In this document: piece after piece, positions 1 to 64,000 of the stretch
How the letters are laid out: each line of letters begins with the position of its first letter
Numbering within the stretch: the first letter of the stretch is position 1
NCBI GenBank assembly: GCA_965198115.1
Contig: OZ240241.1
Coordinates: 128,001-192,000 of the forward strand
Length of the DNA: 64,000 bases
DNA from: Candidatus Latescibacterota bacterium
GTDB lineage: Bacteria > Latescibacterota > UBA2968
Direction: 5' to 3'
Position numbers and translations under genes: made by a program
Notes under the pieces: generated by a model
Databases searched by the model: none
What the model was told of the DNA's origin: nothing
Seen by the model: the letters and a program-made list of their open reading frames with translations, nothing else

Positions 1-79
1 CGGCGACAATCAAGATGCTCGGCAGAGAGCATGAATACCACGGAGCCCGATGAGTTTCAACGGACTATGGGACTTGACC
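1..79 (+). mobile_element. Right end of an IS256-family element (last transposase codons plus terminal IR)
   Basis: Bases ~37-79 (ACCACGGAGCCCGATGAGTTTCAACGGACTATGGGACTTGACC) nearly match the reverse complement of the IS256 right end at 2853-2896. The encoded tail DNQDARQRA* parallels DNEQNAQKRA* of the 2901-3483 transposase. Confidence 0.8.
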
Positions 80-468
80 GGCGGGACACCACCAGCCAGA
101 GAGCGGCGCTGACCGTAAGCGATGTTTTGCTGGTACCCTTTCAACCATCATCGTTTGACCTGTGGTCGCTTGAGCAAACAGAGTTGCTCTACACCGAGAT
201 GCAACCTGCAAACGCCAAGCTCAAGGGCTATACGTTCTTGAATAAAGCCGAACCTCGCGGCCCAGACAACGAAGAGGCTGCTGAGATGCTGCGCGAGGTC
301 CAAACCTTGCAATTTCTCGACAACATCGCCTTGGTCTATCGCAAGGCGTATAGAACAGCAGCCGGCCGCGGCCTCGCTGTCACCGAGGTAAAGCCTCGAG
401 ATGACAAGGCAATCAAAGAGTTTCTGACTCTATACAGACATCTGTTTAATGTCTGTAAGATATCTATT
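80..468 (+). pseudogene. C-terminal fragment of a ParA/MinD-family partition ATPase
   Basis: RDTTSQRAALTVSDVLLVPFQPSSFDLWSL...FLNKA...YRKAYRTAAGRGLAVTE is a typical plasmid-type ParA C-half. The Walker A region is replaced by an IS end. Confidence 0.75.
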
Positions 469-469
469 G

Positions 470-811
470 GTCCAGGAGTCCAGTACCAGGGAGCTGGGCA
501 CATGCCCGCCCCGGTGAGCCTGTCGCTCTTCCGTGTGCCGATAACGAGGCCCGCACACCTGCGTCCGCTCCGACTCAAGCACCTCAATGACGTGCGCCAA
601 CCCGGACACCAGAACCGTGTCGTACAGACTCTCTCGAACGAACTCCCCAAGCGCCTGACTCAGTCCCGACTTGACGTTTCCCTGTTGCCGACTTGCTTTC
701 TTACTGACATTCTTCCCCATGGTGGTGGCTCCTCTTTGATGTGAACTACTTCCCACCCGAATTCGGGCGGAGGAGCCGCCACCCAATTTCAACAATCTAC
801 GAGACTTCGCC
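470..811 (-). mobile_element. Left part of an IS256-family element (IRL 785-811, truncated transposase N-terminus from ATG 720)
   Basis: MGKNVSKK...VLESERTQVCGPRYRH...AHRGG is an IS256 N-terminus. IRL GGCGAAGTCTCGTAGATTGTTGAAATT resembles the IRR GGTCAAGTCCCATAGTCAGTTGAAAACT. The left boundary is approximate. Confidence 0.75.
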
Positions 812-831
812 ACCGCGATAGAGGGACGAGG

Positions 832-2448
832 ATGAAGTTCAAGAGCGCCAAAATCAAGAACTTTAGGCGATTCACGGATCTGACGGTTCTGGGTATCCCC
901 CAAAAGGCGCGATTGATCATGCTTGCTGGCCCGAACGGATGCGGCAAGTCTTGTTTTTTCGATGCACTGCATACTTGGTACAACTGGACGACGGCAAAGA
1001 ATCGATTATGGGAAATGGATTACCACGGCAAGGCTGGTTCACCTCACCGCGACAGCTGGGGCAATGATGTCAAGCTGGAATTCCACGAACCTCTTCCTCA
1101 AGAGAAAAAGAAAATCCTTTACGTGAGATCGGCATACAGAAACGATCCAGAGTTTCCAGATTCAACGCCTCAACCGGGCTGGCGATCCACTCAGCGAGCG
1201 TCATGTCTCACGCATGATTGACAACGATGCAGCGGTGGCCCGGAACTTTCGACGACTAGCCTCCCAGGTGTTTGACGACATCTTCGAGCCCGAGGACGGA
1301 TCAGTGACTTTGGACCAATTCACAGAGCAGCTCATTGGAGATATCAGGACAGCTTTCTCCAAGCTGTTTCCAAATGTGGAACTCAACAGTCTGGGGAATC
1401 CCCTAGAGGACGGGACCTTTCGATTCACAAAGGGAACGAGCAGAGGTTTCCAGTTCAAAAATCTCTCGGGAGGAGAAAAGGCTGCGTTCGATCTGATTCT
1501 CGATCTTGTCGTCTCCAAGCGCGCTTACGACAACACCATCTTTTGCATCGACGAGCCCGAGTCGCACATGCACGCACGCCTTCAGGCCGATCTCCTGTCC
1601 GTGCTCTACGACCTAATCCCAGCGAACTGCCAGTTACTGCTGGCGACGCACTCCATAGGAATGATGCGACGGGCGCGGGACATCGAAGCGAAGAACCTGG
1701 AAGCGTTGTGTTCCTAGATTTCGGGAACTACGATTTCGACCAGCCCCAAACCATCGAGCCAGTGAAAAACCCGAACCGGGCCTTCTGGGAAAGGGCCTAC
1801 AAGGTCGCGCTCGGCGATCTAGCCGCATTGGTTGCACCGAGTCAGGTCGTCATATGCGAAGGTGAGCCGCTGGCGAGTCGGCCCGTTGGGAACCACTCCC
1901 ATGACGCTAAATGCTACGAGCGCATATTCGAGGATGAGTTCCCGCAGACTAAGTTTGTGTCAATGGGAAGCGATCGACAAATCATTGGCGACAAACGGGG
2001 ATTGGCGGAGGCGCTTCGCGTGTTGATCGGCGGTCTGAAGGTCGTGCGGCTCATCGACCGCGACAACCGAACCGATGGAAAAATCTCAGAATTGAGAAAA
2101 GAAGGAGTCCGAGTTCTGTCGCGGCGCAACCTGGAATCTTATTTGTTCGACGGTGAGGTTATCCAAGCGCTCGCCACGTCGGTCGGGAAGGCAGACAAGA
2201 CCGAAGAACTCCTCGCGGAAAAGAATCGTATCCACGCCGCCAAGAGCAGCATCGGATCTTCCCAAGACAATCTAAAACCTGGAAGCCACGATATTTATAT
2301 TGCCTGCAAGAAAATCCTGGGCCTCAACCAATACGGTAACGATGCGAAGGAGTTCGCGCGCGAGACACTGGCCCCACTCATCAAACCCGGAATGGCCGTT
2401 TACGAGGAACTGAAAAGTGACGTCTTCGGCGCGACAACGCCACTCTGA
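832..2448 (+). CDS. ABC-type ATPase fused to a TOPRIM-like nuclease (OLD/PARIS/Gabija-like architecture), two frameshifts
   Basis: Walker A GPNGCGKS, signature LSGGEK, Walker B CIDEPESHMH, H-loop LATHS, then TOPRIM motifs VICEGE and LIDRD. The three ORFs (832-1221, 1214-1717, 1543-2448) join via a +1 C near 1156 and a -1 C near 1697. Confidence 0.8.
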
Positions 2449-2852
2449 GCGGTGTGCCGAGTGCAAGATCCGGGTCGTGAGAAAAGACGTGATTGAGGAG
2501 AATCCTGAGATCCCGAGCATCGTCGATATCATAATAACCGAACCCGCCTCGGTCTCCTCTGCTGCTGCAGGTGTGGAGGCACAGGCGCTTCGGGAAAAGG
2601 TACTTCGTCTTGAAGTCCGTCTCTGAGACAGGGTATACTTGATTAGTATATCCCATAGGAGTGAGTGAATCTTCCTTCGGCTGATCAAACCGGAAGTCAG
2701 AATGGAGTCTATGGTTTACATTCTCCACCAGTTCTACCACTGATTCTGTATCGTTGAAGTCTGTAGCTTGAGTAAGGGCATTCAAAGCCGCCTGCCCTTC
2801 TGCTACGCCGCAAAAGCCCTTTCGAGCACGAACGTCATCGAAAACCTGATCG

Positions 2853-3483
2853 GGTCAAGTCCCATAGTCAGTTGAAAACTCATCGGGCCCCGTAGTTTGG
2901 TCAGGCTCTCTTTTGAGCATTCTGTTCGTTGTCGAGATTCAGATCTTTGTTCAGTGCTTGCCTGAGTAGGGGAAGATGTTTGTATCCGCTCACGCGTCGC
3001 AGGCGAGGTTCGATGTCGAGGAGTGCGGCAGCCACCCATCTGTGTCTCTGGGGAGAGTTGTTCCAGCGTCTGACCTTCCGAGTGAGCTCGCCGGTCCTGC
3101 TGTTGAGGGCTTCGATGCAGTTGGTGGTTCGGAAGCTTCGTTTCAGGAATGGGAGCATACCCAGCCGGTGGAGGGTCAGGGTTTCCTCCAGGCCTTCCTC
3201 GAGGCTCGTTGCGGCAGACTGATTCATCAGCTTCAGTTCGGGTTTAAGTGATTCGAGTGCGGCCTTTGCCTCCTCGTAGGTGTCGCAGTCATAGGCTTTC
3301 TGAAGCTTCCGTCGAACTCTTGGACGTTCCCTCTCCGGGAGATAGCTGACGACATTCTCGCGCTTGTGCCACTGACAGCGATGAACGCGCACATACCCTT
3401 TGAGGGCTTTGGTGACAGCACTGCGGAGTCCCTTTGAGCCGTCAAGCACAACGAGAAGGCCCTGGTCGTAGCACAGGCCTCTC
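2853..3483 (-). mobile_element. IS256-family element, transposase C-terminal part plus IRR
   Basis: VVLDGSKGL, HRCQWHK (CxxH) and RTTNCIE motifs. The IRR starts at 2853 and the element is interrupted at 3484 by an IS3 end. Confidence 0.88.
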
Positions 3484-3987
3484 TGACCTGCCCCCATCTA
3501 TGTATCCACATCCAGAGTTAGGATGCGGCCGCGATGGGCGGATTGATGACCACCGGTGCGGGAGGTCGATAGCCTAATGCGCTGTGGGGTCGGACGTGAT
3601 TGTAGTGCCGTCTCCACCAGGTGGTCAACACTCTCGCTTCGTGCACGGTCGTGAAGATCTCGCCATTGAGCAGTTCGTCCCTTAGCTTTCCGTTGAAGCT
3701 TTCGATGTATCCGTTCTCCCAGGGGCTGCCCCGCTCGATGAAGAGTGTCTGGACGCCCAACCTGGAGAGCCAGGATCGGACAGCCTTGGCCACGAACTCC
3801 GGGCCGTTGTCCGACCGGATATGTTTGGGGACGCCATGCTTTAGCATCAGCTGCGCCAGTGTCCGCAGTACATCCCGTGATGTTTGCTTACGAGCGACCT
3901 CGATCGCCAGACACTCGCGGCTGTATTCATCCACAACCGTCAGGCACTTCAATGGTCTGCCTTCACGCGTCCTGTCGAACACGAAGT
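3484..3987 (-). mobile_element. IS3-family (IS407-like) element remnant, integrase core C-terminus
   Basis: VVDEYSRECL, RSDNGPEF, PWENGYIESFNGKLRDE and YNHVRPHSALGY motifs. Right end ...GGGGGCAGGTCA at 3484. Confidence 0.9.
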
Positions 3988-4054
3988 TGTCAATGATCGC
4001 CCTAATGGAGCCACTTAGAAGTGGCGATTTCAGGGTCTCGGACGGGGTGTGTAT

Positions 4055-4834
4055 TTAGGGTTTTTGGTCTTCCTTTCCAAGCGTCTTTTTGGGTGTTTTG
4101 GGTAGCGGTTTTGGCGTGCGGTAGCTTTCTCCGTCGAGTATGACGCGGTAGGCGGCGTGCCGGAGTCGATCGAGGGTAGCCGCGCCGAGCAGCCGATTTG
4201 GAAAAGCGTCTCCCCATTCGGTGAAGTCGAGGTTGCTGGTCACGATGGTTGCTGTCCGCTCGTAGCGTTCTGAGACGAGGTCGTGGAAGTCCTCGTCGTG
4301 CGGAGGCGCCATCGGTTTGAGTCCGAAATCATCGATGATGAGCAAGGGTGCTTTGGCGAAGGTTTGGAAGCGGCGCTCGAAGGTGGCCGTTGCTCTTGAA
4401 GCGTGGAGCTGTCCCAGGAGTTTGGTTTGGGTGGTGAAGAGGACGTCGTAGCCGTTTCGGACGGCGATGTGTCCGAGTGCCTGTGCGATATGGCTCTTTC
4501 CGGTGCCACAGGGCCCGGCGATGAGGATGGCGACCTTCTCCTCGATGTAGCGGCAGGTGGCCAGGTCCTGGATCTGGTCTTGGTTGATGCCGAGGTTGAA
4601 GTCGAAGTCGAAGCCCTCGATCGTCTTTTCACCGCGGAAGCCGGCACGCCGCAGCCGCATCGCGAACTTCTTGTTCTCGCGTCGTGCGACCTCATCCTAG
4701 ATGAGGAGCGCCAGGAACTCTGAGTAGGCGAGTTTTTTCTTGATGGCCTCCTGGTTTCTGTTGGGGAGGCTTTCGAGGATGCCGGAGAGGCGGAGGCGCT
4801 TGAGCATGGGTGCAAGTTCGGGCATGGGGTTCAT
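4055..4834 (-). pseudogene. istB: IstB helper ATPase with in-frame TAG at 4697-4699
   Basis: LKRLRLSGI...LLI*DEVARRE, GPCGTGKSH, LLIIDDFG, TSNLDFTEW, LDRLRH. Confidence 0.88.
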
Positions 4835-4854
4835 TTTGTGTCTCCTGGTTGTGT

Positions 4855-5683
4855 TCAGTTGCAGAGGCTGGGAACATCCCGACAGTAGCGGCCCTTGCCG
4901 GTATATGCGTCAGTGAGCGGTGTGGTGGTCACCTCATCGTCCTTTTTCTGGTCCAACCCGTTGTCGAGGATGGTCTTGATGGTTCGGTAGCGTGGGTTGT
5001 CGTAGGCCAGGGCACGTTCGCAGGCGGCTTCGAGGCGGTTTGCCCCGAAGGTCTTCTTCAGGCCGACCACGCCCTGTGCTGCACGCAGGTTGTCCAGGAC
5101 CTTGTCTGAGAAGAGTCGTTCGATGAGGGTGCGGCAGGCCGGGCCGATGATACGGGATTGTTTGAGGCACCATTGGGGGTCGCGCATCAGGTAGGCCCTG
5201 GCCTCCGGTGGCAGATGGTCCGTTACGGTGGAGCGGGCGCCGGGTCGAATGCCGCGAGAGTGAACGGCCACGACCTGCTGCTCCCGGAACACACGGACGG
5301 TGGTCTCCGTGACGCGCAGCCATAGAGATTTACCCACCAGCGTGTAGGGCACGGAGTAGCGGCATTTTTTCGAACTGCACGTGGCAGTCGCCGTGGACTT
5401 TGGCTTGCGCCCACGTCGCGAGCTCAGGTGGGATGTCCGGCAAAGTCCTGAGGAGGTGACGTTCGGTCTCCACAAAACGTGTGAGCGGCTTTTCTCGAGT
5501 TGTGCCGTGGAGACGATTGCCTGCCGGGCCGAGGACCCATTCCTTGAGCTGCCGGTTCGCGTCGGAGAGGCAGCGGAAGTCCCGCAATGGGAGAAAGTTG
5601 CGTCTCACATACTTCACGCCGGCTTCCACGCGTCCTTTCTTCTTCGGGTCGCGGACCGGACAGGGGGCGATCACGAAGCCATA
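4855..5683 (-). pseudogene. istA: IstA transposase, C-terminal half, frameshifted in a T run near 5365-5370
   Basis: PCPVRDPKKKGRVEAGVKYV, RLHGTTREKP, YSVPYTLVG. Confidence 0.85.
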
Positions 5684-5740
5684 GCCTAAATATGAGACCG
5701 TCACTACGCGTGTTCCATAAACCCGACCCATGGAGCCCAT

Positions 5741-6625
5741 ATGGCAGCAAAACGATATGCGATGGACGAATACCTCGATCACTTCAAGGAAAACGGCTAC
5801 GTCGTGGTGCACGGGGCGCTGTCGCCAGAGGAGGTAGCCCGGGTCAATGACGGTATCGATGCCTACAGGGCGGCGCATCCGGAAGAATGGGTGATGGAGC
5901 CGCGGCCGGGCCACGATGCGGTGGGAAGGGATGCGCCGGGGGTGATGGAACGGACGGATGCACTGGATGGGGTGATCCATCATCCGTCGGTGATTCCGCT
6001 TGTGAAGGCGATCCTGGGGGAGGGGTGTCTGTGTTCGGGGCTTTCGTTCCTGCGACGCGAGCCGTGTCTGGTGGATCCGCCGGAGGATATCGACGGGGGC
6101 GATCCTCTGGCGCTGTCGCGTAGGTGGCATCGTGAGGACAGCGGGAACGTCGAGGGGGCGGACTGGAACGACTACTTCGCGCCCGCGATCCAGGCCATCT
6201 ACTACCTGGATGACGTTGACGAGACGACGCACTGTACGAGCGTGATCCCGGAGAGTGCGGCCACAAAGCGATCGCTGCCGAAGACAACGGAGGGAGACCT
6301 GCGGATCGACGATCACGAAACGTCCTACGTCGATCCAGATAAGCCACGGTGGATGGACTCGTTCGGACGGGAGAATCTACGACGCATCGGGGGTGTCGAC
6401 GTCCACGCCGGAGCGGGTTCGGCCGTCGTGTTCAACAACGCCAGCTTCCACTGCGGCACGATTCGGAAGACCGATCGCATCCGCCGCACGGTGCACGTCC
6501 GTTATCGTCAGCCGGAACCGGTCAGCTCGAACCACGCGATGTCAACCTATTCCCGACAGGTGGGGCATACCGTCGCGGATTTCCAGGCTGCTCTCCCCAA
6601 GCGGGCGAGCATCGGGACGATTTGA
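5741..6625 (+). CDS. Phytanoyl-CoA dioxygenase (PhyH) family 2OG-Fe(II) oxygenase
   Basis: HFKENGYVVVHGALS start, WHRED (HxD), YYLDDV, GSAVVFN...FHCG. GGAG RBS upstream. Confidence 0.88.
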   Translation: MAAKRYAMDEYLDHFKENGYVVVHGALSPEEVARVNDGIDAYRAAHPEEWVMEPRPGHDAVGRDAPGVMERTDALDGVIHHPSVIPLVKAILGEGCLCSGLSFLRREPCLVDPPEDIDGGDPLALSRRWHREDSGNVEGADWNDYFAPAIQAIYYLDDVDETTHCTSVIPESAATKRSLPKTTEGDLRIDDHETSYVDPDKPRWMDSFGRENLRRIGGVDVHAGAGSAVVFNNASFHCGTIRKTDRIRRTVHVRYRQPEPVSSNHAMSTYSRQVGHTVADFQAALPKRASIGTI

Positions 6626-6781
6626 GAATGCGAAAACCGAGATCTGAGATTGCGGCTCATCGAGTGCCGGCTGCCGCGGCCTCATTGTAGAACAGCTTGT
6701 GGAGAATCCTGTAGATGATGATTCCAGACTTCCCGCAACGTTTACTCTGGTAGCTCGTAATGACCGACTGGGAGGAGAAAA

Positions 6782-6931
6782 ATGGGAGCAGACCCTAACA
6801 AGATCCGTCTAACTGGCGAGAACTTGTTTTTGCGTATCGGAGCGTCCGAGGATGCGGATCCGACGGCCGAGAACAGCCACTGGCGGATCGTTGCAACTCT
6901 CGGAAACGTGGACAATCCCACCCGATCATGA
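6782..6931 (+). pseudogene. Short ORF or gene remnant (MGADPNKIRLTGENLFLRIG...SHWRIV)
   Basis: Good GGAGGAG RBS before ATG 6782 but only 49 aa, in a degraded intergenic stretch. Confidence 0.35.
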
Positions 6932-7591
6932 GTGGGCAGAGGATGCCCTATGATGTGGCGGATGGTAACGGTGTCCTGCGGATAGCAAGCAGGACGGCTG
7001 GCTCTACGGGTCGGTAGCCGGAATCTCCCGTACACATCGGAAACCCCACACATCACTTGACTTGTGGTATCGGGGGCGGGTCTTCCTCGATCAGCCGCCC
7101 TCAAAATTGAAGTCCAAGGACCTTGACTGGGACCCCCACCCAATCTCTACTACTGCTTGCCGTAGCCCGTATCTACGGGATACATCATGGGCAATTCGTC
7201 GTTCTTCCCCTCCCCGATGTTGTCCCATTTCAGCGCACTCGTCCGGCCCCGATTGCGGCGACGAGTTGCCCGAGGAGTTGCAGCACTTTGCCCCTGAACC
7301 GGCGAAACGTCACGAACTCAGCGACGCTAGGGACTTCGGCCTTGAGGACGGCACCGAGGTCCGACGGGCTTGTGCCATAGAGATCGTTCGACGCGTTGTG
7401 GCCTGCCTTGAAGTCCGAATACAAGTGGTAGATCCGGTCCTTCGCCGCGTGATCACTCTCGGCAGCCTTTCTCTCTGTCGATGGGTTTGAACATCTAACT
7501 GGTACCAAGACTCCAAGACGCCAAGAAAAGCGAATCTACACGAAGTCGCGAAGGAACCTTGCTGACGACGGACGTTTGTCAACTGACAACT

Positions 7592-8566
7592 CTACGTCGG
7601 CAAGACGCCTATGTCTTCGCCGTTTCTGAAGGCGATGGCGTCGTCGATCATTCTGATGATGTCGTACTGTGGCTCGAAGCCGATCAGGTTTCGAGCCTTT
7701 GACAAGTCGAACTGATAAAACGTCGGGATGCCCTGCGACACGGCGTCGATGTAGGGGACGTCGAGTTTCTCTGACAGATAGGGAACGGCCGTGTCCCACG
7801 TGAACGGGCCGTGGCCGCCGAGTTGAATCGTTTGACCGAAGGCCGGTTCCTTGCCGAGTGCGTCGACGCACCCCTGCACGATGTCGCGTACATCTGCGAT
7901 GTGTTTCTTGTAGGGTCGATTGCGGGTGTCGCGAAGGACGACGAGTTTGTCTTCACCATCCCACAGGTCGGCGAATTCGGGCCGTGATTTAACCGTGCGT
8001 AAATAGAACTGTCGGAAGTCGAGGATTTCGCCCGCGCCGACGACGAGACAGAATCGGACGATCGTGACGGGCAGGTGGAAGGTTCTCACGTAGCCGTGAC
8101 AGAGCTCTTCGCCGAGCGATTTCGAGAGCGCATACCACCCCGATGGCTTCCTCGGCAAGTCGTCCTCACAGATGGGCTCTTTCATCCCTCCCCGGGGATA
8201 CTTGGCATAGATCGCATCCGTGCTGGCGAAGATCAGATGCTCGAGTTGCTCGTTCCTTCGCGCTGCCTCGAGGACGTGAAAGGTGCCCTTGACGTTGATG
8301 TCGAGGTATTCGGATTCAGTGAAGGGTCCACCGCCCTGGAAAGCTGCACCGAGGTGGTAAATGGCATCGACGCCATCGACGGCTCGCTCGACATCCTCAG
8401 TCTCGGTGAGTGTTCCCTCGATGAGGTCTACAGCGAGTGGTTCCAGTTTTTCTGTGCGGGGATCCTTTGGCCAAACCAGACCTCTGACTGTGTGATCCGC
8501 CTCGACCAGCCGTGCGGCGAGGTTGGAACCGATTCTGCCCGTGATCCCCGTGATCAGTATGTGCAT
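7592..8566 (-). CDS. NAD-dependent epimerase/dehydratase (extended SDR)
   Basis: ILITGITGRIG, YHLGA, FASTD, YALSK (YxxxK). Start moved to ATG 8566. Confidence 0.9.
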   Translation of the reverse strand: MHILITGITGRIGSNLAARLVEADHTVRGLVWPKDPRTEKLEPLAVDLIEGTLTETEDVERAVDGVDAIYHLGAAFQGGGPFTESEYLDINVKGTFHVLEAARRNEQLEHLIFASTDAIYAKYPRGGMKEPICEDDLPRKPSGWYALSKSLGEELCHGYVRTFHLPVTIVRFCLVVGAGEILDFRQFYLRTVKSRPEFADLWDGEDKLVVLRDTRNRPYKKHIADVRDIVQGCVDALGKEPAFGQTIQLGGHGPFTWDTAVPYLSEKLDVPYIDAVSQGIPTFYQFDLSKARNLIGFEPQYDIIRMIDDAIAFRNGEDIGVLPT

Positions 8567-8897
8567 CGTGCCCCCTTGATTTTGGGATCGGAGGGTACCT
8601 GTGTGGTCGGGTGGACGCAACCGGAAGTTGTCAGTTGCCACTCCTCGGGCGTCGAAAAGAACCGGGGATCGCTTCACAAGTAACTGGGACGTAATACGTT
8701 ACGAAAAAGTGGACGACGCGTTGTGGGCCCTCGTCCGCCTGCGCGAGGTGTCTCCGCAGTCCACTGGTCGGTTCTTCCTATTTGTTCGTTAGAAGCTGTC
8801 GTCAGTGCATTGAGTTGCGGAAATGCCTTGCTGGGGGATGAGCGATTCCTTATCAAACGGCCGGATTGTCCACACGAGAGAGAAGGAGATTTCCAGG

Positions 8898-9920
8898 ATG
8901 GCTTTGACGCGTGACGCGCTTCGGAAACGGATCGATGCAGTGCCTCGTGTCCGATTGGGTCACTTTCCGACACCGCTGGAGTATCTACCAAGGCTGACGG
9001 AAGCGATCGGCGGGCCCAGGATCTTGATCAAACGCGACGATTGTACCGGTCTGGCGTTCGGCGGAAACAAGACGCGACAGATCGAGTTCACGATCGCTCA
9101 AGGCACGAGTCGAGGCGCGGATGTTGTCATCGGGGGAGCTGGCTCGCAGTCCAACCACTGCCGGCAACTGTCTGCAGCGGCAGCCAAACTGGGTCTCAAG
9201 GCGGCGATCGCCGTGGTGAAGGACCACAAGAGCGGGGGTGGTGGAAACCTGCTGCTCGACGATCTTCTAGGTGCCGAGGTAGAGGTGGTGGAGGTCGAAA
9301 CCCAGGAGTATCTGGACGAAGCGAAGCAGAAGCTCCGCGAACGTTTCGAAGCGGAGGGACGCAAGCCCTTCATCGTGATGCAGGCCGTCAATCGACCATT
9401 CGGTGCGATGGGCTACGCACTGGCTGTTGCGGAGATGGCCGATCAGGCCGATGCGATGGGGGAGCGCATCGACGCGATCGTGACGTGTTCTGGCAGCTGC
9501 ACACAGCCGGGAATCATCTTTGGAAATGCCGCCATCGGATTAGGCTCGCGTATCTATGGCATCGCGCCGATCGAGTGGACGTATGACGTGAAGGAAGCTT
9601 TCCACGGCGTCCTGTCGCGAATGACCGAGATCCTGGATGTCGATTTCTCGTTCGAGGATGGTGACATCTGGAACAGTGCGGATTACATAGGACCCAAGGG
9701 CTACGCCTTCTGCTCCGAGGAGGGCAACGCAGCGCTTCGGCTGATGGCAGAGACGGAAGGGATCATTCTCGATCCGATTTACACCGGGAAGGCGCTGGCG
9801 GGGCTGATCGACCTGGCCAGCAAAGGCGAGCTGGCCGAGGACGAAACGGTCGTGCTGGTTCACACGGGTGGCACACCCGCGCTGTTCGCGTATGGCGATG
9901 AGTTGATGCGCAAGGGGTGA
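8898..9920 (+). CDS. D-cysteine desulfhydrase / ACC deaminase family PLP enzyme
   Basis: FPTPLE, KRDDCTGLAFGGNKTR (PLP lysine), QSNHCR, LDPIYTGKA, HTGG. AAGGAG RBS. Confidence 0.9.
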   Translation: MALTRDALRKRIDAVPRVRLGHFPTPLEYLPRLTEAIGGPRILIKRDDCTGLAFGGNKTRQIEFTIAQGTSRGADVVIGGAGSQSNHCRQLSAAAAKLGLKAAIAVVKDHKSGGGGNLLLDDLLGAEVEVVEVETQEYLDEAKQKLRERFEAEGRKPFIVMQAVNRPFGAMGYALAVAEMADQADAMGERIDAIVTCSGSCTQPGIIFGNAAIGLGSRIYGIAPIEWTYDVKEAFHGVLSRMTEILDVDFSFEDGDIWNSADYIGPKGYAFCSEEGNAALRLMAETEGIILDPIYTGKALAGLIDLASKGELAEDETVVLVHTGGTPALFAYGDELMRKG

Positions 9921-10021
9921 GCGCAGTTGATGCTGCGCGATGCCTTCGAGAATTACGAGACACGCGTGTTGCCCGTCTGAAGGGACGCGTCCCATCTGTT
10001 CAGAGAGGTGGAGCACTTTCG

Positions 10022-11371
10022 ATGATTTCGCAACTGCTGGCTGAGAGAGAACGGAACGGCCACCCGATTCGCGTCGGCATCGTCGGGGCGGGAAAATTCG
10101 GGACGGGGGTCGTCGCACAGGTTTCGCGAATGAAGGGGATGACTGTCGCCGCGATCGCGGACATCAAGCTGAACGGCGCCAAACAGGCTTTCGAGGCAGG
10201 TGGGATCTCGGCCGACGCCACCTACGTGGTGGAGAAGGAAAACGGGCTGGAAGATGCGATACAGTCGGGCAAATACGCGATTATGGAGGATGCCGGGTTG
10301 CTCGCGCGGTCCGATTCGATTGACGTGATCGTCGAGTCCACGGGACTTCCCGAGGTCGGCGCTCGAACGGCCCACACGGCCATTCTGCACAACAAGCACG
10401 TCGTGATGGTGAACGTCGAAGCGGATGTGACTGTCGGTCCTTATCTGAAGAAAATGGCGGACGCTGCGGGCGTCGTTTACTCGCTCGTGGATGGTGATCA
10501 ACCGGGATGCACGATGAATTTGGTCGAGTGGGCGGAATCGCTGGGCTTCGAAATCGTCGCTGCCGGACGGGGAACGATTATGCTCGATGACGACCGTGAA
10601 GGCGTTCCTGACACGGTGCCGCAACGTTACAACTTCTCCGACGAGGTGATCGCCCGCCGACGAATCAACTTCAAGATGTATAACTCCTTCCGCGACGGGA
10701 CAAAGGCGCAGACGGAGATGACGGCGCTCTCGAATATGACGGGGTTGCCGCCCGACGTGCGTGGGATGCACGAGCCCGCCGTGGCAATCGCCGACATTGC
10801 TCGGGTGATGAGTCACGAGGGCGAAGGGGGAATCCTGTCACGTAGTGGGGTCGTCGAACTGGCGAACAGCGTGACCGTCGAAGGCCAACGCATCCCTCAA
10901 TCACTGGGGATGGGCGTGTTCGTCGTGATTCGGACAGACCATCCGTTCATTCAGGAAGACCTTTCGGGGTACATCGGCATCACGGGAGGCGACGGGAAGA
11001 ATTTCCTGTTGCACCGACCGTATCACCTCGTGGCCATCGAAGCGCCGATCACGATCGCCAACGCCGCGCTCTACGGAATGCCGACGGGCGCGCCGATCGG
11101 TCACATCTCGGACCTGATCACGGTGGCCAAGCGGAATCTGCAGTCGGGAGAGGTGCTCGACGGCGGTGGGGGCTACACGGTCAACGGGTTGATCGAGCGT
11201 GCGGATGTCGCCCGTGAGGAAGGTCTGCTTCCGTTGGGGCTGTCTCCTGGCGCAAAGCTGAACCGCGCGATCGAGACGGGTGAAGCGATCGGCTACGCGG
11301 ATGTCGACGTCCCGGCGGATTCGTTCGTCTACAAGATTCGCCAAATCCAGGATGAATCCGTAGAGGGGTGA
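10022..11371 (+). CDS. NAD(P)-dependent oxidoreductase, homoserine-dehydrogenase-like, with C-terminal SAF domain
   Basis: VGIVGAGKFG, VNVEADVTVG, DGDQPG, DGTK, AKRNLQSGEVLDGGGGYTV...LPLGL. Confidence 0.85.
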   Translation: MISQLLAERERNGHPIRVGIVGAGKFGTGVVAQVSRMKGMTVAAIADIKLNGAKQAFEAGGISADATYVVEKENGLEDAIQSGKYAIMEDAGLLARSDSIDVIVESTGLPEVGARTAHTAILHNKHVVMVNVEADVTVGPYLKKMADAAGVVYSLVDGDQPGCTMNLVEWAESLGFEIVAAGRGTIMLDDDREGVPDTVPQRYNFSDEVIARRRINFKMYNSFRDGTKAQTEMTALSNMTGLPPDVRGMHEPAVAIADIARVMSHEGEGGILSRSGVVELANSVTVEGQRIPQSLGMGVFVVIRTDHPFIQEDLSGYIGITGGDGKNFLLHRPYHLVAIEAPITIANAALYGMPTGAPIGHISDLITVAKRNLQSGEVLDGGGGYTVNGLIERADVAREEGLLPLGLSPGAKLNRAIETGEAIGYADVDVPADSFVYKIRQIQDESVEG

Positions 11372-11375
11372 TTTT

Positions 11376-12050
11376 TTGAGAATCGTGGTCACATCAGCGG
11401 CCTCCGAGGCCGGTCGTCTGTTGGTGGAGGGTCTTCGTGGCGATCACGATGTGGTGGCCACCGACCTGCCCGAAGTTGCGGAGACGACTGACGGAGTGTC
11501 TTGTGCACTCGAAGCGGACGATGCGACTGCGGAGCTGGTCGCCGGTGTGGACGCGATCGTTCACGTTGCCCGGTTGTCACGGGCGTCGGCCGATGCGTTC
11601 GGCCGCGCCGACAATGCGGCTGTCGACTTTCACTCGCGGTGCACCTACAACCTGTTGACGGCGGCCGCGGAGGCGGGTGTGGCGCACGTCGTCTATTTGA
11701 GTTCGCTATCGCTCTTTGCTTCGTGCGATGCGTCGTGGGATGTGACGGAACGCTGGCAGCCGCGTCCGACGACCGACTACGAAACCTTGCGTCACGCGAT
11801 CGGCGAGTTCACCTGCCGCGAATTCGCGCGCGAGCACCGTATCAAGGTGACGTGTCTGCGAACGGGAACGCTCGGGGGCAGTGGCGTGGATCGTCTTGAC
11901 GTCGACGATCTCGTGATCGCTGTCGGGCGGGCGCTGGATCATCCCCCCTCCGAATGGGAGGTTTACCACGTCCAGTCCAACGTCGAGGGACGCCGGTTCG
12001 ACACGACGAAGGCGACGGGAGTCGGATTCGTGAAGGGTGGGTCGTCGTGA
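11376..12050 (+). CDS. NAD-dependent epimerase/dehydratase family protein (degenerate motifs)
   Basis: IVVTSAASEAG Rossmann-like start, GVDAIVHVA, TYNLLTAAAEAGV, YLSS. Confidence 0.75.
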   Translation: MRIVVTSAASEAGRLLVEGLRGDHDVVATDLPEVAETTDGVSCALEADDATAELVAGVDAIVHVARLSRASADAFGRADNAAVDFHSRCTYNLLTAAAEAGVAHVVYLSSLSLFASCDASWDVTERWQPRPTTDYETLRHAIGEFTCREFAREHRIKVTCLRTGTLGGSGVDRLDVDDLVIAVGRALDHPPSEWEVYHVQSNVEGRRFDTTKATGVGFVKGGSS

Positions 12051-12763
12051 AGATTCTGATTCTGGGTGCCAATTCCCGTTTGGGACCCCACGTCGTCCGT
12101 TCCACCGAAGACGGACACACACTACGTCTGGCGGATGTAACCGATGTTGCCAGCGACCGGCACGAGACCTGCAGGGTCGATGTAGGCTCGCTCGACGACG
12201 TGGTGACGACCGCAGAGGGAATGGACGCCATTATGAACTGTACCGTCGAGCGTCGGGATCCCCGTCAGGCTTTCGACGTGAACACGCGTGGCTGCTACAA
12301 TATGATGCGGGCGGCGGTCGACTGCGGCATCCGGAGGGTGATCAACACGGGCCCGCACTTCGCCATCGCCGGCCCAACCTACGAGACGTTCGACTACGGA
12401 ATGGCTCCCGATATGCCACCCCATCCGGGAGTCGGTCTGTATGCCCATTCCAAAGGAGCCGGACAGGAGATCTGTCGCATTTTCTCGACGCAGCACGACA
12501 TCCACGTCCTGATGCTGCTGTTCTACAACTTCCGTGACCACGATGACACCGAACGCGGAAACAACCACCCCTTCGCCGTTTCGTGGAGAGACGCGGGAGA
12601 TGCCGTCCGGCTGGCGCTCGAGGTGGACGAGAGCCGTCTGGACTCACGTTGTGAGATTTTCAACATTCACGCCGTCCCTCACGGTGCGTTTTCGAACGAC
12701 AAGACGCTTCGGGTGTTGGGATTCAGTCCGGAGGACGATCTGCGGCGAGCGTGGGGCAGGTGA
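12047..12763 (+). CDS. NAD-dependent epimerase/dehydratase (uronate-dehydrogenase-like)
   Basis: ILILGANSRLG, VNTRGCYN, YAHSK. GTG start overlaps the upstream stop. Confidence 0.82.
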   Translation: MKILILGANSRLGPHVVRSTEDGHTLRLADVTDVASDRHETCRVDVGSLDDVVTTAEGMDAIMNCTVERRDPRQAFDVNTRGCYNMMRAAVDCGIRRVINTGPHFAIAGPTYETFDYGMAPDMPPHPGVGLYAHSKGAGQEICRIFSTQHDIHVLMLLFYNFRDHDDTERGNNHPFAVSWRDAGDAVRLALEVDESRLDSRCEIFNIHAVPHGAFSNDKTLRVLGFSPEDDLRRAWGR

Positions 12764-12938
12764 TCCATCGCAAACGCAGTTGCGCGCAGGATCGCGCAAA
12801 GAGAGGTAGATTGTCCGGCTTGGCGCTTCAATTGTGACCGCGGTCCCTTTTCGTACGTAGCCGTGATAGCACAAGTGTGAAACCCCACGTCACTCATCAG
12901 AATCCTGAGACGCGTCGGGGTTTGCCTAACGGGCTTTT

Positions 12939-12995
12939 AATCAATATATTAGCGCCTTGTGCGTTGACCAGTCCGGGCGTGGCACGGAATTTGGA
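12939..12995 (+). promoter_or_regulatory. IHF site plus sigma54-like -24/-12 element upstream of the tes-like gene
   Basis: AATCAATATATTA (12939-12951) matches WATCAANNNNTTR exactly. TGGCACGGAATTTGGA (12980-12995) matches TGGCACGN4TTGC except for G at the -12 C. Confidence 0.55.
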
Positions 12996-13130
12996 TCAGG
13001 TTGATGGCGGGGAGTCGGAAGCGGTTGTGCGTGAACCGAATTTCACTATGTTTATTGCAATTGTCACCGAAGGATTCGTAACTCGTTTTCGTAGTTACCT
13101 TCGGAGTTCCCGTACGGTGGGAGGAGAAGT

Positions 13131-15101
13131 ATGAGCGTCAAAGATCAGCTTGTGACTCGAGCTGCGGATGTCGCCTGGAGCGTGTTCCAGGCCGTCAACA
13201 CCCGTATTCCCGAAGGGGTGCCGTTCCAGCCAGTCTGGGCGCCCGCGCCGTTGCTTAAGAGCTACGAGCGCAGCAAGCCGACCTTGGGGTATCCACGAGA
13301 GACTGACAGTCTGTGTCCGGAATGTGTGAAGGAAGTGCGGACAGCCATCATCGAAGGCCGTCGTGATCTTTCGGAGCTCGTGGATGGGGGGCCGGGTGAG
13401 ATCCGAGCGACTCTGTTCGAAGAAGACGGAATGGTCAAGATCAGGAAGACGTGCGATATCCACGGCGACTTCGAAGATACCTTGTCGATCGACACGGAGT
13501 GGTCGAGGATCATCGAAAGTCGCTTTCCGGGTCGTGATTTCCAGACCTTCGGGGATGAGCACGTCCACCGACACGGAACATCGACGATCAAGTACGGTCG
13601 GGGTGCCGTGTTGACGATCGATCTGACGAATCGTTGCAATATGATGTGCAACCCGTGCTTTATGGACGCGAATCAGGTCGGCTACGTCCACGAACTGACG
13701 ATGGACGACGTGCGGCGCATTCTGGACGCGTCGATTTCCTTCAAGCCGCGCCGACAGATGTCAGTCCAGTTTTCGGGAGGTGAGCCAACGGTTTCGCCGC
13801 ACTTCCTGGAGTCGGTCCGCTACGCGAAGGAGGTCGGTTACTGGTGCGTCCAGGCGGCCACGAACGGGCTGCGCTTCGCCGAGGATCTCGACTTTGCGTA
13901 CGAGGCGAAAGAAGCGGGCCTTACGATGGCCTACCTGCAGTTCGACGGGGTGACGAACGAAGCCAATTCTCATCGTCACATTTCCAACCTGTTCGACGCC
14001 AAGTTGCTCGCGATCGAGAACCTGTCGAAGGCAGGGATCGACATCACGCCGGTCGTAACGGTCCTAAACGGTATCAACAACAAGCAGGTCGGGCCGATCC
14101 TCCAGTTCTGTATCGACAATTCCGACAAGATCGGATCGATCTCTTACCAGCCCGTGTCGTTCACGGGTCGCGACGAAGACATTTCGGACGAGTTGCGTCA
14201 CGCCCAGCGCTACACGATCTCGCACCTCGCCCACGACCTGACCAACTGGTCGGGCGGAAAGCTCGACGTTCATCGGGACTGGTTCCCATTGGGTGCCGGC
14301 ACGATTTTCACGAACCTTGCCGACCATCTCCGGGGCCCCGATCAGGAATTCGGCGGACAGACCTGCTCCTGTCATCCCAATTGCGGGTCGGCGGTGCACA
14401 TCGTGGTGAACGAAGAGACGAAGGAGTGGGCGTCGATTACCGAGTTCTTCGATCTGGACCAGTTTATGAGGGACGTCGAAGTGATGACGGATACGGCGCG
14501 CGACACGAAGTGGATACGAGCACAGGCGGGAATGTCGCTGCTCAGGAACTTCAAGCCGGAAAAGGCGCCCACAGGCTTCGAGCTCGAGGATCTGTTGAGG
14601 ATCGTGGATCGCCGCGTCGGTGGATCGCTGTCCGGTGGAAATCGTCCGAAGGATCGGTCGTGGCGCATTATGTGGGTCGGCGGAATGTGGTTTCAGGATC
14701 TGTGGACCTACGATTTCCGCCGCACGGAAATGTGCGTGATCCCCTACGCCACTCAGGAAGGGGAGATCTCTTTCTGCGCCTACAACACGGGTCTCGGGTG
14801 GCGTCAGATCATCGAGAATATGCATATGACGGCAACGACATCTGACTGGTTCAAGACGGAAGGTCGCCACGAAATCTACGCTGGCGATCGCGCGATGCCG
14901 CTCCCGGAGGACGCGGAACATCACGTGCTGACGCGCAACTACGAAAAAGTGGACGGCGATCTCGTGGAGTTGCCCGTGCTCGACGACGGGTGCGATGACG
15001 GTTCGTGCGGATGCAGCACTGACCCGAAGGAAGAGATCAAAGACATTCTCCGGGCGCCCGACGAGGCACGTGTCGAGGAGGACGTCCCGGCCGACGACTG
15101 A
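13131..15101 (+). CDS. tes: Radical SAM protein, tetraether lipid synthase (Tes/GDGT-MAS) family
   Basis: N-terminal SLCPEC...KTCDIHG, rSAM IDLTNRCNMMCNPCF, QFSGGEPT, YLQFDG, QPVSFTGR, CHPNCG, MWFQD.WTYD..R, IPYAT, SFCAYN. The motif order follows archaeal Tes as recalled. GGAGGAG RBS. Confidence 0.82.
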   Translation: MSVKDQLVTRAADVAWSVFQAVNTRIPEGVPFQPVWAPAPLLKSYERSKPTLGYPRETDSLCPECVKEVRTAIIEGRRDLSELVDGGPGEIRATLFEEDGMVKIRKTCDIHGDFEDTLSIDTEWSRIIESRFPGRDFQTFGDEHVHRHGTSTIKYGRGAVLTIDLTNRCNMMCNPCFMDANQVGYVHELTMDDVRRILDASISFKPRRQMSVQFSGGEPTVSPHFLESVRYAKEVGYWCVQAATNGLRFAEDLDFAYEAKEAGLTMAYLQFDGVTNEANSHRHISNLFDAKLLAIENLSKAGIDITPVVTVLNGINNKQVGPILQFCIDNSDKIGSISYQPVSFTGRDEDISDELRHAQRYTISHLAHDLTNWSGGKLDVHRDWFPLGAGTIFTNLADHLRGPDQEFGGQTCSCHPNCGSAVHIVVNEETKEWASITEFFDLDQFMRDVEVMTDTARDTKWIRAQAGMSLLRNFKPEKAPTGFELEDLLRIVDRRVGGSLSGGNRPKDRSWRIMWVGGMWFQDLWTYDFRRTEMCVIPYATQEGEISFCAYNTGLGWRQIIENMHMTATTSDWFKTEGRHEIYAGDRAMPLPEDAEHHVLTRNYEKVDGDLVELPVLDDGCDDGSCGCSTDPKEEIKDILRAPDEARVEEDVPADD

Positions 15102-15222
15102 GTCGAGACCGGGGAACCGTCGGTCATTCCGGGTTCCCGATCCATTTGCGGATCGGGAACCTGACTGTTTCTACGCGGTTCGGTTCGAACCGAGGACGTC
15201 TTTTGACGAAAGCACGATTCCT

Positions 15223-16704
15223 ATGAAAATCCTGCTGATCAGTCCGCCGCTCAACAGTCTCTACCACGCTGCCAGCATCATCATCCCACCACTCGGGCTG
15301 CTGTATGTCGCCGGTAAGCTCGAATCCGACGGCCACGACGTCGAAGTCCGGGATATGACTTACTACGACGGGCCGGAGACCTACGATGGCTACGATTTAG
15401 TCGGGGTGACGTGTACGACGCCGCAGTATCCGGAGGCACTTCAGTACGTCAAAGATGCGCACGCCTCCGGATGTAAAACGTTGATCGGCGGGACCCACGT
15501 GACGTTCACGACGGAGACGACACTCCGACTTTCCTATGTCGACTTCGTCATCCGAGGCGAAGGCGAGCAGGCCACGAGCGTTTTATGCAAAGCACTGGAC
15601 GAAGAGGGCTCGCGCTTCGATCCCCGCAAGATTCCGAGTCTGTCGTGGTATGACGCCGATGCTGGTATTGTCGTCGACAATCCTCAGCTTCCGGACATCG
15701 CGACTGTGGACGATCTACCCAGACCAGCACGCCATCTCGTGGATATGGAGGCTTACAAGGTCACTAAACTCGGGCCTCGGGCGGTCACGACGATGATCAC
15801 GAGCCGGGGCTGCCCCTACAACTGCACATTCTGTTCGGTACCCACCCTCTATCAGAAACGCAAGTGGCGCTCGCGCGAAGCGGTTGCCGCCGTGGATGAG
15901 ATGGAGTATCTCGAGCAGACCTACGGCTACGGCGGTGTGCTGCTCGTCGACGACCTGTTGACAACAGATCATGAGCGCGTTCATGAGCTGTGCGCGGAGA
16001 TCATCGAGCGCCGGCTAGACATCAGCTGGTGGTGCCAGTCCAGGGCCGACATCCTGGTGAGGCATCCGGCCCTCGTTGAGCATATGGCCGAGGCTGGATG
16101 TTACCTGACATTCCTGGGCCTGGAGTCGGGGAACGAGCACGTGTTGGCCCATTGGAACAAGAAGATGAAGCTCGACACGGGTGGTCAGGCCGTCGAACTG
16201 CTTCGTCAAAACGGCATCAAAGCGTTGACGGCGTTTATCATCGGGATGGAAGAGGAAACTGAAGAGGATATCGACAACACGATCGAGTACGCCAAGACGC
16301 TGGACGCCCATCAGGCGCAGTTCTCGATCCTGACGCCGTATCCGGGGACAGAGGACTGGGGACGAAACATTCCCAGGATTTTCGACAACAACTGGGCGAA
16401 CTACACGGGGAGCAAGGTCGTGTTCCACCGCGATCACCTGCCGGGCAACGTGATCGAGCAGAAGATCAAGAAAGCCTACTGGAATTTCTACAACCCGATG
16501 CGCCGTTGGGATCTGATTCTGAAGAACGTAGCGGGCGTGAATCCACGAAAACTGTGGCGTATTCTGAACACGCTGAAGAAACAGCGGGATATCGTCATTC
16601 CCGAGATGGATCCGGTGGACAATTACATTTCGCTGACGACGTCGGACTGGGGGACGTGGAAGACGAGCGGCGAACCTGTGGCGGAGGTGGCGGAGGCAGT
16701 GTAG
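15223..16704 (+). CDS. Cobalamin-binding (class B) radical SAM protein
   Basis: KILLISPP...PPLGLLYVA, GGTHVTF, IRGEGE, SRGCPYNCTFC, LGLESG, LTPYPGT. Start moved to ATG 15223. Confidence 0.9.
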   Translation: MKILLISPPLNSLYHAASIIIPPLGLLYVAGKLESDGHDVEVRDMTYYDGPETYDGYDLVGVTCTTPQYPEALQYVKDAHASGCKTLIGGTHVTFTTETTLRLSYVDFVIRGEGEQATSVLCKALDEEGSRFDPRKIPSLSWYDADAGIVVDNPQLPDIATVDDLPRPARHLVDMEAYKVTKLGPRAVTTMITSRGCPYNCTFCSVPTLYQKRKWRSREAVAAVDEMEYLEQTYGYGGVLLVDDLLTTDHERVHELCAEIIERRLDISWWCQSRADILVRHPALVEHMAEAGCYLTFLGLESGNEHVLAHWNKKMKLDTGGQAVELLRQNGIKALTAFIIGMEEETEEDIDNTIEYAKTLDAHQAQFSILTPYPGTEDWGRNIPRIFDNNWANYTGSKVVFHRDHLPGNVIEQKIKKAYWNFYNPMRRWDLILKNVAGVNPRKLWRILNTLKKQRDIVIPEMDPVDNYISLTTSDWGTWKTSGEPVAEVAEAV

Positions 16705-16738
16705 AAGAGAGTGTTGGGTGTTCTGCGTAAGTCTGATC

Positions 16739-16783
16739 CAAAGACCCCTGCTGCGAGGCACTGCAGCGGGGGCTTTCTTGTTT
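16739..16783. terminator. Intrinsic terminator between convergent genes
   Basis: CCCCTGCTGC-GAGGCACT-GCAGCGGGG stem followed by CTTTCTTGTTT. Confidence 0.7.
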
Positions 16784-16792
16784 GCGGATTTC

Positions 16793-17674
16793 TCAAAGGG
16801 AGACAGCGTCCAGGATTTCGCCCATATGACGGGATCGGTTGAGGACGTAGAAGTGGATGCCCGGCACGCTAGCGGCGATGAGCTCCGCGGTCTGGGCGAT
16901 GCACTTTTCAATGCCGATCTCTTCGGCCCTTGCGTCGTCGTCGCCGGCTCGATCGAGCTGGATCTGGAGGTCACTCGGAATGCTGGCGCCACACATTGTC
17001 GTGATGCGCTGAATCTGACCGGCCGACTGAATCGGCATCAGCCCGGGGATGATCGGGATGGTGATTCCAGCCGTGTATGCCGCGTCTCTGAACCTGAAAT
17101 AGCTGGCGTTGTCGTAAAAAAGTTGCGTGATGACGATGTCGGCGCCCGCATCGACCTTGCGCTTGAGATTGACGAGGTCGGACGTCAGGTTCTCCGCTTC
17201 CAGGTGCTTTTCGGGATAGCCACCGACGGCGATCCCGAAGGGCGCATCGGATGCCTCGATCGTCCGGATGTGGGAAACGAGCTGATTGGCGTGTTCGAAT
17301 CCGCCGGGTGGCGGTTCAAAGCGGTCGTTGCCGCCGGGAGGGTCACCACGCAAAGCGACGATGTTCGTGATACCCGCCTCTCGGATGCGGGCGACGATCT
17401 GTTCGATTTCGCCGCGTGAGGCGCCGACGCAAGTCAGGTGATGAGCCGAGTCTACGCCGAATCTCTCCCGGATCATCGCAGCGATGTCGAGCGTTTTATC
17501 CTGCGTCGTACCCATCGCGCCGTAAGTGACCGTGATGCACCGTGGGTTGTGTTCGACGAGTTCGGGCAAGATGCGTCGTTCGAGGGATCTCATCCCACGC
17601 GGTGTTTTGGGTGGAAAGACCTCGAACGTGACAACGGGCCCGTTGCCTTCTTTGAAGTAGTCTGGAAATCGCAT
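16793..17674 (-). CDS. metF: 5,10-methylenetetrahydrofolate reductase
   Basis: FEVFPPKT, VTYGAMG, HLTCVG, ALRGDPP, GYPEKH, ITQLFYD, HFYVLN. Confidence 0.95.
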   Translation of the reverse strand: MRFPDYFKEGNGPVVTFEVFPPKTPRGMRSLERRILPELVEHNPRCITVTYGAMGTTQDKTLDIAAMIRERFGVDSAHHLTCVGASRGEIEQIVARIREAGITNIVALRGDPPGGNDRFEPPPGGFEHANQLVSHIRTIEASDAPFGIAVGGYPEKHLEAENLTSDLVNLKRKVDAGADIVITQLFYDNASYFRFRDAAYTAGITIPIIPGLMPIQSAGQIQRITTMCGASIPSDLQIQLDRAGDDDARAEEIGIEKCIAQTAELIAASVPGIHFYVLNRSRHMGEILDAVSL

Positions 17675-17791
17675 AGTCGATTGCTATATGGCTGAAAGGG
17701 GACCACCAAGGGAAGGAACTAAACCATATGAACCTCGGCCCTCCCTATCAAGACTGAATCCGTCGGTCGTGCCAAGTGAATCGCGCAAAGT

Positions 17792-17824
17792 AAGAGCCCC
17801 GCTGAGCGAATCAGCAGGGCTCTT
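17792..17824 (-). terminator. Hairpin terminator after ino1
   Basis: AAGAGCCCCGCTGA-GCGAA-TCAGCAGGGCTCTT inverted repeat about 20 nt past the stop. Confidence 0.6.
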
Positions 17825-17845
17825 CTCGTATCGATGATCGTGCCG

Positions 17846-18931
17846 CTACTCTTTGTGTCCGTATTGCTTGATAAAGTCCTCGACCATTTCGTTCGCCTGA
17901 TCGTCGCTGAACTGGTGCGGGGGCGACTTCATAAAATAAGCGGATGGTCCCGGTAGAGGGCCTTTGATTCCGTGATCAAGGGCGATCTTGCAGCACCGAA
18001 GGGCGTCGATGACGACGCCGGCAGAGTTCGGGCTGTCCCAAACTTCGAGTTTGAGTTCGGCCTTGAGCGGAACACCGCCGAAGGTCTCACCCTCCATATG
18101 GATGTAACACCACTTCTGGTCCTCGAGGAAGGGAACGTGGTCGCTCGGACCGACGTGGACGTTGCCCTCGCCCAAATCGTAGTCGAGCTGTGAGGTGACC
18201 GATTGTGTCTTGCTGATCTTCTTGGATTCGAGTCGGCTGCGCTCGAGCATATTGTAAAAATCGGTGTTGCCCCCGAAGTTCAACTGATAGGTCTTTTTGA
18301 GTTTTACACCGCGATCTCGGAAGAGACGAGTCAGAACTCGGTGGCTGATGGTGGCTCCGACTTGCGACTTGATGTCGTCGCCGACGATTGGTAGACCTCG
18401 TTTCTCGAAGCGATCGGGCCAGTGCCCGGTGCTGGCGATGAAGACAGGCACACAGTTCACGAATCCACAGCCGGCCTGGAGCACTTGTTCGACATACCAC
18501 TTGGTGGCTTCCTCGCTCCCGACGGGGAGGTAGTTGACGACGACGTCTGTTCGCGTGGTTTTGAGTACCTCTGCGATGTCGACGGTGTCGCCATCGGCCT
18601 TGGTAATGACCTCTGTGAGGTACTTGCCGAGACCATCGTGCGTCATACCGCGCTGGACCGGAACGTCGAGGAAGGGGACGTCGGCGAACTTGAACGTGTT
18701 GTTCGGGCCCGAGAAAATCGCTTCGCTCAGGTCTTTTCCGACTTTTTCCGCGTCGATGTCGAACGCGGCGCTGAATTCGATGTCGCTGATGTGATAGCCG
18801 CCGAGCGTGGAGTGCATCAGGCCAGGGACGAATTCGTCGTTCGAGGCGTGCCGATAATACTGAACACCTTGAACGAGAGAGGACGCGCAGTTGCCGACCC
18901 CGACGATGGCGACACGTACTTTACGTGACAA
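17846..18931 (-). CDS. ino1: myo-inositol-1-phosphate synthase
   Basis: [60 protein letters not shown]. Confidence 0.95.
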
Positions 18932-19027
18932 GGTCTGAACCTCCGATGGGTGATGGATTCGATCGATGCGTGGTCAAAAACTACGGTTTTCCATATATTC
19001 GACTAATCGATTGTACAGATATAAAGC

Positions 19028-19042
19028 ATAGATAATATCTAT
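19028..19042. promoter_or_regulatory. LysR-type T-N11-A palindromic box
   Basis: ATAG-ATAATAT-CTAT directly before the LysR ATG, in the AT-rich divergent region shared with ino1. Confidence 0.55.
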
Positions 19043-19975
19043 ATGAATTTGCATCAGCTCAGGACGTTTCTGGCCGTGGCCCATACCGGGAGCTTTACTG
19101 CGGCTGCGCGGGAGGTCCATCTCACGCAACCGACCGTGAGTGCGGGGGTAGCCGAACTCGAGCGCTCGATGGGGGTCCGGCTGTTCAACCGCAGCGGCCG
19201 GCGGATCTCGCTCACGTTAGAGGGTCGTCAGCTGATGACGTATGCCGAGCGCATTCAAGATCTGGTGACCGAGGCCCGCGATCGAGTCGGACGGGGTGAT
19301 GTGGAGGGTGCGGAAGGATTTCGCTTCGGCGCGATCGATGCGGCGGTGATCTATCTCATTCCCGATCTGTTGAGCGATTATCATCGTCGCTTCCCACAGA
19401 TCGAGGTGACGGTGCAAGTCGATGCATCCCGATTCTTGGTCGAGGAGATTCTGGCCGATCGGTCGGAGTTCGGCCTGATCACGTTGCCGTTCGATCACGC
19501 GAAGATCGAGACGATCCCGATCTACCAGGATACGATGCCGCTCGTGGTCGGCGCAGGCCACCCCCTGGCGACTCGAAAGCGTGTTCGCCTGGAGGAGGTG
19601 TCTACAGAGACGCTGATTCTTTTCCACAGGGAGTCGGTGTCCCGCCGTCTCGTGGACGCACATTTCGGAGAGGCGGGCATCACGCCGGGTCGGGTGATGG
19701 AGATGAGCAGTCCCGAGGCTATGCGGAAGCTGGTTGAGGCTGGTGTGGGGGTTTCGTTCTTGCCGTTGCTGACGGTCCAGGAGTCGATCGAGGAGGGGAC
19801 GCTCAGGACGCTTGCTGTGACCGGGGTGTCACTGAGTCGTGAAATCGGGGTCGCCTGGCGCCAGGGGCGATACTTCGGTCCCGCCATCACGGCACTGCTG
19901 GATGGGTTGTTCGAGACTTACGGACGTCTTGCGGACTGGGAACCGATCAGATCCGCTCGGGTCTTCGAGCCGTGA
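19043..19975 (+). CDS. LysR-family transcriptional regulator
   Basis: MNLHQLRTFLAVAHTGSFTAAAREVHLTQPTVS HTH and a C-terminal substrate-binding domain. Confidence 0.95.
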   Translation: MNLHQLRTFLAVAHTGSFTAAAREVHLTQPTVSAGVAELERSMGVRLFNRSGRRISLTLEGRQLMTYAERIQDLVTEARDRVGRGDVEGAEGFRFGAIDAAVIYLIPDLLSDYHRRFPQIEVTVQVDASRFLVEEILADRSEFGLITLPFDHAKIETIPIYQDTMPLVVGAGHPLATRKRVRLEEVSTETLILFHRESVSRRLVDAHFGEAGITPGRVMEMSSPEAMRKLVEAGVGVSFLPLLTVQESIEEGTLRTLAVTGVSLSREIGVAWRQGRYFGPAITALLDGLFETYGRLADWEPIRSARVFEP

Positions 19976-20711
19976 GCAGCCAGTCCCAGGGATAAGGCGA
20001 GGCGAGGTCGGCAGGCGCGTTGTCGATCATCTCGGACCAGGGGTACTCCACACGTACGACACGGTCGACTTCGAGCCCGGCATCTTCGAGGAGGTGCCGG
20101 GCTTCGTCGTGCATATAGGTCTTGGTGGGAGCATTGCCGAGCGTGACGATGCCATCGACGACAGAAGTCACTTCGCTCTGGTAAAGGTCCGTGGTTTCAC
20201 GGAGCGCCGTCGACCTGCGAACGCCCAGCCGGACGTTGCATCGTACGAGTGTGCGGTAGGTGTGGAGGAGCGATTCGAAGGCGGGGACGATGACGAGCGC
20301 ACACCCTCCCGGACGGACGGCGGCGATGACGTTGCGGAGAATTCGGTCGCGCACGGGCGCACGCGGATCGATCAGGACGTTGACGCAGACGGCGACATCG
20401 ACGCGGTGGGGAAACGCCTTCCTGCCTGACAGGTTATAGCGTACGAAATCGATGCCAGGGAGGTCGTGATGACGGGATCTGGCGATGTTGAGGAGCGCCT
20501 GTGCAAAGTCGACGGCGTAGACAGAAGCAAAGCGACGTGACAACGCCGGAAGCAACGCACCGTTGCCACAACCGAAGTCACCGACGGTGCGGGCGTCGCG
20601 GCTGACGCGCCGGATGGCGGTGCGGAGGGCGCCGTTGACCTCGAGGTCGGCGATGCTGAGCACTTCCTCGTCGAACCGGTCAGCCAGGCCCTCCCAGTAA
20701 ACGCGGTTCAC
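19947..20711 (-). CDS. Class I SAM-dependent methyltransferase
   Basis: VGDFGCGNG motif I, YAVDF, VRPGG. Confidence 0.85.
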   Translation of the reverse strand: MNRVYWEGLADRFDEEVLSIADLEVNGALRTAIRRVSRDARTVGDFGCGNGALLPALSRRFASVYAVDFAQALLNIARSRHHDLPGIDFVRYNLSGRKAFPHRVDVAVCVNVLIDPRAPVRDRILRNVIAAVRPGGCALVIVPAFESLLHTYRTLVRCNVRLGVRRSTALRETTDLYQSEVTSVVDGIVTLGNAPTKTYMHDEARHLLEDAGLEVDRVVRVEYPWSEMIDNAPADLASPYPWDWLLTARRPERI

Positions 20712-20712
20712 G

Positions 20713-21906
20713 TCAGTCGGCGGGGGAGGTGAGTTGACCGAGTAGCGCTCGGCGTACCCAGTCGAGCGATTGTGTGACGAGCCAACGGCGGATGTGGTCG
20801 GTGTCCTGGTAATTGCGGCTTCGTCGGCTCAGCTCGATGCCGTCGGGTCCGCGGATGGCGATGTAGGTCGTAAGGTCGTCCATCGGGCCGATCAGGGTGA
20901 GGTTCAGGGCGGGGCCGTCGCCGGTGAGAGCAAGGGCGAGCGCCTCTCCTTCCAACGCGCCGTCGACGTCGGCGCGCAGCGTCTGAAGATCTCCATCGGC
21001 GGTCTCTTCGACGAGGTCGGAAAAGCCGGATTCCTGCAGGTCCCGTACGATCTGCCCGCCGGTGACGGTGTCGACGACCCTCAGTGTGAGATCCCGGTCT
21101 TGGAGCATTCCGCCGACGGTTTCAGCGACGGTCTCCTTGTCGACGCCGTAGATGGCGACGCCCAGACGCGCACGGAGTTCGGATTCCACTCCCGCAATGA
21201 GGGTTTCTGCTTCGGCTTCGTCGTCGGCCTTGGCCGTGATGCGGACATCGGTCTGCCCGATGTGGGCAGCGAGCCCGACGGTCGGGTTCGATTCGGTCAT
21301 CAGGTCGCCGATCACGCGGTCGACGCTGCTCTCGCCGACGGCGCACGTTCGGAGGACGCGGACACGCGTGACCTTCGCCCCTCCCATCCGATCGGCCAGG
21401 ATCGGCACGACGGCGTGCTCGAGCATATGCGTCAGCTCTCGGGGTACGCCGGGTAAGACAATGATGAAACCGCGGTCGTCGACATCCTCGCTCAGGAAGC
21501 AGGGGGCGGTGCCTACTGGATTCTCTATGGGCGTCGCGCCGTCTGGGATGTAAGCTTGTCGCTTGTTGTTTTCGGCCATTTCCCGACCGAAGCTTCGGAA
21601 TCGGGTGGCGACCTGGCGTTCGAGTTCGTCGCTGTAGACGAGGGGGCGTCCCGTGGCGTTCGCGACGCACTGGCGTGTCATATCATCGACAGTCGGCCCG
21701 ATCCCGCCTGAGGTGATGACGACATCGGAGCGATCGAGCGCGAGGTTCAGCACATCGGTGATGCGCTGCTCGTTGTCACCCACTGTCGTCTTGTAGTAGA
21801 TGTCGACACCGATGTCGCGGAGTGCGAGCGCCATCTTGTTGGCGTTCGTGTCGACGATTTCTCCGAGCAGGAGCTCGGTTCCGATCATGACGAGTTCAGC
21901 GCGCAT
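20713..21906 (-). CDS. cinA: CinA family protein (molybdopterin-binding-like domain plus degenerate PncC domain)
   Basis: IGTELLLGEIVDTN, TVGDN, SGGIGPTVDDMTR, NPVGTAP, LPGVPRE. Start moved to ATG 21906. Confidence 0.88.
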   Translation of the reverse strand: MRAELVMIGTELLLGEIVDTNANKMALALRDIGVDIYYKTTVGDNEQRITDVLNLALDRSDVVITSGGIGPTVDDMTRQCVANATGRPLVYSDELERQVATRFRSFGREMAENNKRQAYIPDGATPIENPVGTAPCFLSEDVDDRGFIIVLPGVPRELTHMLEHAVVPILADRMGGAKVTRVRVLRTCAVGESSVDRVIGDLMTESNPTVGLAAHIGQTDVRITAKADDEAEAETLIAGVESELRARLGVAIYGVDKETVAETVGGMLQDRDLTLRVVDTVTGGQIVRDLQESGFSDLVEETADGDLQTLRADVDGALEGEALALALTGDGPALNLTLIGPMDDLTTYIAIRGPDGIELSRRSRNYQDTDHIRRWLVTQSLDWVRRALLGQLTSPAD

Positions 21907-21940
21907 AGAAAAAAGCCGTTGTCCGTGAGCCGGGGAAAGC

Positions 21941-22450
21941 TTACACCCAGTGTTCGTGGATGGGGCCGGAGCCGCCGTGGACGGGATCGGTTGAGGGTTT
22001 GGGAACGGATGCGATCGTTCGTAGGACCAGGGATCGATCATCTGATTCGCCCCTGTACAAGTCCCAGTCGGTGCAGCCGGGGGGGTAGGCGCCGATGACG
22101 AGAAGGTCGCGCGATGCGCCGAGGTTCTCGTGACCGGTCCCCGCGGGGAGAAGGGCGACATCGCCGGCTTCGACGTCGAAGACGTCTCCGGCCTGTCCGC
22201 CGAAGCGGACACTGGCCGATCCTCTGGCGATTCCGAGCACTTCGTGGGCGTTGCTGTGAAAGTGGGGGAAGGGATAGATCCCATTCCTCCAGGAGTGCGT
22301 CCATCCATTCGTGTGAAAAGCGTTTTCAATGGCGATCGCACGATCCTCTCCGGCCTCGGCAAACGCGCCTTTGTAGACGATCATCGGCCAGGACGGATGG
22401 TTGGGGATCGTGCCGTCGTCGCCGAACGGGTAGGTCAGGATGTCGGACAT
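21941..22450 (-). CDS. Cupin domain protein (YjlB-like)
   Basis: IPNHP, WRNGIYPFPHFHSNAHEVL, PAGTGH, IGAYP. Confidence 0.88.
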   Translation of the reverse strand: MSDILTYPFGDDGTIPNHPSWPMIVYKGAFAEAGEDRAIAIENAFHTNGWTHSWRNGIYPFPHFHSNAHEVLGIARGSASVRFGGQAGDVFDVEAGDVALLPAGTGHENLGASRDLLVIGAYPPGCTDWDLYRGESDDRSLVLRTIASVPKPSTDPVHGGSGPIHEHWV

Positions 22451-22461
22451 ATTGAATCTCG

Positions 22462-23277
22462 CTATTGGGTTCCAAACTCGCCGTGGACGGGAACGGGTGC
22501 ATCGCCGCCACCGATGACGCTCTGGTCGAAGTCGACGAGCGCGCCCGTCATCAGTCCAGACTCGTCGGACGCAAGATAGGCAATTGCCCGGGCGGCTTCG
22601 TCGACTTTGATGAGCCGACCGAAAGGCCGGTCGGCTTCAGCCTCGTCGAGCCAGTCCTTGCCGTCGCTGTGAACCGTCCGTTGGATATGGTCTTCGCCGG
22701 GTGTATCCATCCACCCGAGCATCAGGCCGTTGACGCGGATGCGGTTCCGCACGACAGCGTAGGCGACGTTCTTCGTGAGGGTGGCGAGATCACCCTTCGA
22801 CGTCGAGTAGGGGGTGAGAAAAGGCTGACCTCCGTAGGCGCTGGTCGAGATGACGTTGACGATCGATCCCTCGACGGCCTGGTCGCGCATATGGTTGACG
22901 CAGGCTTGCATCAGCAGAAAGGGCGCGCGCAGATTGACGTCGATCAGGTTGTTCCATACGTCGAGCGTCGTGTCGTAGATCGTCCCGCGCGTTGTGAGGC
23001 CGGCGGCGTTCACGAGGATGTGAATCTGGCCGAACCGTTCGATCGAGTCGGATACCACCTGCCCACAGCTATCGGGATCGGCAAGGTCGGCCTGAACGAA
23101 AAAGGCATTGCAATCACCCTGGCACAGGTCGGTGGCGACGCGCTTTCCCCGGTCGGCGTCCCGTCCTGTGATGGTCACGCCGGATGCGCCGCGGTCGACA
23201 AACAGACGTGCCGTAGCCTCGCCAAGGCCTTGCGTACTGCCGGTGACGATCGCATGCTTTCCACCCAGTGTGCTCAT
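22462..23277 (-). CDS. Short-chain dehydrogenase/reductase
   Basis: TGSTQGLG, LVNAAG, YSTSK, NGLMLGW. ATG overlaps the thiI stop. Confidence 0.9.
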   Translation of the reverse strand: MSTLGGKHAIVTGSTQGLGEATARLFVDRGASGVTITGRDADRGKRVATDLCQGDCNAFFVQADLADPDSCGQVVSDSIERFGQIHILVNAAGLTTRGTIYDTTLDVWNNLIDVNLRAPFLLMQACVNHMRDQAVEGSIVNVISTSAYGGQPFLTPYSTSKGDLATLTKNVAYAVVRNRIRVNGLMLGWMDTPGEDHIQRTVHSDGKDWLDEAEADRPFGRLIKVDEAARAIAYLASDESGLMTGALVDFDQSVIGGGDAPVPVHGEFGTQ

Positions 23278-24443
23278 CGTTCGAATCGCTTCACTTCTGT
23301 GGATTTGAGGGTCTCTTCGATCAAGGGGTCCAGATCCATTCGTTCTTCGCAAGCGTGCACCCTGTCGATGTCGGCTCTGGTTTCCGGGTGTTTGGGGACG
23401 AAGACGGTACAGCAGTCTTCGTAGGGTTCGATCGATGTTTCGAAGGTGCCGATCGCGCGAGCCTGGTTAACGATTTCCTCTTTGTTGTCGCCGGCCAGGG
23501 GACGTAGAACAGGCAGGAGTGTGACTTCTTCGATGGCCCGCAGATTGGCCAGCGTCTGAGACGCGACCTGCCCGACGTTGTCGCCGGTCACGAGGGCCTG
23601 GGCGCCTTCCTGACGGGCGATCGCATCCGCGATGCGGAGCATACACCGTCGGTAGAGGAGGACTCGATAGCTTTCCATCCCGAACTGTACGATGTGGCGC
23701 TGGATTTCAACGAACGGTACGAGGAAGAGTCGCGATTTGTACTGGTAACGCGTGAGGATCTGGACAAGCTCCTCGGTGTTCCGCTGCGAATTGCGATTCG
23801 TGTAGGGCTGGCTGTGGAAGTGGACGAAGGAGAGTGTCACGCCTCGCTTCATGATCTTGTAGGACGCGACGGGCGAATCGATTCCGGATGAGATGAGGCT
23901 GACCGCGCGCTCGTTCGTACCGACCGGGAGGCCCCCGGGGCCCGATATTTTCTCACCGTAGACGAACGTGCCGTCGTGTGTGACCTCGAGGTAGCACGTA
24001 AGGTCGGGGTCGGCCATTCTCACTTCGGCGCCGGAAAGCTTTTGAACGTGGGCGCCGACGTCACGGTTGATTTCGTCGGAGTTCATTCCGAACGACTTGT
24101 CGGACCGACGTGTCACGAGCTTGAAGCTGTCGAAGCGCGACTTTTGCGCGACCGCCCAGGCGGCTTCGCGGAACGCCTCGATGCGGTTGGCGACGCGGTA
24201 GGCAGGCGAAAAGTTTGCGATGCCGAAGACGCCGGAAAGACGCTCGCGCACGACACCGTCGGGCGTGTCGGGGGTGAGCTCGACCAGCAGCCTACCCGAA
24301 ATGCGACGCACGGGACCGATCGGGACACCCTTCAGCGATCGTTGGATGTTCCGGATGAGCTGATTCTCGAACCGGCCGCGATTCCGGCCCTTCAGTCCGA
24401 TTTCGTGGTAGTGGATGAGGTAGAGATTTTGGGCCTCGCCCAT
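23274..24443 (-). CDS. thiI: tRNA 4-thiouridine synthase ThiI
   Basis: YHEIGLKGRNR, THUMP domain, GGLPVG, LISSGIDSPV, GQVASQT, EDCC. Confidence 0.95.
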   Translation of the reverse strand: MGEAQNLYLIHYHEIGLKGRNRGRFENQLIRNIQRSLKGVPIGPVRRISGRLLVELTPDTPDGVVRERLSGVFGIANFSPAYRVANRIEAFREAAWAVAQKSRFDSFKLVTRRSDKSFGMNSDEINRDVGAHVQKLSGAEVRMADPDLTCYLEVTHDGTFVYGEKISGPGGLPVGTNERAVSLISSGIDSPVASYKIMKRGVTLSFVHFHSQPYTNRNSQRNTEELVQILTRYQYKSRLFLVPFVEIQRHIVQFGMESYRVLLYRRCMLRIADAIARQEGAQALVTGDNVGQVASQTLANLRAIEEVTLLPVLRPLAGDNKEEIVNQARAIGTFETSIEPYEDCCTVFVPKHPETRADIDRVHACEERMDLDPLIEETLKSTEVKRFER

Positions 24444-24527
24444 CGCTTCCTCCGTGTGGGGTGGCGGTGGAGGAATATGGCCGAGGGCCCGGAGCGTGTC
24501 AAGAAACGGCCCTACCGAACGAGCGAT

Positions 24528-26117
24528 TTACTCAGTTTCAGAAGGTGTTCGATCGACGTCGCGGCGAAGCACGATCAGCGTCAGATCGTCGGCGCGGGGG
24601 GCAGTTCTGATGAACGATTCGACCGCCCTGTGAACCGTCTTGACGACCGGGGCGGAGCCATCGGCTTTCCAGGTGTTCTCTTCTTCTAGAAGCGATATGA
24701 AACGGGTTTCCTCGAGCATGTCACCGTTCGGACCCCGTGCCTCGATGACACCGTCCGAGTAGAAGACGAGCGCGTCACCGTCGGAGAGGGTAACCGTTTT
24801 CGATTCGTAGGTGCGACCCGCCCGGAGGACGGCGGGAATGCCGAGAGGCAGACCCGAGAGCTCGACCGGGATCGCCAATCGGGACTGTGCGCCGACCTGG
24901 ATGGGTGGGCAATGACCGGCATTGACCAACTCGACGCTCCCCGAAGGGATGTCCACGACGGCCACGCAACAGGTGATAAAGGTATCCGTGTCGATCTGCC
25001 CCTCGAGCGAGTCGTTCAGACCGGCGACGATGTCGATGGGATCGGTGCGATTGCGAATTTCGTATCGGAGCATCTCGTTGAATCTCAAGGCAGTGACGGC
25101 GGCTTCCATCGCCTTGCCCGACACATCGGCGATGACGATGGCGAATTTTTGCTGTTCTTCGTCGAGCCATTTGTAGGCGAAGTAGTCCCCTCCTACGTTG
25201 TTGGCGGGCACGAGCAGCCCGTCGACGCTGTAGCCGGTCAGGCCCGAGGGCGTATCGGGGAGGAGGTCCATCTGCATGTCGTGTGCGGTCTGAAGCTCGT
25301 CCCGCATTTCGCGATACTGGGCATCGTGCAAGCTTTCGTTTCGCTGCTCGGCGAGTAACGTCTGCCGGTAGGCGGAGCTCACCAGACTCATGCTGAAGGG
25401 GAATACGAGCAGGTCGACGAGGGCATCGATGTGGTAGTCTTCGGGCGTGTTCGACGCCAGTGACAACACGAACAGGGCGAGGACCAGAATGGCTGCGTGC
25501 TTGACGTGTCCGTAGCGGACGACCGTGTTCCGGCTTTCAACGTAGGCGTCAATGACGGGGAGGTGGCGATCGGCGACCAGGATGGGCAAATAGAAGCAGC
25601 GGAGCGTGAAGAAGAGAGCATAGCACCAAAGAAGGGCCAGTACGATGGCGGGTAGAATCACACTCCAGTCGTAGGACGGCTCCTGAAAACCTGGGAGGTA
25701 ACGGATGATGTCTCCGCTCAAATGTTCACGCAGAAATCCCTTGATGGGCACGATGTCCCGGGCCAACGGATCAGGCAGGACCTCGGTCGGGAGAATGCCA
25801 AAGGCGAACACCACGCTCAGCACGGCGAGAATAAGCCAGCCACCCGCACCCCACACGCTCAGGAATAGAAACCGAAGCGGGCGATTGGTAAGCGGGGACC
25901 AGCAAGTTCTGAGTGAAACCGACCCTCGATCCTGCCCTTCGAGACACATCAGCAGGATTCCGGTCACGAAGGCGGCCATAAAGATGGGCAGGACGATCGA
26001 GGCGAGGCCGGCGAGGAGCGACCCGATGACGAGATTGGGGAGATTGCCGGTCCAGCACGTGATGCTGTCGGACAGGCAGGTTCTGACCTTCAGGTGTGGG
26101 GCTGCGGGTTGTAGCAC
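24528..26117 (-). CDS. Multi-TM protein with C-terminal PP2C/SpoIIE (RsbU-like) phosphatase
   Basis: Hydrophobic N-half, then ELQTAHDMQ..LLP, VGGDYF, IADVSGK, NAGH, YSDGVIEA, DDLT. Confidence 0.9.
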   Translation of the reverse strand: MLQPAAPHLKVRTCLSDSITCWTGNLPNLVIGSLLAGLASIVLPIFMAAFVTGILLMCLEGQDRGSVSLRTCWSPLTNRPLRFLFLSVWGAGGWLILAVLSVVFAFGILPTEVLPDPLARDIVPIKGFLREHLSGDIIRYLPGFQEPSYDWSVILPAIVLALLWCYALFFTLRCFYLPILVADRHLPVIDAYVESRNTVVRYGHVKHAAILVLALFVLSLASNTPEDYHIDALVDLLVFPFSMSLVSSAYRQTLLAEQRNESLHDAQYREMRDELQTAHDMQMDLLPDTPSGLTGYSVDGLLVPANNVGGDYFAYKWLDEEQQKFAIVIADVSGKAMEAAVTALRFNEMLRYEIRNRTDPIDIVAGLNDSLEGQIDTDTFITCCVAVVDIPSGSVELVNAGHCPPIQVGAQSRLAIPVELSGLPLGIPAVLRAGRTYESKTVTLSDGDALVFYSDGVIEARGPNGDMLEETRFISLLEEENTWKADGSAPVVKTVHRAVESFIRTAPRADDLTLIVLRRDVDRTPSETE

Positions 26118-26156
26118 GGCGTCCCTCCCAGGCGCGGTGCGGAAGCGCGTGCCGGT

Positions 26157-27569
26157 TTATCGAGACGGCTTCTCTTTGTTGAGCCCGTGCTTGCGATAGA
26201 AGTGGCGGAACTGGTCGTAGGTCAACCCGAGCGCATCGGCTGCTTTCCTCTGATTCCATTCGGAAGATCGTAGGGCCCGGCGGAGCAGACTCAGTTCGAA
26301 CGCTTCGAGCTGGCTGTCGAATCCACCGTCGGATGACGGGCTGGAGTCGTCCACGACTTCGGGTGGAAGGTCGTCGGAGGTCAGGTCCTTTCCCGTGGCG
26401 ATGCAGGCCGCCCGTTCGGCAGCGAACTTGAGCTCCCTGATGTTCCCGGGCCAGTCGTAGTTCATGAGGGCGCGTTCGGCTTCCTTCGAGAATCGTCTAT
26501 CCTGAATGCCGGGAACTTCCTGAACGATTTCGCGGACGAAGTGCTCTGCGAGGGGGTGAATGTCCTCGCGGCGTTCCCTGAGTGGCGGAATCCGCAGGAC
26601 TTCGAAGCGGAGCCGATCATAGAGGTCCTGGCGGAAGCGGCCTTCGACGATCTCTCGTTCCAGGTTGGCGTTCGTCGCGGCGATCACCCGTACGTCCACT
26701 TTGAAGGGCGCCGCGCTGCCGACTCGCTGCACTTCCTGATACTCGATCGCACGCAGGATGTTCTGCTGGAATTCGGCGCTCGTGTTGCCGATTTCGTCGA
26801 GGAACAACGTACCACCGTCGGCCGCCTCGAACTTACCCGGCCGGGCCTCGCCGGCGCCCGTGAACGCGCCTTTTTCGTGACCAAAGAGCTCGCTTTCGAG
26901 CAGGTTGGGCGAGAGGGCGGCACAGTTGACTTTGACGAACGGGCGATCCTTCCGACCACCAGCATAGTGGATCGTCGCGGCGACGAGTTCCTTTCCGGTC
27001 CCCGGTTCGCCCAGGATGAGCACGGGTCGGGGAATCGAGGCGATGCGTTCCGCCTGTTGCAGCAGCTGCTGCATCACAGGACTCGTGCCGATCACTTGGT
27101 AGCGTTTGCCGAACTCGTCCCGATAGAATCGATTCTCGCGATCGAGGTCCTTGACCTCTTCGCGCAACTTTACGTTTTCATCGGCGACGGCGAGGACGCG
27201 TTCGAGCTTTTCGACGCTGAGCTCGAGCCGGTCCTCGATGTAGAAGTCCTTTTCGATAAAGTCGGCGGCCCCCAATCTCAGGGCGGTCACGGCAGTCTCG
27301 ACAGTGCCTTCGCCGGTGAGGATGATGACGGGCAAGTCGGGTATCTGCTCTTTGATGAGCCGAAGGATTTCGAGACCGTCAGGTTCCCCCTCGCCAAAAT
27401 CGAGATCCAGGATGGCCAGGTCGACGTTCTGCCCCGCTCCGCGCACGTGGTTCAGGGCTTCGACCCCGGTCGCGCACGCGTGAACATCTCGTCCCGTGGC
27501 GACGAGCGTTTCCTGCAGGGCGTCTCGGATTTCGGGCTGGTCGTCGGCAATGACGATGCGGGAGGGCAT
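26157..27569 (-). CDS. Sigma54 enhancer-binding response regulator: REC plus PspF-like AAA+ plus HTH
   Basis: REC motifs IADD, ILD, LTG, FIEK. AAA+ motifs GEPGTGKE, GAFTGA, FLDEI. PspF-like LRAIEY, DRLRFEV and HTH NQRKAADALGLTYDQFR. Confidence 0.92.
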   Translation of the reverse strand: MPSRIVIADDQPEIRDALQETLVATGRDVHACATGVEALNHVRGAGQNVDLAILDLDFGEGEPDGLEILRLIKEQIPDLPVIILTGEGTVETAVTALRLGAADFIEKDFYIEDRLELSVEKLERVLAVADENVKLREEVKDLDRENRFYRDEFGKRYQVIGTSPVMQQLLQQAERIASIPRPVLILGEPGTGKELVAATIHYAGGRKDRPFVKVNCAALSPNLLESELFGHEKGAFTGAGEARPGKFEAADGGTLFLDEIGNTSAEFQQNILRAIEYQEVQRVGSAAPFKVDVRVIAATNANLEREIVEGRFRQDLYDRLRFEVLRIPPLRERREDIHPLAEHFVREIVQEVPGIQDRRFSKEAERALMNYDWPGNIRELKFAAERAACIATGKDLTSDDLPPEVVDDSSPSSDGGFDSQLEAFELSLLRRALRSSEWNQRKAADALGLTYDQFRHFYRKHGLNKEKPSR

Positions 27570-27577
27570 GGGGTCTC

Positions 27578-29176
27578 TCAGGAGATGAATTCGTCGGCGA
27601 CCGGATCCCCGCCGGTCTCAGCACTGCTGCGTTGCAGGCGAAGCGCTTCCTTCTCGGAATGGACTTCGAAATCGATCGGGAGGTCGACGCGGAAGACTGT
27701 ACCACGACCCGCGCTGCTCTGGAAGCGGATCGTCCCTCGGTGGGCAGAGACGATGCGGCGACAGATACTGAGACCGTAGCCGTTTCCCTTTTCTCGTGTC
27801 GAAAAGCCGGGGTCGAATACCCTGGGCTGCACATCCTCGGGAATACCGGCTCCGCGATCTTCAACCTCTATGTAGACGGTCGTGCCCGCGGCGTCGTAGC
27901 CGACCTGGACGCGGACGGGTTCGTCATTTTGCGATGCGGCCAGCGCGTTCAACAGGAGGTTGGTGATGGTCTCCGCGATCATAGCCCCGTCGGCTTTGAC
28001 TTGCGGGATGTGTTCTTCGGCTTTGAAGGTGATGTTCGGGCCGCCCGATGCTTCGATCGTACGTCGTGTCAGGTCGACGACGTCGACGAGCACGGCGTTG
28101 ACGGTTTCCGTCTTCATGCTTCGCAGGTAGGTGACCCACTGATCGTAAACACTTTCCTGTTCGGCCAAGATCCGGTCGAACGGTTCGGACGAAACCGGAT
28201 CCAGCTTGCGGATCGCGCGTCGGAGCTTGTTGCCCGCGAGTCCCATCAGGTTCTTGATTCGGTGGCCGTGCGTGTAGAGGCTCTCGTAGACCTGGGCGCG
28301 ACCGAGTTCGATGAGCTCGAGCGAAAGGTGGGCGAGCACGGTTGAAGCTTTGATGCCGAATTCCTCGGAGATCGTCGCGTATTCCTGCTCCATTTCCGAA
28401 GGGCTCATATGGTCGAAGAGCAGCGCCGCGAGATTGCGGTAGGGTAACCCGTAGTCGGGCTGGAGCTGTATGGCGATCTTGAATTCGCCCAGGGCCGGAA
28501 TCGTCTGACCGGCCTGCATGAGAAGGACGCCGAGGTTGTTGTGACCCGGTGCGTAGAACGGGTCGGTTTCGAGTCCTCGGCGGTAGATGTCGACGGCTCG
28601 GCGCCGGCGCTCGGGAAAGTCGTCGAGGAAGCTGCCGAGAAGAAAGCAGACCCGATCGAGTCCATCGTAGACGACTCCGTCGTCGCAACGTGCCAGGATA
28701 TGCTCGAGCGCCTCGATAGCTCTCTGTCGGTCTTTTGAAGCCGGCGCTGCACCGTGGGCGTGGTGCAGGGCGAGCTGGAAGCTTGCGTCGAGGTGCTCGG
28801 GGTCGATTTCGATCGCGCGTTCGAAAGCCTCCCGCGCTTCCCCGGGATGGCCGACGTGTGCCTTCGAGAGGCCGACTTTGTAGTGGAGGTCGGCGACGTT
28901 AGGCTCCCGGGCAAGGGCCTTTGCGAACGTCTCGCTCGCCTTTGCGTATTCGCCCCGATTGTGATAGAGCACGCCCAGGTTGTGAAGCGACCGGACGTTT
29001 GTCGGGTCGAGCGCCGCCGCACGCTCATAGGCCCGCTCGGCCTCGTCGGCATCGGCGTCTCGGTAGGCCTGGTCGCCTAGGCTTCTGAGTCCGCGCGCCT
29101 CCTCGATTGTCGATTCGGGCAGGCTGTCGCCCAGCTCGAGTGACCCGTCGGTCGATGTAGTGCGCTTGCGATCCAC
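27578..29176 (-). CDS. Soluble TPR-repeat sensor histidine kinase
   Basis: Multiple TPRs (HNLGVLY, YKVGL, HNNLGVLL). H-box HRIKN, N-box NLLLNA, G1 EDRGAGI, G2 GNGYGL. No TM segment seen. Confidence 0.9.
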   Translation of the reverse strand: MDRKRTTSTDGSLELGDSLPESTIEEARGLRSLGDQAYRDADADEAERAYERAAALDPTNVRSLHNLGVLYHNRGEYAKASETFAKALAREPNVADLHYKVGLSKAHVGHPGEAREAFERAIEIDPEHLDASFQLALHHAHGAAPASKDRQRAIEALEHILARCDDGVVYDGLDRVCFLLGSFLDDFPERRRRAVDIYRRGLETDPFYAPGHNNLGVLLMQAGQTIPALGEFKIAIQLQPDYGLPYRNLAALLFDHMSPSEMEQEYATISEEFGIKASTVLAHLSLELIELGRAQVYESLYTHGHRIKNLMGLAGNKLRRAIRKLDPVSSEPFDRILAEQESVYDQWVTYLRSMKTETVNAVLVDVVDLTRRTIEASGGPNITFKAEEHIPQVKADGAMIAETITNLLLNALAASQNDEPVRVQVGYDAAGTTVYIEVEDRGAGIPEDVQPRVFDPGFSTREKGNGYGLSICRRIVSAHRGTIRFQSSAGRGTVFRVDLPIDFEVHSEKEALRLQRSSAETGGDPVADEFIS

Positions 29177-29178
29177 GC

Positions 29179-29760
29179 CTACGCCGTCTGGAGTCCCAAG
29201 CGTTGAAATTCGCGTTCGAGCTGGCGGCGTGCTCGGTTGAGCCAGGTCTTCACGGTCCCCATCGGGACCTCCAGCGTCTGAACGATTTCCTCGTAGGAAA
29301 AGTCCTTGACGTAGCGCAGCCAGATCGCTTTCCGGTAACGCTCGGGCAGTCGGTTGATGCCCTGGTGGACGAGTTCTCTACGCTCTCGTGTCTGAATGTC
29401 CACGTCCGGGCCGGCTTGCCTTGCGGCTTCGGACATCGCTGCTTTGGCGTATTCCACGTCTTCGAGCAGCGTGACCCAATTGCGGCGAACCCGTTCGGAG
29501 CGTTTGTGTGAGAGGCAGACGTTGATCGCAATGCGCGTGATCCACGTGCCGAAGGCGGATTCCCCGCGAAATGTGGGGAGGGCGTTGAACGCTCGGATGA
29601 AGGACTGTTGAATCAGGTCGTCGACCACATCGGGGTCGGATACGCGGCGTCGCACAACGGCAACGACGTTGGAATGGTAGGTCTCGTAGAGCTGTCGGTA
29701 GGCCGCGTCGCTCCCATGTAGCGCGTCCCGAATCAGCTGTTGTTCTTGATTGCGCGTCAC
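29179..29760 (-). CDS. ECF-family RNA polymerase sigma factor
   Basis: DDLIQQSFIRAF..L.TFRGESAFGTWITRIAIN (region 2) and SYEEIVQTLEVPMGTVKTWLNRAR (region 4). Confidence 0.93.
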   Translation of the reverse strand: MTRNQEQQLIRDALHGSDAAYRQLYETYHSNVVAVVRRRVSDPDVVDDLIQQSFIRAFNALPTFRGESAFGTWITRIAINVCLSHKRSERVRRNWVTLLEDVEYAKAAMSEAARQAGPDVDIQTRERRELVHQGINRLPERYRKAIWLRYVKDFSYEEIVQTLEVPMGTVKTWLNRARRQLEREFQRLGLQTA

Positions 29761-29771
29761 TTCGCATCCTT

Positions 29772-29957
29772 TCAGTAGGCTTCGTCTTGATCGCGGGTGA
29801 GGAAGCGGTAGCCGAGGTAGGTCACCGCGCCGGAAATCGCCAGCTTGACGAGCACGAAGGCCAGCGCGAATACGGACCCGATCAGAGGAAAGAGCGTGCC
29901 GAGGACCATGGATCCTCCGACGATGATCAGGATGATGCCAAGGAGTTTGAGCAACAT
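29772..29957 (-). CDS. Small two-TM membrane protein (PspG-like size and topology)
   Basis: 61 aa, almost entirely hydrophobic. GGAGGA RBS, tightly packed in the operon. Confidence 0.7.
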   Translation of the reverse strand: MLLKLLGIILIIVGGSMVLGTLFPLIGSVFALAFVLVKLAISGAVTYLGYRFLTRDQDEAY

Positions 29958-29969
29958 GGCGTCTTCCTC

Positions 29970-30287
29970 CTAAGACCCGGTTTCCGCGGGAGATTTCGTA
30001 CGTGATTCGAGTCGCGCCAGTCGTTCGTCGACAGAGATGATGATGTCCTGGACGTCCGAAAGCCGTTGCTCGACGCGGTCGAACCGTGCGTTTACTTCAT
30101 CGGGAACATCGGACGGTGGGGCGCTGTATCTGTACATTCTTGCGATCTTGATGAACACGATCGCAAGAAGGACGAGGATGACAATGGGGCCGGGGTTGTC
30201 GATTCCCCTGTCGAGGATGTGGACCGTCGTACCTATGGCGACGAAGAGGAAGGCAATGCTGCCAAAGGTCATGAACGAGCGTGGCAT
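29970..30287 (-). CDS. Small membrane protein with C-terminal coiled coil (PspB/PspC-like)
   Basis: Two TM helices, then VNARFDRVEQRLSDVQDIIISVDERLARLE. GGAG RBS. Confidence 0.75.
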   Translation of the reverse strand: MPRSFMTFGSIAFLFVAIGTTVHILDRGIDNPGPIVILVLLAIVFIKIARMYRYSAPPSDVPDEVNARFDRVEQRLSDVQDIIISVDERLARLESRTKSPAETGS

Positions 30288-30324
30288 GGTCTGGTTCTCC
30301 GTGAAGGAACGGTTGTCGTAAGCC

Positions 30325-30522
30325 CTATTGCCGTTTCAGTTTTTCGTCGATGGTGATCAGGATGTCCTGGACGTCGGTGATGCGGCGGTCGAGATCGTTC
30401 AGGCGCTCGTGGATCCGTTCTTCGACATCGCCCGGTACGGCCGCGTTGCCGCGACGTTCGACGTATTTATGGACGGCGGACGCCAGGACGATGAGTGATA
30501 TACCAGCGAAAATCTCGATCAT
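30325..30522 (-). CDS. Small single-TM coiled-coil protein (PspB-like), paralogous to the next gene
   Basis: TM then IHERLNDLDRRITDVQDILITIDEKLKR. GGAGG RBS. Confidence 0.75.
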   Translation of the reverse strand: MIEIFAGISLIVLASAVHKYVERRGNAAVPGDVEERIHERLNDLDRRITDVQDILITIDEKLKRQ

Positions 30523-30593
30523 AGTGCCCTCCCGGGACCCTTACCACGAAATAAGTGCTGCACTTTTCAAGGTAATGATCTTACGCTCGGAGT

Positions 30594-31802
30594 GTGGACG
30601 TCGAAACTCTCCGAACGAAGTATGAAGCCTTGGCTCCGGTGCTGACGGAACGCACGCGTCGTCTGTGGGCCGCCACGGAAGCCGAAGCGTTGGGTCACGG
30701 TGGGATCGCGATTGTGGCTCTGGCGACAGGAATGTCCAGAGAGCGGATCTTTCGTGGCATTCAGGAGTTGAGGTCGGACGAACCTTTGGACCCGGCTCGC
30801 ATCCGGCGTCCAGGCGGCGGTCGTAAGCGGAAGGCCGACACGGACCCGACGCTGTGGCAGGACCTGAATGATCTGGTCGAGCCAACGACTGCGGGGTCGC
30901 CTGACGACAATCCTCTGAGATGGACATCGAAGAGCACTCGCAAACTGGCCGCCGAGTTGCAAGCGATGGGGCATTCGGTGAGCCCCAGGATCGTTGCCAA
31001 TCTCCTGCACGAACACGATTACACGCTGCAGGCGAATCGGAAGACAAGGGAGGGATCTGCACACCCGGATCGGGACGCTCAGTTCGTTTACCTCGATGAT
31101 CGGATTAGCCAGCAGCAGCAGCAGGGCCTTCCCGTTATCTCGGTGGACACCAAGAAGAAAGAGTTGATCGGCGACTTCAAGAATCCTGGCCGAGAATGGC
31201 GACCCAAGGGAGACCCGGAGCGTGTGAAGGTACACGATTTCATAGTGCCTGCTCAGGGCAAGGCGATCCCTTATGGAGTGTATGATCTGAGCCGTGATGA
31301 AGGCTGGGTAAGTGTCGGTATCGATCACGACACGGCCAGCTTCGCCGTGAATGCGATCCGAAGTTGGTGGAAGAACATGGGACGGCCCGCCTACGGCACT
31401 TCGACGCATCTGCTAATCACGGCGGACGCAGGCGGCAGCAACGGCGCCAAGACGCGGCTGTGGAAGTGGGAGCTGCAGCGCTTTGCGAATCGCACTGGCC
31501 TGACGATCACCGTATGCCACTACCCTCCTGGCACTAGTAAGTGGAACAAGATCGAACATCGCCTGTTCTCCTTCATCGCTATGAACTGGCGAGGCAAGCC
31601 CCTGGTCAGCCTGGCTGCAACCGTGAATCTCATTGCCGGAACGACCACTCAAGCCGGTCTCCGAGTACGCTCCGAGATCGACAAGCGACCCTACCCTAAC
31701 GGGGTCAAGGTGACCGATGAACAGATGACCCAAATCGATCTCACTCCGCACGATTTCCACGGCGACTGGAACTACACGATCCGGCCAATGGCTCAACATT
31801 GA
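30594..31802 (+). CDS. ISAzo13-family transposase
   Basis: RIRRPGGGRK, LRWTSKS, HPDRDAQF, ISVDTKKKE, TADAGGSN, HYPPGTSKWNKIEHRLF, FHGDWNY. Confidence 0.95.
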   Translation: MDVETLRTKYEALAPVLTERTRRLWAATEAEALGHGGIAIVALATGMSRERIFRGIQELRSDEPLDPARIRRPGGGRKRKADTDPTLWQDLNDLVEPTTAGSPDDNPLRWTSKSTRKLAAELQAMGHSVSPRIVANLLHEHDYTLQANRKTREGSAHPDRDAQFVYLDDRISQQQQQGLPVISVDTKKKELIGDFKNPGREWRPKGDPERVKVHDFIVPAQGKAIPYGVYDLSRDEGWVSVGIDHDTASFAVNAIRSWWKNMGRPAYGTSTHLLITADAGGSNGAKTRLWKWELQRFANRTGLTITVCHYPPGTSKWNKIEHRLFSFIAMNWRGKPLVSLAATVNLIAGTTTQAGLRVRSEIDKRPYPNGVKVTDEQMTQIDLTPHDFHGDWNYTIRPMAQH

Positions 31803-31820
31803 GATCGACCGTTTATTTAT

Positions 31821-33240
31821 GGCTATATCCGGATCTCTCAACGAGATGAAGTGGGTGAAGGTGCCGTGGTTCCTGGCATGGGGGCGCGGTTAGCGTGTGC
31901 GGAACCTCTTCGGAATCTGCTCAGGGATGTTTATGTCTCCGACGGTAAGGAAGATCATATCGTTGAATGCGTCGAGTGTGCGGAATCCGCTGGCTCGGTT
32001 CTTGACGATTTGGACGATTCGGTTGAGGCCTTCGGCGATGGCGTTGGTAAGACGCGTGTTCACGAATGCGAGGACGCCGAAGAAGTGCTGTCGCAGGGTC
32101 CTGACGAACTTTCGCAGGGGTTCAAGTCGACTTCTGAGTGCGGACGTCGTCCAGCATTTCAGGAAGCGTTCGGCAGCCCAGGGCGCTTTGTATTCCCAGA
32201 ACTGCTCGAACTCGTCCTTGAGTCTCCAGGCTCTATAGATTCGGTAGTTCGCCTTCTCCAGTGCTTTGAGTGTCCGAGTATCCCCTCTGGAGCGTGTCGC
32301 TGAGTGCCGGTAGAGGAGCCATCGGAGGCCCTTCATGGCTTTGCGCTCATCCGGGGCAGCTTTACGCCACTGGTCCTTACGGACCTCGTCAACGGCGGCA
32401 TTGAGAGCCTTGACGATGTGAAAGCGATCGAGGACCAGCTTGGCATTCGGACAGTGTTCCTGGATGGCTCCGATGTAAGCTTCGCTCATGTCGCAGCAGG
32501 CCCACTCGATCTTGGATCTCCGGTAGGGACTGAGAGCCTCTGTGAAGAACCGATCGATCGTTTTACGCGCCCTGCCGCGGCCAACCCACACCACGCAGGA
32601 GCGGTCCAGATCGTAAACGAGCGTGGCGTACCTGTGACGCTTGGCGTAGGAGATCTCGTCGATCCCGATGGTTTTGAGCCCTCGGATACGATGACCTTCA
32701 CGAAGCCGCGTGATGGATCGGTGAAGGAGATCCGACAGCGTCGAGGCAGAGATGCGCAGTAACTCGGACGCCGCCTTCTGCGTCATGGTCTGGCAGTAGC
32801 GCAGCATGGCATACTCGAAGCGATACGTCACCCGAGAGAACCGCTCCGCCCACGGAATCTCCTCGACCACACGACCGTGGGTAGGACACCGAATCTCCCG
32901 AGGATGGTAGAGAAGCCAGACCCTCCACCCGCACACCGGAATGTCACGCCACCGACGCGGATGGGGCATTGTGCGGACGATTTTACCTCGACGGCCGCAC
33001 TCCGGACAACAACAACCATTCTTATGTGGCTTTACGGCGATGACGAAGCAGCTTCTCCCCTCAAACCACCAGCTGACAACACGGAACCCCTTGAATCTCA
33101 GCAGTTTCGATAGTAATCTGCTCCCGGTCATAGGTCGCACCCCCTTCGCTTTGATTGTCCTACACACACAACCAAGCGTAGGGAACGATCTATGACCTTG
33201 TCATTCTATAGTTTCACCGTTGAGAAACCCGGATAGAGCC
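31821..33240 (-). mobile_element. ISL3-family element copy 1 (1420 bp)
   Basis: Ends GGCTATATCCGG / CCGGATAGAGCC. 8-bp TSD TTATTTAT at 31813-31820 and 33241-33248. Confidence 0.95.
31890..33167 (-). CDS. ISL3 transposase
   Basis: Zinc-finger CPECG...CPTHG, IGIDE, CCDMS, LDRFH, TNAIAEGLN. Confidence 0.95.
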   Translation of the reverse strand: MCRTIKAKGVRPMTGSRLLSKLLRFKGFRVVSWWFEGRSCFVIAVKPHKNGCCCPECGRRGKIVRTMPHPRRWRDIPVCGWRVWLLYHPREIRCPTHGRVVEEIPWAERFSRVTYRFEYAMLRYCQTMTQKAASELLRISASTLSDLLHRSITRLREGHRIRGLKTIGIDEISYAKRHRYATLVYDLDRSCVVWVGRGRARKTIDRFFTEALSPYRRSKIEWACCDMSEAYIGAIQEHCPNAKLVLDRFHIVKALNAAVDEVRKDQWRKAAPDERKAMKGLRWLLYRHSATRSRGDTRTLKALEKANYRIYRAWRLKDEFEQFWEYKAPWAAERFLKCWTTSALRSRLEPLRKFVRTLRQHFFGVLAFVNTRLTNAIAEGLNRIVQIVKNRASGFRTLDAFNDMIFLTVGDINIPEQIPKRFRTR

Positions 33241-33257
33241 TTATTTATTCCGAACCC

Positions 33258-33902
33258 TTAGAGCTCGTCGACCGGCTTTGCGTGGGACTTCTCATCTGCC
33301 CGTTCGATTTCGTGGAAGTGGTAAACCATCAAACCGGATTCAGACACCCGCACCTCGGCATACCCCTGGACGGCGAGGTCTCGGAGCATCGCCTCGGTCT
33401 TGTCTACGGTCAGACGTAGGTCGGTGGCGGCTTCGATGACCGACAGGCTCCCACCCCGTTCGCGTGCAAGTCTCAGGAGACGGTTTTGATCCTTTTCGGC
33501 CCCCCTGCGGTCGGCCGATTTCTGGATCCTTTGGCCGGTCCAGTAGATACATTGCGCGAACACCAGAAGACAGAGACCCACCGTGATCGCATCGTTTTTG
33601 CCCTTGCTGACGCCAGCGATGGCCGCGATCAGTCCACTCAACGCCATCAGAGCCGCGAAACCCTTGGCTGAGTAGGCGAACATGTAGCGCATAAGGCAGC
33701 TCCCGTCCGTCGCGAAATCGGACACACGATTGGGCACGTCTTTGAGCTTGATGCTCGCGGAACGGATGTCGTGCGACGTCTTGGATTCGTTCCACTCCCC
33801 CTTCGCCCAGTGCCACTCACGCCGGATGTTCGTTTCCGCATCCTTCACGGCGTCGGTGACTTCCGAGATGATCTCTTCGACGAAGTTCGCGTGCTTAGGC
33901 AT
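33258..33902 (-). CDS. Two-TM membrane protein with C-terminal winged-helix-like domain
   Basis: Two hydrophobic helices, then LLRLARERGGSLSVIEAATDLRLTVDKTEAMLRDLAVQGYAEVRVSESGLMVYHF. Overlaps the pspA stop. Confidence 0.8.
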   Translation of the reverse strand: MPKHANFVEEIISEVTDAVKDAETNIRREWHWAKGEWNESKTSHDIRSASIKLKDVPNRVSDFATDGSCLMRYMFAYSAKGFAALMALSGLIAAIAGVSKGKNDAITVGLCLLVFAQCIYWTGQRIQKSADRRGAEKDQNRLLRLARERGGSLSVIEAATDLRLTVDKTEAMLRDLAVQGYAEVRVSESGLMVYHFHEIERADEKSHAKPVDEL

Positions 33903-34572
33903 CGTCCTTCCCCATCCTCTTCTTCAGGGCTTCGAGCTCATCCTCGACGGACTGACGACGCTCGAGTTTTCCGAACTGATCGTCTAGCGATGCGTCAGGG
34001 CCTGCCAGGTCTTGGTGGGCGTCGGCTTCGGCCTCTTCGGTTTCGACGCTGTTGCGGAAACGTTCGAAACTCGAGAAGGCATCGTCGCCTACGCCGGCCA
34101 GTCCCTTCGCGATTTGTTTGCGCGCCTGGGCGGCACGACGACGGGCAATCAGGGCGCCCTGTCGTGTTCTGGCTTCGTCCAGTTTCGCCTTCAATTGCTG
34201 CATCTGGTGTTTAAGCTGTGCCGACGTCTTCTGGCTTTCTTGTAGGGCGGCCTGGAGGTCTTCGAGCGCTTCTTGCAATGCGGCCTTTCGCTCGAGGGCG
34301 CGACGCGCCAGCTCGTCCTCTCCGGATTCGACGGCGAGTTCGGCCTTATTCTGCCAGGCTTCGATCTGATCTTCCTGCGCCAAGTACTGGCGCTCGAGGC
34401 GCTTCTCGTTGGCGACGGCCGTGCCGACGGAAGCGGTAGCCTTGTTGACTGCCTCTTCCATTTCCAGGATCATCTGGCGAATCATTTTCTCCGGATCTTC
34501 GGCCTTCGTCAGAAGATCGTTGATGTTGGCCTTGACGATGTCGGCCATTCGTGAAAAGATGCCCTTTGCCAT
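33895..34572 (-). CDS. pspA: Phage shock protein A (PspA/IM30 family)
   Basis: GIFSRMADIVKANINDLLTKAEDPEKMIRQMILEMEE, EDELARRALERK, C-terminal VEDELEALK. AAAGGAG RBS. Confidence 0.95.
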   Translation of the reverse strand: MAKGIFSRMADIVKANINDLLTKAEDPEKMIRQMILEMEEAVNKATASVGTAVANEKRLERQYLAQEDQIEAWQNKAELAVESGEDELARRALERKAALQEALEDLQAALQESQKTSAQLKHQMQQLKAKLDEARTRQGALIARRRAAQARKQIAKGLAGVGDDAFSSFERFRNSVETEEAEADAHQDLAGPDASLDDQFGKLERRQSVEDELEALKKRMGKDDA

Positions 34573-34637
34573 ACCGTTCTCCTTTCAACTCCTGCGTATT
34601 GCCAGCGTGGGGTGCCTTGATTCGCACCGCTTACGAT

Positions 34638-34654
34638 GGCAAGGGGCGTGCCGG
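34638..34654 (-). promoter_or_regulatory. Sigma54 -24/-12 promoter of the psp operon
   Basis: Minus strand reads CCGGCACGCCCCTTGCC, a GG-N10-GC match to TGGCACGN4TTGC, about 66 nt upstream of the pspA ATG. Confidence 0.8.
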
Positions 34655-34740
34655 TATCGGGCTGATGCCTGAATGCGAACCCATATGGTTGTTTTTAATG
34701 GCATTATACGTTCCAGGCTCTCCAGATCAATCTGTCCGAA

Positions 34741-34779
34741 TCTGGTGTATTCCACCAGACTCCAGGTGCTCTCGACCAA
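34741..34779. promoter_or_regulatory. Candidate PspF-type upstream activator sequences
   Basis: Perfect palindrome TCTGGTG-TATTC-CACCAGA (34741-34759) and a weaker copy CAGGTG-CTCTC-GACCAA (34763-34779), about 90-130 bp upstream of the -24 element. Confidence 0.65.
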
Positions 34780-34888
34780 CTCTCTCGTAAGATACGCTGA
34801 CCGACGCGGGAATAGAAGCCGGTTGTCCGCGCTTCGCAAAGTTGATAAAATCAGACGATCCCCTCTTTAGTCCCCGCTCGCCCAACGA

Positions 34889-35992
34889 ATGTTACTCTAC
34901 CGCACTGCCCTTATCGCGTTGTGCACGTTGCTCCTGGGTGCACCCGCCACCGGTCTTTCTCCGACCTACGAGGTCCGGAGGGGCGACTCGCTGTGGGAAA
35001 TCGCCAGGCGCTTTCGCACCTCGGTGGACCGGATCCGGAGAATCAACGGCCTGAACTCCTCCCGTATCTACCCTGGGCAGCGGCTCCGGATCGGAACGAG
35101 AATCCGCGAATTCCTGCTGCCCAACGGACCCTACTATTACATCCGCCCAAGTCGTGACGTTCAGGATACCAGAGCGTATGCCGAGGGATCCAGCGGTACC
35201 CCAAGGAAGGATTACGCGCGTGCACGCAGCCTGTTGGAGGCCCACTACACGGAATTAGAGGTTCGCTTTCAAAATTTGAAGGGTCGGACACAGCCCCTGC
35301 GTGGGTGGCGGATCGTCCTGGACCCAGGCCACGGTGGGCGGGACCCCGGGGCGATCGTCTCCAATCGTGACGGACGGAATCAGGACGTTCACGTCGTGGA
35401 AGACGAGTATGTCTACGACATTGCCGTTCGCATCCTCGAGAGATTGACGCTCTACGGGGCGGCGGTCGAATTGACGGTCATCAGCCCGAACCATCTGAGG
35501 AGGGACAACACACCGGCTTCACATACTTTCGTGAACGAACAGAACGAGGTCTACAACGATGCGAGGACAAACCGATCGAATGATTCGTCGGTCCGGCCCG
35601 GATCGGACAACATCGAACGGCGTGTCCGCATCGCGAATGCCTTTTTTGGTGGGCGCTCCAAGACGCTGTTTCTTTCCCTCCACGCCGACAACAGTCCCGG
35701 ACGACCAAAAGGACCGCTCGTGATGTTTCTGCAGCGCGGCACGCACGTGGATCGACGGTCGAAGCGGCTTGCCGAGGTCATGCGTCGGACGCTCGATTCC
35801 CCGACCGTGCCCTCTCAGATCGGCGGTCGAAACCTGGCCGTCCTCCGTGACAATCGTGCTCGAGCCGAAGTTCTGGTGGAGATCCGGAACGTGTCGTTTG
35901 TGGGAGATGCCTGGGCTCTGCGTTTTCACGAGACGCGTGACGAAGACGCGGACCGCATCGTGCGGGGGGTGTTGGACTACGTGGAAGGGTGA
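34889..35992 (+). CDS. LysM-containing N-acetylmuramoyl-L-alanine amidase (Amidase_3)
   Basis: Signal peptide, LysM YEVRRGDSLWEIARRF...IYPGQRL, then IVLDPGHGGRDPGA, LSLHAD, VLVE. Confidence 0.92.
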   Translation: MLLYRTALIALCTLLLGAPATGLSPTYEVRRGDSLWEIARRFRTSVDRIRRINGLNSSRIYPGQRLRIGTRIREFLLPNGPYYYIRPSRDVQDTRAYAEGSSGTPRKDYARARSLLEAHYTELEVRFQNLKGRTQPLRGWRIVLDPGHGGRDPGAIVSNRDGRNQDVHVVEDEYVYDIAVRILERLTLYGAAVELTVISPNHLRRDNTPASHTFVNEQNEVYNDARTNRSNDSSVRPGSDNIERRVRIANAFFGGRSKTLFLSLHADNSPGRPKGPLVMFLQRGTHVDRRSKRLAEVMRRTLDSPTVPSQIGGRNLAVLRDNRARAEVLVEIRNVSFVGDAWALRFHETRDEDADRIVRGVLDYVEG

Positions 35993-35994
35993 GG

Positions 35995-38394
35995 TTACGA
36001 GGGTTGGTAGCGCCGCAAGCGGAGCGCGTTCGTGACGACCGAAATCGAACTGAAAGCCATCGCCAGAGCCGCCAGCATGGGCCCTCCCAGGGGGTTGAGC
36101 CAACCCAGGGCAGCAACCGGAATCAACACGACGTTGTAGCCGAACGCCCACGCCAGATTCTGCCTGATGACTCGCATGACGCGGCGAGAGAGCAGGACGG
36201 CATCGTGAACGCGTCGCAGGTCGTCCTGGATGAGCACCACGTCGGCACTTTCGACCGCAACGTCAGTGCCCGTGCCAATCGCGATGCCGATGTCGGCCTG
36301 CACGAGGGCTGGCGCGTCGTTGATCCCGTCGCCGACCATGATGACGCTGCCGCGATCGGCCTGAAGAGCCTGGATGCGGTGGGCTTTGTCCTCGGGGCGG
36401 ACCTCTGCAACGATCAAGTCCAGGTCGATTGTACGGGCGACTGCGGCTGCCGTTCGAGTGTTGTCACCGGTGAGCATGACGGCCTCGAATCCGGCGTCGT
36501 GCAGCTTGTCCACGGTCCCCGCCGCCTCAGGACGTACCCCGTCCGACAGGCCGATCAATCCCTCGATCTGTCCGGACCGCGCGACGTAGATCGTGGTCTT
36601 TCCTTCCTCCTCGAGGTTCGACGCCGGCGCTTGGCCACGCGCGGCGTCGATGCCTTCCGTCTTCAAGAGCCTCGCGCTTCCTAGCAAGATCACAGCACCG
36701 TCAACGGTCGCTCGTACACCTCCACCTGGAATGGCACCAAAGCCGGTAGCCGGTGCGATGTCGATGTGCCTTTTGTGGGCTTCTTCCAAGATCGCCCGTG
36801 CCAGAGGGTGTTCGGACGCCGCTTCTGCGGCCGCCGCCAAGCGGAGGAGGTCACGTTCGGAGGTGGGACCGAGGGTGACGAGATTGGTGACCTCGAGTCG
36901 TCCGGACGTGAGCGTTCCAGTCTTGTCGAACACGATTGTCCGACTCGCCTGGATTGTCTCGAGCGTTTCGCCTTGTTTGAAGAGCACGCCGAACTGTGCT
37001 GCCCGTCCGATTCCGACGAGGATGGCCGTGGGGGTCGCCAGGCCGAGCGCACAAGGGCAGGAAATGATGAGGACGGCGACGGCGTTTATGACGGCGCCCT
37101 CGACCGCGCCCGTGAAGACCCACCAGCCGATGAACGTGGCCGAAGCCAGGCAGAAGACGATGGGAACAAAGATGCCGGCGACGCGATCGGCGAGTCGCTG
37201 AATCGGGGCTTTCGATGCCTGCGCACGTTTGACGAGTTCGACGATTCGCCCGAGGGTAGTGTCGGCGCCGACCGTCTGTGCTTCGAACACGAACGTGCCT
37301 GTCGTGTTGACGCTGCCGGCCAGGACGTCGGCATCTGGCTGTTTTTCGACGGGCATGCTTTCCCCGGTTAGGAGAGATTCATCGACAGCCGAGTGACCTT
37401 CGAGGATCTGTCCGTCGACGGGGATTCGGTCACCCGGCTTTACTCGAATCCGATCGCCGGGAACGACCTGCGCCACGGGTGTTACGACCTCTCGACCTTC
37501 GCGAATGACGAAAGCTGTCTCGGGTCGCAGGTCCATCAAGGCACGAATGGCGTCGGAGGCACGGCGACGTGCCCGTCCCTCCAGGACGCGGCCGAGGAGA
37601 ATGAAGGTGATGATCATCGCCGCAGTGTCGAAGTAGACGTGATCGGCAACGGGTGCTGTCGACAGGATCGGAGCCAGGGTTATGGCAGCGCTGTAACCGT
37701 AGGCAGACAGCGTTCCGACGGCGATCAGGCTGTTCATGTTGGCGTGGCCGTGACGCAGGGCAGAGAAGAATCCCTTGAGGAAGGGCCATCCGCTGAAGAA
37801 CTGGACGGGTGTGGTCACGAGGAGTAAGAGCGAGTGGACGACGGCCATCGACAAGGACGTGTGGGACGCCGTGATGCCAAGGACGATCAGGACAGAAGAC
37901 AGAAGGGCCGCGACGAGCAACCGGGTTCGGAGATCGCGCTCGCCATCGACATCGGGACGGGTTGTTGCTGCGTCGTCTGCTACGACGGCCGCGTAGCCAG
38001 CTGCTTTGGCAGCCTTCGAGACCTGATTGCCGATCGCACCCAGATGCTCGACGGTGGCTTCGCCGGTGGTGAGGCTCACGACCACGCCGTGGACCGCCGG
38101 CAGGGCGGCGATGGCCCCTTCTATGCGACCGACGCACGCAGCGCAATGCATCCCCTCGACCTGAAAGCGGCTTTGCTCGAGAGGAACGTCATACCCGGAA
38201 GACCGAACGGCATCGATGACAGCTCCGACACCGGTCTGCGTCTCGTCGAGCACGAGGTGGACGGATTCCGTCGCCAGGTTGACATCCGCGTTGATGATGC
38301 CAGACGTCCCTGAAAGCGCCCGCTCCACGGTGTCCACGCACGCTGCGCACGTCATGCCGACGATAGGAATGTCGATCTGTCGGGTGTTTGGCAT
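35995..38394 (-). CDS. copA: Cu(I)-translocating P1B-type ATPase
   Basis: Two GMxCAAC metal-binding domains, LTGES, CPCALGLATP, FDKTGT, GDGINDAPAL, YN and MAFSS TM ligands. Start moved to ATG 38394. Confidence 0.93.
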   Translation of the reverse strand: MPNTRQIDIPIVGMTCAACVDTVERALSGTSGIINADVNLATESVHLVLDETQTGVGAVIDAVRSSGYDVPLEQSRFQVEGMHCAACVGRIEGAIAALPAVHGVVVSLTTGEATVEHLGAIGNQVSKAAKAAGYAAVVADDAATTRPDVDGERDLRTRLLVAALLSSVLIVLGITASHTSLSMAVVHSLLLLVTTPVQFFSGWPFLKGFFSALRHGHANMNSLIAVGTLSAYGYSAAITLAPILSTAPVADHVYFDTAAMIITFILLGRVLEGRARRRASDAIRALMDLRPETAFVIREGREVVTPVAQVVPGDRIRVKPGDRIPVDGQILEGHSAVDESLLTGESMPVEKQPDADVLAGSVNTTGTFVFEAQTVGADTTLGRIVELVKRAQASKAPIQRLADRVAGIFVPIVFCLASATFIGWWVFTGAVEGAVINAVAVLIISCPCALGLATPTAILVGIGRAAQFGVLFKQGETLETIQASRTIVFDKTGTLTSGRLEVTNLVTLGPTSERDLLRLAAAAEAASEHPLARAILEEAHKRHIDIAPATGFGAIPGGGVRATVDGAVILLGSARLLKTEGIDAARGQAPASNLEEEGKTTIYVARSGQIEGLIGLSDGVRPEAAGTVDKLHDAGFEAVMLTGDNTRTAAAVARTIDLDLIVAEVRPEDKAHRIQALQADRGSVIMVGDGINDAPALVQADIGIAIGTGTDVAVESADVVLIQDDLRRVHDAVLLSRRVMRVIRQNLAWAFGYNVVLIPVAALGWLNPLGGPMLAALAMAFSSISVVTNALRLRRYQPS

Positions 38395-38479
38395 GATATC
38401 AGAATATATCCCAAAGACGCGGATACAAAAACGGCAGCCTCCATCGAGACTGCCGTTCGGACGCGTCGTGATGCGAACG

Positions 38480-39235
38480 TCAGACGCGGAGTCGGAGTAT
38501 CTCGTCACAGAGTGCGTCGTATTCCTGCGCACCTCGGGAACTCGACGCATAGGCGACGACGGGTTTGCCCAACAGGTTGGCCTGGTTGAGCGACTCGCTC
38601 TTGGAGATGACGGTTCGGAGCAATCGCCGCCTATGTTCTTCGAGGAGCTCCTCGAAGAGGGCGTTCGTGCGCGTCGTCCGGATTTCGAACATGGTCGTGA
38701 GAATCCGGTAGGGAAGGTCGTCGATCTCCTCGTCACGCAATTCGGCCGCCGACTCGAGGAGGGTGTCGAGTCCGGTAATCGCGCCTACACCAGGCTGAAC
38801 CGGAACGAGCAGCGTGTCAGCCGCGACGAGCGCATTGTAGGAGAGAATGCCCAACACCGGTGGGCAGTCGAGCAGGATGTAGTCGTATTCGCCGACGTGG
38901 TCGAGGGCCCGCGACAGGCGCTCTTCCCGGCGAATGCGGGTTTGCAGTAATTCGGCCGTTTCGGTCAGCCGATCGGTCGACCCGACGACATCCAGGTGTT
39001 CGTATTCCGAAGGCACGACCGCCCTGGCAGCTTGTGACGGTTTTTCCATGATCAGGTCGGTCACATCCTGGTCGAGGTCGGCCTGCAAGAAGCATCTTGT
39101 GGCGTGGCCCTGCGGGTCCAGGTCGATGACGAGCGTGCGCTTGTTCCGGGCCGCGAGTCCCGTCGCGAGGTTCACGGTCGTTGTCGTCTTGCCTACGCCG
39201 CCCTTCGTGTTCGTTATGGCGATGATCATCCCCAT
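38480..39235 (-). CDS. ParA/Soj-family ATPase
   Basis: NTKGGVGKTT, IDLDPQG, LLDCPP. Confidence 0.92.
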   Translation of the reverse strand: MGMIIAITNTKGGVGKTTTTVNLATGLAARNKRTLVIDLDPQGHATRCFLQADLDQDVTDLIMEKPSQAARAVVPSEYEHLDVVGSTDRLTETAELLQTRIRREERLSRALDHVGEYDYILLDCPPVLGILSYNALVAADTLLVPVQPGVGAITGLDTLLESAAELRDEEIDDLPYRILTTMFEIRTTRTNALFEELLEEHRRRLLRTVISKSESLNQANLLGKPVVAYASSSRGAQEYDALCDEILRLRV

Positions 39236-39254
39236 CTTCCCCTTTTGAGCTGGT

Positions 39255-40378
39255 TCACTTCAGGTTTTCGGGATTGAGGCCATTCAGGTCTTCGACGACG
39301 AATCGACCATCCCGACGCACGAGCTCGTCGTCGAACCAGATTTCTCCGCCGCCGAAATCGGGTGTCTGGATCGCGACCATGTCCCAGTGAACGGCGGAAC
39401 GATTGCCGTTGTCGGCCGACTTGTAGGCTTGACCGGGTGTAAAATGAAAAGACCCGGCGATTTTCTCGTCGAACAGAATGTCGAGCATCGGATTCGTGAC
39501 GTAAGGGTTGAACCCGATCGCGAACTCGCCGATGAAGCGCGCTCCGTCGTCCGAGTCGAGGATCGCGGACAACTCGGTTGGCCGGTCCGCCGTGGCTTCG
39601 ACGATCTTCCCTTTTTTGAAGGTCAGAACGATGTCGCTGAACCGCGTGCCACGGTAGATCGTTGGGGTGTTGAACGCGATCTGGCCCTCGACCGAGTCCA
39701 GGACGGGGGACGTATAGCACTCGCCATCGGGGATGTTGTGCTCGCCCGAGCAACCGACGGCGGGGATATCTTTGATGCTGAACGACAGATCTGTTCCGGG
39801 GCCTGCGATTCGGACACGATCCGTCCGGTTCATCCTGGCTGTGAGCGGCTGGAGCGCTTCTTTCATTCGACCGTAGTCGAGCGTACAGACATCGAAATAG
39901 AACGATTCGAAGGCCTCTGTGCTTTGGTTGGCCTGTTGTGAGCCATCGAGGCCGTTGGCCATCGCAAAACACACCACCTGGTTCGGGGCACCCGAATGTC
40001 GAAGTGGACGGGCCGGAGCCATCGTTTTTCGTAGTGCTCCATCTCCTCGGGTGTTACGTCGGAAAGCTCGGCGATGTTATGGCTGCCACGAAGGGCGATG
40101 TAGGCCTGCACGCGCTCCATGCGAAAGGCCTCGACTTCGCCGATCAGTCCGAGATTCGTGCCTTCATCGTCCGTGCCCCGTATCAGCTCGCGCTGGATCC
40201 GGTTGTGCTTCAGAGTCACGAGAGGGTGGCCACCCCGATTCCGAATGGCGCGTATCAGGGCGATGACCATCCCATCGGGGATGTCGGTCGCTTCGACGAG
40301 CACGTTCTCACCGGCTTCGATGCGGGTGGAATGGCCGGTCAGAAGCGCTGCGAGTTGGTCGTATCTCAAGTCTTGCAC
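39255..40378 (-). CDS. M29 (AmpS/AmpT) aminopeptidase, frameshifted near 39938
   Basis: [40 protein letters not shown]. The two ORFs join if an extra CA in GCTCACAACAG is removed. Confidence 0.88.
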
Positions 40379-40514
40379 GGTGGGATCGGCCCTCAGGACG
40401 GGCGCTAAGATAAGACACATTCGGACTGCACGCCAGACGATGGTGCGCTTCGCCATCGTTCAGGCTATATTGTCACAGAGATCGCAACTCGCTAATTAAA
40501 GGACACTTACACAC

Positions 40515-41288
40515 GTGAGATTCAGGCCCTGTATCGACTTGAAGGAGGGGCGTGTCGTCCAGATCGTCGGATCGACGATGGTCGAGGACGCGCGTCCGGT
40601 CATGAACTTCGAGTCGGGTGAGGATCCTTCAGCATTCGCGCACCGATATCGGTCGGACGGTCTGACCGGGGGCCACGTGATCATGCTGGGCCCGGGGAAT
40701 GAGGAAGCCGCCCGATCGACGATCGCGGCCTTCCCGGGGGGGTTTCACGTGGGTGGTGGGATCACATCACAGAACGCGGGGGCCTTCCTGCGGCACGGTG
40801 CGAGTCACGTGATCGTCACGTCCTACGTTTTCAGGAACGGTCTGATCGACTGGGGTCGATTGGATGAGATGGTGAGTGCTGTGGGGAAAGACCGACTCGT
40901 CCTGGATCTGAGTTGTCGCCTCCGCGACGAGATCTATTTCGTCGTGACGGATCGATGGCAGCGATTTACCGAAGTGCCGGTGAATGCCGAGACGCTCGAG
41001 TCGCTAGCGGCATATTGTGACGAGTTCCTAGTACACGGTGTCGATGTGGAAGGCAGACGCGTTGGAATCGACGATGACCTGGTGGCCCTGCTGGGTCGCT
41101 CGTGTCCGATCCCCGTCACCTACGCGGGTGGGGCGAGGACCCTCGAGGATCTGGATCGCGTGTGGGAGGTTGGTGGGGACCGGGTAGACCTAACGATCGG
41201 CAGCGCCCTCGATATTTTTGGAGGAGACTTGGCCTACGATGACGTCGTCGCCTGGCATCGAAACGCGAATGGAAAGGGCGCCGTGTGA
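40515..41288 (+). CDS. hisA: ProFAR isomerase, eukaryotic His6-like type
   Basis: FRPCIDLKEGRVVQIVG, GGHVIMLG, LDLSCR, TDRWQ, EFLVHGVDVEG, TIGSALDIFGG. Confidence 0.93.
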   Translation: MRFRPCIDLKEGRVVQIVGSTMVEDARPVMNFESGEDPSAFAHRYRSDGLTGGHVIMLGPGNEEAARSTIAAFPGGFHVGGGITSQNAGAFLRHGASHVIVTSYVFRNGLIDWGRLDEMVSAVGKDRLVLDLSCRLRDEIYFVVTDRWQRFTEVPVNAETLESLAAYCDEFLVHGVDVEGRRVGIDDDLVALLGRSCPIPVTYAGGARTLEDLDRVWEVGGDRVDLTIGSALDIFGGDLAYDDVVAWHRNANGKGAV

Positions 41289-42289
41289 GCGAGCTCAGGG
41301 ACCTGGGCGAGTTTTCCCTGATCGACCGCGTCGCAGCGCACGGGCTGGCTCGCGCGGAGGGTGTGGTCAAGGGAATCGGCGACGACTGCGCTGTGCTCGA
41401 GTCTGGTGACGACACGGTTTTACTTGTCACGACCGACACTCTTGTCGAGGACACACACTTCCGGATCGCAGATACGCCGCCCGAGGGGCTGGGTTACAAG
41501 CTCCTTGCAGTCAGCCTTTCGGATGTGGCTGCCATGGGAGGCGTCCCACGTGATGCCGTACTGGCGGTGAGCGCCCCGGGGTCGTTCGATGCGGGCTATC
41601 TTGAACGGGTTTTCGATGGGATCTTCGCCTGCGGACGTCGGTTCGGCGTCAACATCGTGGGGGGCGATACGACGGAAATCGCCGGACCCCTTGTGTTCTC
41701 GCTCACGTTGTTGGGCAGCGCACCTGCCGATCAAGTGGTATACCGGTCTGGGGCGCGGCCGGGGCAGCTGATCTACGTGTCCGGCATCCTCGGTGATGCC
41801 GGCGCGGGGCTCAGAACCGCTCAAGGAGCCTTCGACATTCCGCCCGAAGACCGGCAGCATCTGCTGCGTCGTTTTCATCGCCCGAAACCGAGGGTGGACC
41901 TGGGGCGGCGACTGGCGAAAAGTCGATTGGTCGGGGCGATGATCGATCTGTCGGATGGGCTGGCATCGGACCTGGCCCACATTGCTCGAGCCAGTGCGGT
42001 AGACATCGTCATCGACCTGGAGGCGATTCCGATTTCGACCGCGACCAGGAGGTTCTGTGAAATCACGGGGGAATCCCCGATCGATCTGGCGCTGGGCGCG
42101 GGTGAGGATTACGAGCTGGCTCTTGCTGGAGATGCCGATATAAAGCATAATGGAGTGTTTAAGGACGATTTATACACGATCGGTGTCGTCGTCGAAGGCG
42201 ACGGGACCGTCCGGAAAAAGACCGTGGCAGGCTCCGAAACTCTGAATATCGGAGGGTTTTCTCACTTTGTAGGAGAAACACCGACGTGA
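41285..42289 (+). CDS. thiL: Thiamine-monophosphate kinase
   Basis: GEFSLI, GIGDDCA, SDVAAMGG, GGDT, IDLSDGL, GEDYEL. Confidence 0.95.
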   Translation: MSELRDLGEFSLIDRVAAHGLARAEGVVKGIGDDCAVLESGDDTVLLVTTDTLVEDTHFRIADTPPEGLGYKLLAVSLSDVAAMGGVPRDAVLAVSAPGSFDAGYLERVFDGIFACGRRFGVNIVGGDTTEIAGPLVFSLTLLGSAPADQVVYRSGARPGQLIYVSGILGDAGAGLRTAQGAFDIPPEDRQHLLRRFHRPKPRVDLGRRLAKSRLVGAMIDLSDGLASDLAHIARASAVDIVIDLEAIPISTATRRFCEITGESPIDLALGAGEDYELALAGDADIKHNGVFKDDLYTIGVVVEGDGTVRKKTVAGSETLNIGGFSHFVGETPT

Positions 42290-42414
42290 TCCCGATCACA
42301 TATCTTACCGCGCGGGTTCTTCAAATTACGATTGGAAGTCTGTTGTCTTATCGGAGCTATAGTTTGTGGTGCTAAGTTGATCTGATAGATTTGACGCCTT
42401 GGAAGGCTCGGGTT

Positions 42415-44112
42415 ATGGCCAATTCTGAAAAGACCTACCAGCACTGGATCGAGATCGTCAGGACGTTTCGGACGTACTACGATCACTTCCGGATTGCGTT
42501 CCCCAACATGCACCAGATTCCCAAGTTTTACACGAACGATTGGGCTTCTGAGTTCAGGCTGAGTGCGCGGGAGTTTGCACGCAAGGAAGACATGGAGGCG
42601 GTCAAACGTCTGTTCGATGGCGCAGGCTACGGCACGGAACGCTGGGAAAAGCTGACGGCCCTGTCTGCCGAATCGATCGCCGAGGTCCTTAGCCAGGCGA
42701 TGCCGATGAACGGAAAGCCGGCGGAGGTCGAATCCCGCCCTGCTGGAGAGGATGTTCTCGGCAGTATCCGGCAAGCCCTGGGTGAGGAACGTTTCAACCG
42801 GTTGCTCGCCGACCCTGCAGCCTTTGGACAGGAACTCGACCGTCTCGAGTCCGATCTCGAATCCGAAGACCAGGAAGTTGTTGATGCAGAGGTCGGGGAG
42901 CCAGAGGCCGAAGCCGAGCCTGTGGCCGAGGTGGTCGAGGAGGAGACCTCCGTGCCTCCGGAAGCCGTTGTCGAGCCAGAGGCTGAAGACTCCGTTGACG
43001 AGCCGGTCGCTCACTTGATCAATGTTCTCGGAGAGACGCGCTGGCAAGCCCTGCTCGATGATCCCGAGGCGGCGGTGAGGGCGCTAGACGGAGCAGGCGA
43101 TGGCGCGGCTGATGAGCCAGTTCTCGAAGCTGAAGCAACCGTAGACGAAGATACAGAACGTGCCCCAGCAGAAAATGGTTCGACCTGGTCGCAAGAAGAA
43201 GCCGAAGCGGCAATCAAAGCCCTGGAGACGAAAAACGACGGCTTGACGTCTGATGTCGAGACGTTGAACGAAGAAAGAGAGGAAGCCGACCAGAACCTCA
43301 AGCGCATTCAGGTTGCTCTGGATGAAAAAGAGCGAGAGCTCCAGACGATGGCGAAGAAGATCAAGTCGCTCGAGGAGAAAGCACAAGAAGCCGAGAGCCA
43401 GAAGGGTCGTGAGCCCGAAAAGGCAAATCTGCCGCCCACGCAGTTATCGCAGCAGCTTGAAGAATATGAGAAGATCGTGCAACGTTCCGAAGAACAGATC
43501 GCGGAGCTCGAGGCACAGACCGAGAAGGACGAGCTCGTCGTTAAGGAGATGGCCGAAGATCTGAAGCGGGAGAAGTATCTGCGGCAAAAGTTCGAGGACG
43601 ATCTTGGAGACGCGAGGAACGCATTGCGCGAGCAAGTCGAGAGGCTGCACAGCGTGCTCAAAGGGGACCCCGAGATTCCTTCGATCGATGAGTTCGAGCA
43701 GATGGAGAACGAGGAGTTGCTGGACTACATCGGGGACGTAGAAAAAGAGAAGCAGCGTGTTCTAGCCGGGCTCGATGCAATCGACGCGCAAGAGGAGAGC
43801 TACAAGAAACAGATCGACGTCCAGCAGGAAGAGCTGGGTGCGATCCAGGAAGACATTCAGAACATGAAGGGCTCCAACCTGGCGATGGAAGTCGAAGAAA
43901 TGAAAGCGACCGTCGAGAAGCAGCGCAGTCAGCTTCAGACGCTCATGGGCTACTCAAAGAACCTCAAAACCCGCGCTGAACAGCTGACAGAGAGGCAGGA
44001 GCCAATGCGGCGCCTCGTTCAGAAGCTGAACCTACAGGAAAAGGCGCTCGTCCGATACGTACGGTTGAACTACGACAACAAGTTCATGCCGGAGAATATC
44101 CTCCGAGCATAG
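42415..44112 (+). CDS. Large acidic coiled-coil protein of unknown function
   Basis: Long ORF with an E/A/P-rich linker and a long heptad-rich C-half. No motif recognised. Confidence 0.8.
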   Translation: MANSEKTYQHWIEIVRTFRTYYDHFRIAFPNMHQIPKFYTNDWASEFRLSAREFARKEDMEAVKRLFDGAGYGTERWEKLTALSAESIAEVLSQAMPMNGKPAEVESRPAGEDVLGSIRQALGEERFNRLLADPAAFGQELDRLESDLESEDQEVVDAEVGEPEAEAEPVAEVVEEETSVPPEAVVEPEAEDSVDEPVAHLINVLGETRWQALLDDPEAAVRALDGAGDGAADEPVLEAEATVDEDTERAPAENGSTWSQEEAEAAIKALETKNDGLTSDVETLNEEREEADQNLKRIQVALDEKERELQTMAKKIKSLEEKAQEAESQKGREPEKANLPPTQLSQQLEEYEKIVQRSEEQIAELEAQTEKDELVVKEMAEDLKREKYLRQKFEDDLGDARNALREQVERLHSVLKGDPEIPSIDEFEQMENEELLDYIGDVEKEKQRVLAGLDAIDAQEESYKKQIDVQQEELGAIQEDIQNMKGSNLAMEVEEMKATVEKQRSQLQTLMGYSKNLKTRAEQLTERQEPMRRLVQKLNLQEKALVRYVRLNYDNKFMPENILRA

Positions 44113-44121
44113 ATCGGAGCT

Positions 44122-44460
44122 TTATCGATCGAGGCGGCGGCGCAGCATTTTTGTCTGCGACCGCCGCTTTTTTTGTTCAAGGCGCCTCTGAATGGACGTG
44201 CGCGAGGGTTTCGTCCTGCGTCGTGGTTTGAGGCGACGGGATCGGGCAATGAGTTTGCGGCGGAGACGTTCGAGGGCCTCACGCTTGTTGCGCGCCTGGC
44301 TTCGGTGATCGGATGCGACGACGGTGAGGCCGGTGGGAACGTGGGTGGCGCGGACGGCGGATTCGACCTTGTTGCGATGCTGGCCGCCGGGCCCGCCCGA
44401 TCGGAGGGGCTGAAACGTGACCTGGCGGGCGAGTTCATCCAGGTCGATCGCGGTGTTCAC
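44122..44460 (-). CDS. arfB: Alternative ribosome-rescue peptidyl-tRNA hydrolase (short ArfB-like)
   Basis: [19 protein letters not shown], basic tail [10 protein letters not shown]...KKRRS. Confidence 0.85.
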
Positions 44461-44462
44461 GG

Positions 44463-45698
44463 CTACAGCAAGCCGGCTTTTCGGAGGGCGTCGGCCATGG
44501 AGCCACCGACCTCGTCGACCTTCTGCTTCTCCTTCGACTGGAACTCGGCCATGTCTTGCTGCTCGGCCTCTTGCTCGGCTGCCGCCTGGGCGGCCCGGAT
44601 GGAGAGCGAGATGCGGTGCTGGACGCGATCGATGTCCTGAACGCGGACTCTGACTTCATCGCCGACGTTCACGACTTCGCTTGGATTGTTGACTCGCTTT
44701 TCTGCCGTTAGCTGTGAGATGTGCACGAGACCTTCGATGCCCGGCGTGAGTTCTACAAAAGCGCCGAAATTCTGGATGGATACGACTTTGCCTGCCACGA
44801 CCTGGCCCTGACGGAATGGGAGGTTCGACCAGGGATCAGGCTCAAGGGCTTTCATGGAAAGACTGATGCGCTCGCGGTCGCCGCCGAGGTCTTTGATGTC
44901 TAGAATCTTGACCTTGATCGTTTTGCCAGTCTCGAGGACGTCGTTCGGGTTGTTCACCCTCGTGTGGCTGATCTCGGAGACGTGCACGAGGCCTTCGACA
45001 CCGCCGATGTCGACGAAGGCGCCGAATCGTTCGACGCGGGTGATCGTTCCGTCGAGCTCATCGCCCTTTGCCAACTTCTCCCGCAGGGCAAGACCCCTTG
45101 CGCGGGCCTGTTCCTCGAGAATGGCACGGTGTGAAACGACCAGATTCCGTCCGCCACCACGAAGCTCGATGATCTTGAACGGCAGGGTCTTGCCCGCGTA
45201 TGACTCGGGGTTTTGGCAGAATCTCAGCTCGATCTGAGACAGCGGACAGAAAGCCCGTAGACCGCCAAGATTGACGACAAGACCTCCCTTGTTGAAGCCT
45301 GTCACGCGTCCGTCGACGGGGAGCCCATTCTCGTGGGCTTCGCGAATGACCTGACGGTTGGAGGAACGCAACGACTTCGTCAGCTGAATTTCGCCTTCGA
45401 GGGAGGCGACGATTGCCTCGATGTCATCACCCTCGGATACGCTCAACTCGCCGTCGTCGGCGCGTAGTTCCCGAAGGTCGATCACGGCTTCACTTCGTCC
45501 GCCGAAGTCGACGAACGCGCTGCTGTCGTCAATTTTCTGAATGCGACCGGTGACCTTCTTCCCGACAGAGACATCCTGCTTTGGATCCACAGTAGGACCC
45601 GTTTGTTCGAGCAGTTTCGCGAATTCGGCGCTCGGCTTCTCTTCGCCGTACTTCTTGTCGAGTTCGGTGATATCTTCCGTTTCTTGCTGGTCGTTCAT
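44463..45698 (-). CDS. Ribosomal protein S1-like protein with four S1 domains
   Basis: [19 protein letters not shown], two FGAFV..GxEGLVHxS repeats, RISLS. Confidence 0.88.
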
Positions 45699-45888
45699 GC
45701 TGTATCCTCAATCAACTGGAACGGCCCTCGTCAGGGACGCGACGGTTTGATAATAGCTTCTAAAGCTATGACTTTCGGCCCTCGAGGCAAACCTTTTTTC
45801 ATGTTTTTGGAGGTCAGTCGCGGGCATCGCGAAGGCTGTTTGGCACGCGCCTGCGGTCGCGACAAACCGTGCGAAAGGAGTTGAGAGA

Positions 45889-46129
45889 ATGGCTGATGAG
45901 AGATACGAAAATGGGAGACGAGTCTACGCAAGCATGATCGGAGAAGAACGCGCGGCGGCTTCGTCGGCGGCGATGCGAACCCTGCATCCGGTGTTCGAGG
46001 AACAGGTCATGGCTTACGTGATGAACGATCTCTATGCCCGGCTCGGTCTCGATATGAAAACCCGTCTATTGTGTACGATCGCGGCGCTGACAGTGTCGGA
46101 TAGACAAGCCCAGCTGCGGGTTCATTTTG
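45889..46129 (+). pseudogene. Carboxymuconolactone decarboxylase family protein truncated by ISL3
   Basis: DLYARLGLDMKTRLLCTIAAL...QLRVH, then runs into the IS end. The C-terminus is not found after the IS pair. Confidence 0.8.
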
Positions 46130-47549
46130 GGCTATATCCGGATCTCTCAACGAGATGAAGTGGATGAAGGTGCCGTGGTTCCTGGCATGGGGGCGCGGTT
46201 AGAGTGTGCGGAACCTCTTCGGAATCTGCTCAGGGATGTTTATGTCTCCGACGGTAAGGAAGATCATATCGTTGAATGCGTCGAGTGTGCGGAATCCGCT
46301 GGCTCGGTTCTTGACGATTTGGACGATTCGGTTGAGGCCTTCGGCGATGGCGTTGGTAAGACGCGTGTTCACGAATGCGAGGACGCCGAAGAAGTGCTGT
46401 CGCAGGGTCCTGACGAACTTTCGCAGGGGTTCAAGTCGACTTCTGAGTGCGGACGTCGTCCAGCATTTCAGGAAGCGTTCGGCAGCCCAGGGCGCTTTGT
46501 ATTCCCAGAACTGCTCGAACTCGTCCTTGAGTCTCCAGGCTCTATAGATTCGGTAGTTCGCCTTCTCCAGTGCTTTGAGTGTCCGAGTATCCCCTCTGGA
46601 GCGTGTCGCTGAGTGCCGGTAGAGGAGCCATCGGAGGCCCTTCATGGCTTTGCGCTCATCCGGGGCAGCTTTACGCCACTGGTCCTTACGGACCTCGTCA
46701 ACGGCGGCATTGAGAGCCTTGACGATGTGAAAGCGATCGAGGACCAGCTTGGCATTCGGACAGTGTTCCTGGATGGCTCCGATGTAAGCTTCGCTCATGT
46801 CGCAGCAGGCCCACTCGATCTTGGATCTCCGGTAGGGACTGAGAGCCTCTGTGAAGAACCGATCGATCGTTTTACGCGCCCTGCCGCGGCCAACCCACAC
46901 CACGCAGGAGCGGTCCAGATCGTAAACGAGCGTGGCGTACCTGTGACGCTTGGCGTAGGAGATCTCGTCGATCCCGATGGTTTTGAGCCCTCGGATACGA
47001 TGACCTTCACGAAGCCGCGTGATGGATCGGTGAAGGAGATCCGACAGCGTCGAGGCAGAGATGCGCAGTAACTCGGACGCCGCCTTCTGCGTCATGGTCT
47101 GGCAGTAGCGCAGCATGGCATACTCGAAGCGATACGTCACCCGAGAGAACCGCTCCGCCCACGGAATCTCCTCGACCACACGACCGTGGGTAGGACACCG
47201 AATCTCCCGAGGATGGTAGAGAAGCCAGACCCTCCACCCGCACACCGGAATGTCACGCCACCGACGCGGATGGGGCATTGTGCGGACGATTTTACCTCGA
47301 CGGCCGCACTCCGGACAACAACAACCATTCTTATGTGGCTTTACGGCGATGACGAAGCAGCTTCTCCCCCCAAACCACCAGCTGACAACACGGAACCCCT
47401 TGAATCTCAGCAGTTTCGATAGTAATCTGCTCCCGGTCATAGGTCGCACCCCCTTCGCTTTGATTGTCCTACACACACAACCAAGCGTAGGGAACGATCT
47501 ATGACCTTGTCATTCTATAGTTTCACCGTTGAGAAACCCGGATAGAGCC
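46130..47549 (-). mobile_element. ISL3 copy 2 (1420 bp, transposase 46199-47476)
   Basis: Near-identical to copy 1 with the same termini. No matching TSD. Confidence 0.95.
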
Positions 47550-47558
47550 TTTTTTATT

Positions 47559-48901
47559 GGCTATATCCGGATCTCTCAACGAGATGAAGTGGGTGAAGGT
47601 GCCGTGGTTCCTGGCATGGGGGCGCGGTTAGCGTGTGCGGAACCTCTTCGGAATCTGCTCAGGGATGTTTATGTCTCCGACGGTAAGGAAGATCATATCG
47701 TTGAATGCGTCGAGTGTGCGGAATCCGCTGGCTCGGTTCTTGACGATTTGGACGATTCGGTTGAGGCCTTCGGCGATGGCGTTGGTAAGACGCGTGTTCA
47801 CGAATGCGAGGACGCCGAAGAAGTGCTGTCGCAGGGTCCTGACGAACTTTCGCAGGGGTTCAAGTCGACTTCTGAGTGCGGACGTCGTCCAGCATTTCAG
47901 GAAGCGTTCGGCAGCCCAGGGCGCTTTGTATTCCCAGAACTGCTCGAACTCGTCCTTGAGTCTCCAGGCTCTATAGATTCGGTAGTTCGCCTTCTCCAGT
48001 GCTTTGAGTGTCCGAGTATCCCCTCTGGAGCGTGTCGCTGAGTGCCGGTAGAGGAGCCATCGGAGGCCCTTCATGGCTTTGCGCTCATCCGGGGCAGCTT
48101 TACGCCACTGGTCCTTACGGACCTCGTCAACGGCGGCATTGAGAGCCTTGACGATGTGAAAGCGATCGAGGACCAGCTTGGCATTCGGACAGTGTTCCTG
48201 GATGGCTCCGATGTAAGCTTCGCTCATGTCGCAGCAGGCCCACTCGATCTTGGATCTCTGGTAGGGACTGAGAGCCTCTGTGAAGAACCGATCGATCGTT
48301 TTACGCGCCCTGCCGCGGCCAACCCACACCACGCAGGAGCGGTCCAGATCGTAAACGAGCGTGGCGTACCTGTGACGCTTGGCGTAGGAGATCCGACAGC
48401 GTCGAGGCAGAGATGCGCAGTAACTCGGACGCCGCCTTCTGCGTCATGGTCTGGCAGTAGCGCAGCATGGCATACTCGAAGCGATACGTCACCCGAGAGA
48501 ACCGCTCCGCCCACGGAATCTCCTCGACCACACGACCGTGGGTAGGACACCGAATCTCCCGAGGATGGTAGAGAAGCCAGACCCTCCACCCGCACACCGG
48601 AATGTCACGCCACCGACGCGGATGGGGCATTGTGCGGACGATTTTACCTCGACGGCCGTACTCCGGACAACAACAACCATTCTTATGTGGCTTTACGGCG
48701 ATGACGAAGCAGCTTCTCCCCTCAAACCACCAGCTGACAACACGGAACCCCTTGAATCTCAGCAGTTTCGATAGTAATCTGCTCCCGGTCATAGGTCGCA
48801 CCCCCTTCGCTTTGATTGTCCTACACACACAACCAAGCGTAGGGAACGATCTATGACCTTGTCATTCTATAGTTTCACCGTTGAGAAACCCGGATAGAGC
48901 C
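47559..48901 (-). mobile_element. ISL3 copy 3 with a 77-bp internal deletion (transposase pseudogene)
   Basis: Tandem with copy 2 across a 9-bp spacer. Length 1343 bp, deletion junction AGGAGATC at 48386-48393. Confidence 0.93.
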
Positions 48902-48909
48902 TTTTTATT

Positions 48910-49335
48910 TTGGGCGCAGTTTTTCGCGCCGCCGACGGCGTGAATGCCGCAGCTGTCTACCTGACCGGGTTTACAGGAACACCTCCCCGGCGGGAAATCA
49001 GCCGTGTTGCTCTTGGGGCCGAACAGACGGTTCCGTGGTGTTACGAGCGCTCGACTGTCGATACGGTCGACTTGCTTCAGCGACAGGGAGTACAAGTACT
49101 GGCCTTCGAGCACAACGAGCAGAGCGTAGACTATCGCACGGTTTCCGTCGCGTTCCCCGTGGCCTTCGTCCTCGGGCACGAAGTGGAGGGCATCCACCCT
49201 GACACGATCAATCGGTGCGACAGTGTGGCGCATATTCCTATGCTTGGCCGCAAGGATTCTCTGAACGTGTCCGTCGCGGCGGGTATCGCGTTTTACCACC
49301 TGCTGACGTTGAAGGAGTCCGGCGATGCCGGATGA
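48910..49335 (+). pseudogene. TrmH/SpoU RNA methyltransferase lacking its N-terminus
   Basis: GAVFRAADG, VLGHEVEG, IPMLGRKDSLNVSVAAGI. The usual upstream VLDN..NxG segment is replaced by IS sequence. Confidence 0.82.
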
Positions 49336-49963
49336 AACCGGACGGTTACAAAGTCTTGAAGCGGAGGTGGCCTCGTTACAGAGCGAGGTAGCCCGTCTGC
49401 GTGAAGAGAACAGACGATGGGCAAGACTGGCCGGCACCGATTCGTTGACGGGATTGCCCAACAAGATTTCGTTTATGCGAGCGTTCGTACCGCAGACTTT
49501 CAAGACGGCGTCTGAAGAGCAGCAGTCTGTCGGGCTTCTGCTCTTTTCCCCGGACAATCTGGGTGTTGTCAATGAAACTCACGGTCGAGAGGCTGGCGAT
49601 CAGCTGCTCAAAGGACTGGGCGCCCTGATCCAATCTCTCGTCGGAGATTCGGGGCGTCTGGGATTGCTCGATGGTTCGAATTTCGTGCTTATGATGTATC
49701 CTTCTTCGGTGGAGGAAGCCCGGGGTCGGGGGAACATGATTCGTGCCCGAGTTCGCACACACGCCTTCCCGTGTGCGGATGCGACTGCGCAAATCACGGT
49801 GAGCGCCGGTGTGACGGCCGTCGCACCCAGCGAAGGAGATGATCTTCAGTCGTTGAGTGAGGAACGATTCAAGACGCTGAACGAGGCACTGTTCACGGCC
49901 AAAAAGGCAGGCGGCGATCGCGTCGAAGTCGTGTCCGATTCCAACGAGACGGTTTCCTCGTGA
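49325..49963 (+). CDS. GGDEF-domain protein with degenerate active site
   Basis: Coiled coil, TDSLTGLPNK, VNETHGREAGDQLL, LDGSNF in place of GG(D/E)EF, TVSAG, AKKAGGDR. Confidence 0.85.
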   Translation: MPDETGRLQSLEAEVASLQSEVARLREENRRWARLAGTDSLTGLPNKISFMRAFVPQTFKTASEEQQSVGLLLFSPDNLGVVNETHGREAGDQLLKGLGALIQSLVGDSGRLGLLDGSNFVLMMYPSSVEEARGRGNMIRARVRTHAFPCADATAQITVSAGVTAVAPSEGDDLQSLSEERFKTLNEALFTAKKAGGDRVEVVSDSNETVSS

Positions 49964-51135
49964 AGTGGCCGATCGTCCTCTTGACGGCCGTCGTCCTGGC
50001 GTCTTCGGCAGAAGGCGCGTCGAGGTTGTTCTACCAGGGTGCGGGGGATCTGGCGTCGGATTTCGATGCCGACGGCGCAGTGACGTTCGCTGACTTTGTG
50101 GCTTTCGCCGAGCAGTTTGGACGGGTTTCCGACCATCCGACGTTCGATCCTGCCTTCGATCTGGATTTCGACGGCGCCATCGGCTTCGGGGACTTTTTGC
50201 GGTTCGCGAACGCGTTCGGAACCCAGGGCCGGCCGCAGCTATTTCCGGACCACTTGCTGTATGTGGTGGATGCCGGGTCGAGCCTGATCGACGTCTTCCG
50301 GCTCAGCGATCACCTCCACCAGGAGTTTCTTCCCTTCAGATCACCGACGGCCATCGTGGTGAGTCCCGACCAGCAGCGCGTCTTCGTGGCCGAGCGGTTC
50401 GGTCTGTTCGTTCTGAACACCGACCATCAGGTTCTTTTGTCGGTTCCGACGGGGGCCCCCGGGCGTCTCGCCATCTCCAGCGATCAGCGAACGGCCTACC
50501 TGGGCGAACAACAGAACGATCTGATTCGGGTGATCGACCTCGATCTGCAGATGACGGTCGACACGGTGAGCGTGGGCAGGGGCCCCGGCGACGTGGGGCT
50601 CTCGCCGGGGGGCCGATGGCTCTACGTGCTGAACGCCGGGGATATTTCGGTGGTCGATCTCTCTCAGCCTGCGGAAGTATTACGTATCGACGTCAACGGC
50701 GTACCCGGTTCGATCGACATCGCCGTCGACGGGCGGCAGGCCTATTACACGTTGGTCGATCGAGGTGCGGTCGGCGTCCTGGACCTGTCGACGAACCAGA
50801 TCATCGGTGAGATCGCTCTGGACGCAAGGGAGGCGAACGACCTCCGGTTATCGATCGACGGCGAGCGTCTGTATGTGAGTGCGGAACGGTCGCTGATCGA
50901 GATCGACTCCCAGAGGAACCTCGTGGTACGAAGCCTGGTGATCGGCGGTGGGACGAGTGCCATCGGACTGACACCCGATGGCGTGTGGGCCTACGTCGGT
51001 GCTTTGGAGCCGAATATCCTTAGGCCAGTCGTGGCTGTGGTGGACCTCGTGGCGTGGGAGGTCGTCGGAAGGATCCAGGGATTGTTGTTCCCCGTGGAGA
51101 TCGCGTTTCGTCAGACGGTGTCCGGCGCGAACTGA
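49960..51135 (+). CDS. Secreted protein with paired EF-hand/dockerin-like motifs and a YVTN/YncE-like beta-propeller
   Basis: Signal peptide, DFDADGAVTFADF and DLDFDGAIGFGDF, repeated SPDxxxxYV blades. Confidence 0.85.
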   Translation: MKWPIVLLTAVVLASSAEGASRLFYQGAGDLASDFDADGAVTFADFVAFAEQFGRVSDHPTFDPAFDLDFDGAIGFGDFLRFANAFGTQGRPQLFPDHLLYVVDAGSSLIDVFRLSDHLHQEFLPFRSPTAIVVSPDQQRVFVAERFGLFVLNTDHQVLLSVPTGAPGRLAISSDQRTAYLGEQQNDLIRVIDLDLQMTVDTVSVGRGPGDVGLSPGGRWLYVLNAGDISVVDLSQPAEVLRIDVNGVPGSIDIAVDGRQAYYTLVDRGAVGVLDLSTNQIIGEIALDAREANDLRLSIDGERLYVSAERSLIEIDSQRNLVVRSLVIGGGTSAIGLTPDGVWAYVGALEPNILRPVVAVVDLVAWEVVGRIQGLLFPVEIAFRQTVSGAN

Positions 51136-51392
51136 TCGGCGAGTCCACCCCTTCCGATGGCGATGACTCGCCATTCGAGCAGGTCTCCGAGGGCAGAGGT
51201 CTCCAGGTCCTGTGTAAGGACGTTCCAGGCGTCGAAGTCTCTCAATCGAGACACGCAGAAGTATGCCCGAGCAGGATCGCGTGTAGAAAGTGTTGATAAA
51301 TAGACGGTTATTGCGTATCGGTTTAGTCGATGACTGGCCGGGTTTTGGGCGGATAAGGGCCACGATGCGGGATAACGACCAGGGCTACACGG

Positions 51393-51809
51393 ATGGCAGA
51401 CGAGAACAACAGAAAGAAGAACGATCAGCCGCCGGAAGGATTTTTTACGAACATCTTCCGGCCCTGGAAGCGGCAACGGGTAACCTTGACACCGCTCGGC
51501 AAGGGGGCCGAACCGAAGGCGAAGGGGCGCGCGAAGAAGACGAAAAAAGTCAAGGGGAAGAAGACCGCAGCCGCCAAGAAAACGAAAAAAGCCGTCGCGA
51601 AACAGACAGCACCCCAGACGAGCGCTCGTCAGCGCCAGATCAACGAACTCAAGACCCTGGCCAAGATCGGAAAGCGAGATCCCGAACGGCTCGTGGCAAT
51701 CATTGCCAAGATGCTGCTCGAGGACGAGGAACAGGCCCGGAACGATCGACTTCGCTTCGAACGTTTAATCTGGGAAAAGGCCGAGAAACGGAATCCAGAC
51801 GAGGAATAA
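51393..51809 (+). CDS. Hypothetical basic protein with a Lys/Ala-rich segment
   Basis: Coherent ORF followed by a terminator, containing KKTKKVKGKKTAAAKKTKK. Confidence 0.7.
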   Translation: MADENNRKKNDQPPEGFFTNIFRPWKRQRVTLTPLGKGAEPKAKGRAKKTKKVKGKKTAAAKKTKKAVAKQTAPQTSARQRQINELKTLAKIGKRDPERLVAIIAKMLLEDEEQARNDRLRFERLIWEKAEKRNPDEE

Positions 51810-51835
51810 AACGGCCGGCAACAGTTTGAATACGG

Positions 51836-51865
51836 GCGGGGCGTCGAGCGACGCGCCGCTTTTTT
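51836..51865 (+). terminator. Intrinsic terminator whose T-tract is the ISL3 copy 4 target
   Basis: GCGGGGCGTCG-AG-CGACGCGCCGC followed by TTTTTT. Confidence 0.7.
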
Positions 51866-51867
51866 AT

Positions 51868-53289
51868 GGCTATATCCGGATCTCTCAACGAGATGAAGTG
51901 GGTGAAGGTGCCGTGGTTCCTGGCATGGGGGCGCGGTTAGAGTGTGCGGAACCTCTTCGGAATCTGCTCAGGGATGTTTATGTCTCCGACGGTAAGGAAG
52001 ATCATATCGTTGAATGCGTCGAGTGTGCGGAATCCGCTGGCTCGGTTCTTGACGATTTGGACGATTCGGTTGAGGCCTTCGGCGATGGCGTTGGTAAGAC
52101 GCGTGTTCACGAATGCGAGGACGCCGAAGAAGTGCTGTCGCAGGGTCCTGACGAACTTTCGCAGGGGTTCAAGTCGACTTCTGAGTGCGGACGTCGTCCA
52201 GCATTTCAGGAAGCGTTCGGCAGCCCAGGGCGCTTTGTATTCCCAGAACTGCTCGAACTCGTCCTTGAGTCTCCAGGCTCTATAGATTCGGTAGTTCGCC
52301 TTCTCCAGTGCTTTGAGTGTCCGAGTATCCCCTCTGGAGCGTGTCGCTGAGTGCCGGTAGAGGAGCCATCGGAGGCCCTTCATGGCTTTGCGCTCATCCG
52401 GGGCAGCTTCACGCCACTGGTCCTTACGGACCTCGTCAACGGCGGCATTGAGAGCCTTGACGATGTGAAAGCGATCGAGGACCAGCTTGGCATTCGGACA
52501 GTGTTCCTGGATGGCTCCGATGTAAGCTTCGCTCATGTCGCAGCAGGCCCACTCGATCTTGGATCTCTGGTAGGGACTGAGAGCCTCTGTGAAGAACCGA
52601 TCGATCGTTTTACGCGCCCTGCCGCGGCCAACCCACACCACGCAGGAGCGGTCCAGATCGTAAACGAGCGTGGCGTACCTGTGACGCTTGGCGTAGGAGA
52701 TCTCGTCGATCCCGATGGTTTTGAGCCCTCGGATACGATGACCTTCACGAAGCCGCGTGATGGATCGGTGAAGGAGATCCGACAGCGTCGAGGCAGAGAT
52801 GCGCAGTAACTCGGACGCCGCCTTCTGCGTCATGGTCTGGCAGTAGCGCAGCATGGCATACTCGAAGCGATACGTCACCCGAGAGAACCGCTCCGCCCAC
52901 GGAATCTCCTCGACCACACGACCGTGGGTAGGACACCGAATCTCCCGAGGATGGTAGAGAAGCCAGACCCTCCACCCGCACACCGGAATGTCACGCCACC
53001 GACGCGGATGGGGCATTGTGCGGACGATTTTACCTCGACGGCCGCACTCTGGACAACAACAACCATTCTTATGTGGCTTTACGGCGATGACGAAGCAGCT
53101 TCTCCCCCCAAACCACCAGCTGACAACACGGAACCCCTTGAATCTCAGCAGTTTCGATAGTAATCTGCTCCCGGTCATAGGTCGCACCCCCCCTTCGCTT
53201 TGATTGTCCTACACACACAACCAAGCGTAGGGAACGATCTATGACCTTGTCATTCTATAGTTTCACCGTTGAGAAACCCGGATAGAGCC
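51868..53289 (-). mobile_element. ISL3 copy 4 (1422 bp, transposase 51937-53187)
   Basis: Same termini. 8-bp TSD TTTTTTAT at 51860-51867 and 53290-53297. Confidence 0.95.
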
Positions 53290-53293
53290 TTTT

Positions 53294-53749
53294 TTATTTT
53301 GGGAGCTGAAGGACTTCGATCATCACGCGGGCGACGCCTTCGCTGACCATGCCGAGTTCCTCTGCCGCGCCGAGCGAGAGGTCGAGGACCCGCCCGGGTA
53401 TGAAAGGACCCCGATCGTTGATCCGAACCCGGAGCTGGTTGCCGTTGCCGAGGTGGGTCACGCGGATGATGGTTCCCAGTGGGAGTTCGCGGTGGGCCGC
53501 GGTCATGGCATACATGTCGAAGGTTTCACCGTTTGCTGTCTTGCGGCCGTGGAACTTGTGGGCGTAGTAAGAGGCTCGACCGACCTGATAGGCTCCCTCA
53601 GTGCTGATTTCGGTTGGCCGAGCGTGAGAAGGGGATCCCGGGTTGGCTGCCGTTTGCGTGCCGACGGGATTCGCCACCGGCTTGCGATACCGCGGTGCGG
53701 CCGTGCAGGCGACGACCAGGGCGAGCGCAATCGGGAAAACTCGGGTCAC
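53294..53749 (-). CDS. rlpA: RlpA-like septal lytic transglycosylase lipoprotein
   Basis: Lipobox LVVAC, GRASYY...[10 protein letters not shown]...[22 protein letters not shown] start overlaps the pyrD stop. Confidence 0.92.
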
Positions 53750-54660
53750 GGAAGACGGAGGCTGCTCGTGAGGTCGGTCACGCGATCGATCTCTTTCCGG
53801 CGGCAGTGATCGGCGATGCCATTCGCAATCTGCGGCCCGGCGAGGGGGTCGATGAAGGTGGCTGTTCCTACCTGAACCGCGTCGGCACCGGCCATCATGA
53901 ATTCGATCGCGTCGGTCGCATTGGAGATGCCGCCCATGCCGACGATGGGAACGTTGACAACGGCCGCGACCTTCCACGTGAGGGCGAGGGCCACGGGTTT
54001 GATCGCCGGACCGGAGAGTCCGCCGGTGACGTTGCCCAGAATCGGTCGGGCGGTTTCGGTGTCGATGGCCATGCCGAGCAAGGTGTTGATGAGCGCGATC
54101 CCGTCTGCGCCGCCAGCCTCTACGGCCGTGGCGATGGGAACGATGTCGGTGACGTTCGGGGTAAGCTTGACGATGACGGGTACGGTCGACACGTCTTTGA
54201 CGGCTCGCGTGACGTCGCGGGCGGCCTCTTCCCGACAGCCGAAGAGCATGCCGCCATCTTTCATGTTGGGCGATGAGATGTTGAGTTCGAGCGCGTCGAA
54301 ACCGCCACGGTCGCAAAGGACCTTGGCCATTTCGGCGAATTCATCGCTGGAAGTGCCGGCGATGCTGACGATGCGCGCCGTGGGCAGCGAAGACAACGGT
54401 GGAAGCTTTTCGGCGATGAAGCCCTCCAGCCCGGGGTTCGTCAGACCGATCGAGTTGAGCATGCCGGACGGGGTCTCGGCCGTCCGGGGCGGTGGGTTAC
54501 CGGCGCGCGGGTGACGGGTGATGGTCTTGGTGACGACTCCGCCGATTCGATTGAAATCGAAGAGCCCCTGGTATTCGGCGCCGTGTCCGAAGGTGCCCGA
54601 GGCCATCAGGACGGGGTTGCGGAGCTCGAGTCCGCCGCCGACGTGTACGGTGAGATCCAT
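53746..54660 (-). CDS. pyrD: Dihydroorotate dehydrogenase family 1B, catalytic subunit
   Basis: [52 protein letters not shown]. Confidence 0.95.
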
Positions 54661-55457
54661 TACCAGACGATTTCGTGGGCGTCGACGACGGGACCGTCGA
54701 GACAGACTCGCTTGTAGCGCTCTTCCTCACGTTCGGGTCGGCGTTGTTCGACGACACAGCCGACGCAGGCGCCAAAACCGCACGCCATGTGATTTTCGAG
54801 GGAGGCGAAACAAGGACGCGTCAGGTCGGCGGCGATGTGGGCGACCCGGGCCATCATCGGGTGAGGACCGCACGTGAGGAGGGTCGTTTCGGGGGTCGTG
54901 TTCGTTTCGATCAGATCGGTGACGAAGCCGGCGTGGCCGGTCGTTCCGTCGTCTGTCGCGAGGTGACGGCAGAGCTCTGTGGGGAGGAGGCCATCGAGGT
55001 CGGGGAGCCGAGACGCCGTGTTGGCCCCGATCAGCAGCGTCATTGTGGAGAGTTGTCGCGGGTGTTCCCACGCGAGAAAGGCGAGGGGTACGATGCCGAC
55101 ACCCCCTGCGATGAGGAGGAGGTGTCCATCTGGCGGCACGAAGGGGCGTCCGAGCGGACCGAGTATGCCGAAGGTATCACCCGGTGTTGCCTGCTTCAGG
55201 CGAATCGTCCCAGGTCCGATGACGTCGTAGTAGATTTCGAACCAACCGGCATCGCGGTCGACGCGTAGAAAGCTGAATGGTCTTCGCAAGTAGGGAGCGC
55301 CTGCATCGTCGGTCAGAACCTGCACGAATTGCGCGGGACGGGCGGCATCTGCGATTGAGGCTGCATCGAGACGCATCACGTAGAGATTTCGACCGACCTC
55401 CCTGTTGGAGACGACCGTAGCAGTCTGATCGAGAAAGTTGGGGATCGAAAGGTTTAT
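54660..55457 (-). CDS. pyrK: Dihydroorotate dehydrogenase electron-transfer subunit
   Basis: LRRPFS, GPLG, GGVG, CGPHPMM, MACGFGACVGC...VCLDGPV. The frame is open upstream to an ATA at 55457, so the start is uncertain. Confidence 0.9.
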   Translation of the reverse strand: MNLSIPNFLDQTATVVSNREVGRNLYVMRLDAASIADAARPAQFVQVLTDDAGAPYLRRPFSFLRVDRDAGWFEIYYDVIGPGTIRLKQATPGDTFGILGPLGRPFVPPDGHLLLIAGGVGIVPLAFLAWEHPRQLSTMTLLIGANTASRLPDLDGLLPTELCRHLATDDGTTGHAGFVTDLIETNTTPETTLLTCGPHPMMARVAHIAADLTRPCFASLENHMACGFGACVGCVVEQRRPEREEERYKRVCLDGPVVDAHEIVW

Positions 55458-55726
55458 CGTGGTTCTCCACCTGGCAGGACGTCACTGGCACACCGAAACC
55501 CCAACGAATTTCGACTGTGATCCCGAGATGCATTCGATCTGAATCGATGGATGTGAAACGCGGTCGGACAAACCTCACTCACGGTCCCTCCTCGGCAACC
55601 TCTTTGGCGACGAGCACCGTTTCGTGGATCGTAGCACCAGCTATTTGCGTTTGAGTGAAGGCTCACGATCGCACGATGTGAATCGAGCGCGCATCGACAA
55701 GGGTCGGACTGTCGACATCACCGGTT

Positions 55727-56644
55727 TCACTTCTCAGGGGCTTGGTCGGTCTCTCGGTTGGTGATCTGGTAGAATCCGTCGATCCAGGCGGTCACCGCCT
55801 TGCCACCTTTCTTGGCTGGCCGATACTCCTGTTGGGAGACGGCGTCTTCAGCGGCTTTTCTTAAGATCTCGGGGCCGCCGGTGATCTCGACCTCCAAAAC
55901 CTTTCCTTCGGGACCGATCTTCGCTCGGTATTCGACGCAGCCGCTGATGCCCTGTTCGGCGACGTCCGGGGGCCACTCTGGATCGACACGCTTCAGGAGC
56001 GATGGTTTAGAGTCAGCCTCTTGAGCAGTGGACAGACTCTTTCCCCCTGAAGCGACGAAGTTGACCTCAACAGCCACCCACGTTCCCGCCTGCGGACGAT
56101 TCTTTTCGGGAATTCGAAACCGCTCCGTCTCTCCGATGGCATCGGCCTCCAACAAGCCTTTTCCGGCAAGAGCCTCTGTTCTGCCCGCTTTCCCATCCTG
56201 ATCGACGCGCATGCCGACGAAGTACTTTCCGACGGCGGAATCCCCGTGGGCATCGCGGAGGTGCGCGGGTAGATTGATTTCGATCTTATAGGGCGCGCCT
56301 ACCTCTTCCTCAATTTTAGCCTTCTGCGAAATGCCGAGATCCTTCCAGCGCTCGAACCATTCCGATGCAGTGGGATAGTCTTCGAGATCGTTGTGGATGC
56401 GCCCAAGGTAGTAGACCGCGCGGGCGTTCTTCGAGTCCGCAGCGAAAGCCTTCTCCATGCATTGTCTGGCTTCTTGCAGATTTCCGCTTTCGTAGATCTG
56501 CAGTCCGAGCATCAGATATCTTCTGGACGCACTGTTCCCCGTTCCATCCGATGCCAACGCCGGGATCGGACACAGAACGAGCACTAAGGCAAGTGCGGGG
56601 CCAATTCTCTTCGTAGAGAGAACGAAACTCTGGATGTTCCTCAT
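55727..56644 (-). CDS. Exported TPR protein with two TonB-C-like domains
   Basis: Signal peptide, TPR (AVYYLGRI), then MRVDQDGK and PSLLKRVDPEWP...GCVEYRAKIGPEGKV...YRPAKKGGKAV. ATGA coupling with the upstream gene. Confidence 0.82.
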   Translation of the reverse strand: MRNIQSFVLSTKRIGPALALVLVLCPIPALASDGTGNSASRRYLMLGLQIYESGNLQEARQCMEKAFAADSKNARAVYYLGRIHNDLEDYPTASEWFERWKDLGISQKAKIEEEVGAPYKIEINLPAHLRDAHGDSAVGKYFVGMRVDQDGKAGRTEALAGKGLLEADAIGETERFRIPEKNRPQAGTWVAVEVNFVASGGKSLSTAQEADSKPSLLKRVDPEWPPDVAEQGISGCVEYRAKIGPEGKVLEVEITGGPEILRKAAEDAVSQQEYRPAKKGGKAVTAWIDGFYQITNRETDQAPEK

Positions 56645-59600
56645 TCTAGGCGAAACCTCAGCGAGTGTGACATCCATACAGCTACCGCCCGGCCCTCCAG
56701 GACAGCAGGTTCGAACACCGACTGCCGCGCTGCGTTTCTGGCAGCGTCGTGGAATACGTCGTCTCCCTCGAGGACGACGGTTTCACCGACCCGACCATTT
56801 TCGAGGACAAGAGATTTGACACGCACGCTGCCCTCCAGCCTCGCTTGCCTGGCGACCTGGGGAAACTCTGGCTCCGCCGATTTCAGCAATCGAGGCGCGA
56901 CATCGACGGCGGTTATGTCAACCGGTCCGACCCTCTTGGTGATGAAAGCCCCGTTCGGGTTGTTGAAGTGGACCGACCTGCTCTTCTTGAAGGTAGCCGT
57001 TACCTCGAGAAGGTCATCGGGAAAGATCTCGGGGAGAGGGGAGAAGGGAGCAGCCTGTCTGATGGATTTGAGTCTGGGTTTTACCTCGAGCTCCGTGTAT
57101 TCGTCGTCATCCTCGTGGTCGATCTTATCGGCCCTCCCATCCCGGTGAATCCTGAAACGAATCGTCACTCCTCCGTCCCGAGGATCGGTGTCGGGGGTCT
57201 GATCGGGCGTGAGTGAGGCGTTCGACACGATCTGATCGGCCGTTTCCACGGGAAGCAACTCCCCACCAGGAAGATCCTCGGCCTCCAAATTCGATAGGAT
57301 CCGATAGCGAAGATCCCGCATGTATGGGGCGAATTCCCACTCGTAGCTGCTGAATCGAAGATCGATTCTTCCAACGGACTCCAGGATCGCGGTCGGCACG
57401 CGGATGTTTTCTCCATCCTCGTTGTCTGGGGGCGGCGACCCAGAGGGGTCGGGTGTGGACTCGACGTCGATAGTCGTGGCCATCCAGATGTCGCGCGGGA
57501 TACCTTCGTGGCTGCCCGGCGCAAACCTGAACTTGCCTGCGGCAGCGACCAGTTTGTCTCTCAATCCGAGCCCCAACGGCAGATCGATGTCCTTGATCGA
57601 TCCTTTGGCTCCGACCAGAAATCTCACTTCGGTAGAATCCGTATTCTCCGTCGTTCCGTGAATCCTCAAGAGGACACGTCGAATGATACGCGGTTTGGCG
57701 TCTGCCTCACCGTAAGACAGTGGTTGGAACGAAAACTCACCCGAACTTCGGACTCTACCCCTGAACGGGACAGACTCGCTGTCGACGGCAATCGGGATCT
57801 CTACCCACGCGGCTACCGGGTCGCCAAGGTAGGTGGCTGGTTCGAATCGGTGGCTGGTGACGAACCGTTTGGCCGTTCGGTCGAGCCCCCGAGGGCCGCT
57901 TACGTACTGCACGTCCTCTACGCGGCCGTCGGTGCCGACCAGGGCGCTTACGATGGCCGTCGCCCCCTCGAATCTCGGATTCGGCGTTCCGAGATCAGCT
58001 GCCGAGGTGATCACGGGTGGGGTATCGGTCTGGAAGACCTGGAGAACCGGTCTCGCGCCGTCTTTCGAATCTTTTTTCGTGGGCCGTTCGAGGATGTCGA
58101 TGCCTGTTTCCATCCAGACATCCCTCGGCTTGCCTCGATGCTTGCCCGGTTCGAATTTAAACTTCTTCGCGGCTGCCACGACCTTCCTCGTCAGGTCAGG
58201 GGAGCGATACTGTGGCTCGATCAGTTTTGCGGTCCCGTCTTCACCTACGAGGAATTTGACCCCGATCCATTCAGGATGGGCGTGGGCTTCGTCGATTCGG
58301 ACTTCCGATCTTTCGACGATGCTGGGTTTGGTCTCGGCATCGGCGTAGGATAGGGGTGGCAGGGGGACGGGGCCCGAGCGTTCGATCTGACCCGTGAACG
58401 GACGAGACGCCTCCCGTATGTCGATCGGGATCTCGATCCAAGAAGCCACGTAGCTCCCGAAGTGACGAGCGGGAATGAATCGGTGATCCCGAGCCAGTTT
58501 TTCACCCGTCGATTTGAGTTTCGAGGGTCCGTTGACGTAGGTCGTTCGTTTCGGCACACCGTCGCGCCCGACGAGTATTCTGACGATCACGGTTGCCTCT
58601 TCATCGGGCGTCTCTTCGGGTTCGGCAGTTTTGTAAACGATCGGGGGTGTGTCCGTGTCAAACGCCTCGAAAGGTGGTGTTCCCGGATCGCCAGAATCGA
58701 GGTGCTTTCCGTCGAGTTTCTCTTCGACCGTTTCTGCAAAGCTGGTTCCGATGTAGTCGTTCAGGACTCTCTCGTAGTACCTGCGGGCGTGAGGGAGATC
58801 CTTTAGGTGATTTTCATAGATCCAGCCCGTCGTGAACAGCGCCTGTGGCGCAAAGAAACTGTTCGGGTATTCCTCGGCGACCTGTTCGAGGATGGTCACG
58901 ATCTCCTCCGGCGCCACTCCTTCTTCCAGAAGCGATTCGGCCTCGAGGTAGCGGGCTTCTGCCAGAAGGTCGTCAGATCGATTGGCGTCGATCCGGTTGC
59001 GTGCTTCGACGGCATAGGGGGTTGTGGGGTAGGCCTCGAGCAGTCGTGTGAAGGCCTGCCGTGCCTCCGTCTCGTCTTTCAGGCTGTCGGCGTGGATGAG
59101 GGCGATCGCGAATAGGGCCTTCGGAGCCAGCTGCGGGTCATCGGCTTCGGCACGATTCAGAGCCCGTTCGTAGGTCGCGAGGGCCGAGTCGATTTCTCCC
59201 AGGTTGAAGAGGTAGAGCTCGGCGAGATCGAACATTGAAGCCAGGCCGCGTTTGCCGTCCCTTTCCGATTGCTTTCGGACTTTGTCGAGAAGGAAGAGTG
59301 TCTTCTCCATCGCTCCGGCGCGTTCGGCTGCCGTCGTGCCTCCCCGCTCGAGCCGGGCAGCTTTGAGGTGCTCCATGGCCGCTTCGCTGTCGCCTAGCGT
59401 TCGGTAGTCGATCAGCCCCATCTGGTAGTAGGCTTCGGCGCTGTGTTCGGTCCTCGGATACTGCTTGATGATGGCATTGTAGGCGTCGACCGCGTCTTCG
59501 ATTTGCCCTCTCAGGGTGAATACGTTCGCCTTCATCAGTTGAACTCGCGGCCTGTAGTCTTCGAACCTCTTGATTCTAGCAATGCCTTCGTAGATCCTTA

Positions 59601-60339
59601 GCGCGGCATCGAAATCGCCATTCAGCTCGTGAACGCGGCCAATCTGTTGGCGGGCGTAGAAGCCGGTGACGTCGTCCGGATCGCTGCGGAGAACGTTCTG
59701 GTAGGCTGCGAGTGAGGCGTCGAGGTTTTCCGTGTCAAAGTGAGCGTCTCCGAGATCACGCCAGATGCGCGCCAGAAGGTTTTTGTCGCGCTCCCCTTCG
59801 AGGAGCCCATTGAACAGGTCGATCGCTGTTTCGACGTTGCCTTCGGCGAACTCGAGCTCGGCCAGCGCAAGACGGGCGTGCCAAGCGAATGGTCCAGTGC
59901 TCTGTCCTACCGCGGCGAGTGTCGAGCGGGCTTCTGCGAATTCTTCACGCCCCCACAAGGAAAGACCCATCCAGTAGCGAGCTTCGACGAGGAGTGAACT
60001 TTCGGGGAAGTTGTCCACGAGCTCGTTGAATTTCTGGACGGCATCGGTGTGCTCCTCACGCCAGTAGTAGGCTTTGCCCATGAGGAGCAGGCTGTCATCT
60101 ACCAGGTCGCTGTCGGGGTGGAGCTGCAGGATCGAGGAGGCTTTTCGGATCGCGGAGAGGTAGTAGGTGAGGTAGTTGTTTTTGAGGCCCCGGTTTTCTG
60201 GGTCGGCTTCAGACTTGGCGCGTTCTTCTTCGGCTTGCCTATATCGCTTCTTGGCGTTGTAGAAGGTGTTGTAGTAGACGCACGACTCGAGGAAGAATGC
60301 GGTGGCTACGCAGAGGCTGAGTCGAAGGAAGCGAGTCAT
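56641..60339 (-). CDS. Large lipoprotein: TPR solenoid plus six TonB/TolA C-terminal-like domains
   Basis: Lipobox FLESC, YYNTFYNA, many BamD/CpoB-like TPRs (xxYPxS/T), repeated V.x.LVG.DG...F.P...G..V..W modules. Confidence 0.85.
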   Translation of the reverse strand: MTRFLRLSLCVATAFFLESCVYYNTFYNAKKRYRQAEEERAKSEADPENRGLKNNYLTYYLSAIRKASSILQLHPDSDLVDDSLLLMGKAYYWREEHTDAVQKFNELVDNFPESSLLVEARYWMGLSLWGREEFAEARSTLAAVGQSTGPFAWHARLALAELEFAEGNVETAIDLFNGLLEGERDKNLLARIWRDLGDAHFDTENLDASLAAYQNVLRSDPDDVTGFYARQQIGRVHELNGDFDAALRIYEGIARIKRFEDYRPRVQLMKANVFTLRGQIEDAVDAYNAIIKQYPRTEHSAEAYYQMGLIDYRTLGDSEAAMEHLKAARLERGGTTAAERAGAMEKTLFLLDKVRKQSERDGKRGLASMFDLAELYLFNLGEIDSALATYERALNRAEADDPQLAPKALFAIALIHADSLKDETEARQAFTRLLEAYPTTPYAVEARNRIDANRSDDLLAEARYLEAESLLEEGVAPEEIVTILEQVAEEYPNSFFAPQALFTTGWIYENHLKDLPHARRYYERVLNDYIGTSFAETVEEKLDGKHLDSGDPGTPPFEAFDTDTPPIVYKTAEPEETPDEEATVIVRILVGRDGVPKRTTYVNGPSKLKSTGEKLARDHRFIPARHFGSYVASWIEIPIDIREASRPFTGQIERSGPVPLPPLSYADAETKPSIVERSEVRIDEAHAHPEWIGVKFLVGEDGTAKLIEPQYRSPDLTRKVVAAAKKFKFEPGKHRGKPRDVWMETGIDILERPTKKDSKDGARPVLQVFQTDTPPVITSAADLGTPNPRFEGATAIVSALVGTDGRVEDVQYVSGPRGLDRTAKRFVTSHRFEPATYLGDPVAAWVEIPIAVDSESVPFRGRVRSSGEFSFQPLSYGEADAKPRIIRRVLLRIHGTTENTDSTEVRFLVGAKGSIKDIDLPLGLGLRDKLVAAAGKFRFAPGSHEGIPRDIWMATTIDVESTPDPSGSPPPDNEDGENIRVPTAILESVGRIDLRFSSYEWEFAPYMRDLRYRILSNLEAEDLPGGELLPVETADQIVSNASLTPDQTPDTDPRDGGVTIRFRIHRDGRADKIDHEDDDEYTELEVKPRLKSIRQAAPFSPLPEIFPDDLLEVTATFKKSRSVHFNNPNGAFITKRVGPVDITAVDVAPRLLKSAEPEFPQVARQARLEGSVRVKSLVLENGRVGETVVLEGDDVFHDAARNAARQSVFEPAVLEGRAVAVWMSHSLRFRLE

Positions 60340-62165
60340 GACGTTGGTGCGATGGCTGCGTGGAACTCCTGCAGCGTCCGAATTCGGACCCCGCGGTCTT
60401 TGACCATCGATTCGATTGCAGAGACGACGGCGGTGGCACCGGCAAGGGTGGTCGTGTAGGCGACACCGTATTGCAGGGCGGCCCGACGAATCTGGTGATC
60501 GTCGGATCGCGCCTTTTCTCCTGCTGGCGTGTTGATCATCAGGGCGATGTTCTGGTTCTTTATCTCGTCAAGAATGCTCGGACGTCCTTCCCGAATCTTG
60601 TAAATCCTCTCGACAGCGATTCCTTCCTCGGCGAGGCGCCGCTGGGTGCCCTGCGTCGCGATGATACGGAACCCCAGCCCTTCGAGTCGGCTTCCGATGT
60701 CCACGGTGTCGTTCTTGTCGCGGTCGTTCACGCTGATGAAGACGGTCCCCTCCGTAGGGAGTCGGACGCCCGCGCCCAGCTGCGCTTTTTGAAAGCTGAG
60801 TCCGAAGTCGTTGTCGATACCCATGACTTCGCCGGTCGATTTCATCTCGGGACCGAGTAGCGTGTCGACGCCCGGAAACTTGTTGAACGGGAGCACGGCT
60901 TCTTTGACTGCGATGTGGTCGATGCTGACTTCCTCGGTGACGCCCTGTTCTTCGAGGGTCAAACCGACCATCGCCCGAGCGGCCACCTTGGCTAGCGGAA
61001 TCCCGATCGCCTTGCTGACGAACGGCACCGTGCGTGACGCCCGGGGATTGACTTCGATGATGTAGACTTCGCCATCCTGCACTGCATACTGCACGTTCAT
61101 CAACCCGACGACGTCGAGCGCGCGAGCGAGATCGTGCGTTTGGGATCGGATTTGAGCCAGGTTCTGATCGGATATGGCATACGGTGGGAGGACACAGGCA
61201 CTGTCGCCCGAGTGTACACCCGCGCTCTCAACGTGCTGCATGATACCGCCTATGACGGTGGCAGTCGAGTCGGCGACGGTGTCGACGTCGAACTCGTGGG
61301 CGTTCTGAAGGTATCGGTCGACGAGAACGGGTCGCTCGGGCGAGGCATCGATGGCGTCGGCCATGTAGCTGACGAGGGCGTCGCGGTCGTAGACGATGGC
61401 CATGGCTCGGCCGCCGAGGACGTAGGACGGTCGGACGAGGACGGGATAACCGATCTTGTCGGCAATGGAGACGGCCTCGTCGACGTCCGTCGCGGTATCG
61501 TTTTCGGGTTGCCGGATGCCGAGCCGGGCGATGAGGGCGCCGAAGCGCTTTCGGTTTTCGGCCAGGTCGATGCTGTCGGGGGACGTGCCGACAATCGGCA
61601 GCCCACCGCGCTCGAGGTCGTGGGCGAGGTTGAGCGGGGTCTGCCCCCCGAATTGTACGATGACCCCGTCGGGCTGTTCGAGGTCGGCGATGGCGAGCAC
61701 ATCCTCGGTGGTCAAAGGCTCAAAGTAGAGTTTGTCGGACGTGTCATAATCGGTGCTGACGGTCTCGGGGTTCGAGTTGACCATGATGGTCTCGAACCCG
61801 TCTTCTTTGAGCGCGTAGGAAGCGTGGACGCAGCAGTAGTCGAACTCGATGCCCTGACCGATCCGGTTGGGCCCGCCCCCGAGGATCATGATCTTGCGTC
61901 GATCGGACCGCACGGCCTCCATCTCCGCCTCGTAGGTCGAGTAATGATAGGGCGTGAAGGCCTCGAACTCCGCCGCGCACGTATCGACCGTTTTGTAGAC
62001 GGGAGTGACGTCGAGTTCCTTTCGCAAAGCGCGAACGATCCATTCGTCGGACCGCCAGAGGTGGGCGAGCTGGCGATCGCTGAATCCGTGCGCCTTGGCT
62101 TTGAGCAGGACCTCGCGCGTGACGAACGACCTCAATCGCTCGAGATGTGATGTTTCGATGGACAC
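60336..62165 (-). CDS. carB: Carbamoyl-phosphate synthase large subunit, C-terminal part
   Basis: KTVDTCAAEF, GGGPNRIGQGIEFDY, RPSYVLGG, EVNPRASRT, MGS domain. Confidence 0.92.
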   Translation of the reverse strand: MSIETSHLERLRSFVTREVLLKAKAHGFSDRQLAHLWRSDEWIVRALRKELDVTPVYKTVDTCAAEFEAFTPYHYSTYEAEMEAVRSDRRKIMILGGGPNRIGQGIEFDYCCVHASYALKEDGFETIMVNSNPETVSTDYDTSDKLYFEPLTTEDVLAIADLEQPDGVIVQFGGQTPLNLAHDLERGGLPIVGTSPDSIDLAENRKRFGALIARLGIRQPENDTATDVDEAVSIADKIGYPVLVRPSYVLGGRAMAIVYDRDALVSYMADAIDASPERPVLVDRYLQNAHEFDVDTVADSTATVIGGIMQHVESAGVHSGDSACVLPPYAISDQNLAQIRSQTHDLARALDVVGLMNVQYAVQDGEVYIIEVNPRASRTVPFVSKAIGIPLAKVAARAMVGLTLEEQGVTEEVSIDHIAVKEAVLPFNKFPGVDTLLGPEMKSTGEVMGIDNDFGLSFQKAQLGAGVRLPTEGTVFISVNDRDKNDTVDIGSRLEGLGFRIIATQGTQRRLAEEGIAVERIYKIREGRPSILDEIKNQNIALMINTPAGEKARSDDHQIRRAALQYGVAYTTTLAGATAVVSAIESMVKDRGVRIRTLQEFHAAIAPTS

Positions 62166-62172
62166 GGTTCCT

Positions 62173-63621
62173 CTATTCGACGAGTGAAGCCAGTTCGTGT
62201 TCGACCTGGACGATTTCGAACAGGTTGCGAAGAAACCAGGGGTCGATTCCCGTCAGTTCGAACAGCTCTTCGGGACCCAATCCCATTTCGAAGGCCGCGC
62301 GGATGTAGAACAGACGTTGCGAGTTGGGGACCCGGAGTTGGTGTTCGAGTGTTTCGTGGTCGAGCGTCGTCGGGTCGATGTTCTTTCCATCGGCTCCGAA
62401 GCCCGCGCTGCCGATTTCGAGCGACCGCAGTCCCTTTTGGAAAGCCTCTTTGAATGTCCGTCCGATGGCCATCGTCTCGCCAACCGACTTCATCTGCGTG
62501 CCGAGGAGGTCTTCCGTCTGCGGAAACTTTTCGAACGTCCATCGAGGAATCTTGACGACGCAATAGTCGATTGTCGGCTCGAACGAGGCGGGTGTCTCAC
62601 GGGTGATGTCGTTACGGATCTCGTCGAGCGAATACCCAACCGCGAGCTTCGCGGCGATTTTTGCGATTGGGAACCCCGTGGCCTTCGAGGCGAGCGCCGA
62701 GCTTCGGGAGACGCGGGGATTCATTTCGATCACGACGAGCCGCCCCGTGTCGGGATGGACCGCGAACTGGATGTTCGACCCCCCTGTTTCTACCCCGATT
62801 TCGCGGATGCAACGGAGTGCGGCGTCCCGCATGACCTGATACTCCTTGTCGGTCAGGGTCTGCGCTGGCGCGACGGTGATGGAGTCTCCGGTGTGGACAC
62901 CCATGGGGTCGAAATTCTCGATCGAACAGATGACGACGACGTTGTCCTTCAAGTCGCGCATGACTTCGAGCTCGAATTCCTTCCATCCGATGATCGATTC
63001 TTCGATCAGGATTTCGGTCGTGGGCGAAAGATCCAGACCGGTGGCCGCGGCACGCTCGAACTCTTCGGGATTGTAGGCCGTTCCGGCGCCCGTACCACCG
63101 AGGGTGTAGGATGGGCGGATGATGGCGGGATAGCCGATGTCGTCGACGACAGCTGTCGCCTCGTCGAGGGTGTAGGCAAAGCCGCCCCGAGGCAAGTCGA
63201 GTCCGATTTTGCGCATGGCACTCTGAAAGGCCTCTCGGTTCTCCGCCTTTTCTATGGCTTCGGGCTGTGCGCCGATCATTTCAACCCCGAATTCGGCGAG
63301 GACGCCGTCGTGATGGAGGTCCATGGCCACGTTCAGCCCGGTCTGGCCGCCGAGCGTGGGGAGGATCGCATCGGGGCGCTCTCGCTCGATGACGGCGGCG
63401 CAGACTTCGGGTGTGACGGGCTCGACGTAGGTTCGGTCGGCCATTTCGGGGTCGGTCATGATCGTGGCCGGGTTGCTGTTGACGAGAACGACCTTGTAGC
63501 CCTCCTCTTTGAGGGCCTTGCAGGCCTGGGTTCCGGAATAGTCGAACTCGCACGCCTGGCCGATGACGATCGGGCCGGAGCCGATTAGAAGGATGGAGTG
63601 CAGGTCGGTACGTTTGGGCAT
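62173..63621 (-). CDS. carB: Carbamoyl-phosphate synthase large subunit, N-terminal part
   Basis: [46 protein letters not shown]. Confidence 0.92.
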
Positions 63622-63717
63622 TTTCAATTCTTGCGGACGACGATTCCTGCGGGCATAGAAACGCCTGCGACAACCGAAGCATCGCAGGCGGGGAGCACGA
63701 TACGGGCGTCTATAAGC

Positions 63718-64000
63718 CTAGAAATTCTGCTGGAGCAACACAAGGTAGACGAGGAGGAGTACGAACAGCAATGTGACGACGTAGAAAACTTTGAAAAACA
63801 TGTCCCGAGCGGTCGTTTTGCCGCTCCCGCTGTTGAACGGAAGCGGACCCTCACTGTCCTGGATGAGGGAAGGATAGCGCTCTTTTTCGATCAGTTCTTC
63901 GAGCTGGGGGTTGCAGTCTCGAATCGTCTTGAGAATCAAGCATTTGTTCCGAGCCACCTTTTCGGCAAACCGCTCGCGTGCGGATCGATCCTCGCCCTGG
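63718..64000 (-). CDS. Hypothetical membrane protein, partial (runs off the window)
   Basis: The frame ends in a hydrophobic helix FFKVFYVVTLLFVLLLVYLVLL. Confidence 0.5.
   Translation of the reverse strand, partial: QGEDRSARERFAEKVARNKCLILKTIRDCNPQLEELIEKERYPSLIQDSEGPLPFNSGSGKTTARDMFFKVFYVVTLLFVLLLVYLVLLQQNF

Follow-up and report, generated by a model that had tools for sequence, protein, structure and literature searches.

The closest described system to the locus analyzed here is the archaeal tetraether synthase (Tes/GDGT-MAS; M. jannaschii MJ0619, PDB 7TOL/7TOM), whose domain order of a rubredoxin-like ribbon, a radical SAM core and a C-terminal cluster domain matches that of the first gene of the locus (gene 1). 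Binding by archaeal Tes extends to ester-linked phosphatidic acid (PMC13274423), which argues that the family is not strict on chain linkage. According to the accounts of Zeng 2022 (PMC8941075) and Halamka 2022 (PMC10087280), a Tes-type role for bacterial homologues has already been proposed; these homologues entered the literature as candidates in 2022 and as of 2026 still awaited validation (PMC11868695; preprint 10.64898/2026.06.23.733905), and the idea that such genes join or modify lipids is not new. As described by Zeng et al. 2022, the bacterial homologues resemble gene 1 in their level of similarity to archaeal Tes, the phyla of their relatives and the role proposed, while gene 1 differs in coming from Latescibacterota and in having a class B radical SAM partner (gene 2). 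A lower-identity homologue from Edaphobacter aggregans is given there with 32% identity and an E-value of 4e-61 to MA_1486, and gene 1 would be of this kind, judging from similarity level and taxonomy rather than direct alignment. Sahonero-Canavesi et al., with the thresholds they set, are reported to have detected Tes homologues in just 3 of 14 acidobacteria that make iso-diabolic acid, and to have argued that a different pathway operates. The one bacterial enzyme described in PMC13159169 as shown to couple fatty-acid tails is the radical SAM enzyme Mss of Thermotoga and Thermoanaerobacter, which is found in anaerobes and is called there only remotely related to Tes; Mss would be a functional analogue of gene 1, likened to it by description and not by sequence. 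The GDGT ring synthases GrsA/GrsB, the GMGT methylase Gmm and the hopanoid C-3 methylase HpnR have the class B two-domain architecture in common with gene 2, Grs and Gmm being likened by description only, and the position of gene 2 beside a Tes-family gene recalls the clustering of archaeal gmm with gms (PMC11214058).

The locus lies in a 64,000-nucleotide stretch of DNA from a Candidatus Latescibacterota bacterium (the window). Gene 1 (13131..15101; 656 amino acids), whose product is a Tes-like radical SAM enzyme of 'type B' (defined below), begins at an ATG preceded by GGAGGAG, and gene 2 (15223..16704; 493 amino acids) encodes a class B (cobalamin-binding) radical SAM enzyme; both genes are real and, like all features given here with one exception, lie on the plus strand. 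The long open reading frame at 14995-16704 (569 amino acids) is over-extended, as homologues align from a Met at 15223, and with this likely, homologue-supported start the genes do not overlap and are separated by 121 nt. A sigma-70-like promoter match (12922..12950; 9/12, a consensus match only) lies in the 367-nt gap 5' of gene 1, the region 12700-17000 contains five sigma-70-like sites versus 1.6 ± 1.3 in shuffles, and a weak promoter-like match (15203-15230) is found near the start of gene 2. Between the genes stands a terminator- or attenuator-like hairpin with a U-rich tail (15130..15163), whose 14-bp stem has a free energy of -29.5 kcal/mol (z -5.77; 0 of 200 shuffles as stable) and is preserved in the same-genus relative L017 via two G-U wobble changes; an Rfam search of this hairpin matched no family. 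A weaker terminator-like hairpin (16745..16772; -24.5 kcal/mol, z -2.71) follows gene 2, and just past it ends a convergent MTHFR gene (16793-17674, minus strand). The first-pass annotation described a two-gene unit with a shared terminator; the genes are linked, as set out below, but the strongest hairpin lies between them, so they do not have a terminator in common. Judging from this intergenic hairpin, expression of gene 2 would depend on read-through or on a weak promoter of its own.

In Pfam, gene 1 matches Radical_SAM (61.8 bits) and Zn_ribbon_HMPTM (PF23545, the Tes-type N-terminal zinc ribbon; 44.6 bits versus a cut-off of 27). Its best NCBIfam model is Tes (NF045702) at 310.7 bits, which does not pass the cut-off of 450 and is followed by TrsS at 202; in that search, the genomes used as controls (M. 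jannaschii, S. acidocaldarius and M. acetivorans) do reach the cut-off. Comparison with PDB 7tol_A gave E-values of 3.4e-61 for the sequence alone (residues 91-563) and 1.1e-75 for a type B profile. By alignment over residues 91-563, gene 1 is a homologue of archaeal Tes/GDGT-MAS, as the first-pass annotation had recognized. It differs from the archaeal enzyme in a 22-residue ribbon insert (after the first CxxC, and absent from type A copies), in about 90 additional C-terminal residues with a CGC motif, in the extra cysteines C412 and C414 that are kept across type B, and in its bacterial host. An AF2 model of gene 1 has a pLDDT of 81.6 and a pTM of 0.84, with pLDDT below 50 at residues 140-145 and 150-155. 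Gene 1 shares 92% identity with the copy in the same genus and 77-79% with those of the sister family, the corresponding values for alanyl-tRNA synthetase being 85% and 61-64%; measured against this synthetase, gene 1 is strongly conserved, a pattern of constraint.

To describe the putative metal sites, residue conservation was counted over 56 aligned rows (48 type B and 8 type A), and positions of the M. jannaschii enzyme (Mj) were transferred through the 7tol alignment with a chain-to-native offset of 20, set from C33/H36. The rubredoxin-like zinc-ribbon domain (residues 55-118; 13293..13484) carries the predicted ligands C62, C65, C108 and H111, conserved in 48/48 type B and 8/8 type A rows; the Mj motif is given as C9X2C12X20C33X2H36 in PMC9433317. 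The N-terminal auxiliary [4Fe-4S] cluster of the archaeal enzyme has Mj C73, C77 and C80 as ligands, according to the same paper, along with a His. Gene 1 lacks these cysteines, C73 aligning with a gap, C77 with H148 and C80 with S151, and a His-rich segment (residues 142-151; 13554..13583) replaces the cluster motif in this alignment, such that one of the four metal centres of archaeal Tes is missing. H148 and S151 occur in 48/48 type B rows, and cysteine at both positions in 8/8 type A rows. The radical SAM CX3CX2C motif of C169, C173 and C176, followed by F177 (13635..13658), is invariant in all 56 rows. The contacts to SAM/5'-dA are kept as F177, Q340, S343 and R347 (Mj Phe106, Gln268, Ser271 and Arg275), with F177, Q340 and R347 identical in 48/48 type B and 8/8 type A rows; Mj Arg210 aligns to H283, adjoining the invariant R282, and the correspondence at that position is uncertain. 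Within the region of the C-terminal auxiliary cluster (14364..14777), C418, M519 (Mj Met439), C535, Y539 (Mj Tyr459) and C549 are likewise invariant in 56/56 rows. Some of these cysteines probably ligate the C-terminal cluster, Met439 alone being named as a ligand in the available account of PMC9433317. C412, in the same region, is Cys in 46/48 type B and 0/8 type A rows, and C414 in 48/48 and 2/8; conservation within type B also extends to H146 and H148 (48/48), C626 (44/48) and C628 (38/48). The Tes motif series attributed to gene 1 by the first-pass annotation is thus incomplete: C..C..C..H of the ribbon, CX3CX2C and the Cys/Met/Tyr positions at the C terminus are present, and the N-terminal [4Fe-4S] cysteines are absent.

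Type A bacterial Tes proteins, which pass NF045702, share family and overall architecture with gene 1 at 34-37% identity. They keep the CPxxCGLC...H cluster motif, are about 550 amino acids long and score 550-594 bits, versus the 656 amino acids and 310.7 bits of gene 1. A tree of 31 rows, all non-archaeal (7 type A and 24 type B, including gene 1), separates the two with 100/100 support on each side and branches of 1.79 and 1.88, together about 3.7 changes per site. On this tree, gene 1 belongs to a bacterial clade of its own, type B, which is very conserved and sister to type A. Gene 1 thereby lies outside the clade that passes NF045702, an outcome that by the first-pass annotation's own criterion counts against its reading. 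Relatives come from Acidobacteriota, Myxococcota and other phyla. In a class-level sample of 101 genomes around an acidobacterial locus (Terriglobia class), 94 carry a Tes-family gene (92 of 99 with G110 and G132, both unpublished, left out); type A occurs in 11 of the 101, and also in one Latescibacterota genome (G145). Several type A genomes of this sample (e.g. G036, G045, G054 and G063) show, in addition, matches under the cut-off whose scores are in the type B range, and in G121 cut-off-passing and type B-range copies lie about 6 kb apart. Within the acidobacteria, going by record titles, type B occurs in Terriglobia, Pyrinomonadaceae and Vicinamibacteria, which we take to be subdivisions 1, 3, 4 and 6. 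As stated in PMC13159169, nearly all members of acidobacterial subdivisions 1, 3, 4 and 6 make iso-diabolic acid.

The divergence of type B raises the question of whether it performs a radical reaction other than tail-to-tail coupling, on a lipid or another hydrophobic substrate, with the class B partner acting in that pathway. The loss of one cluster, the gain of conserved C412 and C414, the C-terminal CGC and the His-rich loop, the long branch between the types and the NF045702 score under the cut-off are all consistent with this, as is the naming of some members as pterin-methyltransferase by JGI, a sign of how uncertain the annotation is. The retention of type A and type B-range copies together in several Terriglobia-class genomes argues for distinct roles. 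However, type B retains all of the substrate-side positions (Met439, Tyr459 and the C-terminal Cys) and of the SAM contacts, the class B partner seen in Gemmatimonadota and Acidobacteriota looks like a lipid methylase, and the type B taxa, under the correspondence with subdivisions that we assume, match known producers of iso-diabolic acid. We therefore consider a different reaction to be somewhat unlikely.

Gene 2 passes the Pfam cut-offs for B12-binding (PF02310; 60.7 bits versus 32.1) and Radical_SAM (PF04055; 67.7 bits versus 29.5). Its B12-binding domain spans residues 21-118 of 493 (15283..15576; residues 97-194 of the 569-residue reading frame minus 76), and its CX3CX2C motif (C197, C201 and C204; 15811..15834) is invariant in 10/10 aligned orthologues and partners. 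This domain content, an N-terminal B12-binding Rossmann domain ahead of a radical SAM core, places gene 2 in class B of the radical SAM enzymes, in agreement with the first-pass annotation. Its best relatives of solved structure are AprD4, OxsB, TokK and TsrM. Among NCBIfam models, gene 2 matches best to BchE (198 bits versus 481.35), HpnJ (168.7 versus 577.6) and HpnR (140 versus 650), in each case far below the cut-off, and an assignment as the ladderane-lipid B12 radical SAM enzyme (TIGR04072) was likewise rejected (88 bits versus 360). GrsA/GrsB and Gmm are not among the 25 NCBIfam models listed for gene 2.

The whole 8.43-Mb genome contains five matches to gene 2 at E<=1e-5, giving an estimated chance of about 0.06% that such a gene lies within 500 bp of a given gene. 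Among 80 related loci, 26, from several phyla, have a class B radical SAM homologue in the flanks of the Tes-like gene; 24 of these homologues align over at least 350 amino acids and 14 lie within 400 bp, 13 of the 14 on the same strand. The adjacency recurs across phyla in differing gene orders, and it extends to type A in G145, where a Tes gene scoring 577.9 bits is followed by a gene-2 homologue after 117 nt. The class B neighbour in Gemmatimonadota and Acidobacteriota resembles HpnR, and so a lipid C-methylase (325-339 bits). Of the 151 genomes of the phylum, 9 have a close gene-2 orthologue (at least 66% identity), and the type B gene is present in 8 of the 9, versus 24 of 151 overall. 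Other genomes separate the two genes: G143 has a gene-2 homologue at 66% identity and no Tes-family match at E<=1e-25, and all 15 genomes of the sister genus g7 carry the Tes-like gene and none a gene-2 orthologue. In a tree of Tes-adjacent class B enzymes, the three groups were not shown to form one orthologous group.

These data also bear on whether the two genes are independent neighbours, with gene 1 ending at its own terminator and gene 2 encoding an unrelated cobalamin enzyme. Such independence would fit the strong U-tailed hairpin between the genes and the weak promoter-like match at 15203-15230, the distance of more than 1 Mb between the orthologues of gene 1 and gene 2 in G020 and G030, and the 54 of 80 related loci in which no class B homologue was found in the flanks. 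The small chance of finding a gene-2-type gene so close, the adjacency in varied gene orders and phyla, also beside type A Tes, and the co-occurrence in 8 of 9 genomes speak against it, and we regard independence as very unlikely. Given how few matches to gene 2 the genome contains and the recurrence of the adjacency in several phyla, the pairing of gene 1 and gene 2 is not a matter of chance.

The first-pass annotation had proposed a brGDGT-type, tetraether pathway. As proposed in the literature, such a pathway combines a coupling enzyme with an enzyme that turns ester into ether. A search for one kind of ether-lipid gene, that with the PlsA/Ger domain (PF09989), gave 0 matches in this genome, rated 100% complete; on this search, the term 'tetraether' is unsupported. 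Matches to elbD and agps, other ether-lipid genes, have been reported in Latescibacterota MAGs (2026 preprint 10.64898/2026.06.23.733905). The genome does encode a GGGP synthase (G000:C1:2131467-2132216) that passes NF003198 (285.5 versus 247) and TIGR01769 (199.7 versus 161.55), and a UbiA-family gene (1635231-1636058) whose best models are DGGGP synthases, at 176.7 bits versus a cut-off of 296. Searches of the genome did not find CarS (PF01864) or a convincing G1P dehydrogenase (best 46.5 bits versus 413), and Coleman et al. 2019 describe the same for most FCB phyla (PMC6431249).

The presence of these prenyl genes in an FCB-group host makes it conceivable that the pair acts on isoprenoid, archaeal-type ether lipids, with gene 1 coupling phytanyl-type tails to yield either a macrocyclic diether or a lipid resembling GDGT, and gene 2 methylating or cyclising the isoprenoid tails, as Gmm and Grs do in archaea. 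The type A Tes of G145, which passes an archaeal-trained cut-off and adjoins a gene-2 homologue, and the latitude of the Tes family as to chain linkage (PMC13274423) are compatible with such a role. Yet of the 31 genomes of the order, 30 have GGGP synthase and 14 a Tes-like gene, such that the synthase is present with or without the Tes-like gene and does not co-vary with it. The DGGGP-synthase-like gene is under its cut-off, CarS and a convincing G1P dehydrogenase were not found in the genome, and both prenyl genes are surrounded by housekeeping genes. Type B, moreover, thrives where GGGP synthase was not found, namely in 0 of the 101 genomes of the Terriglobia-class sample. An isoprenoid substrate is thus very unlikely in our estimation. 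At the level of the family, the occurrence of Tes-family genes in 94 of 101 genomes that yielded no GGGP synthase, together with the overlap, under the assumed subdivisions, between type B taxa and producers of iso-diabolic acid, argues for a fatty-acid substrate.

The explanation that we favour, with confidence about evenly balanced, is that gene 1 forms a C-C bond between the ends of two membrane-lipid alkyl chains, which gene 2 in turn methylates or cyclises. By analogy with the archaeal enzyme, two successive 5'-dA radicals would take hydrogen from the terminal carbons, and the first substrate radical would be held on the C-terminal cluster. As substrate, chains derived from fatty acids (iso-diabolic-acid type) are more probable than isoprenoids, and gene 2 would act as a tailoring enzyme. 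The product may be ester-bound or mixed, rather than a proven tetraether, because no PlsA/Ger gene was found.

Several observations count against the favoured explanation. For gene 1 itself, these are the NF045702 score under the cut-off, the position outside the type A clade and the lack of [4Fe-4S]N ligands; further points are the unvalidated status of bacterial Tes homologues, the 3/14 result as given by Sahonero-Canavesi et al., the lack of PlsA/Ger, the intergenic hairpin, the cases of g7 and G143, and the tree that does not show the three groups of Tes-adjacent class B enzymes to be one orthologous group.

Taken together, our comparisons suggest that the likely role of the pair is to couple lipid tails and modify them afterwards. 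This Latescibacterota genome adds a divergent bacterial relative of Tes with an adjoining class B radical SAM partner.

The window (128001-192000) lies within an 8.43-Mb single-contig genome, and the first-pass annotation had placed a two-gene unit at 13131-16704, where two co-oriented ORFs were indeed found. Gene 1 (13131-15101) encodes a Tes-like radical SAM protein of 656 aa and has the Shine-Dalgarno-like run GGAGGAG upstream. The ORF call for gene 2, its class B radical SAM partner, begins at 14995; as every homologue aligns from the Met at 15223, we assign gene 2 to 15223-16704 (493 aa), with a spacer of 121 nt between the two genes. The strongest hairpin of the region lies in this spacer at 15130-15163 (14-bp stem, -29.5 kcal/mol, z -5.8, U-rich tail), and its fold was matched by 0/200 shuffles and is kept in a same-genus relative through two G-U wobble changes. 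A weaker hairpin (16745-16772; z -2.7) is located 3' of gene 2, and an MTHFR gene converges on it. The two genes had been said to share a terminator; as the strongest hairpin is internal and the weaker one follows gene 2, such a terminator is not evident from the sequence. An Rfam search over 12500-17000 returned no riboswitch or known RNA, giving two chance-level matches only (E 0.08 and 0.9). Of the sequencing runs listed for 12800-16900, two, both from one study, are of DNA type and none is of RNA.

Pfam assigns gene 1 a Radical_SAM domain and the Tes/'HMPTM'-family zinc ribbon; in NCBIfam, it scores highest on the tetraether synthase equivalog, with 310.7 bits where the curated cut-off is 450, followed by TrsS at 202 bits. 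Its sole close solved relative is the archaeal tetraether synthase of M. jannaschii, GDGT-MAS (7TOL), which was matched over residues 91-563 by the single sequence (E 3.4e-61) and by a profile with an E of 1.1e-75. The ligands reported in the accessible text of Lloyd et al. 2022 (PMC9433317) were transferred to gene 1 via the 7TOL alignment, with the chain/native offset of 20 set by C33/H36. This revealed that the rubredoxin-type site (C62, C65, C108, and H111), the SAM-cluster cysteines (C169, C173, and C176), and the 5'-deoxyadenosine contacts (F177, Q340, S343, and R347) are kept, as are the C-terminal cysteines C418, C535, and C549, while M519 and Y539 correspond to the labile Met439 and to Tyr459, respectively. 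The cysteines of the N-terminal [4Fe-4S] cluster, C73, C77, and C80, are replaced by a gap, His148, and Ser151. The Tes motif series attributed to gene 1 thus holds at the rubredoxin-type, SAM, and C-terminal positions and is lost at the N-terminal cluster. An AlphaFold2 model built from a 56-row alignment was confident (pLDDT 81.6, pTM 0.84) except in the C-terminal tail and in the His-rich and SAM-cluster loops.

The loss of the N-terminal cluster cysteines is shared by all aligned members of a clade. We refer to bacterial Tes copies that pass the cut-off of the tetraether synthase model (NF045702) as type A and to the divergent, sub-cut-off clade that includes gene 1 as type B. In the acidobacterial class sample described below, type A copies score 550-594 bits, have ORFs of ~550 aa, and keep the CPxxCGLC...H cluster motif, whereas type B copies score 285-340 bits, have ORFs of ~670-730 aa, and resemble gene 1. 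Across the 56 rows of the clade alignment (48 of type B and 8 of type A), the mapped ligand and contact positions are identical in every row, the N-cluster positions and position 343 excepted. All 48 type B proteins have His and Ser at the N-cluster positions, where all 8 type A proteins have Cys and Cys; at position 343, type B has Ser in 48/48 proteins and type A varies between Thr, Ala, and Ser. Type B further carries a 22-residue insert in its ribbon domain and conserved residues of its own: H146 and C414 (both 48/48), C412 (46/48), and a C-terminal CGC (44/48 and 38/48). A maximum-likelihood tree of 31 bacterial sequences separated 7 type A from 24 type B proteins with support of 100/100 on both sides and branches of 1.79 and 1.88 changes per site; gene 1 falls in type B, grouping with Latescibacterota and next with Calditrichota and Bacteroidota. 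By model score, type A may belong with archaeal Tes, the tree itself comprising bacterial proteins.

The family of gene 1 is large and tightly conserved. In the protein collection, 8000/8000 scored candidates match it, the best 120 being 63-91% identical, and 591/599 pattern-matching stretches in the species collection encode relatives; by record title, these come from Gemmatimonadota, Acidobacteriota, Myxococcota, Calditrichota, KSB1, Planctomycetota, and Ignavibacteria. The Tes model was also run against 101 genomes from the class of an acidobacterial locus labelled Terriglobia, of which 94 gave a match at E<=1e-40 and 11 a copy passing the cut-off; G110 and G132, both unpublished, hold sub-cut-off matches, and leaving them out gives 92/99 and 11/99. 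In one acidobacterial genome (L116, G121:C18, 5991-15481), a type B and a type A gene are co-oriented and separated by ~6 kb, with no recognisable lipid genes in the interval. Bacterial Tes homologues have been described before. Zeng et al. 2022 (PMC8941075), in the accessible part of the paper, reported 456 of them and suggested that they take part in making brGDGTs, with homologues 32% identical in Edaphobacter aggregans and 40-42% identical in Koribacter and Solibacter; for Solibacter, the accessible text of Halamka et al. 2022 (PMC10087280) proposes Tes together with GrsA/B and PlsAR homologues. Sahonero-Canavesi et al. 2022, as far as the accessible text goes, found Tes homologues in only 3/14 iso-diabolic-acid-producing acidobacteria at E<=1e-50 and >=30% identity, thresholds that we infer exclude most type B copies. 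Later sources (PMC11868695, 2025, and preprint 10.64898/2026.06.23.733905) treat bacterial Tes homologues as lacking experimental validation, and the preprint places tes in Acidobacteriota only, among its surveyed MAGs.

Gene 2 was confirmed as a class B radical SAM protein by its B12-binding (60.7 bits) and Radical_SAM (67.7 bits) domains and its invariant C197/C201/C204. Its best named models all score far under their cut-offs (BchE, 198 vs 481; HpnJ, 169 vs 578; HpnR, 140 vs 650), among solved structures its best matches are AprD4, OxsB, TokK, and TsrM, its relatives bear generic names only in public sources, and the ESM Atlas places it with generic B12/radical SAM clusters only. Class B proteins neighbouring Tes-family genes form three groups in a tree that did not resolve them as one orthologous group: a Latescibacterota group that includes gene 2; an FCB group (Calditrichota, KSB1, Bacteroidota, and Ignavibacteria) that is 33-41% identical over the full length; and a Gemmatimonadota/Acidobacteriota group that scores best on the model of the hopanoid C-3 methylase HpnR (325-339 bits). 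Elsewhere in the host genome, a second cluster (L117, G000:C1:3295081-3304241) contains two more class B radical SAM genes alongside genes for a lysyl-PG-synthase-type membrane protein, a carbamoyltransferase, a GT4 glycosyltransferase, and an FkbM methyltransferase; it probably serves to modify a glycan or glycolipid.

With five matches to gene 2 in the host genome, we estimate the chance of its adjacency to gene 1 at ~0.06%. A class B homologue was present in the flanks of 26/80 related loci, aligned over >=350 aa in 24 of these 26, and lay <=400 bp from the Tes-like gene in 14 loci, on the same strand in 13 of the 14; these are not random-sample figures, because the 80 loci are the best-matching of 591 and 16 of them are close Latescibacterota relatives (>=77% identity to gene 1). 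Within the phylum, a type B gene occurs in 24/151 genomes and a close gene-2 orthologue (>=66% identity) in 9/151, eight of which also have a type B gene. Several genomes speak against strict coupling: the ninth, G143 (66% identity), gave no Tes-family match at E<=1e-25, the two orthologues are far apart in G020 and G030, and one sister genus has a Tes-like gene without gene 2 in 15/15 genomes. Gene-2 homologues of ~40% identity occur in six small genomes of the phylum that showed no type B gene, four of which (G145, G155, G147, and G151) were checked for Tes. In G145 (L118, G145:C17, 4153-7245), a type A Tes gene (577.9 bits) is followed after 117 nt by the gene-2 homologue; in G155, a Tes fragment lies at the end of a contig, and no Tes was found in G147 and G151 (89% and 83% complete). 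The L118 pair belongs to another Latescibacterota family and has GH130 and GT4 genes upstream.

Other arrangements were also seen. In G137 (L119, G137:C7, 2873-11582), a Tes-like copy broken by a frameshift, for which the genome search counted 6 in-match stop codons, is close to a gene-2 orthologue (67% identity); between them lie an inserted pair of nearly identical DDE transposase genes and a B12 radical SAM gene with a DUF4070 domain. An intact Tes-like copy is on another contig. G023 has two Tes-like copies with identical scores (C1:2301025-2302950 and C1:3379801-3381726), one of which has a gene-2 orthologue 2.3 kb upstream, while the other precedes tig-clpP-clpX as in its sisters. In 15/80 loci, among them Gemmatimonadota ones such as L066:2382-3506 and L035:6484-7872, the gene immediately 5' of type B encodes a protein of 370-460 aa with a partial AMP-binding domain, and an HpnR-like B12 radical SAM gene lies ~2 kb upstream on the opposite strand.

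The flanking genes were weighed as a lipid head-group cluster: a PLP enzyme, a DRL-type oxidoreductase, and two short SDR genes upstream, and MTHFR and inositol-3-phosphate synthase downstream. This candidate was rejected because the set stays with the pair only in the same-genus relative, that is, in 1/80 loci. In the upstream set (8823-12763, forward strand), which is kept in that relative only, the PLP enzyme has the D-cysteate sulfo-lyase CuyA as its best model (293.5 bits vs 450) and overlaps the oxidoreductase by 4 nt, and the two short SDR/epimerase ORFs after them, which share 97 nt, each align with the N-terminal region of the Epimerase profile. The inositol-3-phosphate synthase (17846-18931, reverse strand; mycothiol INO1 model, 531 bits, cut-off 638) is 96% identical to that of the same-genus relative and is the most conserved gene of the neighbourhood. 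Mobile-element fragments lie ~8 kb upstream of the pair (2901-5475, reverse strand): the C-terminal part of a Mutator-family transposase (198 aa), an rve integrase core, an IstB-like ATPase, and a Mu-transposase C-terminal domain. Among the 18 other genomes of the host's family, the same-genus one alone has the Tes-like gene. A short ORF at 1214-1717 (forward strand) matches only the C-terminal part of an AAA_21/AbiEii-type ATPase profile and so may be a gene fragment.

As to the lipid involved, the first-pass annotation had proposed a brGDGT-type pathway, which is unsupported in the host's own genome, where no PlsA/Ger domain (PF09989) was found. An isoprenoid substrate is the alternative to be weighed: the genome encodes a GGGP synthase scoring above the cut-offs of two NCBIfam models, together with a member of the UbiA family that matches DGGGP synthase models best, at scores below cut-off, and this prenyl gene set agrees with what the accessible text of Coleman et al. 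2019 (PMC6431249) describes for FCB phyla, Latescibacteria included. No CarS was found in the genome, and the neighbourhoods of the GGGP synthase and DGGGPS-like genes hold housekeeping genes and no lipid cluster. In the host's order, GGGP synthase occurs in 30/31 genomes versus 14/31 for the Tes-like gene, and therefore the two do not co-vary; a GGGP synthase was found in none of the 101 genomes of the acidobacterial class, though 94 have Tes-family genes, and the family as a whole is therefore independent of archaeal-type prenyl-glycerol lipids. We consider fatty-acid-derived chains the more likely predicted substrate and an isoprenoid role in the host's lineage improbable. Slightly less probable still is the full scheme in which the Tes-like enzyme would couple isoprenoid ether-lipid tails and the cobalamin enzyme would tailor them in a GGGP-synthase-bearing FCB bacterium; were it true, a host-associated Latescibacterota lineage would be a bacterium that supplies archaeal-style isoprenoid lipids of the macrocyclic or tetraether type.

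Taken together, the pair first annotated here is real, with the start of gene 2, the motif set, and the terminator (the hairpin being internal) corrected, and the first-pass interpretation of it finds support in part. It is of a published kind and its proposed role is still a predicted one: judged from sequence, we give roughly even weight to its comprising a lipid tail-coupling enzyme of a divergent bacterial clade and a cobalamin tailoring enzyme. A literature search that covered main texts found no description of a class B partner of bacterial Tes genes, and the accessible text of a 2026 review names no brGDGT methylase.

Widely used proxies for palaeotemperature and pH rest on branched tetraether and iso-diabolic-acid lipids. 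To our knowledge, the enzymes that make or methylate these lipids in aerobic bacteria are still not proven, a question that this locus sharpens and does not answer. The parts that merit experiment are the recurrent pairing of Tes-family and class B genes and the GGGP synthase background: as the Latescibacterota pair sits in genomes that keep GGGP synthase, a cheap either/or substrate experiment is possible. Bacterial 'Tes homologues' comprise two deep clades with different cofactor sets, and the one that is near-universal in the sampled acidobacterial class is the divergent clade, not the archaeal-like one. As one class B radical SAM family accompanies both clades across phyla, it offers a concrete candidate for the tailoring enzyme.

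Follow-up and report, generated by a model that had tools for sequence, protein, structure and literature searches.

A psp operon of Candidatus Latescibacterota with a receiver-bearing PspF relative and a soluble TPR histidine kinase, and its proposed control by phosphorylation

A phage-shock (Psp) cluster of nine genes, all on the minus strand, was found by profile searches and coordinates in the 24528-34778 region of the window, that is, the whole stretch of 64,000 nucleotides of Candidatus Latescibacterota DNA that was analysed. On balance we lean towards an operon run by a sigma-54 promoter, a tandem operator and a TPR kinase, which would set the phosphorylation of a receiver-bearing activator devoid of the W56 residue of PspF. 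Phosphorylation, and not the textbook release of PspF from PspA, is likely to switch this operon on. The promoter motif, the operator pair, the gene linkage, the intact phosphoacceptor residues and the loss of W56 were all seen in the sequence.

Gene organization and conservation

All the genes named in an earlier sequence-only reading were present and co-oriented: pspA, a TM-wHTH gene, three genes of small hydrophobic proteins, an ECF sigma gene, a TPR kinase gene, a REC-AAA+-HTH activator gene and a membrane SpoIIE/PP2C gene. The "tightly packed" arrangement held for eight gaps between pspA and thiI (-8 to 84 nt), but not for the ninth, between the TM-wHTH gene and the first small gene, which measured 2735 nt. 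In Candidatus Latescibacterota the conserved core consists of pspA, the TM-wHTH gene, the small membrane genes, the TPR kinase and the REC-activator, while the ECF sigma and PP2C genes are lineage-specific additions to it. Of the 153 genomes of the phylum, 95 carried one copy of the activator orthologue, and these 95 fell into three families of a single class. pspA, the TM-wHTH gene, the kinase and the activator were co-oriented in 19/20 loci of families f1 and f2 (the one miss being at a contig end) and 19/20 loci of family f4, so the gene order from pspA to kinase and activator, for which a synteny survey had been suggested, is conserved in relatives.

The ECF sigma factor (193 aa, 29179..29760, minus strand; Sigma70_r2, r4_2) is accessory and order-specific, its gene being present in 20/20 f1/f2 loci and 0/20 f4 loci, and in five f4 genomes searched the best match reached just 30-37%. 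The membrane PP2C/SpoIIE phosphatase (529 aa, 24528..26117, minus strand; PF07228, 143 bits, acidic motifs present) is accessory to family f1 (13/13 f1 loci, 0/7 f2, 0/20 f4). The proposed second tier through the ECF sigma does not extend to the 20 f4 loci. Both proteins may be optional second-tier outputs. No ECF-type promoter pattern was found within 24000-35000.

The long gap holds a nested insertion (30541..33260, no strand assigned) which the sequence-only reading had missed: an ISAzo13-family element (transposase 30594-31802, plus strand; NF033519, 574 bits) carrying an ISL3 element (31821-33240; transposase 31890-33167, minus strand; NF033550, 303 bits), both transposases being over the cut-off. 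The composite of about 2.7 kb sits at the stop codon of the TM-wHTH gene, with one end short by 7 nt, and the ISL3 element is flanked by an 8-bp target duplication. The genome has 225 near-full copies of the ISL3 element, 74 of the ISAzo13-family element and 11 of the composite, and in the closest relative the gap at this position is 17 nt instead of 2735 nt. The insertion splits this copy of the operon between the TM-wHTH gene and the small genes, and may reduce the transcription that runs on from the pspA promoter in this genome. No terminator-like site was found within it. Among the listed read-derived contigs no joint bypassing the insertion was seen, which proves nothing. In the same search, which covered contigs only, most of the shared words stemmed from insertion sequences.

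The receiver-bearing activator and its relation to PspF

The activator is a REC-AAA+-Fis-HTH sigma-54 activator of 470 aa (26157..27569, minus strand). Against the NCBIfam PspF model TIGR02974 it scored 360.2 bits, the best of 96 families, and did not reach the cut-off of 443.55; it is the most PspF-like activator of the genome, where no activator passes that cut-off. The motifs LRAIEY, DRLRFEV and GLTYDQFR, which had been taken as marks of the PspF clade, were present. The sigma-54 AAA+ motifs (Walker A and B, GAFTGA and Arg finger, represented by GTGKE, GAFTGA, DE259 and R319) were intact in 72/72 homologues, with F236 being Y in 11. The receiver, which had been described as intact-looking, matched PF00072 with an E of 9e-21 and showed a complete fold followed by a 46-residue linker helix; D55 was kept in 70/72 homologues and K107 in 72/72. 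The output of the activator quite probably depends on phosphorylation of D55, which the neighbouring kinase would govern. In one member of the family, G499, the receiver is decayed, and its 18-kb locus contained neither kinase nor pspA.

Canonical PspF has no regulatory domain and is inhibited directly by PspA. As had been claimed, a lysine stands in place of the PspA-binding Trp, since K207 aligns with W56 of E. coli PspF. In the accessible text of PMC3791423, W56 is given as a main PspA-binding determinant of PspF. This residue was present in 23/23 canonical PspF sequences and 0/32 family members (0/13 orthologues), and the YLW patch (Y51, L52, W56) reads Y-A-K in the window activator. It is very unlikely that control is dual, phosphorylation being combined with direct inhibition by PspA at another surface of the activator than that of W56. 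Such control would agree with the Y or F at position 51 in 12/13 orthologues, with the near-invariant PspA helix residues 38-60 and with a second PspA site on PspF that one study (PMC6003685) reportedly described; however, L52 and W56 were replaced (by G/A and K/R/A) in 13/13 orthologues, and Y or F also occurred at position 51 in 19/48 unrelated activators.

In the AAA+ trees the closest kin of the activator was PspF. The earlier placement in the PspF clade was borne out in that the activator joined canonical PspF (100/99), but it fell outside the clade of receiver-less PspF (100/100). The careful AAA+ tree was made with 41 of 103 rows left out (long branches, fragments and redundant rows). 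The family receivers formed one group, and both AAA+ domain and receiver stood apart from NtrC, ZraR, AtoC and GlrR. The receiver-bearing forms appeared as one clade in only 2/400 bootstrap trees, yet a tree constrained to that clade scored 3.75 log units higher (AU p 0.57), and for this reason no direction of change (paraphyly) is claimed. The notion of a "rewired" system derived from canonical PspF was not supported, with the activator outside that clade, the receivers in one group and the AU test as above. Because it lies outside the receiver-less clade, lacks W56 and has an intact receiver, the activator is, as judged from its sequence, a sister or ancestral-type form of PspF.

Putative promoter and predicted operator

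A sigma-54 promoter ahead of the operon had been proposed, and a -24/-12 motif (GG[CT]A[CT]-N5-TTGC) was indeed located at 34637..34654 on the minus strand as its putative site. The motif was found upstream of pspA in 46/46 distinct pspA upstream regions, and rpoN is present in the genome. Further upstream lie two operator palindromes of the TGGYG-N5-CRCCA type on the minus strand, a weak copy 1 (34764..34778), which is 21 nt from copy 2, and a strong copy 2 (34743..34757, 19.6 bits), the predicted activator site, some 105 nt upstream of the sigma-54 GG. When the matrix came from a different family, the window pair scored above 100/100 shuffles, and in cross-validation between families 25/25 and 16/17 regions exceeded at least 99/100 shuffles. 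Either family matrix picked the E. coli pspF-pspA intergenic pair as the top match in 26 kb, and two UASs at E. coli pspA are described in the accessible text of PMC3709507. Among other canonical pspF promoters, only 6/11 beat at least 197/200 shuffles with the operator matrix. A PspF-type HTH was found here together with this predicted tandem operator at a putative sigma-54 pspA promoter. A combined operator and promoter IUPAC pattern was too strict (2/41 genomes matched) and uninformative, and an operator-pair match near C1:71614 in the genome-wide scan was unrelated sequence without a sigma-54 motif. The stretch at 34683..34730 (minus strand) is AT-rich, also in relatives, and might be a possible IHF site; it overlaps a sigma-70-like TTGATC-16-TATAAT at 34730-34703, which is a consensus match only.

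The activator would very probably bind the tandem palindrome and drive transcription by sigma-54 both of the operon and of an unlinked second pspA, at which the operator pair was found in 13/13 loci scanned and the sigma-54 motif in 12/13. Behind the second pspA of this genome lies an ORF that, as judged by eye, resembles small protein 3. L102 and L103, two further strong pspA paralogues of the genome, have no operator and promoter. Since the operon also encodes the kinase and the activator, its induction would reinforce itself, and freshly synthesised PspA would turn it off again.

The TPR histidine kinase

The kinase (532 aa, 27578..29176, minus strand) contains TPR and HATPase_c regions, with H305 in an H-R/Q-x-K-N box. 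It has no transmembrane segment (hydropathy maximum 1.16), and no hydrophobic segment was seen in 70/72 kinase rows. The AF2 model had a mean pLDDT of 81.5, and its Foldseek matches were TPR superhelices and HK853/ZraS cores. A DHp hairpin and a HATPase_c domain with N, G1, F and G2 boxes were found, and H305, N309, N406, N410 and the G boxes were kept in 71/71 homologues. The histidine is followed by R in 50 and Q in 21 of these 71, in place of the HisKA H-E/D-x-x-T/N box. Both N-box Asn residues are present, which differs from the Glu given for the first Asn of HWE/HisKA2 kinases in the accessible text of PMC12148442.

The H-box is atypical, and autokinase activity is putative. It is quite unlikely that the TPR protein is instead a phosphatase or a NifL-like anti-activator, with the activator phosphorylated by another donor or held by binding. 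Arginine stands in the H-box of active HWE kinases, which speaks against such a role, as does the invariance of H305 and of all ATP-binding boxes. An acid was also kept at position 402 in 71/71 homologues, where NtrB, ZraS and AtoS have Gln, as would be expected of a compensating base; E402 may replace the missing H+1 acid in this way. A phosphatase or anti-activator would nevertheless account for the lack of Pfam HisKA, HisKA_2 or HWE_HK matches at E 0.01, and for an H+1 acid missing in 71/71 next to an invariant phosphatase-type Asn at H+4, given that the accessible text of PMC3510030 has HisKA kinases require that acid for autokinase activity.

PspA, the membrane proteins and the signal

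PspA is a bacterial ESCRT-III protein that serves in membrane repair. The window pspA (PspA/IM30, 225 aa, 33895..34572, minus strand) matched PF04012 with 167.3 bits (cut-off 33.9) and the proteobacterial PspA model TIGR02977 with 186.5 bits, below the equivalog cut-off of 242.95. Its product shows 39% identity to E. coli PspA and 57-90% across 45 relatives, and, as a point against the favoured reading, it retains the residues that match E37 and W71 of E. coli PspA. From a single sponge metatranscriptome, two contigs of low depth fall on pspA; they are evidence of neither expression nor habitat.

The TM-wHTH protein (214 aa, 33258..33902, minus strand) has two hydrophobic segments and a predicted C-terminal winged HTH. 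It belongs to no named family (weak DUF742 match, E 0.007); its Atlas neighbours were hypothetical, with the nearest named ones, MarR/IclR, at <=0.8. Small membrane protein 1 (65 aa, 30325..30522, minus strand; no NCBIfam match) ends in a conserved RLxDxQD-type coiled-coil motif, which is shared by the two-TM small protein 2 (105 aa, 29970..30287, minus strand) and appears PspB/PspC-tail-like. Small hydrophobic protein 3 (61 aa, 29772..29957, minus strand) was recognised by hydropathy and has homologues in relatives. Residues 49-92 of small protein 2 matched the PspC model TIGR02978 weakly (E 0.0056, far below cut-off); with the PspB and PspC HMMs, 2/20 small proteins matched TIGR02978 at E 0.006-0.04 (14-17 bits vs 104) and none matched PspB.

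Under the favoured circuit, soluble PspA would be the ligand of the TPRs and hold the kinase in a phosphatase state, and membrane damage together with the small PspB/C-like proteins would draw PspA to the membrane, which would end the hold on the kinase. These two steps, taken jointly, fall slightly short of an even chance. They agree with the finding that, of the Psp components, PspA alone is linked to the kinase-activator pair in both phyla in which the pair was found. It is unlikely that the TPRs of a phosphorylation-controlled sigma-54 circuit read another signal, such as a cytoplasmic signal, the TM-wHTH protein or the tail motif of the small proteins. Strong conservation of the tail motif and its 1-4 copies per locus (51 ORFs in 32/48 loci) are what a peptide ligand of TPRs might show, the TM-wHTH gene occurs in 38/40 Latescibacterota loci, and the length of the N-terminal TPRs differs between kinase homologues. 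Yet neither partner was found with the Kofleriaceae-type pair, whose kinase core and pspA persist (no TM-wHTH in 5/5 genomes; no tail-motif ORF in loci L144-L228), and the motif weakly resembles the PspC tail, which contacts PspA in E. coli.

The Kofleriaceae-type cluster and the wider family

The kinase, activator and pspA genes are also clustered in Kofleriaceae-type Myxococcota, where pspA follows the activator in 62/64 loci and the kinase precedes it in 63/66 loci long enough to tell, while 0/63 generic activator loci had pspA; the 80 Kofleriaceae-type loci, like many of the Latescibacterota loci, are close kin, and these counts are not independent. No sigma-54 motif or operator pair was found upstream of the cluster (21 loci scanned, with two stray matches; 12 upstream regions read), nor before the strongest pspA of these genomes. 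Thus autoregulation and direct control of pspA are not universal. A PspF-type operator does stand before an unlinked ECF sigma gene in 5/5 Kofleriaceae-type genomes, which would suit a pair that merely adjoins pspA and controls other genes, e.g. the ECF sigma. For the window this is hardly to be expected, because the operator pair and sigma-54 motif precede pspA in nearly every Latescibacterota genome tested, and the second pspA as well.

Family searches gave 0/201 genomes in the phylum of locus L048 (an Acidobacteriota record) and 0/32 in that of locus L087; as 5-13 candidates were scored per genome in the large searches, these results mean "not found" and not "absent". Borderline matches in 2/121 KSB1 genomes were generic NtrC-type activators and not family members, and a plasmid search for further members gave PspF and generic activators only.

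A bolder and rather doubtful reading is that the window retains the ancestral sigma-54 phage-shock wiring, with PspA as ligand of a soluble TPR kinase of undescribed catalytic type, in which an N-box acid would act as base beside the H-R/Q box, and that PspF later lost the receiver and gained the W56 patch with the operator unchanged, so that the target of PspA shifted from kinase to activator.

Significance and comparison with known systems

The sequence-only reading did not recognise this architecture, and the literature search likewise gave no description of such wiring. It turned up no paper in which a receiver-bearing PspF is combined with a TPR kinase; subscription journals and the OpARA data of PMC9239133 lay outside the scope of the search, as did the web application of PMC11237479, and the architecture was unmatched in the one file searched among the supplements of the latter, so the novelty may be affected. 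Among sigma-54 activators that lack a regulatory domain PspF is the standard model, and the question addressed is how control by PspA in trans arose. A receiver-bearing sister family that shares the operator, remains linked to pspA in both phyla and has a soluble kinase of its own allows a direct comparison to PspF. The reading of membrane damage by a cytoplasmic kinase, possibly via the assembly state of an ESCRT-III-like protein, becomes testable, the regulon is predictable from the operator motif, and the H-R/Q box with the N-box acid is a candidate kinase chemistry. All parts are ordinary proteins, and assays of them could use the sigma-54 RNA polymerase of E. coli.

The Psp system of E. 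coli and Yersinia resembles the window in PspA, a sigma-54 promoter, two operators of the same shape, a near-identical HTH recognition helix, small membrane partners and the AAA+ domain of PspF, which shares the 100/99 clade. It differs in that the window activator has a receiver, lacks L52 and W56, lies in the operon instead of being divergent and comes with a soluble kinase, and the small membrane partners of the window match PspB/PspC weakly. In LiaFSR/liaIH of Bacillus subtilis, as far as PMC11237479 was accessible, a PspA homologue is likewise under a two-component system of the same cluster; however, the kinase LiaS sits in the membrane and LiaR combines a receiver with an HTH but no AAA+ domain, whereas the window kinase is soluble with TPRs and its regulator is a sigma-54 AAA+ protein. 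NtrB/NtrC and NtrC1/ZraR share the REC-AAA+-HTH architecture and the HK853/ZraS-like kinase core, but the AAA+ domain and receiver of the window group apart and the window kinase has no H+1 acid. HWE/HisKA2 kinases are often soluble and carry an arginine after the histidine (the H-R-x-K-N motif of HWE kinases), as the window kinase does, but the latter keeps both Asn residues, has the acid four residues earlier and gave no HWE_HK or HisKA_2 match in Pfam. HrpL is an ECF sigma factor. The predicted ECF tier resembles the cascade from HrpRS through sigma-54 to hrpL in Pseudomonas syringae, where, according to the accessible text of PMC3105312, an enhancer-binding protein acts at a sigma-54 promoter; HrpRS differ in being controlled by HrpV/HrpG binding with no kinase, and in running type III secretion.

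Operon structure and insertion elements

A conserved variant of the Psp response, both real and new, is encoded at 24528-34572 on the minus strand. All nine co-oriented genes of the sequence-only reading were present, namely pspA, a TM-wHTH gene, three small membrane genes, an ECF sigma gene, a TPR kinase, a REC-AAA+-HTH activator and a membrane PP2C. No description of this wiring was found in the literature. The accessible part of PMC11237479 listed PspF variants and membrane-kinase two-component contexts, this one not among them and PspF not analysed in detail; that of PMC9239133 placed kinases beside pspA in Actinobacteriota, with no Latescibacterota in its main text, and the portions of PMC3041696 and PMC4641369 available treated only receiver-less PspF.

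The genes were not all tightly packed as had been claimed, since the TM-wHTH gene and the first of the small genes lay 2735 nt apart. An ISAzo13-family element (30541-33260) was located at the TM-wHTH stop codon, with one end 7 nt short relative to other copies, and an ISL3 element (31821-33240), with terminal inverted repeats and an 8-bp target duplication, was nested in it. The nearest relative had only 17 nt at this place, so the nested insertion is evidently recent and left the reading frames whole. Contigs of sequencing run X1, possibly the source sample, spanned the junctions without mismatch, one reaching 33 letters past the left junction and another 29 past the right. Near-full copies in the window's own genome (G000) numbered 225 for ISL3 and 74 for ISAzo13, and there were 11 nested composites, in all of which ISL3 occupied the identical site in the ISAzo13 end; two further ISL3 copies occupied 46199-47476 and 51937-53187 of the window. 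This large recent insertion-sequence expansion was observed in a genome of 8.4 Mb, compared with 5.6 Mb in a congener. In addition, 20 tRNA genes on a single strand (G000:C1:2870558-2872531) formed an array with the typical look of an integrated element.

A divergent LysM amidase gene (34889-35992, plus strand) was located above pspA, and thiI (23274-24443, minus strand), which had its own sigma-70-like site, below the operon. Both flanked the operon in most loci of families f1 and f2, and not in family f4.

Distribution in Ca. Latescibacterota

Activator matches at 66-86% comprised 17 named records, 16 of them titled Ca. Latescibacterota. The orthologue was single-copy in 36/40 relatives and in 95/153 phylum genomes (f1 27/30, f2 21/22, f4 46/69, plus the window's own), and was found in none of 31 genomes of eleven other families of the phylum. 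The synteny survey suggested earlier, carried out on 20 f1/f2 and 20 f4 loci, bore out the order pspA, TM-wHTH gene, kinase, activator in 19 loci of each set. The ECF gene was found in 20/20 f1/f2 and 0/20 f4 loci, and no close homologue was detected elsewhere in the five f4 genomes searched. PP2C was present in 13/13 f1, 0/7 f2 and 0/20 f4 loci, and one named record (L035) also lacked it. Read by eye, relatives' operons held extra small proteins and STAS-, NfeD- and flotillin-like genes. At generic activator loci, pspA occurred in 0/63.

Activator and kinase

The best NCBIfam match of the activator was PspF (TIGR02974), with a score under the cut-off, and no better PspF candidate was found in G000. 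In AAA+ domain trees, receiver-bearing forms and canonical (receiver-less, E. coli type) PspF made up a single clade (99 SH-aLRT, 103 rows; 100/99, 62 rows) separate from NtrC, ZraR, AtoC, GlrR, NorR, FhlA and TyrR, which upheld the proposed kinship, while the activator itself fell outside canonical PspF's own 100/100 clade. The receiver-bearing forms were either sister to canonical PspF or a grade around it (AU p 0.57). In a tree that included long branches, the 28 family receivers grouped apart from 53 generic receivers (97/85), and this points to a single old receiver-AAA+ fusion. With the receivers grouping as one and both sister and grade arrangements standing, the claim of rewiring from PspF was not borne out; we infer that loss of the receiver by canonical PspF would account for the data no less well.

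The receiver was intact as first read, with phosphoacceptor D55 in 70/72 homologues (two rows gapped) and K107 in 72/72, and the structure model had a complete receiver together with a linker helix of 46 residues. W56, the PspA-binding Trp, was indeed missing, occurring in 0/32 family members versus 23/23 canonical PspF; the primary PspA site on PspF is the YLW patch (PMC3791423, in part). A 100/99 activator subclade with decaying receivers was also observed (P0141, P0146, P0148, P0149, P0151-P0153; locus L229), in which the K107 position was gone in most members and the D55 position in some, with no pspA at the one locus seen. It is possibly a stage of receiver loss.

The kinase had no transmembrane segment, and its fold combined a TPR superhelix with a helical hairpin and an HATPase_c domain that resembled those of HK853 and ZraS. 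H305, N309, N406, N410 and the G boxes were invariant in 71 homologues. By the N-box criterion in the accessible part of PMC12148442, it lay outside the HWE kinases. The residue after H305 was R or Q, never an acid, which in HisKA kinases is needed for autokinase, as Asn/Thr at H+4 is for phosphatase activity (PMC3510030, in part). A protein acting as phosphatase only, the less likely alternative, would accord with the missing acid and the retained H+4 Asn. Position 402 was E/D in 71/71 homologues and Q in NtrB, ZraS and AtoS, and we infer an active kinase that would use E402 as base.

Promoter motif, putative operator and predicted regulon

The expected sigma-54 promoter motif was confirmed, lying 65-140 nt above pspA in 46/46 distinct upstream regions; the strict pattern has a chance expectation of 0.002 per 330 nt in G000, where rpoN is present. 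A putative operator, the tandem palindrome TGGYG-N5-CRCCA spaced mostly 21-22 nt, was located about 90-150 nt above this motif. With the matrix trained on f4, 25/25 f1/f2 regions beat at least 99 of 100 shuffles, and 16/17 f4 regions did so with that trained on f1/f2. In 26 kb of E. coli, the top pair with either matrix fell in the pspF-pspA intergenic region and presumably represents the known PspF UASs, two of which are recorded there. PMC3709507, in part, is the source for these UASs. Of 11 other canonical pspF promoters, six outscored at least 197 of 200 shuffled sequences.

A second pspA (G000:C1:3242752-3243414, minus strand) had a tandem operator, an AT-rich stretch and a sigma-54 motif, and was followed by a 62-aa hydrophobic gene; its homologues in relatives carried the operator pair in 13/13 scanned (14 found) and the sigma-54 promoter in 12/13. 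The top genome-wide operator plus sigma-54 site (G000:C1:3219061, plus strand) preceded a gene for a short receiver-domain protein, and a sigma-54 motif of divergent orientation was located at 3218735. Third was a STAS-like anti-anti-sigma gene (G000:C1:7071116-7071508, minus strand) with an operator pair (17.9) and a sigma-54 motif. A STAS-like gene also occurred within the operon at locus L003. Such a gene may link PP2C to partner switching. Two near-identical pspA paralogues (G000:C1:611821-612522 and 7253345-7254046), each behind a ~130-aa gene, had no operator before them, and a 35-codon pspA fragment was at 71913.

Kofleriaceae-type loci

A profile search also returned receiver-bearing activators that were more distant but shared these signatures, one cluster having members named Kofleriaceae and another Polyangiaceae. 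The Kofleriaceae-type set consisted of 80 metagenome loci, close kin at 66-93% to the query, in the order kinase, activator, pspA, small gene, ECF. Where loci were long enough to tell, pspA followed the activator in 62/64, the kinase preceded it in 63/66 and the ECF gene came after in 31/34. Among 301 genomes of the phylum to which a Bradymonadales record belongs, five carried this cluster with order unchanged; a sixth member had a decayed receiver, with neither pspA nor kinase adjoining. At the f4 locus L122, a second pspA lay immediately 3' of the activator, as in Kofleriaceae-type loci.

Sigma-54 motif and operator were absent in Kofleriaceae-type genomes before both the kinase-activator-pspA cluster and the strongest pspA. 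Both preceded an unlinked ECF gene in 5/5 genomes (each outscoring 200/200 shuffles), and a TGCAAC-N16-CGTA element, which resembles ECF promoters, was found at 3 of the 4 strongest pspA genes. These two observations support a predicted ECF tier in this lineage, through a gene other than the ECF originally indicated. This ECF (L252-L256) is conserved in five genomes, with operator spacing of about 20 and the sigma-54 motif only about 75 nt away.

Proposed mechanism and comparison with PspF

Most likely, the kinase would set phosphorylation of D55, and the activator would bind the palindromes and open the sigma-54 promoter, by which kinase, activator and PspA would all be induced. PspA is the favoured candidate input to the kinase, since no other partner is linked to the pair in both phyla, and since W56 loss removes the classical feedback, which something must replace. 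The activator is outside the PspF family by the four criteria tested, and resembles PspF in its predicted action at the promoter.
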